A stretch of 32,000 nt of DNA, taken from assembly GCA_037444445.1 (NCBI GenBank), contig JBBIMK010000005.1:30001-62000 (forward strand), read 5' to 3'. The DNA comes from a bacterium. GTDB taxonomy: Bacteria > UBP7 > UBA6624 > JBBIMK01. Under the pieces are notes generated by a model. It saw only the letters and a program-made list of their open reading frames with translations, made no database searches and was not told the origin of the DNA. Made by a program: the position numbers and the translations under genes. Below are positions 1 to 32,000 of the stretch, in pieces. How positions within the stretch are numbered: the stretch's first letter is position 1; the number at the start of each line of letters is the position of its first letter.

Positions 1-417
1 GCCCTCGTCATGCTCCTTCAATATTACGGTGTTCCCATCTCCGAGCAAGACCTTATCAAAGAATATCCGGATGTTTATGAAAAAGGCTGGTATCTTCCCT
101 GGCTCTGGGAGTATGCCGGGAAGAAGGGGCTAAAAGTGGAATATGGCACTGGAGACATAGGAAAGGTCAAAGATTTCGTCTTGCGAGGGATTCCAGTCCT
201 CGTTTATCAGTATTCCCACAAAACAGGAAAACCCCATTTTAGAATTGTGACAGGCTACGATGAAGAAAAGAGAGTTTTCATCCTTCAGGACCCCGCAAAG
301 CAGATGGGCAAAGACTCTCACCTTTCCTTCTCCGAATTTGAGGAGTTGTGGAACCTTCCCTGGTTCACCGGTTCTGAAGGAAAGAAGTCCCACTTCTACT
401 TTGTGGTGAGGAAGTAA
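1..417 (+). CDS. C39-like papain-fold cysteine peptidase domain protein, 3' fragment (5' end outside window)
   Basis: Frame 1 is open from nt 1 (Ala-Leu-Val precede the first Met at nt 10); stop TAA 415-417. LLQYYGVPISEQDLIKEY ... GIPVLVYQY ... PHFRIVTGYDEEKRVFILQDP follows the pattern of Peptidase_C39-like domains (YYG segment after the catalytic Cys, later His-x-x-V-x-G-Y-D and a trailing DP). The catalytic Cys would lie upstream of the window. Motif recognition by eye only. Confidence 0.55.
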   Translation, partial: ALVMLLQYYGVPISEQDLIKEYPDVYEKGWYLPWLWEYAGKKGLKVEYGTGDIGKVKDFVLRGIPVLVYQYSHKTGKPHFRIVTGYDEEKRVFILQDPAKQMGKDSHLSFSEFEELWNLPWFTGSEGKKSHFYFVVRK

Positions 418-539
418 CTAACCCCCTGGGGGTAGTGGCGAAGAAGAGATGGAATGCGTTCTTCTGGCTCACCCGTATAAGCCCGGATATTCGCGAAGAT
501 ACTTCTGTAATGGATACAACGGTATACTTACGAACTGCC

Positions 540-3065
540 TCAGGGGTGGGGGTGAATCATCGGCGGCATAGGCAGGTGGAGAAGGTCCACCACCCACCCT
601 TTCTCGCTGACCCTGGATAAAGTGGCTCCCACGAGGTCTGGCTTCTCATCCCCGAACAGGTCTGTTAGGGTCACAGGAATGGAAGACCCACTGACAGACT
701 TAACCTGGTAAAGCCCCACCCCATAGCCTCCTTTCTCCACGATAAGGACCAGATTTTGAGCAGGGGTGGGGACCTTGTCTGCCTCTATGAGACGGGTTGA
801 GCAGGACCAGACCACCGCCCGAGCATTCCACGGGTCGGGAATGACGCTGGAAGTGCAGTCATCCGCTACTACATCAGGAATTTTCAAAGAAACCTTTCCA
901 AAAGAATCAAACAGCCAGGTGCTCTGGAGGGTTCCTATTAGGGCACCGAGAGGTTGACCACTCAGATTATAGGAGTAGGAAAACGGCTTCCATCGTTCGC
1001 CGGAAGAAGAAGCGACAAAGCCCTCTGCGTCCATCAGGAGGGGTCTTACATCCAGTCCATCCAGAACCACTACATTCCGAGAACCTGCTCGGACTCCCTT
1101 CGGAACCTTTTCTTCTGAAATGGGTAAATTCATCAGGGCATTGACGGGGTCGTGAAGAAAATAAAGAGTGCGCCTTTCAAGATTAGAAGACCTGGGATAT
1201 AGTTTGAGACGGAACCACCACTTACCTGCCAGCGGAAGAAAATCTCCTGTTTCTAATCGGGAAGGGTTGTAAAGCAAGGTATCAAAGGTGGCTTTCCATT
1301 GCCTCCAGGGTTTCCCGGTGGGGCTTTTGGCTTCTATTCCCGCGCCGAAATCGGTCTTTTCCAGGGAAAGGATGTCTCGTATTCCATCACCGTTCAAATC
1401 GGGTCCCAAGAATCCCCAAGAACCTTTCAGTGGAAGATAAGTAGTTTTTAAGGGTTGCTGGTTCTTCTGAACGAAATTGCATTCACTTCGGTCAATGTCA
1501 TCGGAATAGACATCGAGACCGAGTCCTCGTTGAAACCCCGCACAGAGAAAAACGGAATCCTTACCCGCGGGCAAAAGCGACAAAGATGATAAAGAAAGGC
1601 CGTTGGCTTCAAAAGGAATTGAAATATGGCCGATGGGCTGGGACACGGAGAATCCACCTTCTGGATTCCACCGGGTAGGTGGGGGAATGTTAGGCTGTGG
1701 CGCCTGAAGCGAGAAGTAAAGAATACTACGGAATCCGCCACGGGTCAGGTAAAACTCCTTCAAGCCGTCAAAGTTCAGGTCAAGAGAGACAAGAGATGAA
1801 TAACTTGAAAAATACTGCATGGTCCCCCATAGCCTGCGGGATGAAACCCTCCTGCCATTCAGGTCAAAGAAGTCAATTGTGTTCTCTCTGCCTGTTTCAT
1901 AAGCACCGATGAGACTCAATCCTGGTCGCACTTCTGCAACGGTTAGATTCTGCGCGGTAATAAGGAAGGAACGAAGCAACCTTCCGCCCGTATCCCAGAT
2001 AAAAACAAAAGGTTCAATAATAAGAACCCAGAACCGCCGGTTCCCCTCGTAAGCCATGGAAATTTCCATCTCTTGAATTTGGAGGAAACCGTGAGGATAA
2101 TTGCCTGACAGGTTGAGTCGCACTGTCTGATTGCCGGATCTATCATAGATGAGAACCCTTCCTGAGGGGAGTGGAACGGCGATGAAGCCTTCTCCAGCCT
2201 TCCAGTCATAAGCAAAAAGGGGTGGCAGAGTGGGCTGTCGGATATGGATGTGTGTCAGGGATTGCCCTGTTTCATCAAAAATAACCAGGCTCCCTTCAGC
2301 CGGGCAGGAGACCAGCAAGCGAAGCGGGTCTCCCTTCCTCAAAGGCAGGGGTAAGAAATCCACCTCAGGCGGAGGAATTTCCCATGGTATCCAGGTTCTC
2401 GGCCTCTTGAAAACGAATTCCCCACGCTTCTTTACCGGTAATCGCCAGCGACAAAAAGTCTCCTTCTTCAACAGTTTTCCTCCCCCGTCAAAAATCATCA
2501 GATTCTGAGAGAGATTGCTGTAAACCAGGTATCGCTCTGGCGAGCCCGAACCGCCGAGACTATGAAGAGGAAAGCGAGCAAGCGAGAGGATTCTTGTCCT
2601 TCCATCCGGTGTTAGAACGATGAAAAACTTCTCCCCTTCAGAAACGCTGTAGTGGTATCCCCAGATGAGTTTTTCTGGGACATCCCAGGAAAAGAGGGGC
2701 GTTCCCGGGATCGCTCGGGCGTTACCCAGTTCCGACTGGAACTGGTATGGGGAGGGTGTGGAAGGAGGAGGTTCGGGGAAGAGACCTGTGGTTACGGGTT
2801 TTGCAGGGCGGGGCGGTTTTTTTCCTTTCGGCTGTGCTTTCTCATCAGGCTTCAATGATTTCTCCTCATATCCTAATAAGTATGTCATATACCAGCGATA
2901 ATAGGAGTATTCATAGGGATTGGGAATAGACTCTGGCTTGAAGGCTGCCATTTCCCGCTTGGCTTCCAGCGCAGAGCAGGACACAAGGAAGAGGGGAAGG
3001 AAAATCAGGAGAAGGGAAGGCAAGAGGTTATTTCCGGTTCGCATGCTCCGATTCGCAGGGCTCAT
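540..3065 (-). CDS. Large (841 aa) predicted lipoprotein with beta-propeller-type and FG-GAP/VCBS-like repeats
   Basis: ORF 540..3107. I place the start at ATG 3065 because it overlaps the upstream stop as ATGA (3062-3065) and is preceded by AGGAGGGG (complement of 3068-3075). The N-terminus MSPANRSMRTGNNLLPSLLLIFLPLFLVSC has a charged n-region, a hydrophobic core and lipobox L-V-S-C. The body has recurring blade-like motifs LMIFDGGGKLL, LVIFDETGQSL, VLIYDRSGNQT, FIWDTGGRLL, IDFFDLNGRRV, plus FG-GAP-like loops DLNFDGLKEF, DLNGDGIRDIL, DLFGDEKPDLV. Confidence 0.75.
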   Translation of the reverse strand: MSPANRSMRTGNNLLPSLLLIFLPLFLVSCSALEAKREMAAFKPESIPNPYEYSYYRWYMTYLLGYEEKSLKPDEKAQPKGKKPPRPAKPVTTGLFPEPPPSTPSPYQFQSELGNARAIPGTPLFSWDVPEKLIWGYHYSVSEGEKFFIVLTPDGRTRILSLARFPLHSLGGSGSPERYLVYSNLSQNLMIFDGGGKLLKKETFCRWRLPVKKRGEFVFKRPRTWIPWEIPPPEVDFLPLPLRKGDPLRLLVSCPAEGSLVIFDETGQSLTHIHIRQPTLPPLFAYDWKAGEGFIAVPLPSGRVLIYDRSGNQTVRLNLSGNYPHGFLQIQEMEISMAYEGNRRFWVLIIEPFVFIWDTGGRLLRSFLITAQNLTVAEVRPGLSLIGAYETGRENTIDFFDLNGRRVSSRRLWGTMQYFSSYSSLVSLDLNFDGLKEFYLTRGGFRSILYFSLQAPQPNIPPPTRWNPEGGFSVSQPIGHISIPFEANGLSLSSLSLLPAGKDSVFLCAGFQRGLGLDVYSDDIDRSECNFVQKNQQPLKTTYLPLKGSWGFLGPDLNGDGIRDILSLEKTDFGAGIEAKSPTGKPWRQWKATFDTLLYNPSRLETGDFLPLAGKWWFRLKLYPRSSNLERRTLYFLHDPVNALMNLPISEEKVPKGVRAGSRNVVVLDGLDVRPLLMDAEGFVASSSGERWKPFSYSYNLSGQPLGALIGTLQSTWLFDSFGKVSLKIPDVVADDCTSSVIPDPWNARAVVWSCSTRLIEADKVPTPAQNLVLIVEKGGYGVGLYQVKSVSGSSIPVTLTDLFGDEKPDLVGATLSRVSEKGWVVDLLHLPMPPMIHPHP

Positions 3066-3781
3066 AACCCCTCCTGTGGAATATCGTGGCGAGCCACCTC
3101 CCGCCATGCCAGGACGATAAACAGGTAAGTCAGGATAAGCAGATAGCCGGCGGTGGACAGGAAGGCTCGCTCCTCATTCTGTAGGATGCCCAGCGGTAAA
3201 ACCGGAAGGAGGGCAAAGAAAGTGATTAATAGGGAGAGGAAAAAGGCAAATACCGCCGAGCGAAGCCTCCAGGACAGCCAGAAATGGAGGCTATAAAAGA
3301 AGAAGGAGCTAGCGCACAGAAATAGAGCATAAGGGATTGCCAGGGAGGCAGGGATTGGGTATATTAGGGATTCGGTTGTGGGAGAAACACTTTCCAGGGG
3401 CATAGCGAGAAGTAAGATAGGAAGGGCGGTGCAGGCAAAAGGCAAGAGTCCGTAATAGAAGCGAGCCCAGAAATAGTCCGTCCGTGAACCGGGAAGAGTC
3501 AGAGCGAAGGTTTTTCCTCCCACATCCTGCCCCCCGCTTCCCAGTAGAATGATGGGAAAAACGGCAAAAACCACAAGAAGCGGGAAATTGTAGAATAGAA
3601 AAATTTTCAAAAACCGGGAGAGGTATTCCAGGAAATAGGAGAAGGAAGGAATAGGCGGGAGGAAGAAGAAAACCAGTTCAACGCCCAGGATGAGAGCGAT
3701 GAGGGAGAAGGCAACCTTCCAGCGAAGGGGAAGAGCATGGTGATGCAAGAGAAGCAGATGCCAGAACTCTTTTCCCCGCAT
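3062..3781 (-). CDS. Polytopic membrane protein, putative permease subunit of the adjacent ABC system
   Basis: 239-aa ORF, strongly hydrophobic with about 6 predicted TM stretches (e.g. FSLIALILGVELVFFFL, FPLLVVFAVFPIILLG, AFFLSLLITFFALLPVLPLGIL). The start lies 1 nt after the stop of the upstream membrane-protein gene. Position is directly downstream of an ABC ATPase, as in YtrA-type/ABC-2 operons. No diagnostic motif recognised. Confidence 0.65.
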   Translation of the reverse strand: MRGKEFWHLLLLHHHALPLRWKVAFSLIALILGVELVFFFLPPIPSFSYFLEYLSRFLKIFLFYNFPLLVVFAVFPIILLGSGGQDVGGKTFALTLPGSRTDYFWARFYYGLLPFACTALPILLLAMPLESVSPTTESLIYPIPASLAIPYALFLCASSFFFYSLHFWLSWRLRSAVFAFFLSLLITFFALLPVLPLGILQNEERAFLSTAGYLLILTYLFIVLAWREVARHDIPQEGL

Positions 3782-3782
3782 G

Positions 3783-4472
3783 TTATGCCCCCCAATCTTT
3801 TTTCAGAAATACCCGAGCCACCCATGCAAAAAGGAGCCCGGTGAGAATTAGCAATGAGAAAGTAACGAGGGCGATGCCCATCAGCCTGAGGATGGTGAAG
3901 TCTTTCACTTCTCTACTCACCCACAGAAACTGGATAGCAATGTAAGGGGCAAAAACGACCGGCACCAACAGGTAGATGGGAAAGGCGTAAATCATCATTC
4001 GTCCCATCTCCTGCAAGGGATAGGCAGAAAGGATGGACAGCAGGAAAGTGAGCCCGTAAAACAGTAGAGTCCATACCAGGAAAAGCAAAAAAGTAGGCGG
4101 GAGTTGCCAGAGGTCCGGGGATTCGTGAAAGAATCGCTCTAAGAGGAACGCCAGGGCGAAGGGGACGAAGAAAGTGAAACAGAGCCAGAAAAAGCGGTGA
4201 ATGAATTTGGAATACAAAAAGGAGGGGCGGGAATAGGGCAGGGAGAGAGAGAAGTCAAAGCGTCTCGTTACCCGTTCACCGGAGATGGCACCGGTGGCAA
4301 AAAGGATGGCGGAAATCGCCCCTATGGGGAAGAGGCTCCGAAGATAGTCCATCGCCCCATATCCGCCGAGGAAGGCCATCAGGAGAGCATAGAGTAAAAG
4401 GAAGGGAAAAAGGATTCGCACAAAGGGTTTCACCTCGGCATACCGTAATGCCCAGTCCCGCCTCAAGCCCAT
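3783..4472 (-). CDS. Polytopic membrane protein, putative permease subunit of the adjacent ABC system
   Basis: 229-aa ORF with about 6 hydrophobic segments (ILFPFLLLYALLMAFLGG, FWLCFTFFVPFALAFLL, FLLFLVWTLLFYGLTFLLSIL, IALVTFSLLILTGLLFAWV). ATG 4472 overlaps the ATPase stop (4463) by 10 nt, consistent with translational coupling. Confidence 0.65.
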   Translation of the reverse strand: MGLRRDWALRYAEVKPFVRILFPFLLLYALLMAFLGGYGAMDYLRSLFPIGAISAILFATGAISGERVTRRFDFSLSLPYSRPSFLYSKFIHRFFWLCFTFFVPFALAFLLERFFHESPDLWQLPPTFLLFLVWTLLFYGLTFLLSILSAYPLQEMGRMMIYAFPIYLLVPVVFAPYIAIQFLWVSREVKDFTILRLMGIALVTFSLLILTGLLFAWVARVFLKKDWGA

Positions 4473-5344
4473 TTTTCCACCAGTTTCACGAATATCTCTG
4501 TCAGGTTCAGGTCCAGAACCCTCACAAAGTCGGGCTGGAGTGAGGAGATTTCCTGGAGGAGGCCGTCAGGGGGCTGGCGGGTAATCAGCGTCACCACATC
4601 CCCCAGACGCTCCACGGAGAGAACCGCTGGATGATTTGCCCAATCGTGCTGTTTAGAAGTGGTGTATTGAATCATCTTCACAGCCATTTTCAGGTCTTCT
4701 ATATTGCCGGAGAGGATGAGGCGACCATCGGCAATGATGCCCACGGCTTCGCAGACGCGTTCCACTTCAGGAATGACATTGGAAGCCATGAGGACGGTGC
4801 CACCGGAGTCTGCGTATTCCTCGGAGAGGGTTTTGAAGAAGATTTCTCGGGCGAGGGCATCTAAACCGTTGGTGGGCTCATCCAGAATCAGCAGGTCGGG
4901 GTCGTGCGCCACCGCTGCCACTAACGCCACGCGGGTCCGTTCCCCCAGCGACAGCGTCCCGATTTTCCGATTCATAGGAACTTTGAAACGCTCCACATAC
5001 TTTGCGATGCGGGTGTCGTTCCACCGCTCATACAGAGGTTTGAGGGCTTTCAAAAGTTCGCTCCCCGTCATATAATCAGGAAGGGAGCGGAGTTCAGATA
5101 CGAAGCCGATACGCTTCTTGATGGCTACTTCATTCTTCCACAGGTTCATACCGAAGACCTCCACCTCACCCTGAGAGGGCTGGTACAGGTTCATAAGAAT
5201 GCGAAGAGTTGTGGTTTTCCCCGCTCCGTTGGGACCCACGAGGCCAAAGATACAGCCGGACGGCACTGTCAGGTCCAGACTCTTTAGGACTTCGTGGCGC
5301 CGAAAACTCTTCCTAAGGCTTCGTAGTTTTACGCAGTCGCTCAT
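4463..5344 (-). CDS. ABC transporter ATP-binding protein (ABC-2/YtrB-like)
   Basis: Walker A GLVGPNGAGKTT, ABC signature LSLGERTRV, Walker B/D-loop LLILDEPTNGLD. It is 293 aa with a C-terminal extension as in ABC-2 type ATPases. The position expected for the H-loop His reads Asn (VLMASNVIPEVE, codon 4778-4780). Confidence 0.93.
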   Translation of the reverse strand: MSDCVKLRSLRKSFRRHEVLKSLDLTVPSGCIFGLVGPNGAGKTTTLRILMNLYQPSQGEVEVFGMNLWKNEVAIKKRIGFVSELRSLPDYMTGSELLKALKPLYERWNDTRIAKYVERFKVPMNRKIGTLSLGERTRVALVAAVAHDPDLLILDEPTNGLDALAREIFFKTLSEEYADSGGTVLMASNVIPEVERVCEAVGIIADGRLILSGNIEDLKMAVKMIQYTTSKQHDWANHPAVLSVERLGDVVTLITRQPPDGLLQEISSLQPDFVRVLDLNLTEIFVKLVEKWA

Positions 5345-5780
5345 CTTCGCTCAGGTTCCGAACTTCCCAGCCGGAACTCTTCATCTCCTCTTGACATGCT
5401 TCCCACTCCTCCTTCAGGATTTGAATGACTTCTTCACGGCTGATGCCCATCGTAAGGGCGGAAATAGAGGCGCCTCGGAGGTGGCCCCGGACGGTAGCCA
5501 CTGGCTCCTCCGCCGCATTCCTCCGAGCGTTCTCCGAGATGTAGACTCCCATACCCGGCACTGCCTTCACGATGTCCTTATCTTTCAGCCGGGTGTAGGT
5601 TTTCGCAATGGTATTCGGGTTCACGCCCAGATGCTCAGCCAGCGCCTTGACAGTGGGTAGTTGGTCTCCCGATTTCAGGAGCCCGGTAAGAACCATCCAT
5701 CGGACCTGCTCCATAATCTGAAAAGAAATGGGCTTGCCTGCATTCGGATTCAGGTGGAAAAGAATTTTTCGCTCCCGCAT
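5313..5780 (-). CDS. GntR-family transcriptional regulator, YtrA-like short subfamily
   Basis: Winged-HTH signature GDQLPTVKALAEHLGVNPNTIAKTYTRLKDKDIVKAVPGMGVYI. It has a short (about 60 aa) C-terminal region instead of a ligand domain, and sits immediately upstream of an ABC ATPase, which is the classic YtrA arrangement. RBS AGGTG lies 8 nt before ATG 5780. The 3' end overlaps the ATPase gene by 32 nt. Confidence 0.88.
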   Translation of the reverse strand: MRERKILFHLNPNAGKPISFQIMEQVRWMVLTGLLKSGDQLPTVKALAEHLGVNPNTIAKTYTRLKDKDIVKAVPGMGVYISENARRNAAEEPVATVRGHLRGASISALTMGISREEVIQILKEEWEACQEEMKSSGWEVRNLSEDERLRKTTKP

Positions 5781-5810
5781 GATTTTTTCACCTGCGTAAG
5801 TCCACTATAG

Positions 5811-5841
5811 TAGTATACTATAACTATATAATGCTTGTCAA
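5811..5841 (-). promoter_or_regulatory. Candidate sigma70-type promoter of the GntR-ABC operon with an overlapping palindromic operator
   Basis: On the minus strand: -35 TTGACA (complement of 5836-5841), 18-nt spacer, -10 TATACT (complement of 5812-5817). A perfect 10-bp palindrome TAGTATACTA (5811-5820, GT..AC core as in GntR operators) overlaps the -10. It lies about 30 nt upstream of the regulator start codon. Confidence 0.5.
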
Positions 5842-5912
5842 GTGGTATGGAGGGGATGGGTGAATATGGGGTGTAAGTTTGATGGGAATGGATTGGAGGG
5901 AAGGAAGAGGTT

Positions 5913-6677
5913 TTAGCGCCCGGTCCAGGCGGGCTTCCGCTTCTGTAAGAATGCCGTTAAGCCTTCCATCATATCGCTCAAACGGGTGAGTTCCTCCAGG
6001 TATAACCGGTTCATTTCTATTAGAGCCGAATCTAACGGAAGGGTCAGGGCTTTCTGGAAGGCTCTTTTGGTGAGTTTCAACACGGCAGGGCTTTTGGAAG
6101 TCAGAAGGGAAATGAATTCCTGGAGAACCGTCTCCAGTTGTCCTGCGGGAGCCAGGCGATTCACTACTCCCATCTGCACCGCTTCCTGAACGGGGTAAGT
6201 TTTTCCTGTGAGAATCCATTCGGCAGATTTTTTCACACTCATCCGGTTGGGCAAGAGAGCCAGGGCTACGGGAGGGAAGCACCCCACATCAATTTCCGGC
6301 AGTCCAAAGCGGGCGCTTTCATCCGCAATGACGAAATCGCAGAAGAGGGCAAGTTCACATCCCCCGCCGAGGCAGTATCCGTGAACTCCTGCCACCGTAA
6401 CTGCCGGGCATTCCTCTAACTTCTGAAACAACCGATGAAACTCCTGAAGCATTTCCGAAACCCTCTCCGGCAGATGGTCCTGGATGTCGGCACCGGCAGA
6501 AAAGCCTTTTTCACCCGCACCTGTAATGACAAGCACGGATACATCAGGAGAGGTGGATGCCACCTCTACCGCAGAGGTCAATTCCCGAATCATTTCAACA
6601 TTCAGAACATTCACCGGTGGCCTGTTCAAAATGATTCGGTAAATCGGCGGTTTTTCTTCCACTTGAATATATTTCAT
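5913..6677 (-). CDS. Enoyl-CoA hydratase/isomerase (crotonase) family protein
   Basis: 254 aa. Crotonase oxyanion-hole motifs VLVITGAGEKGFSAGADIQ and GYCLGGGCELALFCDFVIA. RBS GAGGAGGG lies upstream of ATG 6677. Confidence 0.9.
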   Translation of the reverse strand: MKYIQVEEKPPIYRIILNRPPVNVLNVEMIRELTSAVEVASTSPDVSVLVITGAGEKGFSAGADIQDHLPERVSEMLQEFHRLFQKLEECPAVTVAGVHGYCLGGGCELALFCDFVIADESARFGLPEIDVGCFPPVALALLPNRMSVKKSAEWILTGKTYPVQEAVQMGVVNRLAPAGQLETVLQEFISLLTSKSPAVLKLTKRAFQKALTLPLDSALIEMNRLYLEELTRLSDMMEGLTAFLQKRKPAWTGR

Positions 6678-6697
6678 TCCTATCCCTCCTCAATACG

Positions 6698-6727
6698 ATT
6701 GTAGATTTTCAGCCTGAAAAATGGCAA
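6698..6727 (-). promoter_or_regulatory. Candidate promoter for the 5913-6677 crotonase gene
   Basis: Minus strand: -35 TTGCCA (complement of 6722-6727), 18-nt spacer, -10 TACAAT (complement of 6698-6703), about 20 nt upstream of the start codon. Sequence match only. Confidence 0.35.
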
Positions 6728-6823
6728 AATTTTTTTCAAACGCGCCTGAATTTTTTTACTGGTGTTCAGGATGAGTGTCCAGCCATTTCGCTCTCTTTCA
6801 TCCGACTGCACCCCGTTAGAATT

Positions 6824-7033
6824 TCAGGCCCCGGTATTGATATTGAAGAGGGAATAGAAAAAGCATCTTCCTGTGATAGCCGTGATGAGGATATAAGCAC
6901 CGATGATGAGGACGAGGTCACCGAAAATATTTCCGATATTTCCGCCGAGAACGAACCATCCCACATACAGAAGGATGATACCCAGAACACCCCGAATTCC
7001 CCGGTCCAGCGTTCCTACATTCTGTTCACCCAT
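6824..7033 (-). CDS. DUF2892 (YgaP-like) small two-TM membrane protein
   Basis: ORF 6824..7069. Start placed at ATG 7033, which has GGAGGT (complement of 7041-7046) 7 nt upstream and avoids overlap with the upstream gene. MGEQNVGTLDRGIRGVLGIILLYVGWF...LIIGAYILITAITGRCFFYSLF matches the N-x-G-x-x-(D/E)-R-x-x-R ... G-x-C-P/F-x-Y pattern of DUF2892. Confidence 0.7.
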   Translation of the reverse strand: MGEQNVGTLDRGIRGVLGIILLYVGWFVLGGNIGNIFGDLVLIIGAYILITAITGRCFFYSLFNINTGA

Positions 7034-7065
7034 ATCGGGTACCTCCTGAAATTTTTTTGAAGGTT

Positions 7066-7857
7066 TCAACGAGCCCGGAAGGTGGGTCTCCTTTTCTGCA
7101 GATAAGCGGAGATTCCCTCCCGGGCATCTTCGCTGATAAAAAGTTGCTGAAGCAATTCTCGTTCCAGGGCCAGGGCATCGTGGAAGGACATTTCCAGTCC
7201 GGATTGAATGGCTCGCTTGATGGCTCCAACGGCCTTAGTAGCGGTATTCGGAGGAAGGAACTGGCGGGCGTATTTCAACACCTCAGGCAGGAAATTTTCC
7301 TTCTCAAAAATCAGGTTAACGAGCCCGATGGACCGGGCTTCTTCAAACTCCAGCAGGCGACCTGTGGTGAGGAGTTCCAGGGCGCGGGCTTTCCCTGCGA
7401 TTCGTGGCAGGCGCTGGGTGCCGCCGATGCCGGGCAGGACGCCTAATAGGACTTCCGGGCATCCAATTTTTCCCGCCCCTCGGCAGGCTATGCGGATGTC
7501 TGCCGCCAGTGCGATTTCTAACCCTCCACCCACCGCATGCCCGTTCAACGCTGCAATGACCAGTTTCGGTGTGTTCTCCAGGCGATTGAGAGTCTCATTG
7601 GCATGAAGCACGAATAAATACCGACTTTCCGGAGGGATGCTGGCGAGGTAGTTGATGTCGGCGCCGGCGCAGAAAAATTTTTCCCCCGCACCCGTGAGAA
7701 CCAGCACATAAACCCCTTCATCCCACCGCGCCCGCAGAATGGCAGAATCTAACTGCTTCATCATCTCGTGAGTATAAGAATTCGCCGGCGGTGAAGAAAG
7801 AACCAGAATCCCTACCCCGTCTTCCACCCGGTACTCCACTGTCTGTTTCTCATCCAT
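7066..7857 (-). CDS. Enoyl-CoA hydratase/isomerase (crotonase) family protein
   Basis: Motifs VLVLTGAGEKFFCAGADIN and GHAVGGGLEIALAADIRIA. Start set at ATG 7857 (MDEKQTVEYRV), preceded by GGAGAGGAGAG, rather than the ORF-track start 7914, which would run into the pilD start codon. Confidence 0.9.
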   Translation of the reverse strand: MDEKQTVEYRVEDGVGILVLSSPPANSYTHEMMKQLDSAILRARWDEGVYVLVLTGAGEKFFCAGADINYLASIPPESRYLFVLHANETLNRLENTPKLVIAALNGHAVGGGLEIALAADIRIACRGAGKIGCPEVLLGVLPGIGGTQRLPRIAGKARALELLTTGRLLEFEEARSIGLVNLIFEKENFLPEVLKYARQFLPPNTATKAVGAIKRAIQSGLEMSFHDALALERELLQQLFISEDAREGISAYLQKRRPTFRAR

Positions 7858-7912
7858 CTCTCTCCTCTCCTTACACTTTCTTCTCTTATTATATAATGAA
7901 TAAGAAGGATAC

Positions 7913-8827
7913 ATGATTTATGACCCATTAAAAGAGATTCAGTGGTTGTGGTATTTTTTGGTGGGGCTGGCGGGAGGAAGTTTTTTGAATGTGCTGGTCT
8001 ACCGCTTACCACACATAGGAGAAGAGGGGCTTTCCCTGTTCTGGCCACCTTCCTTTTGCCCCGCCTGCGGAAGTCGCATACTTTTGCACGACAATATCCC
8101 CCTTTTGAGTTATTTGAACCTCCGGGGTAAATGCCGAAACTGCGGTGCCACCATACCCTGGCGTTACCCCTTTATAGAAGCCTTAACCGCCTTCTTCTTT
8201 TTAGCGGTCTACTATTCCTTCCCCAGCTACAACCACTTTCAGAGAGGGTATGATTTAATTTTTATTTCCCTGTTAATCGCCATTGCATGGATAGATGCAG
8301 AAACCCATTATGTTTATACCACCCTGCCCTACACTGGAATTTTCATTGGTGTGGTGGGTCGGTTACTTTTTCATCCTCCCCTATCCCAGGTTCTGGATGC
8401 CCTGCTGGGCTCACTCACCTTCGTTCTTCCCATCCTTCTTATGATGTATGGTGGGCGGAGCCTCCTGATTTTCTCCCGCCGGGTGTTAAGCCTTTTCAAA
8501 TTTTTTTGGGGAGGAAAAGAAATTCTTTCTCCCCATATTCCCAGAGAAGTTATGGGAACGGGGGATGTGTTCATTGCCCTGATGTCCGGTGCATTCCTCG
8601 GCTGGAAATTAAGCCTTGTGGCCATTTTTCTGAGTATTCTATCCGGCGCCCTGTTCGCCGCAGGCCTGTATTTTCTCTGCTCCAGAACGGGCAAAAAAGA
8701 TGGCTACATCCCTTATAAAGAAATCCCGTTTGGGCCTTATCTCGCCCTTGGAAGTGTCCTCTCTTTATTCTTCGGCTCTTTCCTTCTTGACTGGTATCTG
8801 TATCTCTTTTTCCCCACCCATAGTTGA
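7913..8827 (+). CDS. pilD: Prepilin peptidase (A24 family, PilD/GspO-type)
   Basis: N-terminal Cys-rich region FCPACGSRILLHDNIPLLSYLNLRGKCRNCGATIPWRYPFIEALTA (CxxC...CxxC). Polytopic membrane body with the two aspartate motifs IAWIDAETHYV and GTGDVFIAL. It sits immediately upstream of five prepilin-type genes. Confidence 0.9.
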   Translation: MIYDPLKEIQWLWYFLVGLAGGSFLNVLVYRLPHIGEEGLSLFWPPSFCPACGSRILLHDNIPLLSYLNLRGKCRNCGATIPWRYPFIEALTAFFFLAVYYSFPSYNHFQRGYDLIFISLLIAIAWIDAETHYVYTTLPYTGIFIGVVGRLLFHPPLSQVLDALLGSLTFVLPILLMMYGGRSLLIFSRRVLSLFKFFWGGKEILSPHIPREVMGTGDVFIALMSGAFLGWKLSLVAIFLSILSGALFAAGLYFLCSRTGKKDGYIPYKEIPFGPYLALGSVLSLFFGSFLLDWYLYLFFPTHS

Positions 8828-8890
8828 GCAGGAAGGTGTATTCATTTTCCCGATTATTCAGCGGATTTAAGAGGGTTTGGAAGGGGGGAG

Positions 8891-8919
8891 TTGACAAGTT
8901 GATTTTTATCCTCTATAAT
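8891..8919 (+). promoter_or_regulatory. Consensus sigma70-type promoter for the pseudopilin operon
   Basis: TTGACA (8891-8896), exactly 17 nt spacer, TATAAT (8914-8919). Both hexamers are perfect consensus. It lies 26 nt upstream of ATG 8946, with TAGGAGAGA as RBS. Confidence 0.7.
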
Positions 8920-8945
8920 AAGTAAAGTAGGAGAGATATGCGGGA

Positions 8946-10034
8946 ATGGAAAGGAAGAAAAAAGAAAAGGGATTTACGATAACGGAATTGATGGTAGTGA
9001 TTAGCATCATCGCCATCGTTTTAGGGACGAGCGTGTATACTTTCGTGCGGCATCTTCCGGAGCGTCGCCTCTCCACCTATGCTCGGATGATTTTATCGGA
9101 CCTGCGGTTTGCCGCATTCAAGGCGGCGGCGGATGGCGAACCCTATGTGGTGGAATTTTTCGGGGATTACATCAATCCCTGGCCTCCCACCGCCACACCC
9201 ACTCAACTTTTCTTTTCCGACCTCTACCGAATCTGGAAATACTCGGACTGGTATAAATATTTTAACAATTCTTGTGGAGGCCTGGCTGCCAACATTCACA
9301 AGGCAGGCTTCCCCGTTCCCTTTCTGGTTTACGATATCTTTGATAGTTCTGGAAATACAGACTTAAACCACGACCTGAACACACTCTGCGGGGATGAAAA
9401 TCAGAATGCGTTATCGGAAAGTGAGGTTCCGCTCCCCCTGTTAGAGTATGTGCATGACAACTATGTGGACCCACCGGCTCTGGCTGCTGACCCGGACTGG
9501 CGGTTCATTCGCAGGCTGCAGAGGTTTCAGCGCCGGTATAAAATCCCTTCCGGCGTGGACCTGTTAACCCGGCAGGATGAAACGAATGGCAACTCTTTGT
9601 GGGGCTATTACATCGTGTTCTTCCCTGCCGGCGGGTCTAAAGGGTTTCGGTTCATACCCCACACCGACCCCACAGACCCGGATTATATGAGAGAACCCGA
9701 TGTTGTAGAAACCATCGGAGGTGGCATCTTCTCCCTCGGCATGATTCTCACCAAGCAAGTTGCCCTTCGGATAGAGACGAAAAATCGTGAGGAAGTTCTG
9801 TTGCGGGGAACTGTGCCCCAGCAGGACCTCCCTCGGGCTTACATCCAGGCCCAGCGGTATTGCCAGAATGAGGGGTTTGCACGGGCTATTGAGGTATTGC
9901 TTGCCTCCGGTCAAATTTCCCTGGTCAGCCGAACACCTTTAAATTTTTCCCTCCCATTGAGCAAGAACCCCAACTGCAATATGAACGGGCATGATGGGCT
10001 ACCGCTGGACCCTACGGAGGCCTACTGGAGGTAG
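8946..10034 (+). CDS. Prepilin-type protein, FimT/GspH-like minor pseudopilin, oversized (362 aa)
   Basis: Class III signal MERKKKEKG|FTITELMVVISIIAIVLG (Gly-1, Phe+1, Glu+5). The following helix ...RRLSTYARMILSDLRFAAFKAAADGEPYVVEF resembles the FimT/GspH N-domain. The remaining 250 or so aa have no motif I recognise. Confidence 0.85.
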   Translation: MERKKKEKGFTITELMVVISIIAIVLGTSVYTFVRHLPERRLSTYARMILSDLRFAAFKAAADGEPYVVEFFGDYINPWPPTATPTQLFFSDLYRIWKYSDWYKYFNNSCGGLAANIHKAGFPVPFLVYDIFDSSGNTDLNHDLNTLCGDENQNALSESEVPLPLLEYVHDNYVDPPALAADPDWRFIRRLQRFQRRYKIPSGVDLLTRQDETNGNSLWGYYIVFFPAGGSKGFRFIPHTDPTDPDYMREPDVVETIGGGIFSLGMILTKQVALRIETKNREEVLLRGTVPQQDLPRAYIQAQRYCQNEGFARAIEVLLASGQISLVSRTPLNFSLPLSKNPNCNMNGHDGLPLDPTEAYWR

Positions 10035-10035
10035 G

Positions 10036-11595
10036 ATGATGCGATTTCGCGGGTTTACGATTTTAGAGTTTATGGTGGCGGCGGCGATATTTCTCCTCGT
10101 GGTCATTCCCCTGGCGCGGCTCTATGTTTCCAGCCTGGATGTGGTAAAAAATTCTGAGAATTACACCACCGCACTTCACCTGGCGGAAACCCGTATGCAA
10201 GAGGTGGAGTCTTTCTACTCCAGCAATGTGCCGTTTGGATACGATGGAGGCATACCTCTGGATTTTGACGGCTGTGCCGGGAATCCTTATCACCTGAGGT
10301 ATACAACGGGTGTGGGCTGGCGGCCGGACGACCCCTATGTTCGGCGGATTCGCACCCCCGGAGCCACTGACACTCCTATTCCTCCGGCGGCGGGTGAGCC
10401 CCGCTCCGGTGGTTCCTGGACCACCATTTGCCCCGAATATCTTACCGCTCCACCCGCTTTTACCCCCATCCGTGTGCCTCCATCCGATGGCGATTATTAT
10501 TTTTACAACGATGCAGTGTATATTATGCTGAACCCGGACCGGATTCCCGGGAATGTGAACGATGATACTGCGGAACTATCAGCCATTTCCGCCATCAACG
10601 AGGGGCTGGACCAGGTGCAAATCATCCAGGCTATCATTGCCGCTCGTTTAGACCCGGTGGATGCCTTTGCCATTTACTACGGAAGGCCGGACTTAGACCC
10701 GGTGGCTCGCATTGACGGCATAGAGGATTACAACGAAATCCTGGACCCTTCCCTCCTCACGCGCCTCTCCACCGACACCAATGTGCCCAATCCAGGGTAT
10801 AACGCTTGCACGGATGTGAGATACTTTGATGTTCCCTGGCATCGCTTCGGCTACGCCCGTATCGTGTGCGGGACAGACATTACACCTCCACCTTCTACTC
10901 CGCCTGCGGTGCAGGAATGGGTGTTTGACCCCCGAATTATTATGGATAGCCAGCGGGACGCTGTGGTGGCGGAGATTCGCAACGCCACGAAAACTTATGC
11001 CAACTTCAAACGAATCACGGAAATTACTGGCGTTTTCTATATGGGGGACGACCGAAACGGGGATGGCATCTTTGACCGGAACGATTATCCCAACTGGTGG
11101 CACTTTTATTTTCAAGCCTCAGACCCATATTCTATGAGCCAGCGTGTGTATGGCAGGATGATTCGTGTTTCCGTCTTCTGGCGGACGGGAAAGAAACAGC
11201 CCGACCCGTATAATTCGTTCCGCCAGACCTCCGGGCTTCCCCGTCGCGTGGTGGACTTAGAAAAGAAGGTTCAAATCGTGAAATTCATCGCGGACCCGGA
11301 TAACAACCCCTGCGATGACACTTCAATTTTTTTGGGCATTCCCGACCCTTCCTCGGGGTCTTCACGCGTTACAGACGCCTATGCGGCTTCCCGCCACACT
11401 CCTGGACCCGTTTTCAACGATGGCTTTTTGAGTTTCTCCACCACGACGAGCGATCCCGCCTACCCATACGACCATGCGGATGAGCGGTTTGTAACGGAAT
11501 ACAGCCCTCCGATGAGCCTGGAACCTGCCCGCCTGGGTGTAAATTCCACCAGCCCGGAGCACTTCCTGGACCCCCAGTGCGTCATTCAGAGGTAA
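10036..11595 (+). CDS. Prepilin-type protein, PilV/GspI-like minor pseudopilin, oversized (519 aa)
   Basis: Start set at ATG 10036 (GGAGG at 10027-10031; 1 nt after the upstream stop TAG 10032-10034). Signal MMRFRG|FTILEFMVAAAIFLLVV with Glu+5, followed by SENYTTALHLAETRMQEVESF (PilV/GspI-like). Contains the Ca-loop-like DDRNGDGIFDRND (11047-11085). Confidence 0.8.
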   Translation: MMRFRGFTILEFMVAAAIFLLVVIPLARLYVSSLDVVKNSENYTTALHLAETRMQEVESFYSSNVPFGYDGGIPLDFDGCAGNPYHLRYTTGVGWRPDDPYVRRIRTPGATDTPIPPAAGEPRSGGSWTTICPEYLTAPPAFTPIRVPPSDGDYYFYNDAVYIMLNPDRIPGNVNDDTAELSAISAINEGLDQVQIIQAIIAARLDPVDAFAIYYGRPDLDPVARIDGIEDYNEILDPSLLTRLSTDTNVPNPGYNACTDVRYFDVPWHRFGYARIVCGTDITPPPSTPPAVQEWVFDPRIIMDSQRDAVVAEIRNATKTYANFKRITEITGVFYMGDDRNGDGIFDRNDYPNWWHFYFQASDPYSMSQRVYGRMIRVSVFWRTGKKQPDPYNSFRQTSGLPRRVVDLEKKVQIVKFIADPDNNPCDDTSIFLGIPDPSSGSSRVTDAYAASRHTPGPVFNDGFLSFSTTTSDPAYPYDHADERFVTEYSPPMSLEPARLGVNSTSPEHFLDPQCVIQR

Positions 11596-11673
11596 CCCTG
11601 AGGAAAAGATAAGATGATGAGATGAGGTATGAAAATGAGAAAACGAAAAAAAGATGAAAAGGGGGCGAAGTAG

Positions 11674-12825
11674 ATGAGCCGAAAAAAAATGTCTGTGTAT
11701 GGGTTTACACTGGTGGAACTCCTGGTGGTGATTACCATCATCGGGATTCTTATCGGGCTTGCCCTTCCGGCTTATAACCGGGTTAAGGAAGCGGCCCTGG
11801 AACTGCGAGTGGAAAACAACATCCATGCCATTGATGTGGCACTCCAGTCCTTCTCCACCAAGAACAACGGCTGGTATCCCGGGGTGGCATATGATATAGA
11901 CGGGGTGCTGGACTGCGTGGGTGGCGATGGTATTCCAGAGCGGAGTTTCTCCTGCGATGATACGATAGGAAATGCTCATCCGGGAGTTTTCCCCAGTGCG
12001 GGCATCCTCGGCGGGCGGATGGACCTGATGATTACTCCGGGAAGAGGTCCATTTATGACCGGCAGTTCCAATCCGGACCGGAGCCTGTGGGACCGCCTGT
12101 ATCTGGATGGGGATCTGGAAACTTATCCGCTGAATCCTTTCCGCACCACAGAGAACAACCTCCGCCCGATGATGAATGTTTTTGAGGTTATGGTGACCTC
12201 TGGCGCAGGGCCTGCTCGGGGCTGGGTGCTGGAATGCCTCAGCCTGCCCGATGTGCTCCCCACTTCCCTTATGACCAATTCTGGCTGGTATACCGATGAA
12301 CGGTTTAATAACACCGCACGACCCATTACTGGCACACCGGGTAGATTTGTCATCGGCGGGACCACCGGTTCCCCTGCCACCTGCGATGACCTCACCTACA
12401 ATCTCGGAAATGGCTGGGAGCCCGGCTGGGCTAACCCCAATAACTATCCTTCCGGCGATTTTTCCTACATCCCCTTAGACCCGGTGGAAAATCCGGACCG
12501 GAATAATGACGGTGTTCCGGATAATGCGATGTATATGGTTTTCGTCCAGAACTATTTTCTGATAGGCTACGGAGCCAGGCGCTCGTGGGATTCCAAGAAG
12601 GTGGTGAACTGGGAAGCCATCGCGGATTCCAATGGGGATAATATCCCCCTGGGGGCCGGGGATGGGCTGAAATTCTATGCCCCTCTGGGGCGCATCAACC
12701 CTGCTGACCTCTCTACGGTGAACGGCACTCCTGTACCCTATGAAGTTCATGCACTTCGGGCACTCCGGGGAGCCATTGTAGTTCAAGCCTCCGCTTACAA
12801 CGACCAGTTAACGGCGGCCCGATAA
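11674..12825 (+). CDS. Prepilin-type protein, GspG/PilA-like candidate major subunit, oversized (383 aa)
   Basis: MSRKKMSVYG|FTLVELLVVITIIGILIGLALPAYNRVKEAALELRVENNIHAIDVALQSFSTKNNGWYPG closely follows the GspG/major pilin N-terminal consensus. RBS GGGGG lies 8 nt upstream. Contains DRNNDGVPDN (12496-12525). Confidence 0.85.
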   Translation: MSRKKMSVYGFTLVELLVVITIIGILIGLALPAYNRVKEAALELRVENNIHAIDVALQSFSTKNNGWYPGVAYDIDGVLDCVGGDGIPERSFSCDDTIGNAHPGVFPSAGILGGRMDLMITPGRGPFMTGSSNPDRSLWDRLYLDGDLETYPLNPFRTTENNLRPMMNVFEVMVTSGAGPARGWVLECLSLPDVLPTSLMTNSGWYTDERFNNTARPITGTPGRFVIGGTTGSPATCDDLTYNLGNGWEPGWANPNNYPSGDFSYIPLDPVENPDRNNDGVPDNAMYMVFVQNYFLIGYGARRSWDSKKVVNWEAIADSNGDNIPLGAGDGLKFYAPLGRINPADLSTVNGTPVPYEVHALRALRGAIVVQASAYNDQLTAAR

Positions 12826-12839
12826 AACAGGGAAAAGGG

Positions 12840-14369
12840 ATGAAGAGAAAGACGACAGCCGGGTACACCCTGGTGGAACTCCTGGTGGTGCTCGCCCTTC
12901 TGGGTATCTTTCTGACCATCTTTGTGGCAGTGGTGAAAATCACTATGAATACGGTTCGCACCGTGGAAGGGCGAACAGATGCGGGTCAGAAAGCGCGGGT
13001 TGCCCTCGCATTCATCAAGTCTCGCTTGCAGGAAGCGACCTCTTTTGATGTGGGATTTCAGCAGTTAAATCTCACGGGTGGAGGCAGCACCCCGAGAGCA
13101 GATAAAAGCCCCTACTTTGACTATCTGAACATCTCAGGACCTCACACAGAGCCAACCCCTCCAGCCTCTCATCCTCCTCTGGTTCGCAATGATTTTCTGG
13201 ATACTTCTGAGATTTCAGGGGCTTGGTGGGACTTTATAGAGTTAAATCCCAACCCGTGGGTTCCTCCCCCACCCCGCAGTATTAACTGGCATATGCGGTA
13301 TGAGCCTCCCCAGGCGTTTGGCGACCCGGACAACGATTTTCAGCCCTACGACCCTGTGCAGGGGACGGGCTATCCGGATGCCAACTGGAATGTAGATGAC
13401 CGGAATCCGGCGCAGGATTGCCCTGCCCCGAGCGGTTATACGAGTTTAACGGCGTGCACGGGGTCTCTGCGCCCTCGCTACCAGACTGGATACGAGGATT
13501 TAGACGGAAGCGGGATTCTGGACCGGATATGGGAGTCATATGTGCGGACGCTGGTGTTTGAGATTCAGCCGCCTTTCCCTCCCACGGTGGCGGAGCCCGT
13601 GTGCCTGAACGTCTCCCCAGCGATTAGACGAGCGGCGGAAGTAGAGCGGGACATCATCACCCTCGCCCACACCTGGAAAGAAAAAACTTTCTGGTATGAT
13701 GAAAACTGGAACGGTATCGTGGAGCCCCAGGAAACACGCACCTATGACTTCGTCCTGTATGAGCGCCGCACGAGATATTTCAAAGACCCCACCATCAATC
13801 TGGACCTGAACTGTGACGGTGTGGTAGTAACGGACCGCACGATAGACGACTATGACGAACGCTTCCGAACCATTGAACTTCCCGTCGTCCACGGGATTAT
13901 AGATGTTCAGTTTCGCTTCTTTGATGGGAATAATCATGAAGTCAAACCCTGCACCAGCCTGGACGGGGTTCCGTCCAGCAATGGCTGGTCCTGCTATATT
14001 GACCCCACCCGTTTTCCTTCCTACACCTTCCCTAACCCTGCCTTTCGTCCACTGGGCCTGTTTTATCGGGTTCATTACTGCGTGAATCGGGCAGAAGATT
14101 GCGCCGAGGACTCTCTGTCGACCATCCTGGGTGCCATCAGGTCAGTGGAAATCACCGTGGTGGCGGGCTCTGATGATACCCTGAACCTGATGCGAAGGAC
14201 CCGGGATGTCAACGGAGTCATTCTCTCCAATCTGACCAATGTGGACCCGAAGGTCGTTGGCGCCGTGGATTATCTGGGTGCCACTCCCTATTCTAACCTG
14301 TATGTTCCAGGAAATCTGGTGGTGCTCAAAGAGCGGGTCTACTTGCCCACTCTTTTTGTGGTGCCATAA
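12840..14369 (+). CDS. Prepilin-type protein, PilW/GspJ-like minor pseudopilin, oversized (509 aa)
   Basis: MKRKTTAG|YTLVELLVVLALLGIFLTIF with Glu+5 (Tyr at +1), then ...GQKARVALAFIKSRLQEAT as in PilW/GspJ. Contains DLDGSGILDR (13497-13526) and DLNCDGVVVTDR (13803-13838). Confidence 0.8.
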   Translation: MKRKTTAGYTLVELLVVLALLGIFLTIFVAVVKITMNTVRTVEGRTDAGQKARVALAFIKSRLQEATSFDVGFQQLNLTGGGSTPRADKSPYFDYLNISGPHTEPTPPASHPPLVRNDFLDTSEISGAWWDFIELNPNPWVPPPPRSINWHMRYEPPQAFGDPDNDFQPYDPVQGTGYPDANWNVDDRNPAQDCPAPSGYTSLTACTGSLRPRYQTGYEDLDGSGILDRIWESYVRTLVFEIQPPFPPTVAEPVCLNVSPAIRRAAEVERDIITLAHTWKEKTFWYDENWNGIVEPQETRTYDFVLYERRTRYFKDPTINLDLNCDGVVVTDRTIDDYDERFRTIELPVVHGIIDVQFRFFDGNNHEVKPCTSLDGVPSSNGWSCYIDPTRFPSYTFPNPAFRPLGLFYRVHYCVNRAEDCAEDSLSTILGAIRSVEITVVAGSDDTLNLMRRTRDVNGVILSNLTNVDPKVVGAVDYLGATPYSNLYVPGNLVVLKERVYLPTLFVVP

Positions 14370-14380
14370 GAGGTGAGAAT

Positions 14381-17300
14381 ATGTTCAGAAAGCAACAGAA
14401 AAGAACCGCCTTCTTGCGGGTAAAACAAAAGGGGATTGCCCTTCTGGCAGTGCTGGTGTTCGTGGCTTTTGCTATGCCCATTGTGGTGATTCTCCTCTCT
14501 CTGACCGCTGTGGAGGCTCAATTTCCTAAAGCGGAAATTACCACAAGGACCACAGAAGAGGTATCCAATGCGGGGTTTCAGGATTTTTTACAGCATCTGT
14601 TCACTTCGGCCCCACGGTTTTTATGGCAGTGTGATGCAGTGGGCGCAAGAGCCAACGATGACTATCGGTATTACTCTCCATTTCTAACCGTAGATTCACT
14701 GGCTTCTTTTTGGATTCGGTATCCTTTTTTACAGCCTGCGGAAGTGTATGATCCTGACATAACCTCCCGGTTTCGCACGGCGAATTCTCTGACCGTTTAC
14801 CCGTATTATGAATGGATGGACCTGGCGGACCCCTATTGTGAGCCTGACGCCGGGCTGGGTGGAGGCACACCTGCCGCCGGGGTGAGAACCCATCTATTTC
14901 TCGCCTTTATGCCCTTTGGCAAGCGGTCTATAGCCTTTGACATCCCGGACCCGCTGGGGCTTGACCTGAGGTCTTACATTAACTTTGCACCCGGTGACCC
15001 CTGGAATCTCACGGGCAGGATGAATAGTATGCCGGTTCCCAATCAACCACTATTTAACCTTCTATCGCTGGTGAATGATGCGAAACGCGCTCCCTATGAA
15101 TTTTTTATCGCCGGTGATACCGACCCGCAAGCCAACCATCCTTACAATCCCTACGAGCGGGTGGAGAATAGCGGATTTCCCACTTCCGTCTGGCCTTATG
15201 ACCCCGTCCTACCGGGTGAAGGCTTCTCCCTCCCTGTCCGCGGAAGCATTCTATCGGACCCGGATACGGGCAGACCGTTAGAAAATCCTTTGCCCACTTC
15301 CAATCACCTTTCCTACGATGCGGGAGTAGACATTGTTCCCACCGGGTTTGAGGTGTCAGCCACGGATGAAGGCTCCCGTTTCCCTCTGTATGACTTCTAC
15401 CACAACCCCGATGATGGGTATTTCTTCAACCCGCTTCCCAATCCTGACCCGGCTACCAGCCTGCCTTCCCGGCGCTTCCTGGATAACCTGAACAACACCA
15501 GCTGGGTCAATACAGGCTACATTCAGCAGCATGTGGCGCTGGGCTGGCTGATTAAAGGGTTCGGCACGGATCCGGCGGCGAGCAGGTCCAAAAATCGTGC
15601 TCTCCTCTCGTATATGACTTATTATGATATGGGTGATGTGGGGGCCCCTCCCGGTGCCTCCGACCCCCAGGTGGTGAACAACACAAGGGATGATTACGAT
15701 GGAAACGGATATGTGGATGAGCCTATGCGACCTTTCCCCGGCGATTTGAAAGAAATTCAGGATGTGAACCTGGTAAAAGATACAGGCGAGAGAAGGGGCT
15801 CTGGAATTGGTCCTGCTGTCTTTTCCTGGATAAAGCATCTGGTCACACTCTACTCCGCCCCCGCGGAACAACTCAGCACTCTGGTGAATGACCCCATTAT
15901 CACAGAATTGCTGTTTGGACAGGGTAGTCTTCCCTGCACTTCGTTCACCATTTACTCCGATAAAGCCTTCCATTATTGCACTCTTTTTGACCTGTATACG
16001 CCGATTCAAGACCAGCCTGCCCCAGGACAGCCCGGCTGGCCCACCACGAACACCTGCACCTCATTCAGGGATTTAGACGGGGATGGAAATCCAGACACGC
16101 CTCAGGATTGCCTCCTGGCTTTCACTGACACGAATGCAAACAAGAACTTGAATGATACCCTCAACTGGATGACTGCGTTCGGGCAGGGAGATGGTAATGC
16201 CAACAACAACATTGTGGACCCGGAAACTTTTTATAACTTTCTGACAAACACGAATTCTACCGTTGCAGTCGAATTAACACCTCTTCATGACCTTTTGATG
16301 AGATACCTCTCGCCTTTTTTCCCTGCTCCGTTCGACTACTTTCAAGATTTGCTTGCCCGTAGAGTGTTAGGGCACTGGGCGGCGTGGCAGTATTTTTTCC
16401 GCTATTCCCTTACGCCCAATACTAACAATTGCTTTGGCATCAACGGGCTGGACGGAGACGACGATATGAAGCTCGCCCGGTATCACGGCATTGCGGATTC
16501 CCTCATCCCCATTCCTACAGTAGGACCCTGGTTTGACCCGGGGAATGTGACGGAAGCCTGTGGGACCACCACTTCCGGCGACCCGATGGATTTTCCATCT
16601 TTAGTTGTGGGGGTAGATTTAGGCTGTGGATTCAATCCTGGTGACCCTCCACCCTGCCCACCCGGTCAGTCTAATGGCATATTGGAAGTTGACCCAAATG
16701 ACCCCTACTGCGACAATTTAAGTCAGAATGGACTGGGGGCGGGTAATCCTCCTGTGTATCCGGACTGTTACCAGCCTCTGATAGAAGATGGGCTCCTCAT
16801 CCGCCCCGCTTTCATCGTACCAGACCGATTGCCTCAAGGCCTCAGTTTTGACGCGAGTAATCCCATCCCCGGGAGTATCCGCCTGACCGATGAATTAATC
16901 CTTTTTGAAATACTTTCCTCCATCGCTTATGCGGATTCGCCCTACCGAACTTACTTAGACTCCGACCTGGACAGCAGGGACGATAATAATGGACCTGGGA
17001 ATCCCCCTGACCCATTCCCGGTGAATGACATCTGCGACCCTCAGGGGATGCGGGTTCAGGTGGGCGCCTCTATCTTAAATAGCAGTAGCCAGAATAGCGG
17101 ATATTATGAGGCGGACGGACGGGATACACCGGGGGTGGGGGCTTCCTGCTCTAATCCACCCGGGGGAACCCTGCCCGATGGATGGCTAAACCAGGACCCG
17201 GCAAATGCTCGACCCCTGTATTTCCGGGGGAAAATCAACATCAACACCGCTCCCTTCCCGGTTTTGAAAGCCCTGTTCGCCAAACTCCTGACGGATGATG

Positions 17301-18013
17301 TAACGGAGATTGATGACATGGGACGATTTGCCCGCAATATGGCTCTTTCCATTCTCAATTACCGGGAATGGTTCTATATGAATCCGACCCTGGATGTGAA
17401 TGATGCGAACCAGGGGTCCGCCGCGGACTGGGTTGGAAATTTCACCGATGGCATTTTTGGGATGACTGGCTTTTGTGCTCCATCATTATACACCCAGTTC
17501 CTTCAATCGGTGGCAGGTTTTGACCCGTATTCTGCCGATAATCCTTCCGTCTGCGCCAATGCTTTTCGGGCGAAACTCAATTTCCCAAACCATTCCATCA
17601 ATCCGCCCTTCCGGAATATCGCTCAACTGCTGGATGTGGCGTGGGAGCCCACCTATCCTGTCTCAGCCACCCCTCCCTCTTCTGCCGATGACCCGAGGGA
17701 TGTGATTGCCAAGTGGCGCGTCCTCTGCTTAAACGACGATTCAAGTATTATGGGCCCAGAGTGCCGGGATGAATCCGACCTGGATGGTTTACCATCGCCT
17801 CCATATGAACTCACCCGCTCCGCCGCTGTTCTTGCCCGCATTGACCAGGACATCACCGTGAAATCTTTTGCCTATCGCCTGGAGAGTCTGGGGAAAGTGG
17901 GCCCTTCCTCCCAGGGGAAACTCTTGATTTACAACCTGGGAGCCTTTCCACCCCTGAAAGAAATTGAACTGGTCGTGAAAGATGAGACCTCTCTCTTCAC
18001 CAAATACTACTGA
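14381..18013 (+). CDS. GspK/PilX-like pseudopilin-class protein, giant (1210 aa)
   Basis: N-terminus ...RVKQKGIALLAVLVFVAFAMPIVVILL lacks Glu+5, as in GspK/PilX. A C-terminal segment YFRGKININTAPFPVLKALF (17234-17278 for ININTAPFPVLKALF) matches the GspK NxNTA helix-hairpin-helix motif. RBS GAGGTG. Last gene of the pseudopilin block, as gspK usually is. Confidence 0.75.
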   Translation: MFRKQQKRTAFLRVKQKGIALLAVLVFVAFAMPIVVILLSLTAVEAQFPKAEITTRTTEEVSNAGFQDFLQHLFTSAPRFLWQCDAVGARANDDYRYYSPFLTVDSLASFWIRYPFLQPAEVYDPDITSRFRTANSLTVYPYYEWMDLADPYCEPDAGLGGGTPAAGVRTHLFLAFMPFGKRSIAFDIPDPLGLDLRSYINFAPGDPWNLTGRMNSMPVPNQPLFNLLSLVNDAKRAPYEFFIAGDTDPQANHPYNPYERVENSGFPTSVWPYDPVLPGEGFSLPVRGSILSDPDTGRPLENPLPTSNHLSYDAGVDIVPTGFEVSATDEGSRFPLYDFYHNPDDGYFFNPLPNPDPATSLPSRRFLDNLNNTSWVNTGYIQQHVALGWLIKGFGTDPAASRSKNRALLSYMTYYDMGDVGAPPGASDPQVVNNTRDDYDGNGYVDEPMRPFPGDLKEIQDVNLVKDTGERRGSGIGPAVFSWIKHLVTLYSAPAEQLSTLVNDPIITELLFGQGSLPCTSFTIYSDKAFHYCTLFDLYTPIQDQPAPGQPGWPTTNTCTSFRDLDGDGNPDTPQDCLLAFTDTNANKNLNDTLNWMTAFGQGDGNANNNIVDPETFYNFLTNTNSTVAVELTPLHDLLMRYLSPFFPAPFDYFQDLLARRVLGHWAAWQYFFRYSLTPNTNNCFGINGLDGDDDMKLARYHGIADSLIPIPTVGPWFDPGNVTEACGTTTSGDPMDFPSLVVGVDLGCGFNPGDPPPCPPGQSNGILEVDPNDPYCDNLSQNGLGAGNPPVYPDCYQPLIEDGLLIRPAFIVPDRLPQGLSFDASNPIPGSIRLTDELILFEILSSIAYADSPYRTYLDSDLDSRDDNNGPGNPPDPFPVNDICDPQGMRVQVGASILNSSSQNSGYYEADGRDTPGVGASCSNPPGGTLPDGWLNQDPANARPLYFRGKININTAPFPVLKALFAKLLTDDVTEIDDMGRFARNMALSILNYREWFYMNPTLDVNDANQGSAADWVGNFTDGIFGMTGFCAPSLYTQFLQSVAGFDPYSADNPSVCANAFRAKLNFPNHSINPPFRNIAQLLDVAWEPTYPVSATPPSSADDPRDVIAKWRVLCLNDDSSIMGPECRDESDLDGLPSPPYELTRSAAVLARIDQDITVKSFAYRLESLGKVGPSSQGKLLIYNLGAFPPLKEIELVVKDETSLFTKYY

Positions 18014-18026
18014 TTTTTTATGCGAC

Positions 18027-18055
18027 TTGACTTTTCTTTTTGTTTAAGAGATAAT
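18027..18055 (+). promoter_or_regulatory. Candidate internal promoter upstream of the secretin gene
   Basis: TTGACT (18027-18032), 17-nt spacer, GATAAT (18050-18055), in the 85-nt gap between the GspK-like stop and the secretin GTG start. Confidence 0.45.
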
Positions 18056-18098
18056 TAAAGTACCAGATGACAGGAACAGGTGGAAGGAGGGATCTGGA

Positions 18099-21000
18099 GT
18101 GAGGGAAGTGAGCAGGGGTTTTTTCTTTTCTCTACTGGGGTTCTTCGCCGTCGCAACTCCCTTGATAGCGGCGAATGAGAAGGTAAAAGTGAAGTATGAG
18201 GTGAAGGAGCAGGAGGACCGGGAAGTGGTGGCCATTCATTTCTCCTCTCCCGCCACTTACCGGATTGACACGGTGGACTTTCCCACCCGGTTAATGGTGG
18301 TTATTGAGAACGGGGAACTGGATACAGGTGTTCCCGCCACTCTGAATCGGGAAGGGAAAGTCATCAAGCAAATTCGGACGATTCTCGTGGGCAAGCCCGA
18401 GCAGATGAACCTGGTTCTGTACATCAATATTCGGACTTCTCTGGAGAAGGATGATTATTATTCCAAGCCCACCAGCGATGTGGATTTGGAAGTGGGTGTG
18501 TATAAGTGGGTGCTGGATAAATCCAAGAAGCCAGCGGTTCCTCCGGAGGAGAAGCCGAAGCCGAAAGAGGAGATAAAGCCACCTGCTAAACCCGAGGAGA
18601 AGCCACCGGAGGTTCCTGCTCCTCCCAAGCCGGAGGAGAAGCCTCCCGAGGCTCCACCCCGTCCCGGTCGTTTTAGCCTTTCCTCCATCACCTGGTCTTC
18701 TGTGGAGAACAAGGACCGATTTGAACTCCAGGTTACTCCGATGGACCATCTGGAATACACAGTTATAAAAAATTATTATCCCACACGTGTGGTGATTACT
18801 CTTCGGAATACTGTTCCGGGAGATGAAGCAGGATTTGTGGACAAACTGCTGGAGAAATCCATCACGGGATTGAATGTGTCCCGGTATCGGGGGTTGATAT
18901 TTGAGGACCATAAGGGGCCATCAGTGGAAATCGTTCTATATCTGACGGAGGACACGGCGATTTCTTCTTATGTAGAAGATGGGAAATTAGTGGTGGAAGT
19001 GATGGCACCTGTGGTTGCGCCACCGGTGCCACCGGCGCCGCCGGCACCTCCTGCACCGCCGGAGGTTCCACCGGCGCCTCCTGCACCGCCACCTGCACCA
19101 CCGGAGGTTCCACCGGCACCTCCTCCGCCGGAAGTACCTCCGCCTCCACCGCCACCTGCTCCACCGCCACCTGCTCCGCCTGCACCTCCCGTAGCTCCTC
19201 CGCCCCCTCCGCCTCCACCTCCGCCGGAAGTACCACCACCTCCTCCCCCTCCTCCACCTCCACCTCTTCCTGTAAAGAAAGCGGCATTTGAGATTCTTGC
19301 CTACGAGTTCACTTCTGCAGAGAATCTGGAAACCGTGACGATTACCTTCAGCGCTCCTTTGAGTAGCATAGATTATTCACCGCCGGCAAAATATTACTTT
19401 CCCACCCGAATCACGGTGACGGTAAAGGATGCTATTCTGAGCGAGACTCTGGGTGGAGAAGCAGGTTTTGAAAAGCCTGTAGAGGGGCGTACCATTCACA
19501 TGGTCAAAGGAGTATTTTATCCGGAAATACCGATGACCGAAATTGTGCTTTATCTGCGCGAGGACCGGATATACAACTATAAGGTTGTGAACAGCACTCT
19601 CGTGATTGAGGTGCAGGCGCCCGCAGTGGCTCCTCCACTGAAGCCGGAGGTAAAACCTGCACCACCTACGACGCCTGTGGAAGCCATATCTAAAGAGGAA
19701 TTTCCGGAGATAGATATATCCGTGAAGGAGGGGGCTTATGAACTACCACCGCCCCCGCGAAGGAAATATAAGGTGAGCGACCATGTGGTTCAGGTGGACA
19801 CACCGGGGCTTATGCCTGTGTCCGACATCATCATGCAAATGGCACGAGAAGCCAATGTGGGCGTGGTGTTTGACGCCAGTGCCTTCGCCGGGGTTGTTGG
19901 TGGACCCGGTGGCGGTGTAGGAGGTGTGGGCGGTCCAGGGGCGGGTGGGACCGGCCTCGGTAGTGCACGAGCCCTGATTATGGTTCACCTTCCCCCGATG
20001 CCCTTTGATGATGCCCTGGATGTGGTGACGAAAGCCTCGGGGCTGGAATGGAGGGTTCGCGAGTCGGAAGCGCCCTCCCTGGAAGGAACGGGCACCCCGA
20101 TTGTCCTGATTGGGCAACGATACCGCCTGGAGCAAGCCTACGGCATTCAAGTGTTAGATGCGATTCAGATTACTTATGCCAATCCGACAGCGCTGGTGCA
20201 GATGATTCTGGCGCTGGATTTGCACCCCTGCTTCAGCACGATTACAGGAGGCGGAGGATTCGGTGGCGGATACGGAGGATTCGGCGGCGGATTCGGTGGT
20301 GGCCTCGGTGGCTTAGGCGGCGGTCAACTGCCTTCCACCGGTAATTTCCTTTATGTTGCGAAGCCGAATCTGCTGGTTATCCGTGGAACACCGGAGATGA
20401 TAGCCGCAATCAAGGAAGCGGTATTAAAAGTTGACCGTCCACCCCGACAGGTAGAGTTGAGTTTCTCGCTGTTTTCTATAGACCGGAGCGCAGTGGTGAA
20501 CTATGGCCTGGCAGCACAGCCTTTAACGACCTATCTTTCTGACCGTTTTCGGGTGAACTTCGGAGCCCAGGGTGGTCTGGCTGTGGCGATTCTGGGGAAG
20601 AACCAAAGCCAGCAGATAGAGGATTTTACCACCGCTCTGGATGCCCTGGTTTCCCAGAGAAAGGCAAAGATTCTGACTGCGCCCCGGGTGGTGGCGGTTG
20701 ACGGCGTTCCGGCACAAATCAACATTACCACGGCTACGCCTGTAGTCTTCACCGTCATCACTTATGTTCAGGCTCCTGGCGGTGGTTTCACTCCGGTTCA
20801 AACCACGGTAATTCAAACGTTGACCACGGGTATCTCTTTCGGCGCTCTGGCGAACATAGATAATGAGGGAAATACCTGCCTGGGGTTAGCGCCCTCATTC
20901 AGCGAAATCAAGGGATTTGTTACCACGCCCCAAGGAAACCAGGTTCCTATCACTGAAACTACCAGCATCTCTACCATCGTTTGCTTAAAGGATGGTGATA

Positions 21001-21179
21001 CCCTCATTCTCGGTGGATTAACCCGGGAAAATATTTCCCGGCAGAAGGGGCAGGTTCCCCTTCTCGGCGACTTGCCCGTGATAGGACGCCTCTTCAGCCG
21101 GATAGAGACCAACAAAACCCAGCAAGAAATTCTTCTGATGATTACTGTTCGACTGGTTCCCAGCATAGGCGGGATATAA
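18099..21179 (+). CDS. pilQ: Secretin (PilQ/GspD family) with three AMIN-like modules and low-complexity spacers
   Basis: GTG start 8 nt after GGAAGGAGG. Signal peptide MREVSRGFFFSLLGFFAVATPLIAANE. Three about 100-aa modules each contain an F/Y-P-T-R-hydrophobic strand (DFPTRLMVVIEN, YYPTRVVITLRN, YFPTRITVTVKD), and the 2nd and 3rd end in LV(V/I)EV (KLVVEV, TLVIEV). N0/N1-like domains follow. The C-terminal secretin core has GQVPLLGDLPVIGRLFSRIETNKTQQEILLMITVRLV. Confidence 0.92.
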   Translation: MREVSRGFFFSLLGFFAVATPLIAANEKVKVKYEVKEQEDREVVAIHFSSPATYRIDTVDFPTRLMVVIENGELDTGVPATLNREGKVIKQIRTILVGKPEQMNLVLYINIRTSLEKDDYYSKPTSDVDLEVGVYKWVLDKSKKPAVPPEEKPKPKEEIKPPAKPEEKPPEVPAPPKPEEKPPEAPPRPGRFSLSSITWSSVENKDRFELQVTPMDHLEYTVIKNYYPTRVVITLRNTVPGDEAGFVDKLLEKSITGLNVSRYRGLIFEDHKGPSVEIVLYLTEDTAISSYVEDGKLVVEVMAPVVAPPVPPAPPAPPAPPEVPPAPPAPPPAPPEVPPAPPPPEVPPPPPPPAPPPPAPPAPPVAPPPPPPPPPPEVPPPPPPPPPPPLPVKKAAFEILAYEFTSAENLETVTITFSAPLSSIDYSPPAKYYFPTRITVTVKDAILSETLGGEAGFEKPVEGRTIHMVKGVFYPEIPMTEIVLYLREDRIYNYKVVNSTLVIEVQAPAVAPPLKPEVKPAPPTTPVEAISKEEFPEIDISVKEGAYELPPPPRRKYKVSDHVVQVDTPGLMPVSDIIMQMAREANVGVVFDASAFAGVVGGPGGGVGGVGGPGAGGTGLGSARALIMVHLPPMPFDDALDVVTKASGLEWRVRESEAPSLEGTGTPIVLIGQRYRLEQAYGIQVLDAIQITYANPTALVQMILALDLHPCFSTITGGGGFGGGYGGFGGGFGGGLGGLGGGQLPSTGNFLYVAKPNLLVIRGTPEMIAAIKEAVLKVDRPPRQVELSFSLFSIDRSAVVNYGLAAQPLTTYLSDRFRVNFGAQGGLAVAILGKNQSQQIEDFTTALDALVSQRKAKILTAPRVVAVDGVPAQINITTATPVVFTVITYVQAPGGGFTPVQTTVIQTLTTGISFGALANIDNEGNTCLGLAPSFSEIKGFVTTPQGNQVPITETTSISTIVCLKDGDTLILGGLTRENISRQKGQVPLLGDLPVIGRLFSRIETNKTQQEILLMITVRLVPSIGGI
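19005..19274 (+). repeat. Imperfect tandem CCN-rich repeat encoding a 90-aa poly-proline spacer inside the secretin
   Basis: Direct translation gives 63 Pro in 90 residues, with units like PPAPPAPPEV. There are uninterrupted runs of 10 Pro (19197-19226) and 11 Pro (19233-19265). Confidence 0.95.
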
Positions 21180-21248
21180 TATAATTGAGGATGAAAGAGG
21201 ATTGCCTGAGGGATGAGGGATGTATTCAAAAGAGGGAGGTGAAAGGAG

Positions 21249-23345
21249 ATGGCGTTAGGAATTAGTTTGAGGAGAGGAAAGGAGAAGGAGAAGCCGGCGG
21301 GTTCTGTGGAGCGGCGGGAGCGGCGTGCCCGGGTGCCCCGACGAAAAATCAAGAGGACGAAATCATTTATAGGAATAGATTTTCTTTCCAATCAGGTTCG
21401 GATTACGCAAATTAGCAAAAAGGGGAAAGAGGTAAAACTGGAACGGGTGACGGTGGGTGAAATACCATCAGAGATTTTCCGCCTGGGAAAGGTTTCCGAT
21501 GTAGGAGCGCTGGCGGAAGTTCTGCACAAAATCATGACTGAAGCGGGCATCACAGGTTCCTTTGTGGTCCTCTCCCTTTCCGGGATGAACTCCGTCGTTC
21601 GGGTTATCACCCTTCCCAAGATGACGCGTTCCCAGTTGAGAGAGACGATGGAAGTCCAGTTAGGGCAATTCGTTCCCTTTCCGCCCGAGGACACGGTCTA
21701 CCAATACAAAATCCTCGGGGAAGTGGTGGAAGAGGAAACGCCCATGTATGAAATCCTGCTGGCGGCGGCCCGATATTCCCTCATTCATCCCCTCGTCCAG
21801 GCAGTCATCTCGCTGGGGCTTCAGCCCGTTGCGGTCAAAGTTGGATATGTGAGCGTTCTTTCAGTACTCAAGCGATATTATGAAGATTTTGCCCAGGCGG
21901 TAGCCATCGTTGACCTGCGAGATAAGTTCTGCGACATATCCTTTGTGGCTGAGAATTCCTTCCAGTTCTCTCGGACGGTAGAGTTTGGGTTAGAGACGAT
22001 TTACACCAAGATTGGGAGTCTGGTGGGGCTAACCACCAAAGAGATACGGGAACGATTGAAGGAAGGCGAGATAGACCTGATGGCACCGGTGGCGACGGAG
22101 GTAGAAGAAGGTGCAAGTGAGACGACTCGGCTGGTGGAGGGGTTAAAGAACGCCTTTCAGAGTTTCGCCAACGAGTTAGTTCGCTCAGTCCGCTACTATG
22201 AGGCAAAGAGCCGACGGAAACTCCGTGTTGGACGAATCGTGCTTGTCGGCGGTGTGTCCAATTTTGTGAACCTGGAATCCTTCTTGATGGAAACCACGGC
22301 GGTGGATGTAGTGATTGGGGACCCGCTGGAAAATGTGGATTATTCTACGGCGGAATGGTTTCCCCCGGAATACAAGGCGAATATCAGTGAAATCGCGGTG
22401 AGCCTCGGGCTGGCAGCGGATGGGATGAACCCGAAAACCCGAAAAGACTTGAACCTTTTGCCCCGGGAATTTCTGGTTCGCAAGCAGGTTCAAAATGTGG
22501 TGGTGGGCTTTATAGCCGTTGTGGCCGTGGCAGGGGTGTTTATGTATACCGTCCGGACTAATCTGCTAAATGAACTGCAAAGGATGCAAGCGGAACAGGC
22601 TCAGTGGGACCAAAAGGTAAAGTCGGTAGAACCAGACGCCAAGCAATTTGACGAAATCCAGGCCCAGATTACCAATGTTTCTCCTCGGATTCGGACCATA
22701 GCCATGGGCTTTGGTTCCCAGTTTCCCTGGACGGTGCTTCTGGAAGAAATTCAGAACCTGACTCCGAAGAATGTATGGTTAGGTCAAACGGCGGGTGGAG
22801 CCTCGACTCCTGAAGGACTCATCCTTGAAAAAATTCCGGCGATTGAGGTCAAAGGACAAGCCATTGGGCTCAGACCTATTTTCACCTTCGCTAAAGCCAT
22901 TTACGACTCTGAGATTTTCGTGGGCGATGTAATGGTGGAATATCAGGAGGCTACCCAGGTAGGGGGAGGAGGGGGAGGAGGTGGCCCAGCGCCGGGAGGG
23001 AGAGGAGGAATGACGCTGTCCTTTCCATTTTCAGAACCTTCCTCTGCTAATGCCAATGTCCCTCTGGGGGTGGGTTCCGACCTGGGACAATTGCTCCAGT
23101 ATTTTGAAATAGTTCGGGAATTTCCGATTCTGTATAATTTTACACTGAAATTTCAGATGGACCAAGATTTGATACAGCCGAAAGCCTTGATAGAGAAATT
23201 TAATGAAATAATGGGAACAGCAGGAGGTGGTGCAGGTGGAACTGGAACCCAGGGTCAACCCGGCGGAGCTGCCCCCGCGGGGGGGGCGCCCGGGGGTTTC
23301 CAGCCCGGACCTGGCGGTCCCGGCCCCGGCCCCGGCCCCGGGTGA
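21249..23345 (+). CDS. pilM: PilM-PilN fusion protein (GspL-like topology) with glycine-rich C-terminal tail
   Basis: RBS GGAGGTGAAAGGAG. Actin-like ATPase fold motifs FIGIDFLSNQVRI, VDLRDKFCDISF, IVLVGGVSNFVNLESF (PilM). These are followed in the same ORF by the PilN signature LNLLP (22449-22463), the TM helix VVVGFIAVVAVAGVFMYTV, the coiled coil NLLNELQRMQAEQAQWDQKV and a periplasmic domain. The protein ends ...GGFQPGPGGPGPGPGPG. Confidence 0.85.
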   Translation: MALGISLRRGKEKEKPAGSVERRERRARVPRRKIKRTKSFIGIDFLSNQVRITQISKKGKEVKLERVTVGEIPSEIFRLGKVSDVGALAEVLHKIMTEAGITGSFVVLSLSGMNSVVRVITLPKMTRSQLRETMEVQLGQFVPFPPEDTVYQYKILGEVVEEETPMYEILLAAARYSLIHPLVQAVISLGLQPVAVKVGYVSVLSVLKRYYEDFAQAVAIVDLRDKFCDISFVAENSFQFSRTVEFGLETIYTKIGSLVGLTTKEIRERLKEGEIDLMAPVATEVEEGASETTRLVEGLKNAFQSFANELVRSVRYYEAKSRRKLRVGRIVLVGGVSNFVNLESFLMETTAVDVVIGDPLENVDYSTAEWFPPEYKANISEIAVSLGLAADGMNPKTRKDLNLLPREFLVRKQVQNVVVGFIAVVAVAGVFMYTVRTNLLNELQRMQAEQAQWDQKVKSVEPDAKQFDEIQAQITNVSPRIRTIAMGFGSQFPWTVLLEEIQNLTPKNVWLGQTAGGASTPEGLILEKIPAIEVKGQAIGLRPIFTFAKAIYDSEIFVGDVMVEYQEATQVGGGGGGGGPAPGGRGGMTLSFPFSEPSSANANVPLGVGSDLGQLLQYFEIVREFPILYNFTLKFQMDQDLIQPKALIEKFNEIMGTAGGGAGGTGTQGQPGGAAPAGGAPGGFQPGPGGPGPGPGPG

Positions 23346-24216
23346 AGTCCCCGCTTTTGATTTTGCAAAAGCCCAGAAGAGAAGCCAGACCTTCCTCTGG
23401 GGAACCGCTATCTTCGCAGTTCTCGCTATCATTGCCATCCTCTACGGATATTATTCCGGCGTGGTCTCCCCCTTAAAAACTCAAATAGAAGCCTCTCGCT
23501 CTCAGATTGGGCAGTTGAAGAGTAAGTATGACGCAGATAAAAAGAAACAGGAGGCTCTCCCTTATCTGAAAGTTCTGCAAAAAGCCGTGAATGACAAGTG
23601 GCAGTTCGTTCTGGCTGAAGATGTCCCTGAGAAGCGTCGGTGGTTCTTCAAAAGTTACTGGGAAGTGCTGGACCATTTCGGGCAGAACTGGGTGGATACC
23701 TGTGAAATCTCCTATGTCGTTCCGATAGAATTTAAGCTGAAACTTTTGGAGAATCGGGACTGGACCTATGAACACACCTGGACTGCGAGGAAAATGTCGG
23801 ATATCAGCACGAAATGGAGGCAGTCAGGCCAGACTCAAAAAGCTCGTATCTCTGAGACGGGGATGGCCATCACCGGAAATGACCTGTTGATTACCCTGCC
23901 GTTTGAGATGAAGGTGGCAGGAGAATACCAGAGCATCAAAGATTTCCTGGATAATATGTTCTACCATTCTCCTTACTTTATGGCAATCTTTTCCATCAAG
24001 CTCTCGTACATTTCCGAGATGACTACCATCGGGAGTTTTCAGCCTGTGGGAACTATGGAGTTAGCAGAAATGAAAGGGGCATATTTTTACCTCAATCCTA
24101 CGGGCGCTCCGAACACGAGTTTCCTGCCTGCCCAGATGGGTGGAGGAATGGGATCTATGGGTGCTGGCGGTGGAGGCTCAGGAATCCGGGAACTTCCAGG
24201 CGGTGCTGCATTATGA
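23236..24216 (+). CDS. PilO/GspM-like bitopic inner-membrane protein (start uncertain: GTG 23227, 23230 or 23236)
   Basis: Cytoplasmic basic stretch FAKAQKRSQ, TM helix TFLWGTAIFAVLAIIAILYGYY, coiled coil LKTQIEASRSQIGQLKSKYDADKKKQEAL, and a C-terminal domain with FEMKVAGEYQSIKDFLDNMFYHSPYFMAIFSIKLS (PilO-like pattern). There is no ATG/GTG/TTG in frame between 23236 and the TM helix. AGGAGG at 23222-23227 lies 8 nt before GTG 23236. Confidence 0.6.
   Translation: MELEPRVNPAELPPRGGRPGVSSPDLAVPAPAPAPGEVPAFDFAKAQKRSQTFLWGTAIFAVLAIIAILYGYYSGVVSPLKTQIEASRSQIGQLKSKYDADKKKQEALPYLKVLQKAVNDKWQFVLAEDVPEKRRWFFKSYWEVLDHFGQNWVDTCEISYVVPIEFKLKLLENRDWTYEHTWTARKMSDISTKWRQSGQTQKARISETGMAITGNDLLITLPFEMKVAGEYQSIKDFLDNMFYHSPYFMAIFSIKLSYISEMTTIGSFQPVGTMELAEMKGAYFYLNPTGAPNTSFLPAQMGGGMGSMGAGGGGSGIRELPGGAAL
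23279..23342 (+). repeat. Simple-sequence tract: G8 homopolymer plus (CGGCCC)x3 hexamer repeat
   Basis: G8 at 23279-23286, G5 at 23292-23296, and CGGCCC repeated at 23321-23338 with an imperfect unit CGGTCC at 23315-23320. It lies inside the region where two ORFs overlap in different frames. Confidence 0.9.
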
Positions 24217-24253
24217 GAGAACACGACCCAGACTTCAAGGAGGTGTTAGATTC

Positions 24254-24481
24254 ATGGAAATCAGTAACAAGGTAGGTTGGCTCATTATCATTGTGGTGCT
24301 TCTGATTCTGGCATTTGTCCTGTACAAGAGGTATACACCCAAATCAGCGGAAGGACCTTTGCCTGAACCACAGAAGCCTGCTGGAGGAGTTGCCCCTATG
24401 GCACCCACAGGACCAGAGGGTGGTGAGGGGCAAACGGCTCCGGGTGGTGGTGGGATTATTTTCTACTTCCCGGCTGCCTGA
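24254..24481 (+). CDS. Small single-pass membrane protein P1 (75 aa), no recognised family
   Basis: AAGGAGGTG lies 8 nt before ATG 24254 (the ORF-track start 24140 overlaps the upstream gene and has no RBS). MEISNKVGWLIIIVVLLILAFVLYKRYTPKS + Pro/Gly-rich linker + C-terminal GGGGIIFYFPAA. Confidence 0.65.
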   Translation: MEISNKVGWLIIIVVLLILAFVLYKRYTPKSAEGPLPEPQKPAGGVAPMAPTGPEGGEGQTAPGGGGIIFYFPAA

Positions 24482-24511
24482 TAATCCATCGCAACCGAAG
24501 GAGGGGTAAGC

Positions 24512-24724
24512 ATGGACACAAGAACCATCACCTGGATAGTAATCATTATCGTAGTGCTTCTCATTGGATTCTGGGTGTGGAAGAAGTTTTCCACTCGCAC
24601 CCCCCAGCCTCCGCCGCCTGCAGCGGGGAGAAGAGGGCGTCTTGGGAATATGGAGGAAGAAGACATTTTTGGGGGCGAAGATGAGGGGGGATATGTCATT
24701 TACTTCCCCTCTTCCACACGATAA
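24512..24724 (+). CDS. Small single-pass membrane protein P2 (70 aa), paralog of P1
   Basis: GAAGGAGGGG lies 5 nt before ATG 24512. MDTRTITWIVIIIVVLLIGFWVWKKFSTRT + Pro/Gly/acidic linker + EGGYVIYFPSSTR. It shares the octamer IIIVVLLI and the C-terminal (I/V)I(F/Y)YFP motif with P1. Confidence 0.65.
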   Translation: MDTRTITWIVIIIVVLLIGFWVWKKFSTRTPQPPPPAAGRRGRLGNMEEEDIFGGEDEGGYVIYFPSSTR

Positions 24725-24738
24725 GGCAGGGATAGCGA

Positions 24739-24888
24739 ATGGAGATTAACTGGAGATTGATTGGAATTATTGCAGTCATAGCGCTGGCAGGCGTGATTGC
24801 GTATGTATGGTTAAAAGGTGGGGCGGTGAAACCCGACGAAATCCGCCAGCTGAAAGGCGGTGGCGCAGGGGTCGTTCTTATCCAGTAA
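24739..24888 (+). CDS. Small single-pass membrane protein P3 (49 aa), below the ORF-track cutoff
   Basis: My own translation: ATG 24739 ... TAA 24886-24888 gives MEINWRLIGIIAVIALAGVIAYVWLKGGAVKPDEIRQLKGGGAGVVLIQ. The layout matches P1/P2 (short N-terminus, TM helix, basic flank, Gly run, hydrophobic C-terminal strand). The RBS is weaker (AGGCAGGGA). It fills an otherwise unexplained gap. Confidence 0.45.
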   Translation: MEINWRLIGIIAVIALAGVIAYVWLKGGAVKPDEIRQLKGGGAGVVLIQ

Positions 24889-24926
24889 ACACTGAACCAT
24901 CGCCGAAAGAAAGGAGGGAGATAGCG

Positions 24927-25697
24927 ATGAAGAAAAGATATCATGAATTTTATGTGGGAGGGGGAATTCTTCTGGTGCTCGGGGTGATGACTTTATGGAT
25001 AACCCGGAGCGCTCTGGGAGGTGCCGGGGTGGAGAAACCGCCACCGGGGGCATCCGGTGCCCCCTGGATGCGTGCCCATCCCACTCCTTTCCTGGCAGAA
25101 GCAGAAAAACTTAAAGGCAGTTATGAACACGACTACCTCTGGATGGCGGATATTCTGAATAAGGTGGATTTGAGGAAAGACCCCCTGGATTACCGGTATG
25201 ACTATTTTCGGAAGAAACTCTCAGATGTCAAAGAAGGGTTTGGGAAATTAGACCCCTTTGATTATCCGCCGGATTTGCCGGAGGAATTACGCCCCAAAGG
25301 ACCTCAGGTGGAAGAAAGTAAGGAAGCACTCCTCGCCCGGCTCCTTGCAAACTACAAAAGGGACATTATTGCCACGGTGGAAATCCGGGGAGTTTACATC
25401 TTGAATGGGGAGAAGAAGGTGATGATGGGCTTTCGTGGAACCCGCTCCGTGCCTTTTATGACCGGTTTTTATCGGGAAGGCGATACCATCATAGCCTTAG
25501 AGGAAATAGATGTGGTTCCACCGGGACGGTTATTCCGAACCCCTATGGCTGTGTTTGGCACGCTGAGGGTGGACCATATCCAGTCAGGATTTACCACCTT
25601 CAAAGTGGGCGCCTACTATGCTGCCGAACCCCAGAGTATTCGCTGGGACTACATCACCTGCTACCGGACACAGAGTCAGACTTTTAATTGTGAGTGA
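24927..25697 (+). CDS. Membrane-anchored periplasmic protein, PilP/GspC-HR-like by position and C-terminal pattern
   Basis: AAGGAGGGAG lies 6 nt before ATG 24927 (the ORF-track start 24807 lacks an RBS and overlaps P3). N-terminal anchor MKKRYHEFYVGGGILLVLGVMTLWI. The C-terminal segment VEIRGVYILNGEKKVMMGFRGTRSVPFMTGFYREGDTIIALEEIDVV resembles the PilP/GspC homology-region beta-sandwich (x-G-I-x-x-x-G-x-x-x-A-x-I ... Y-x-x-G-D-x-I). The CDS call is solid; the functional call is tentative. Confidence 0.6.
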   Translation: MKKRYHEFYVGGGILLVLGVMTLWITRSALGGAGVEKPPPGASGAPWMRAHPTPFLAEAEKLKGSYEHDYLWMADILNKVDLRKDPLDYRYDYFRKKLSDVKEGFGKLDPFDYPPDLPEELRPKGPQVEESKEALLARLLANYKRDIIATVEIRGVYILNGEKKVMMGFRGTRSVPFMTGFYREGDTIIALEEIDVVPPGRLFRTPMAVFGTLRVDHIQSGFTTFKVGAYYAAEPQSIRWDYITCYRTQSQTFNCE

Positions 25698-25708
25698 AGC
25701 AAGCAGAT

Positions 25709-25750
25709 TTTCCCTCCCGGTTTCACGCAGGAAAAGAAATGGGAGGGAAA
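25709..25750 (+). promoter_or_regulatory. Hairpin that can sequester the Shine-Dalgarno sequence of the NuoN-like gene
   Basis: TTTCCCTCCC (25709-25718) is the perfect reverse complement of GGGAGGGAAA (25741-25750). This gives a 10-bp stem (7 G:C) with a 22-nt loop. The 3' arm is the only SD-like element upstream of the 25759 start. Confidence 0.4.
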
Positions 25751-25758
25751 GATAGAAT

Positions 25759-27369
25759 GTGTCTGTTTTAGATTTTCTAAATCAGTCATTAACGAATCTT
25801 TTTGACTTTATTTCCCGCTCATCTGAGCCACTTCGCCTGTGGATGGACCATATCGTCTGGCAAAATCCGGCGTATTATCTCCTGTTACCGGAAATCTCTC
25901 TCACGATAGTGGGGATTTTCATGATTTTCTTAAATGCCATGCTTTCTGACAGGCGAGCCAAAATCGTGGTGCCCATCGTGGGAATTTCCGTTCAACTTTT
26001 TTCTATCGTTATGACTTATGTGATGATGTACACCACCTCCCGCTACTTTACTTTCGCTCTGGGTCAATTCTGGGGAGGGCTGGAAACAGTAGACCCCTTC
26101 TCCCTCTTCTGGGACCAGATGACGGACTGGACTACCATTGTAGTCATTCTTCTGTCAATGCAGTATCCAGCCGTTGACAGGGTTCGGGGGGAATACTTTG
26201 GAATCCTCACTTTTGCTTCAGCGGCGATTATGTTTATGGCTTCTTCATCGGATGTTTTCGCCATCTACCTGATGACTGAATTTTCCAGCATCACTTTATA
26301 TGTGCTGGTAGGAATGCTAAAAGAGAATCGTTTCAGTAATGAAGCAGTGATGAAATTTTTCCTTGTGGGCTCATTTGCCGGGATTCTGATTCTGTTCGGT
26401 GCGGCGATTCTATATGGGCTGACGGGGACGACGAACCTGTATGACTACAAATTCATCTTCACGAATAATCCCTTGCTCGGACCGGTGGCGGCGCTGGCAC
26501 TGACGCTGGTGGCGGCGGGGATGGGGTTCAAAATCGCTATCGCCCCATTTCACAACTGGGCGCCAGATACTTACGAGGGTGCACCCACCCCCATCACGGC
26601 CTTCATCTCTGTGGCGCCGAAGGTGGGTGGCATCTGCGTCTGGTGCCGATTCTTCCTCCTGGGGCTGGTGGCAATGAAGGGGGAATGGGTTTACCTGGTG
26701 GCGATTCTGTCTGCAGCCACGCTCCTCATTGGCAATCTTGGCGCCCTGCATCAGTTCAACCTCAAACGACTACTGGCTTACTCCAGCATCGCTCATATGG
26801 GGTATGTGCTGATGGGAATTGCCACGGGTGCACTCCAGTATGCTCCCGTATTAGAAACGGATACGGATGGCTTTCGCGCCGCTCTCTTCTATATGTTCGC
26901 CTACCTGTTTTTCAATCTGGGTGCCTTCGCTGTCGTGGTTTTCCTGGAGTCTCAAGGTATCGCACCCGATATGAGAAACTACAAAGGCCTGGTTCAACGC
27001 TCTCCATTGCTGGCATTTCTAATGACCCTGTTTATGCTGGCTCTGGCGGGAATTCCCTTCACATCTGGTTTCATCGCCAAATGGGTGCTGTTTCGTGCCA
27101 TCTTACAGGTGCCCGAACTCCTCTGGCTGGCAGTCCTCGCAGGCGTGCTCACTCTGCTGGCGTTATACTACTACATCAAAATACCATATTATATGTTCTT
27201 CTTCTCACCCGAAGGTGATGCAAAGCCGATGATTCTACCGCCCCTGTATCATCCTCATAGCCTTGCCCTTTTGATTTGCACCGCCGGCGTTTTGCTGATG
27301 TCCATCCTGCCCAAAGTGTTTTACGACTTTGCTTCTAACTCCTATTTCCTCAATTACAACATCTATTAG
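25759..27369 (+). CDS. Proton-conducting antiporter-like membrane subunit (NuoN / NDH-1 subunit N / MrpD family), orphan
   Basis: 536 aa with about 14 TM helices. Signature GMGFKIAIAPFHNWAPDTYEGAPTPITAFISVAPKVGG is typical of NuoN. Conserved charged channel residues appear present (LMTEFSSITLY, AVMKFFLVGSF, GFKIA, SGFIAKWVLF). The start is uncertain: GTG 25759 (11 nt after GGGAGGG) or ATG 25843. Confidence 0.88.
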   Translation: MSVLDFLNQSLTNLFDFISRSSEPLRLWMDHIVWQNPAYYLLLPEISLTIVGIFMIFLNAMLSDRRAKIVVPIVGISVQLFSIVMTYVMMYTTSRYFTFALGQFWGGLETVDPFSLFWDQMTDWTTIVVILLSMQYPAVDRVRGEYFGILTFASAAIMFMASSSDVFAIYLMTEFSSITLYVLVGMLKENRFSNEAVMKFFLVGSFAGILILFGAAILYGLTGTTNLYDYKFIFTNNPLLGPVAALALTLVAAGMGFKIAIAPFHNWAPDTYEGAPTPITAFISVAPKVGGICVWCRFFLLGLVAMKGEWVYLVAILSAATLLIGNLGALHQFNLKRLLAYSSIAHMGYVLMGIATGALQYAPVLETDTDGFRAALFYMFAYLFFNLGAFAVVVFLESQGIAPDMRNYKGLVQRSPLLAFLMTLFMLALAGIPFTSGFIAKWVLFRAILQVPELLWLAVLAGVLTLLALYYYIKIPYYMFFFSPEGDAKPMILPPLYHPHSLALLICTAGVLLMSILPKVFYDFASNSYFLNYNIY

Positions 27370-29272
27370 GACGATACAATCTCGTTTTCAGATAAAGCCT
27401 CACGAGAAAGTTAGAGAGGTTTTCCCTTTTCTGCTTTTTCTGATTCTTCCGCTCACTCTCGGGATGATGGTTCTGTGGAGAGGTGGGGAATCCATACCTG
27501 CTCTTCTCCTCTTCGGGTTGTTGATAAGCGGGCTACTCTTTTCCATTTTTCTTTCTATCCCACTGGATTTTCCTTCGCTTATTCTGGCGGTATTTGCCTT
27601 ATATTTAGCCTTTAATACTTTTTTTACCTCCACCTATTTTCTCAGCAGCTTTCAGGTGTTTTTTTTCTGGTATTTCTCTTTTGTGGTGTATTGGGTTACA
27701 AGGGGGGTGTGGAAGAAGTTGCCAGAGCCTATTTTTGCGGTGCAGATTGCTCTGGACATTCTGGGTGCCAGTGCACTTTTGTCAGGTCTGGTGGGCTTGT
27801 TTGCGCAATGGGGTGGAGGGGATTTCAAAGCCCCTCTGACCGGGACTTTTTACTGGCATAATCCGTATTCTGCTTATATCGGGATGATAGGGTTTCCATT
27901 TCTGGCTCGATTTTTTTCCGTAACTCCCCGGGCACGGGTCAGTTATGCGATAGGGATGGGGCTTTTACTGGTCTGTCTGCTTCTTACCCGTTCACGGGGC
28001 GGACTTCTCACTTTCCTGCTGGCGCTCCTCTACTTCCTGCTCAGGCTACGGAGGAGTCGCCGACCGGAAGGAAAGTGGGTTCCCCTGATGGTGGTGGGAG
28101 GCGGCGTTATGCTGGTTTTCCTGTTCCTCTTACGCCCGGACCTGTGGCTCCCTCTGGTTCAGCGATTTCAACTGGCTCTTCGTGGGGAGGAATCAGTTCT
28201 TGCCCGCCTGGAGTTCTGGGCAGTGGCGTTGAGAATTGCCTGGACTTCTCCACTTTTCGGAACAGGGCTGGGAAACTATGGAGATTTTTTTTCGCATTTC
28301 CAATCCCGCCTGGAGTTCTATACCTCTGACCCTCATAATCTCTTGCTTCAAGTGCTGTCAGAAACAGGTTTGATTGGCTTCCTCCTCTTCATCATTTTCG
28401 TGTTCAGCCTTGCCTATACCTTACTTCGTTCACCTATTCCGGAGGGTTGGGCAGGGCTTTTCAAACTCTCTTTAGAAGCCTCACTACTGGGAGCCTTCGC
28501 CCACTCTTTACTGGACTTTGACTGGACTTTCCCGGCTTTTACTGCGCACTTTTTTTTCTTCGTCGGACTGCTCTCTGTTCTTTCCACCTCCCATTCTGTT
28601 CGCATATCGAAACCTCTCCGAAACGCTGTGGCGGGAAGTCTGACCCTTCTGGCAGTGCTGTGTATGGTATGGATGGCTCGTTATGGCATATCCCGGCTCC
28701 TCTGGGTTCAATCCCAGAAGGCTATGCTTTCTGATAAAATGGAAGTGGCTATGGAAAAAACCCACAGAGCCGTGTCCATTTTTCCTTACGACGCAAGCCT
28801 GTATTTCTGGATGGCTCGGGTGGAATACGAGATGGGAAAAGAGGAGGGATTGAAATATGCGGAGGAAGCAGTTCGCCTTCATCCCATGCAAGCGGGCTAC
28901 CGAAATCTACTGGGAAAATATTTGATTCAGATTGGGGACCTGGATGCAGGGGAGAGGGAACTGCTAACGGCGCTGCGGATGGACTCATATAATCGCCCGG
29001 ACATTTATGTTACCCTCGCCCGTTTCTACCTGCAATCCAATCAACTGGAGAAAGCAGAGGGAATTCTGAATCGGGCTTTGAACCTTTATCCCTTTACTAC
29101 ATCGGAGGAAGTGTTCCGCACCCAGTTGCACTGGCGCGACCTGCGGATGAACGAAGTCATTGCTGAGTTGCATACTCTTCGCGCCATTTTTTTCCTGCGT
29201 AAAGGAAAAGTAGAATGGGCAGAAGAGGAGAGAAAACGAGCAGAACAACTCCTCATAGTGAGTTCGCCTTGA
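27329..29272 (+). CDS. O-antigen ligase-like (Wzy_C family) polytopic membrane protein with C-terminal TPR repeats
   Basis: Wzy_C hallmarks LLLTRSRGGLLTFLLALLYF, FGTGLGNYGDFF, DPHNLLLQVLSETGLIGFLLFI. The C-terminal 200 or so aa have TPR-like repeats (ASLYFWMARVEYEMGKEEGLKYAEEAVRLHP, GYRNLLGKYLIQIGDLDAGERELLTALRMD, IYVTLARFYLQSNQLEKAEGILNRALNLYP). The start is uncertain: TTG 27329 (overlaps the upstream gene by 41 nt) or ATG 27464. Confidence 0.82.
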   Translation: MLLTPISSITTSIRTIQSRFQIKPHEKVREVFPFLLFLILPLTLGMMVLWRGGESIPALLLFGLLISGLLFSIFLSIPLDFPSLILAVFALYLAFNTFFTSTYFLSSFQVFFFWYFSFVVYWVTRGVWKKLPEPIFAVQIALDILGASALLSGLVGLFAQWGGGDFKAPLTGTFYWHNPYSAYIGMIGFPFLARFFSVTPRARVSYAIGMGLLLVCLLLTRSRGGLLTFLLALLYFLLRLRRSRRPEGKWVPLMVVGGGVMLVFLFLLRPDLWLPLVQRFQLALRGEESVLARLEFWAVALRIAWTSPLFGTGLGNYGDFFSHFQSRLEFYTSDPHNLLLQVLSETGLIGFLLFIIFVFSLAYTLLRSPIPEGWAGLFKLSLEASLLGAFAHSLLDFDWTFPAFTAHFFFFVGLLSVLSTSHSVRISKPLRNAVAGSLTLLAVLCMVWMARYGISRLLWVQSQKAMLSDKMEVAMEKTHRAVSIFPYDASLYFWMARVEYEMGKEEGLKYAEEAVRLHPMQAGYRNLLGKYLIQIGDLDAGERELLTALRMDSYNRPDIYVTLARFYLQSNQLEKAEGILNRALNLYPFTTSEEVFRTQLHWRDLRMNEVIAELHTLRAIFFLRKGKVEWAEEERKRAEQLLIVSSP

Positions 29273-30588
29273 TGAATCTCATTTTATCTTTGATGGCTCT
29301 ATTGCTTTATAACCTGATAATATATCTGGCTTTCCCTTTTGTTTTGGTTTACCTGTGGGGGAGGAGAAAGATTTATCCGGATAGAGAATATCTTCTCCAG
29401 AGGGCAGGGAGATACCCGCCGGTGGGTGAGAAAGTGATGTTCTGGATTCACGCAGTGTCTATGGGAGAAGGGCGTGCGGCCGCACCACTTGTCAAAACGC
29501 TCCTGCAAACCGTGCCTCCTTCTTCACTCCTCGTCACCACCTCCACCCCTTCCGGTAAGAAAACCCTCTCTGCTCTTTTCCCTGAATTATCCGTGATTTA
29601 TTCACCCATTGACCTGTTTCCCTGCCCCTTGCTGTTCCTGAAACACTATCGTCCCCGCCTGCTTCTGCTGGTAGAAACGGAGTTCTGGCCCAATCTAATC
29701 GTGTTTTCTAAGGTCTATGGCGTGAAGATTTTCCTGGTTAATGGGAGAATCTCAGATAGAACTCTTGGGGCAAGAAATCCCTGGAGATTCCTCCTTCGTC
29801 AACTGCTACGACATTTCACTCTTTTCCTGATGCGGAGTGAAGAAGATGCACGGAGAATCGCCTCTCTGGGTGCTGACCCGCAGAAGATTCAAGTGGTAGG
29901 GGATATGAAATACGAGGTGCCCCGTGATGGCGTGGAGGAAACGGTAGAGCATCTTTTAAGTTTGTATCCTTTTCTCAAAGGGAAGAAAATCATTACCGCC
30001 GGGAGCACTCACGCGGGTGAAGAAGAGATTTTACTGCAAGCCTTTCAAGAGGTCCGGCACAGATTTCCCCAGGCTGTGCTGATTCTGGCACCCCGACACC
30101 CGGAAAGAGCTTCTGAAATCCTCTCTCTGGCACACGCCACGGGATTTCGCATTCTCCAGCGGAGTGCTAACCTGTCCGATTCTTCCCAGGAGCAGGGAAA
30201 GAATTCTTTTCCAGCCATTTTACTTCTGGATACTGTAGGAGAGTTGTTGAGCGCCTACGCTCTGGCAGATGTGTGCGTGGTGGGAGGGAGTTTCATTTCT
30301 CGGGGGGGTCATAATCCACTGGAGCCGGCATCTTTTCAGAAGCCCGTGTTATTCGGACCTTCTATGGAGAACTTTCGGGAATCCGCATCCCTGCTACTGA
30401 ATGAGGGAGGAGCCCGATGCATCCAGAGTGCCTCGGCACTTTCCACCACACTCCTGACTTTACTCTCCCAGCCGGAGACCCTTCAAGAAATGGGGGAAAA
30501 GGCCTTTCGCTCCGTATCCCGTTATCAGGGCGCTTCACGGAGAATCCTACAAGAATTACAGGTTTATTTATCGGGGGGTCCGGGATGA
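29272..30588 (+). CDS. waaA: 3-deoxy-D-manno-octulosonic acid (Kdo) transferase
   Basis: Start ATG 29272 shares one nt with the upstream stop TGA (29270-29272). N-terminal anchor MNLILSLMALLLYNLIIYLAFPF. Motifs FWIHAVSMGEGRAAAPLVKTL and VVGGSFISRGGHNPLEPASFQKPVLFGPSMENF are characteristic of KdtA/WaaA. Confidence 0.9.
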   Translation: MNLILSLMALLLYNLIIYLAFPFVLVYLWGRRKIYPDREYLLQRAGRYPPVGEKVMFWIHAVSMGEGRAAAPLVKTLLQTVPPSSLLVTTSTPSGKKTLSALFPELSVIYSPIDLFPCPLLFLKHYRPRLLLLVETEFWPNLIVFSKVYGVKIFLVNGRISDRTLGARNPWRFLLRQLLRHFTLFLMRSEEDARRIASLGADPQKIQVVGDMKYEVPRDGVEETVEHLLSLYPFLKGKKIITAGSTHAGEEEILLQAFQEVRHRFPQAVLILAPRHPERASEILSLAHATGFRILQRSANLSDSSQEQGKNSFPAILLLDTVGELLSAYALADVCVVGGSFISRGGHNPLEPASFQKPVLFGPSMENFRESASLLLNEGGARCIQSASALSTTLLTLLSQPETLQEMGEKAFRSVSRYQGASRRILQELQVYLSGGPG

Positions 30589-31793
30589 AGGCAGAATCTT
30601 TTGAGCAGGCGGTTCAACGGCCTCGCAGTCCTACTTTTCTTCCCTTTTTTAAGCCCGGGATAGGAAAGGAGGAGGAAGCGGAAGTTCTGGGGGTATTACG
30701 GTCAGGGTGGTTGACCACGGGAGAGAGGGTTCAGCATTTTGAACAGGAATTGCGAAAATATCTGGGGGGTCAAGAGGTTTTTGCGGTTTCCTCCTGCACC
30801 GCCGCTCTTCACCTGGCTCTGGATATTCTGAATGTCCAGCCTGGAGATGAAGTGCTGACCACGCCATTCACTTTCGCATCCACGGTGAATGTGATTTTGC
30901 ATCGGGGTGCAACGCCGGTGTTCGTAGATATATCACCGGATGACTTGAATCTGGATGTTTCGCAAATCCCTGCCCGCATCACACCCAGAACCCGGGTGCT
31001 TCTACCGGTTCATTTCTCGGGCTATCCAGCCCGGATGGATGACCTGCTTTCTATGGCGAAAAAGCAGTCTCTCGTGGTGGTGGAAGATGCCGCTCACGCC
31101 TTCGGTGCTCAATATGACGGCAAGGCCATCGGCACTTTTGGGCATCTCACCTGCTTTTCCTTTTATGTCAATAAGAATCTCACCACCGGAGAGGGAGGTG
31201 CCATAGCCACGAACAGGAAAAAGTGGGGGGAAGCATTGCGGATTCGCCGCAATCACGGAATGTCCGCCTCCGCTTATGAGCGGGAGGGCGGTCCCCCCGG
31301 GTTCGGATACGATGTCCTCTATCCGGGATATAAATACAATCTTTCCGATTTACATGCCGCCATAGGAATTCATCAACTCCAGCGTTTTTCATCTTTCCAG
31401 GCCCGAAGGAAAGCCCTCGCCAGCCTGTATACCCGCTCGTTTCAAACCTTTCCCGGGATTACCCTGCCATTTCGCGATCTCTCCCGTCACCAAACTTCCT
31501 GGTATCTTTATGTTATCCTTTTGAATCTGGAGGAACTGACCGTAGACCGGGATGAATTTATGAGGCTATTGCGGGATGAGAATGTGGGGTCGGCAGTTCA
31601 CTATAAGCCAGTTCACCTATTTCGGTTTTATCGGAAAGCCCTCCCTTACAGAGAAGGAGACTTTCCCGTGGCAGAATCGGTCTATCGGCGAATTCTTTCC
31701 CTTCCACTCTATCCTATGATGACCGAGGAAGATGCGATGAATGTGGTAGGTGCTGTGGCGAGGGTCATAAAGCGAACCCTCCGAAGGAAATAG
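30585..31793 (+). CDS. DegT/DnrJ/EryC1/StrS-family PLP-dependent sugar aminotransferase (ArnB-like N-terminus)
   Basis: ATG 30585 overlaps the waaA stop as ATGA. FLPFFKPGIGKEEEAEVLGVLRSGWLTTGERVQHFEQEL, VVEDAAHAFGAQYDGKAIGTFG, and the PLP-lysine motif FSFYVNKNLTTGEGGAI. Confidence 0.9.
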   Translation: MKAESFEQAVQRPRSPTFLPFFKPGIGKEEEAEVLGVLRSGWLTTGERVQHFEQELRKYLGGQEVFAVSSCTAALHLALDILNVQPGDEVLTTPFTFASTVNVILHRGATPVFVDISPDDLNLDVSQIPARITPRTRVLLPVHFSGYPARMDDLLSMAKKQSLVVVEDAAHAFGAQYDGKAIGTFGHLTCFSFYVNKNLTTGEGGAIATNRKKWGEALRIRRNHGMSASAYEREGGPPGFGYDVLYPGYKYNLSDLHAAIGIHQLQRFSSFQARRKALASLYTRSFQTFPGITLPFRDLSRHQTSWYLYVILLNLEELTVDRDEFMRLLRDENVGSAVHYKPVHLFRFYRKALPYREGDFPVAESVYRRILSLPLYPMMTEEDAMNVVGAVARVIKRTLRRK

Positions 31794-31796
31794 AGC

Positions 31797-32000
31797 GTGA
31801 AATCTTCCTCCCGTTTTCATCTGGCACGCAGACGTGAACCCCGCTTCCCTGTGAGTGTGCCAGCAACCCTCACCACTTTTGCAGAAAACATGGAGCCCCG
31901 CCAGGTTCTCTATGGGGTGACGAAGGATATAAGCCGAGAAGGAACTCTCCTGGCCTTCTCCTCTCCTCCCCCTTTGCAAATTGGTGAATTTGTGAAAGTG
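31797..32000 (+). CDS. PilZ-domain protein, 5' fragment (runs off the window; not in the ORF track)
   Basis: My translation from GTG 31797 (3 nt after the upstream stop), open to nt 32000: VKSSSRFHLARRREPRFPVSVPATLTTFAENMEPRQVLYGVTKDISREGTLLAFSSPPPLQIGEFVKV. It contains both halves of the c-di-GMP-binding PilZ signature, RxxxR (RREPR) and (D/N)xSxxG (DISREG), at the usual spacing. Confidence 0.7.
   Translation, partial: MKSSSRFHLARRREPRFPVSVPATLTTFAENMEPRQVLYGVTKDISREGTLLAFSSPPPLQIGEFVKV

Follow-up and report, generated by a model that had tools for sequence, protein, structure and literature searches.

A conserved set of five oversized prepilins beside type IVa-like pilus genes in an uncultured bacterial lineage

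Results

Five prepilin-type genes behind a consensus promoter

The window, by which we mean the whole 32-kb stretch of DNA analyzed here, contains five consecutive prepilin-type ORFs that together encode 2,983 aa and occupy positions 8946–18013 of the forward strand (Table 1). A sequence-only reading had proposed these ORFs and a consensus promoter ahead of them, and we recovered all five with the coordinates and lengths of Table 1. The intergenic gaps are, in order, 1, 78, 14, and 11 nt. The I-like ORF formally starts at an ATG at 9991 (534 aa), its 519 aa being counted from MMRFRG|FTILE. The promoter was also found and is the sole 12/12 match to the sigma-70 consensus within 7800–26000; a 12/12 promoter is kept 5′ of the first pilin gene in three related loci (L001, L002, and L003). 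A scan of the 78-nt gap ahead of the G-like gene for promoter-like sites returned none, so no consensus match points to separate expression of G.

Table 1. Pilin block, promoter, and neighboring pilus genes in the window
Feature	Position	Strand	Details
Prepilin peptidase (PilD/GspO type), 304 aa	7913..8827	+	A24_N_bact 3.2e-30, Peptidase_A24 3.7e-12, both above gathering score
Sigma-70 consensus promoter TTGACA-17 nt-TATAAT	8891..8919	+	12/12 match
H-like (GspH/FimU-type) prepilin	8946..10034	+	362 aa; signal KG|FTITE
I-like (GspI/PilV-type) prepilin	10036..11595	+	519 aa; signal RG|FTILE
G-like (GspG/PilA-type) prepilin	11674..12825	+	383 aa (373 mature); signal YG|FTLVE; candidate polymerizing subunit
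J-like (GspJ/PilW-type) prepilin	12840..14369	+	509 aa; signal AG|YTLVE
K-like (GspK/PilX-type) giant, putatively apical pilin	14381..18013	+	1210 aa; without Glu5; NxNTA at 953-957
PilQ-type secretin, 1026 aa	18099..21179	+	AMIN domain(s), poly-Pro linkers; Secretin 1.5e-30; AMIN 22.1 bits (cut-off 20.5)
PilM, probably PilM-PilN fusion, 698 aa	21249..23345	+	PilM_2 1.7e-32; TIGR01175 132.5 bits vs cut-off 133
PilO/GspM-like, 329 aa, weak assignment	23227..24216	+	T2SSM 0.0041, PilO 0.0056, both below gathering score

A class III signal consists of a short basic leader ending in Gly, F, Y, or M at +1, Glu at +5, and a hydrophobic helix of ~20 residues. The signals of the H-, I-, G-, and J-like proteins, exactly the four picked out earlier, are the only ones in any frame of the window. 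The Pfam N_methyl model (PF07963, gathering score 21.2) scored 30.6 bits for H (E-value 2.2e-7), 27.9 for G, and 26.1 for J (5.9e-6); the I-like protein lies slightly below the cut-off with 20.9 bits, and the model matches 14/14 I orthologues. E5 is invariant across every H, I, G, and J orthologue, and by the class III signal and N_methyl (TIGR02532) criterion these four proteins belong to the type IV pilin/prepilin superfamily. The sequence-only reading had likened the five N-terminal helices to FimT/GspH, PilV/GspI, GspG, PilW/GspJ, and GspK, with which the best NCBIfam matches agree: the top models are GspH for H (4.8e-8), GspI for I (2.5e-5), and GspG for G (3.1e-9), GspK is the best match of K, and J matches Verru_Chthon protein C (5.9e-8) and GspJ (0.03) as well as HpsC and ComGF. 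The Pfam GspH model matches 3/11 H orthologues. All Gsp equivalog cut-offs compared were missed (GspG 37 vs. 88.9, GspH 33 vs. 80, GspI 24.7 vs. 44.4, and GspK 15 vs. 130 bits), the matches covering the N-terminal 50–70 residues only.

The fifth protein had been described as GspK/PilX-type, without Glu+5 and with an NxNTA motif. It indeed begins with ...KQKG|IALLAVLVF, in which the mature N terminus G|IALLAVL has no E5, and carries GKININTAP at 951–959; N953, N955, T956, and A957 are invariant in 9/9 K orthologues, and K is the terminal pilin gene in every block. With no Glu5, the NxNTA motif, and the last position in the set, the K-like protein has the hallmarks of the GspK/PilX type. Since T2SSK and GspK match it weakly and below threshold at 951–974 (E = 0.0075 and 0.014), we base its membership in this type on motifs and synteny.

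Canonical pseudopilins are roughly 120–330 aa long, compared with 362–1210 aa in the set found here, and the subunits are 2–4 times the size of canonical GspG–K proteins or type IVa pilus (T4aP) minor pilins, as far above the usual range as had been claimed. The compositional bias reported for the extra mass is likewise present: Pro, Asp, and Asn are ~2–3 fold more frequent than in neighboring proteins, and Trp and Tyr are mildly raised. The Cys counts of the five proteins are all even (4, 6, 4, 8, and 18). We observed 5 DxDxDG-type loops against ~0.14 expected, and a DRNGDGIFD loop is present in the I-like protein.

Neighboring machinery and conserved synteny

The pilin block is flanked by pilus machinery genes (Table 1). 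A cognate prepilin peptidase lies upstream and adjoins the block also in L001, L005, L006, and L007. The secretin, whose top NCBIfam models are MshL and PilQ, comes after the K gene wherever a locus extends that far. The PilM orthologue of L006 has an additional weak PilN match, and the PilO-like assignment is made mainly by position after PilM(N); PilP was not identified in a scan of the window. A T4aP alignment complex and an AMIN-bearing secretin are thus found together, the PilO component being only weakly matched.

Relatives were sought in metagenomes by a DNA-pattern scan with the family-specific motif F[AS]YIPLDP. The lineages that carry the five-gene block are unclassified uncultured bacteria: the H-I-G-J-K block was found with the same order and sizes in about 20 loci, and order and sizes are kept without exception in the related loci that are long enough to cover the block. 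A scan of genome contigs with an FTLVELLVV-type helix pattern gave only Planctomycetota-type prepilins, the match being limited to residues 1–80. In L006 and L007, the block lies directly 3′ of pilB-pilT-pilC-pilT-like(-methyltransferase)-pilD. The two PilT/PilU-family ATPases of L006 score 474 and 414 bits against a pilT_fam cut-off of 319, and PilB and PilC are the top-scoring models for their genes. No pilB, pilT, or pilC was found near the block in the 32-kb window or in L001, L003, and L005.

The sequence-only reading had suggested an uncharacterized branch of the type IV filament superfamily. As worded, that suggestion found no support: the surrounding machinery is of ordinary T4aP type, with PilD, PilM(N)/PilO, and a PilQ-like secretin bearing AMIN in the window and, in syntenic relatives, PilB, PilC, and two ATPases of the PilT/PilU family. 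What is new is the subunits and not the machine class.

The top named N-terminal models of H, I, and G are all Gsp models, as would be expected if the genes encoded the periplasmic pseudopilus of a type II secretion system (T2SS)-like machine, with G as GspG and H–K as the tip of a piston for folded cargo. Moreover, K has its own NxNTA and there is no PilY1, as in T2SS (PMC13533445), and a filament that the secretin is too narrow to pass would suit a pseudopilus that is not extruded. We nevertheless consider this origin very improbable. The Gsp names reflect library content, as NCBIfam has few models of T4aP minor pilins. A T2SS has a platform of GspC, GspL, and GspM, a GspD secretin without AMIN, and no retraction ATPase. 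Here, GspC and GspL were unmatched and the sole trace of GspM is the weak T2SSM match of the PilO-like ORF, whereas the strong PilM_2/pilM match, the AMIN domain on the secretin, and the two PilT/PilU ATPases of the syntenic clusters are T4aP features.

Globular regions without known relatives

Only the N-terminal helices of the five proteins match known families, structures, or one another. Beyond the first ~70 residues, a scan with Pfam and NCBIfam gave no domain; matches of the H, I, and J profiles to PDB sequences were confined to alpha1, and profile searches detected no similarity of the globular parts to the FimU, PilV, PilW, and PilX structures. The extra mass had been said to contain no nameable motif, and in our searches no named family or solved structure matched it; nor did homology searches place the proteins in a characterized family of large pilins. 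The closest sequence matches are the N-terminal helices of DUF1559 and Verru_Chthon proteins. Membership of the G family in DUF1559 (PF07596, H-X9-DG) was rejected: PF07596 gave no match in the Pfam scan, and hhalign against 30 DUF1559 proteins aligned residues 4–76 only. The Verru_Chthon cassette A–D (TIGR02596-02600), for which a literature search found no paper, was rejected as well: H scored 31.1 bits against protein D (cut-off 70) and J 32.3 bits against protein C (256.5), both matches being confined to residues ~8–70, and K had no match to protein A. We also rejected a paralogous origin of the five heads by expansion of one domain, the similarity in all-against-all hhalign comparisons being limited to alpha1 with the exception of I and J, which share ~130 N-terminal columns.

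Sequence conservation and purifying selection extend to the large globular parts. Their dN/dS is 0.12–0.17 across the five proteins (H 0.15, I 0.13, J 0.135, and K 0.17), in comparison with 0.18–0.20 for PilD, and invariant residues are spread along the full length of all five alignments. Mature orthologues measure 304–361 aa for H, 453–517 aa for I (n = 14), and 456–557 aa for J (n = 11), and the size of the G family is held within a narrow range of 334–376 aa. Richness in Pro, Asp, and Asn and the low pLDDT of the AlphaFold2 (AF2) model of K (27.7) could indicate decayed or chance ORFs whose extra sequence is disordered filler, the filler also being foreseen in the sequence-only reading. The low pLDDT is explained by the alignment of 7 sequences behind the model, which was unusable for fold search, and we do not read it as disorder because conservation and dN/dS argue otherwise. 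The conserved sizes and order in about 20 loci and the dN/dS values effectively refute the filler explanation, whose remaining probability is negligible, and the confident model of G also speaks against it.

G-like protein as candidate polymerizing subunit

The G-like protein is the most conserved of the five and aligns over its full length at 30% identity, whereas the others keep mostly alpha1. About 47 full-length homologues carry invariant motifs along the whole length, and among the orthologues E5 and G14 are found in 14/14 and P22 in 12/14. The AF2 model has a pTM of 0.80 and combines a long alpha1 (13–63) with a multi-stranded beta-sheet core. In pilins, the head is an alpha/beta-roll fold packed on alpha1-C. 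Foldseek comparison of the model with the PDB and BFVD returned nothing under E = 3.8, neither a pilin nor another fold, and a pilin fold past alpha1 is thus a candidate only. Matches to the globular domain were found in only 11 of 1.84e9 representative proteins. For G at least, the additional residues seem to form one enlarged globular domain with variable loops rather than a linker followed by a module. While PilA-type major pilins of T4aP are typically 110–210 aa long, the sole PilA-type candidate in any family locus is this protein of 373 aa. Its conservation, the E5/G14/P22 residues, and the modeled alpha1 and beta-sheet core favor a role as the major, polymerizing subunit.

The gene layout also parallels the P. 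aeruginosa minor-pilin operon (fimU-pilVWXY1E), which ends with the major-pilin-like PilE. All five proteins could accordingly be minor priming and tip pilins of a conventional T4aP, with G of PilE type, the giant domains restricted to the tip, and a PilA of normal size encoded at another site in the genome; the ATPase and platform genes of the window's clade lie elsewhere, and other pilus genes may do so too. Modular pilins that carry bulky modules occur widely and are thought to be located at the tip (PMC8179133), and a major pilin of 373 aa would be an outlier, as the maximum among 1,955 surveyed sequences is 297 aa (PMC11046646). This arrangement nonetheless appears less likely to us. No further prepilin signal was found in the 24 family loci scanned, including two full pilB-to-pilM clusters, and G is the subunit conserved over its whole length, with tightly held sizes and the signature of polymerizing subunits.

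K-like protein as candidate licensing pilin and adhesin

The K orthologues span 1113–1635 aa, with PD40 repeats in 4/9, and a C-terminal ...Y/FRxES/xxG segment is kept within the window's clade. Searching with the K-family alignment added nothing, returning the same 6 proteins, and the K profile gave one weak match to a PD40 propeller in the PDB, contributed by the longer orthologues. A scan of the five pilin-like ORFs and of other large ORFs in the window found no PilY1/Neisseria_PilC domain, and no extra gene lies between J, K, and the secretin in the syntenic blocks. In type IV filament systems without PilC/PilY1, PilK homologues with large insertions are reported to provide the licensing beta-strand in cis (PMC13533445). 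Given the absence of a PilY1 gene, the retained GspK hallmarks, and the roughly 900 extra residues, K most likely combines an apical licensing pilin and a tip adhesin in one chain. The Ca2+-loop-like motifs found here and the PD40 propeller repeats of distant orthologues would fit the adhesin role.

Discussion

Few prokaryotic nanomachines are as widespread as type IV filaments, whose versatility is credited to the globular domains of the pilins and to tip adhesins. The locus described here is neither a T2SS nor a new machine class. It encodes a conserved five-gene pilin set in which, judged from sequence, every subunit is oversized and the globular parts lie outside all described families, and it has a giant K-type pilin in place of PilY1, no gene for which was found in the window or the related loci examined. 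Probably, the five genes are the full pilin module of a type IVa-like machine in an uncultured diderm lineage, in which H, I, J, and K make the tip, K acts as the adhesin, and G polymerizes. That the pilus is retractile is suggested by distant relatives in which the block follows pilB, two pilT/pilU-family genes, pilC, and pilD; for the window, retraction and the T4aP class are extrapolated from these relatives, with which the G protein shares only 30–32% identity.

We infer the following order of assembly. The adjacent prepilin peptidase would cleave and N-methylate the four class III prepilins, and the K-like protein would be anchored and processed via its GspK/PilX-type N terminus. H, I, J, and K would build a priming complex on the inner-membrane platform, similarly to GspH-I-J-K and FimU-PilV-W-X, with K placed at the tip as a combined licensing pilin and adhesin. 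G, with its E5, G14, and P22 and a globular domain of ~300 aa, would be inserted below the tip and build up the body of the filament. This body would leave via the AMIN-bearing PilQ secretin and be retracted by the PilT-family ATPases. By scaling of known pili, subunits of 41 kDa are expected to give a filament about 9–10 nm thick. Such a filament would be at or above the lumen of characterized secretins, a point against this model.

More tentatively, G may be the true major subunit, which would make the structure a retractile pilus of ~41-kDa subunits with a globular fold not seen before, capped by a licensing and adhesin K protein of 1200–1600 aa. The pilin set may then build a pilus far bulkier than any yet studied: G would exceed the longest of the 1,955 surveyed major pilins by about 25% and be nearly double the M. 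xanthus pilin in length, and the filament could present a functional binding surface, possibly dependent on Ca2+, from end to end. If true, the thickness obtained by volume scaling would challenge ideas on the fiber width that can pass a PilQ secretin and raise the question of the maximum size of a polymerizing pilin that still passes the secretin and can be retracted. Another question is whether K pilins of 1200–1600 aa also follow the "beta-strand in cis" licensing that was put forward in 2026 for systems without an adhesin. The G-like globular domain and the heads of H, I, J, and K provide new domain families for annotation. In metagenome-assembled genomes, such proteins are now labeled merely as "type II secretion system protein" or "hypothetical".

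Among the closest known systems is the T4aP priming and tip complex. As in FimU-PilV-PilW-PilX-PilY1-PilE of P. aeruginosa and PilY1 with four minor pilins in M. xanthus, H/I/J/K prepilins and a major-pilin-like subunit are found together; the machine context is the same, with PilD, AMIN-PilQ, and PilM/N/O here and PilB/C/T in relatives, as are the expected roles in priming assembly and occupying the tip. The set differs from T4aP minor pilins in that each subunit is 2–4 times larger and the gene order is H-I-G-J-K, and from the PilY1 systems in having no PilY1 gene and a K-type pilin that itself reaches 1113–1635 aa. With GspG-H-I-J-K of T2SS, the set shares the Gsp-type N-terminal helices, a K without Glu5 and with the NxNTA of the GspK alpha-domain, and the lack of a separate tip adhesin, but its machinery is of PilM/AMIN-PilQ/PilT type and not of GspC/L/M type.

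The large apical pilins of systems without PilC/PilY1 likewise have a very large extra region, with a proposed cis licensing beta-strand and tip function, but the regions found here show no detected sequence or domain similarity to any solved structure of such proteins, and K is 2–3 times larger than CpaL. The DUF1559 proteins of Planctomycetota and the Verru_Chthon proteins resemble the set in that they are GspG-like prepilins of 300–400 aa, or form cassettes of large pseudopilin-like members, and come from poorly studied phyla. Bulky modules on a pilin module are also known from modular type IV pilins, such as the S. sanguinis PilB (vWA) and PilC (lectin) and CofB of ETEC; over 1,200 such proteins with 264 architectures have been described, the largest noted being 860 aa (PMC8179133). 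In contrast to these, all five proteins are oversized here, including the G-type one, and have no Pfam/InterPro-type module signature. In M. xanthus, PilA is 208 aa long, and large globular domains of major pilins pack tightly and stiffen the filament (PMC11046646). With 373 aa in its mature form and a different globular domain, the G-like protein would, if it is the major subunit, extend this trend toward large pilins.

A block of five oversized prepilin-type genes

The sequence-only reading had described an operon of five giant prepilin-type proteins, and the ORFs, their sizes and their sum are found as it gave them (see table). We call the proteins H, I, G, J and K after their GspH-, GspI-, GspG-, GspJ- and GspK-like N termini. 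The genes are separated by 1, 78, 14 and 11 nt; the I ORF can formally be extended back to an ATG at 9991, and the listed length corresponds to the start MMRFRG|FTILE at 10036, which is preceded by GGAGG. A six-frame regex scan of the 32-kb window returned exactly four class III signals, KG|FTITE, RG|FTILE, YG|FTLVE and AG|YTLVE. Against Pfam N_methyl, H, G and J score above the gathering threshold and I lies marginally below it (20.9 bits, cut-off 21.2). K has a GspK/PilX-type N terminus (...KQKG|IALLAVLVF) without Glu5 and carries the NxNTA motif at residues 951-959 (GKININTAP), a segment weakly matched by Pfam T2SSK (E 0.0075) and NCBIfam GspK (E 0.014). The sequence-only reading is borne out in every detail of the observation.

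The consensus promoter reported ahead of the block is a 12/12 match. In L001, L002 and L003, relatives in the window's clade (L001 being 87% identical), it is conserved ahead of H; it was not found in the distant clade. In L001, a tandem duplication of ~130 bp covers this promoter and the first ~40 H codons, so that the perfect promoter is present twice and a spurious gene of 47 aa is called. The claimed residue enrichment holds for Pro, Asp and Asn, which are 2-3 times as frequent in the five proteins as in neighbouring ones; Trp and Tyr are mildly enriched. Cys counts are even throughout (4, 6, 4, 8 and 18 in gene order).

Coordinates and sizes of the features discussed
Feature	Locus	Position	Size	Remarks
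ORF	window	540-3107 (-)	855 aa	sub-threshold FG-GAP repeat match only
Prepilin peptidase	window	7913-8827		upstream of block; A24_N_bact + Peptidase_A24
Promoter TTGACA-17-TATAAT	window	8891-8919		sole 12/12 match within 7800-26000
Five-gene block	window	8946-18013 (+)	2983 aa in sum	consecutive ORFs
H, position 1	window		362 aa	mature 304-361 aa across loci
I, position 2	window		519 aa	mature 453-517 aa across loci
G, position 3	window		383 aa	mature 334-376 aa across loci
J, position 4	window		509 aa	mature 456-557 aa across loci
K, position 5	window		1210 aa	mature 1126-1635 aa across loci; orthologues 1113-1635 aa
Secretin	window	18099-21179	1026 aa	first downstream; AMIN domain above Pfam cut-off; long poly-proline linkers
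PilM	window	21249-23345	698 aa	after secretin; PilM_2 1.7e-32; probably a PilN fusion
PilO/GspM-like ORF	window	23227-24216		after PilM; weak assignment
ORF	window	24140-24481	113 aa	after PilO-like gene; one predicted TM
ORF	window	24807-25697	296 aa	after PilO-like gene; one predicted TM
Kdo-transferase ORF	window	29215-30588		
DegT-type aminotransferase ORF	window	30417-31793		
Promoter-H duplication	L001	7031-7281		
J gene in two ORFs	L002	6381-7896	281 + 216 aa	
K with PD40 repeats	L006	12888-17477		distant clade
K with PD40 repeats	L007	12864-17738		distant clade
K with PD40 repeats	L119			distant clade
K with PD40 repeats	L149			distant clade

Conservation of the block and its machinery

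A search for other carriers of the block had been proposed, and relatives were indeed found. G has ~47 full-length homologues of 340-416 aa, with identity down to ~30% and all from metagenomes or MAGs; beyond these, matches are confined to the N-terminal helix and come mostly from DUF1559 prepilins. From the contigs encoding the homologues and a metagenome DNA-pattern scan with the family-specific motif F[AS]YIPLDP we assembled ~24 loci. The order H-I-G-J-K followed by a secretin recurs in every locus long enough to show both, and no additional prepilin signal was found on either strand in any of them. In the contig of L002 the J gene is broken, through a frameshift or a fault of assembly.

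The 32-kb window contains neither a GspE/PilB-type ATPase gene nor a GspF/PilC platform gene. In L006 and L007, both distant relatives, the genes run pilB, pilT-family, pilC, second pilT-family and pilD, then directly into the block. On TIGR01420 (PilT/PilU family; cut-off 319) the two short ATPases of L006 reach 474 and 414 bits, and the top models for its long ATPase and platform protein are type IV-A PilB and PilC. By extrapolation from these relatives, and taking in PilM and the secretin with its AMIN domain, the machinery is best assigned to the type IVa pilus (T4aP) class and not to the type II secretion system (T2SS). That the five GspH/I/G/J/K-like proteins form a T2SS-like pseudopilus is improbable, being disfavoured by PilM, AMIN and the PilT context.

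Extreme poly-proline tracts (~75 residues of PPAPP/PPPP at ~aa 300-375) run between the AMIN-like N-terminal repeats of the secretin, and its N-domain region contains glycine-rich runs, GGPGGGVGGVGG... and GGGGFGGGYGGFGGGFGGG. The L001 orthologue has 1125 aa against 1026 in the window, so the linkers vary in length. The PilM ORF closes with a Gly/Pro-rich tail and contains a TM segment at about aa 415-440. It is overlapped by 119 nt by the PilO-like ORF as listed, whose true start is thus probably further downstream. The 113- and 296-aa ORFs, the latter preceded by a 325-nt gap, match no family and may encode PilP-like or other accessory proteins.

Flanking genes specify enoyl-CoA hydratases, an ABC transporter, a NuoN-like protein, an O-antigen ligase, a Kdo transferase and a DegT aminotransferase, a content that indicates a diderm host with LPS. 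At the position homologous to the 855-aa ORF, L001 has an 870-aa ORF without Pfam match. As listed, the Kdo-transferase and DegT ORFs share 171 nt; the long DegT form has no exact match in the protein collection, and its start is probably an internal Met (MKAESFEQ...).

Constraint and similarity beyond the N-terminal helix

Matches to named families are confined to the first 50-70 residues, with scores far under equivalog cut-offs: GspH for H (4.8e-8; Pfam GspH also matches 3 of 11 orthologues), GspI for I (2.5e-5), GspG for G (3.1e-9) and, for J, Verru_Chthon protein C (5.9e-8) followed by HpsC, ComGF and GspJ. K is assigned by the GspK motif only. When profiles of the five orthologue alignments were compared with all PDB sequences, pilin matches occurred only in alpha1, the N-terminal helix. 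All-versus-all hhalign likewise found mutual likeness only there, with I and J sharing ~130 N-terminal columns, and the globular heads are unrelated to one another. The extra mass had been said to contain no nameable enzyme or adhesin motif; in the searches made, the heads match neither a described family nor a solved fold.

Beyond residue 60, dN/dS against L001 is 0.13-0.17 for all five genes (0.18 for PilD), identifying the extra mass as constrained coding sequence. Disordered, unconserved filler had been named as the outcome that would overturn the proposal; instead, block and sizes are conserved across loci. Size and order conservation together with dN/dS essentially exclude non-functional ORFs or filler.

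DxDxDG-type motifs occur five times across I (aa 339), G (aa 275), J (aa 287) and K (aa 438 and 564), compared with ~0.14 expected from shuffles, and are present in orthologues too, especially of K and I. They resemble EF-hand or dockerin-like signatures and may bind Ca2+.

G as candidate fibre subunit

Of the five, G is the most conserved: at 30% identity it still aligns from end to end, in a comparison where the other four keep mostly helices. Its family has invariant residues over the entire length (GxYPG, DRL, NPF, GDFxYIPLDP, YG, PLG). Assignment to the DUF1559 prepilins was rejected, the profile-profile alignment ending at residue 76. At E <= 1e-3, an exhaustive phmmer search with residues 76-383 against 1.84 billion cluster representatives retrieved 11 proteins, of which almost all are prepilins of 312-383 aa. 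Foldseek on AlphaFold models had been suggested as a check; run for G, it started from a confident AF2 model (45 sequences; pTM 0.80, mean pLDDT 76) whose alpha1 is 50 residues long, whose beta-sheet core is confident and whose loops, where the alignment is gappy, have low confidence; it returned no match in PDB or BFVD.

In alpha1 of G, F1 and E5 are invariant, G14 is found in 14/14 and P22 in 12/14 sequences, a signature of polymerising subunits. P22 is missing from J, and in I a Pro near +20 takes its place. G is also the sole GspG/PilA-like gene in every locus. We favour, with some reserve, a reading in which the block encodes the pilin set of a T4aP-type machine: H, I, J and K would prime assembly and make up the tip, K would double as adhesin and G would polymerise below them. 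A less probable but serious alternative is that all five are minor pilins and the fibre is built by a conventional PilA encoded elsewhere. If G does polymerise, scaling subunit volume at ~1 nm rise, calibrated on the ~7 nm M. xanthus pilus (208-aa subunits), suggests a filament roughly 9-10 nm wide for 373-aa subunits.

K and the tip

The K gene is last in the block, and its NINTA motif is invariant, 250-370 residues from the C terminus. AF2 on a 7-sequence alignment gave a pLDDT of 27.7, too low to be informative. The K profile weakly matches a TolB-like PD40 propeller in PDB, and Pfam finds PD40 repeats in 4 of 9 orthologues, those of 1530-1635 aa, and none in the window's K. These repeats recall the beta-propeller of PilY1, a tip adhesin for which the block has no gene. 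A study of 2026 showed that the licensing of tip complexes depends on a C-terminal beta-strand joining the PilK sheet, which comes in trans from PilC/PilY1 or in cis from PilK, and that large insertions tend to be found in the PilK homologues of systems lacking a tip adhesin, its examples being CpaL (~600 aa) and the T4aP used for competence by Thermus and Vibrio (PMC13533445). By analogy, a block without PilY1 and with so large a K would fit the cis logic at extreme size.

Comparison with known pilins

Large pilins are not new in themselves: an InterPro survey counted >1,200 pilins of modular type, with 264 architectures and a largest noted size of 860 aa (PMC8179133), and M. xanthus PilA, a large major pilin, has 208 aa (PMC11046646). 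The proposal of an uncharacterised branch of the type IV filament superfamily is not upheld in that form: the subunits are what is novel, and the machine, with PilM, an AMIN secretin and PilB/PilC/PilT in relatives, is of known class. What is new is that the whole H-I-G-J-K set is oversized and size-conserved, with heads apparently from outside described families. Mature G (373 aa) exceeds every major pilin among 1,955 surveyed PilA sequences (mean 141, maximum 297 aa; PMC11046646), and K is the largest K-type pilin found described in the literature searched.

Follow-up and report, generated by a model that had tools for sequence, protein, structure and literature searches.

Three small genes, P1, P2 and P3, lie in tandem between a PilO-like gene and a gene for a 256-aa protein in the window, which is the whole 32,000-nucleotide stretch of DNA analysed (Table 1). 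An earlier note had described the three reading frames, with their lengths, sequences and individual SD sites, and all are exact at their coordinates on the forward strand. It also proposed that the three products share one plan, a short N-terminus followed by a single TM helix, a basic flank, a linker and a hydrophobic end, and on re-reading the TM strings, the flanks KRYTPK, KKFSTR and K..K, and the C-terminal strings GGGGIIFYFPAA, EGGYVIYFPSS(TR) and GGGAGVVLIQ were found to be exact as well. P1 consists of the cap MEISNKVGW, a TM helix at about aa 7-24, the flank YKRYTPK and a Pro/Gly-rich linker at aa 31-63 before its C-terminal peptide. P2 starts with MDTRTITW and has, after its TM helix, the flank WKKFSTR and a charged linker with G-x-L-G-N-MEEEDIF. 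P3 starts with MEINWR, and its TM helix is followed by a W-L-K flank, a conserved D/E-x-I-R-Q-L and a Gly turn.

Table 1. Positions in the window of the microprotein genes, their parts and the genes around them
Feature	Positions	Strand	Description
Prepilin peptidase gene	7913-8827
Secretin	18099-21179	+	Pfam Secretin E=1.5e-30; N-terminal AMIN match, weak and under Pfam's cut-off; 5' of PilM-PilN fusion
PilM-PilN fusion	21249-23345	+	698 aa; Pfam PilM_2 E=1.7e-32, aa 42-389
LNLLP of PilM-PilN fusion	22449-22463	+	Within KDLNLLPREF; followed by TM helix and periplasmic part
PilO/GspM-like bitopic protein	23227-24216	+	About 326-329 aa; directly 5' of P1
P1 SD site AGGAGG	24238-24243		10 nt 5' of P1
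P1	24254-24481	+	75-aa single-helix membrane microprotein
P1 C-terminal GGGGIIFYFPAA	24443-24478	+	aa 64-75
P2 SD site AGGAGG	24499-24504		7 nt 5' of P2
P2	24512-24724	+	70 aa; P1 paralogue
P2 C-terminal EGGYVIYFPSSTR	24683-24721	+
P3 SD-like site AAGGCAGGGA	24723-24732		Weaker than the P1 and P2 sites; kept in loci L001 and L002
P3	24739-24888	+	49 aa; sister-family member
P3 C-terminal GVVLIQ	24856-24885	+
256-aa protein	24927-25697	+	Directly 3' of P3; N-terminal hydrophobic segment, beta-rich C-terminal half
PilZ-domain gene, 5' part	31797-32000	+	Truncated at window end; last in syntenic block

Comparison with related loci confirms, at the level of sequence, that P1, P2 and P3 are genuine protein-coding genes under selection. 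The dN/dS check that the earlier note had named for telling genes from spacer gave purifying, neighbour-like values of 0.13-0.24: between the window and locus L001 the ratio is 0.18 for P1, 0.13 for P2 and 0.24 for P3, with 0.10-0.21 for the neighbouring genes, and between L006 and L010 it is 0.24 for P3. Third codon positions take most of the substitutions in the microprotein genes, and the sole indel of the region, of 9 nt, is in-frame and lies within P3. The SD sites are kept in all 10 of the loci compared, and P1 is called by gene callers in L001, L002 and L003. No terminator or Rfam element was found by Rfam and promoter/terminator scans of the interval from the PilO-like gene to the 256-aa gene. 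The idea that P1-P3 are non-coding spacer or chance ORFs, to which nothing lends weight beyond small ORF size and the weak P3 SD site, has practically no chance of being right and can be called already refuted by these conservation data, given the purifying selection, the third-position bias, the in-frame indel, the kept SD sites and the distant protein-level homologues.

Two longer reading frames compete for the same DNA, one of 113 aa that would absorb P1 (24140-24481) and one of 296 aa that overlaps P3 (24807-25697). Both were rejected, since neither is conserved in L001, and the short genes are therefore the real ones. Within P1, comparison of the window with L001 gives 0 nonsynonymous and 9 synonymous changes in the N-terminus and TM helix, 1 and 5 in the C-terminus, and 16 and 10 in the linker. 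As judged from such substitution counts, selection in the P1/P2 family targets both ends of the protein and spares the linker.

P1 and P2 match one another by BLASTP (E=1e-4), and BLASTP and profile searches agree that the two arose by duplication within one family and then diverged. The kinship claimed in the earlier note therefore stands, but the shared octamer IIIVVLLI that had been cited in its favour reflects TM composition and is no evidence alone. A profile of P1 and P2 gave 10 matches at E<=1e-3 among 1.84 billion representatives. Nine are proteins of 65-85 aa, of which eight align at full length with identical architecture and the ninth across the N-terminal two thirds; the tenth, an ankyrin protein, was judged spurious. 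P1 and P2 score E ~1e-26 to 1e-27 with the family HMM, and 9e-38 and 9e-25, respectively, in the library profile search. The family numbers 13 clusters among 5.8 billion proteins and is, as far as these sequence searches extend, previously undescribed. It has no member in GTDB representative genomes, the exact P1 and P2 sequences have no record in the assembly index, an alignment of the P1 type found no relative among genome contigs and metagenome contigs, and P2 has no tblastn match among plasmids and phages. The P1/P2 and P3 families come from uncultured bacteria only, one of the samples being a hot spring, Chocolate Pots.

Members of the P1/P2 family begin with a cap, M-x-I-(S/N)-(N/S)-(K/R)-(V/I)-G-(W/Y), that leads into one TM helix. 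An aromatic and K/R flank follows, then a linker of about 20 to 45 aa without sequence conservation, a Gly hinge and, 0-5 residues from the protein end, the motif GG-(I/L)(I/V)(I/V)(Y/F)FP or its looser form of three hydrophobic residues followed by (Y/F/H)-(F/L)-(P/A). The P1 cap is a full match and that of P2 has diverged, in a manner partly common to the P2-type copies of a second gene context described below (MDSKIVW, MDMNNKAVW). The C-terminal ends of P1 and P2 fit the family pattern, and the linker and C-terminal module of P2 align both with single-copy proteins of pil-bearing lineages (P0012, P0015-P0018) and with P2-type copies of the second context (P0009, P0010, P0014).

P3 belongs to a sister family, with the pattern M-x-I/V-N-W-K/R, TM helix, E-x-I-R-Q-L, GG and a hydrophobic end, in which the C-terminal peptide reads GG-x-V-V-L-I-Q/R. 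Orthologues occupy the unchanged position in L001/L003, L002, L006-L009, L010, L011 and L012, five of the lineages with the family lying outside the window's clade, and in the ORFs of all loci a family HMM recovers them with E-values from 1e-12 to 2e-27. Among the loci examined, the family was met solely next to pil genes. Pairwise similarity of P3 to P1 or P2 is not significant. Comparison by hhalign relates P3 to the P1/P2 family with 87% probability, covering the cap and TM helix alone, a tail-only hhalign pairs EGGxIIYF with GGAGVVLI at P=0.009, and the best non-members found by the P1/P2 HMM are P3 orthologues, and vice versa, at E=0.002-1. Paralogy between P3 and P1/P2 is only suggested by these alignments.

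The microprotein genes are part of a syntenic block that runs from secretin through the PilM-PilN fusion, the PilO-like gene, one or two P1-family genes and the P3-family gene to the 256-aa gene, and continues 3' with Proton_antipo_M, Wzy_C, KdtA, DegT and PilZ. The block recurs in L001/L003, L002, L006-L009, L010 and L012, with a part of it in L011, in lineages whose 256-aa proteins are only 33-38% identical. Loss of the small genes from syntenic loci was what the earlier note expected to see if it was wrong, and every such locus found keeps one or two P1-family genes and a P3-family gene. Four lineages outside the window's clade (L006-L009, L010, L012 and L011) have a P1-family gene between the PilO-like and 256-aa genes; two P1/P2 copies at the pil site occur in the window's clade only, the other pil lineages having one copy plus P3.

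The PilM-PilN fusion, the periplasmic part of which has Gly-rich inserts and a Gly-rich tail, lies 5' of the site in every pil-context locus that reaches that far. The place of the PilO-like gene after it is likewise conserved across loci; the PilO-like protein has two Pfam matches that fall short of the cut-off, T2SSM (E=0.004) and PilO (E=0.006), and its best match in a PDB profile search is Myxococcus xanthus PilO (3jc8, E=0.62). The PilZ fragment of the window shares 96% identity with the N-terminal end of the PilZ protein in L002, and PilZ Pfam matches are present in L001, L002, L006, L010 and L012.

The 256-aa gene accompanies the microproteins in all pil-context loci. Its product had been labelled PilP-like in the earlier note, a label that finds no support, as the protein has neither detectable sequence similarity to PilP nor a Cys lipobox. 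It has no match in Pfam, NCBIfam or PDB, and its homology search returned relatives that are all at least 91% identical. An alignment of the protein found no relative among GTDB genomes and one short contig, that of L011, among metagenome contigs. An AF2 model built from close relatives only has a pLDDT of 40.5, and a fold search from this low-confidence model found nothing below E=0.35.

An AF2 model of P2, from a 14-sequence alignment, has a helix at aa 3-27 with pLDDT 84-93 and is disordered elsewhere. A β-hairpin in the tail, formed by an amphipathic strand, a GG turn and the hydrophobic strand, had been considered and is absent from this model. Counts of K plus R are higher in the 15 residues that follow the helix than before it in 20 of 23 family members, typically 3 against 1. 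The P0006, P0008 and L011 proteins show no such bias, and the net charge of P0006 and P0008 leans the opposite way. The claim that the positive-inside rule places the tails in the cytoplasm is thus upheld by most members, but it stands as a reading of charge with three exceptions; we consider it reasonably likely that the tails are cytoplasmic, with N-out/C-in topology.

The tentative explanation that we prefer, and to which we give a substantial chance, is that P1-P3 are translated single-pass inner-membrane tethers with a C-terminal docking peptide, which probably join the platform of this machine. The sequence data show coding status, family membership, synteny, the sites of selection and a predicted helix with disorder around it; topology, machine membership, docking function and any partner's identity are inferred. 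The conserved N-terminal cap and TM helix would serve as the anchor, followed by a poorly conserved, disordered linker. The hydrophobic peptide after the Gly hinge would most likely be the docking motif, adding a strand to a folded partner or filling its groove. P1-P3 would be expressed together with the fused PilM-PilN, the PilO-like protein and the 256-aa protein, their TM helices would probably join the inner-membrane platform of an unusual type IV pilus/T2SS-like machine, and their tails would keep in place, or regulate, a partner that is soluble or peripheral. Against this explanation, the P1-family protein of L011 ends without the terminal hydrophobic peptide, and the C-terminal motif has no predicted structure in the AF2 monomer. 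The proposal that the YFP strand would reach PilM is not specifically favoured, because PilM is here already fused to a PilN part that carries its own LNLLP.

A reversed topology, N-in/C-out like that of PilN, PilO and GspM, with a linker that spans the periplasm, is unlikely but deserves serious consideration. The strand would then dock on the periplasmic β-sheet of the PilN/PilO-like domains, on the 256-aa protein or on the secretin N-domains. All other bitopic proteins of PilMNOP/GspLM platforms are N-in/C-out, position 6, ahead of the helix, is conserved as K or R, and the C-flank of P0006 and P0008 carries no net positive charge. In addition, the P1 linker, rich in P, G, A, T and Q, resembles the Gly/Pro-rich C-terminal tails of the presumably periplasmic PilM-PilN and PilO-like proteins; these tails, and the equivocal or reversed charge of P0006 and P0008, also count against the docking-tether explanation. 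The excess of K and R after the helix argues against N-in/C-out, as does an N-terminal tail of just 4-7 residues, which is of translocatable length.

It is improbable, in our estimate, that P1-P3 are general small membrane tethers or envelope proteins, carried in the operon as passengers with no role in a pilus or secretion. In three loci (L004, L005 and L013), 2-3 tandem P1/P2-type copies lie 3' of genes for an ECF sigma factor, a zf-HC2 anti-sigma factor and VIT/VWA proteins, with GGDEF/HD genes nearby; no pil gene was found on these contigs, which are at most 19 kb long. Bacteria with this arrangement are represented by GCA_050737495.1 and by assemblies of SRR7658577 and SRR22388033. The P1/P2 family is therefore found without pil genes and a pilus-specific role is not required, which weighs against the docking-tether explanation too. 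The bond between microproteins and pil-like site that the earlier note had drawn holds by synteny in 4-5 lineages, but not for these tandems. A passenger role does not readily account for a position kept across lineages of saturated synonymous divergence, nor for the occurrence of P3 at the pil site alone, and the tight gene spacing, individual SD sites and lack of a terminator fit co-translation with the platform genes.

A bolder version of the preferred explanation, which we regard as doubtful, would be that a divergent type IV filament machine has both families as new structural subunits, with peptides that dock, in the manner of PilN INLLP or the FtsZ C-terminal peptide, on the actin-fold PilM domain, the PilZ protein or the ATPase; the tether would have been reused to keep a VIT-VWA protein at the membrane in a related lineage.

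The statement that no canonical T2SS or T4P component has the form of P1-P3 was supported by searches of Pfam, NCBIfam and PDB and for pilin signatures. No match of P1-P3 lies above the cut-off in Pfam-A, NCBIfam or PDB sequences. Sub-threshold matches, mostly on the TM helix, are to SARAF, DUF6479, FixQ (E=0.0014 in 2 of 6 P3 members, on the TM helix alone) and PP0621; DUF4244 matches P3 at E=0.083, on the TM helix only and below the cut-off, and DUF6693 matches one of 16 members at E=1.9e-6, probably P0013, for which a weak precomputed match to DUF6693 exists. Assignment to PilN fails, as P1-P3 are proteins of 49-75 aa without a domain and the INLLP-type motif sits in the PilM fusion. They also have neither the Cys nor the folded domain of PilP/GspC HR-domain proteins, and no member has an E-Y pair after Gly as in the Flp/Tad motif G/XXXXEY.

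It is very improbable that P1-P3 are unconventional mini-pilins, cut after the Gly in NKVG↓W, with the helix built into a fibre. A short leader with a mostly conserved Gly as its last residue and a long hydrophobic helix directly behind it would suit such a role, as would the prepilin peptidase gene in the window and the lack of a visible small major pilin gene there. However, the pilin signature Pfam N_methyl has no match at E<=10 in P1-P3 or at E<=1 in 22 family members, and the proteins depart from class III signal peptides in having I or V, rather than Glu, at +5 and in lacking F/M-T-L over +1 to +3. The canonical G↓(F/Y)T(I/L)xE is present in every pseudopilin of the same locus, P2-type copies have T, V or A in place of Gly-1, and the K/R cluster after the helix suggests a topology opposite to that of pilins.

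Three other assignments were rejected. A cleavable signal peptide or lipoprotein is at odds with the absence of Cys and of an A-x-A site and with a hydrophobic stretch of 17 residues or more; a degron or PDZ ligand at the C-terminus, with the varying distance of the motif from the end and the unconserved last residues; and a RiPP precursor, with the lack of nearby modifying enzymes and the presence of a TM helix.

Several small accessory membrane proteins, including CcoQ/FixQ, CydX, AcrZ, KdpF and MgtS, have 30-80 aa and one TM helix and are encoded in the operon of their partner complex. Annotation usually overlooks such proteins, which are oriented according to the positive-inside rule. P1-P3 are like them in size, helix and operon plan, with no sequence relationship, but most proteins of the CcoQ/FixQ type lack a long disordered tail and conserved end peptide; we know of none from T4P or T2SS machines. 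The platforms of those machines are built from PilMNOP or GspCLM, secretin, ATPase and platform protein, and to our knowledge include no microprotein subunit. When the literature was searched for pilMN operons with small membrane proteins, the matches listed included no paper with that phrase.

PilN is likewise bitopic and encoded in the pilMNOP operon, and has a short terminal hydrophobic and Pro-containing peptide as a docking motif, a role that is putative in P1/P2. In contrast to P1-P3, it has about 200 aa and a periplasmic ferredoxin-like domain, and its INLLP, which docks into PilM, is N-terminal and cytoplasmic, about 10 basic residues before the helix, whereas the P1/P2 peptide is C-terminal. 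PilO and GspM, bitopic platform components with genes that adjoin P1-P3, differ in the same way, having about 200 aa and a periplasmic ferredoxin-like fold. The C-terminal peptide of FtsZ binds FtsA, which has a PilM-like actin fold, and ZipA. FtsZ may be compared with P1-P3 in its variable disordered linker and short conserved hydrophobic end peptide, with selection on the peptide and not the linker, but there the module is on a polymerising GTPase and here on a TM anchor, such that the likeness is an analogy only.

The locus thus holds two unannotated microprotein families under purifying selection at one fixed operon position in lineages otherwise about 35% identical. Their reach is limited to 13 P1/P2 clusters and to uncultured bacteria, and the other gene context of the P1/P2 family, away from pil genes, is a further limit. 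Should they prove to be subunits or regulators, the T4P/T2SS machine class would have its first small-protein components, and the tether, if real, would be a clear bacterial example of an anchor, linker and docking peptide. Docking on PilM, PilZ or the ATPase would amount to a coupling or regulatory layer made of microproteins, new to T4P/T2SS. The host machine has a PilM-PilN fusion, giant pseudopilins and conserved Proton_antipo_M and PilZ neighbours.

P1, P2 and P3, three tandem single-TM microproteins, are encoded by real genes. Translation reproduces three consecutive + strand ORFs at 24254-24888, with exactly the lengths given in the earlier note, and the TM helices, basic flanks and C-terminal strings described there are all correct. 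Each ORF has its own SD, as claimed: strong AGGAGG, 7-10 nt upstream, for P1 and P2, and a weaker one, AAGGCAGGGA, for P3. All three genes are retained in two relatives, L001 from Chocolate Pots hot spring (about 86% nucleotide identity to the window) and the nearer L002 from Logan SRR11582170. Between the window and L001, dN/dS by the Nei-Gojobori method is 0.18 for P1, 0.13 for P2 and 0.24 for P3, indicating coding sequence; the neighboring genes for PilMN, the PilO-like protein, the 256-aa protein and the antiporter-like protein give 0.10-0.21. Substitutions in P1-P3 concentrate at third codon positions, and the sole indel is an in-frame 9 nt change within P3. Longer ORFs can be drawn, one of 113 aa from a GTG at 24140 that would absorb P1 and one of 296 aa from 24807 that overlaps P3, but neither is kept in the closest relative, so that the short genes are the correct reading. 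The changes in P1 are unevenly spread, with 9 synonymous and 0 nonsynonymous in the N-terminus and TM helix, 10 and 16 in the linker, and 5 and 1 in the C-terminal 12 residues, and selection therefore targets the anchor and the terminal peptide and exempts the linker.

P1 and P2 belong to one family (BLASTP E=1e-4 between them). A P1+P2 profile, searched without a word filter, gave 10 matches at E<=1e-3 among 1.84 billion representative proteins. Nine are proteins of 65-85 aa, of which eight align over their full length and share the same plan; the ninth, P0013, aligns over its N-terminal two thirds. The tenth, an ankyrin protein, was judged spurious. Members begin with a cap, M-x-I-(S/N)-N-K-(V/I)-G-(W/Y), that leads into an Ile/Val-rich helix, followed by an aromatic residue with a K/R cluster and by a linker, roughly 20-45 aa long, without sequence conservation. 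A Gly or acidic hinge comes next, and then, within a few residues of the C-terminus, the motif (I/L/V/F)(I/V)(I/V/L)(Y/F/H)(F/L)(P/A). No Pfam, NCBIfam or PDB family was matched; curated databases contain neither this family nor that of P3. The P1/P2 family is extremely thinly distributed: among 5.8 billion clusters, a profile search gives 13 in total, all from uncultured bacteria (one sample being a hot spring), and no member was found in GTDB representative genomes.

Two gene contexts can be distinguished. In context A the order is secretin, PilMN, PilO-like, P1-family, P3-family, the ~256-aa protein, Proton_antipo_M, Wzy_C, KdtA, DegT and PilZ. It is present in the NCBI MAGs named 'bacterium JZ-2024 1' (L006-L009), in a JGI contig (L010) and in GCA_900174565.1 (L012), and partially in L011. 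Given that the 256-aa protein is 33-38% identical between the window and the other context A lineages, and that L006 and L010 differ to saturation at synonymous sites, the arrangement is old. Two P1-family copies at this site are found in the window's clade only; the other lineages have one P1-family gene plus P3. Those single-copy proteins join a P1-type cap (MQISNKVGY) to a P2-type charged linker (G-x-x-G-R-G-x-E-E-x-x-L-E-E-E-G-G), so both features probably go back to the ancestral gene. L011 is the syntenic contig that has diverged most; its P1-family protein (489-695, 68 aa) ends in ...QEGGE without the terminal hydrophobic-Pro peptide; the adjoining P3 orthologue keeps its own end, GIMLYLR.

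In context B (L004, L005 and L013), genes for an ECF sigma factor, a zf-HC2 anti-sigma factor and VIT/VWA proteins are followed by a tandem array of two or three copies, P1-type then P2-type, and no pil genes are present on contigs of up to 19 kb. The family is therefore not obligatorily linked to pilus genes. Among the loci found, P3 occurs in context A only. The context B microprotein genes resemble the tail of an operon with the sigma, anti-sigma and VIT-VWA genes (L004 5763-10592; L005 123-4588). GGDEF and HD genes follow just downstream in L004 and L013; L005 may share this arrangement, its last gene being cut by the contig end and having no Pfam entry. Since context A ends in PilZ, c-di-GMP genes lie near both contexts. 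The P1-type copy of L013 (GCA_050737495.1, 840-1161) seems frameshifted, with its start (MEIKNKVGW...) in one frame and a family-like end (...SGMVVSFSR) in another, which points to a pseudogene or to an error in the assembly.

P3 shows no significant pairwise similarity to P1 or P2. Its orthologues occupy the same position in five further lineages. They begin with M-x-(I/V)-N-W-(K/R); the TM helix is followed by (E/D)-x-(I/V)-R-(Q/G)-(L/F), and after a Gly turn the proteins end in four or five hydrophobic residues. Profile-profile comparison with P1/P2 gives 87% probability, covering the cap and TM alone, and a tail-only comparison aligns EGGxIIYF of P1/P2 with GGAGVVLI of P3 (P=0.009). The HMM of each family ranks the other top among non-members in 3453 ORF segments (E=0.002-1). 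These comparisons hint, short of proof, that P3 is a remote paralogue of P1/P2.

An AF2 model from a 14-sequence alignment has a confident helix at residues 3-27 (pLDDT 84-93) and is otherwise disordered, in keeping with a short linear motif joined to an anchor by a flexible linker. The earlier note had placed the tails in the cytoplasm by the positive-inside rule, which predicts the topology of small bacterial membrane proteins reasonably well. The 15 residues following the helix usually contain 2-4 K or R, against one (two in one protein) before it; the bias holds in 20 of 23 proteins, with the family members P0006 and P0008 as exceptions. By that rule an N-out/C-in topology is favored, and cytoplasmic tails for P1-P3 are somewhat more likely than not. 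To our knowledge, canonical bitopic platform proteins are all oriented the opposite way.

From the architecture, selection pattern and synteny, the favored inference is that P1-P3 may act as membrane-anchored tethers or adaptors. The TM helix would place them in the inner membrane, probably inside the PilN/PilO TM bundle when co-expressed in this operon, and the C-terminal hydrophobic-Pro peptide would dock on a folded partner, adding a strand to it or binding in a groove, at a reach set by the disordered linker. With cytoplasmic tails, candidate partners would be the PilM actin-fold domain, the PilZ protein at the block end, or the ATPase. The closest mechanistic analogies are binding of the PilN INLLP peptide to PilM and of the FtsZ C-terminal peptide to FtsA. 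No signal peptide is obvious at the called start of the adjacent VIT-VWA protein of context B, which could therefore be the tethered partner there. P1-P3 were rejected as pilins (no N_methyl match, no Glu at +5, Gly-1 not invariant, in contrast to the canonical pseudopilins of the locus itself), and likewise as Flp pilins, PilN or PilP. To find a microprotein component in a T4P/T2SS-type platform operon would be new, an interest tempered by the narrow distribution and the second, non-pilus context of P1/P2.

Pfam scans place P1-P3 within one co-oriented gene block, and no terminator or known RNA element was found from the PilO-like gene to the 256-aa gene.

Features of the co-oriented block, in window positions
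Feature	Position	Orientation	Length	Basis
Prepilin peptidase	7913-8827	co-oriented		Pfam
Four very large pseudopilins	8946-14369	co-oriented	362-534 aa	canonical G|(F/Y)T(I/L)xE leaders
1210-aa protein	after pseudopilins (region 8946-18013)	co-oriented	1210 aa	weak GspK signal
Secretin	18099-21179	co-oriented		Pfam; AMIN match weak, below Pfam's cut-off
PilM_2 protein (PilMN)	21249-23345	co-oriented	698 aa	Pfam
LNLLP of PilMN	22449-22463			PilN INLLP-type motif
PilO-like protein	23227-24216	co-oriented	329 aa	sub-threshold PilO/GspM matches
P1	24254-24481	+	75 aa	
P2	24512-24724	+	70 aa	
P3	24739-24888	+	49 aa	
256-aa protein	24927-25697	co-oriented	256 aa	no match
Proton_antipo_M, Wzy_C/TPR protein, Kdo transferase, DegT aminotransferase	25759-31793	co-oriented		Pfam
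PilZ gene, start only	31797-32000	co-oriented		window end

The pseudopilins are unusually large. The scanned ORFs of the window, which took in part of those of at least 100 aa, include no small major pilin, PilB/GspE ATPase or PilC/GspF. A single chain runs from a PilM domain through KDLNLLPREF and a TM helix to a periplasmic part, an order that identifies PilMN as a PilM-PilN fusion of GspL-like architecture. Its periplasmic part carries a poly-Gly insert (VGGGGGGGGPAPGGRGGMTLSFPF) and ends in a tail rich in Gly and Pro. Three independent sub-threshold matches, all to PilO/GspM, weakly suggest that the next gene is PilO-like. This ORF starts at a GTG (23227-23236) with AGGAGG ahead and overlaps the PilMN 3' end by about 110 nt in a different frame (23227-23345); comparable or shorter overlaps are in the L001, L006, L007 and L012 gene calls, and L010 is called without one.

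The PilP-like label previously given to the 256-aa protein is unsupported, as it has no lipobox and no match in any database; among 5.8 billion clusters, just two, 91-96% identical, were found beyond near-identical copies. Its AF2 model (pLDDT 40) is too poor for fold comparison. A C-terminal Cys (C255) is invariant in five of five lineages, and DLR(K/R)DPL(D/E)xR and PPG/RGxL motifs are conserved. A lone Proton_antipo_M gene (NuoN/MrpD-like) lies 3' of it in every syntenic lineage (window, L001, L002, L006, L010 and L012), followed by the Wzy_C/TPR, Kdo transferase, DegT and PilZ genes. The Wzy_C/TPR protein is of the O-antigen ligase/pilin O-glycosylase type.
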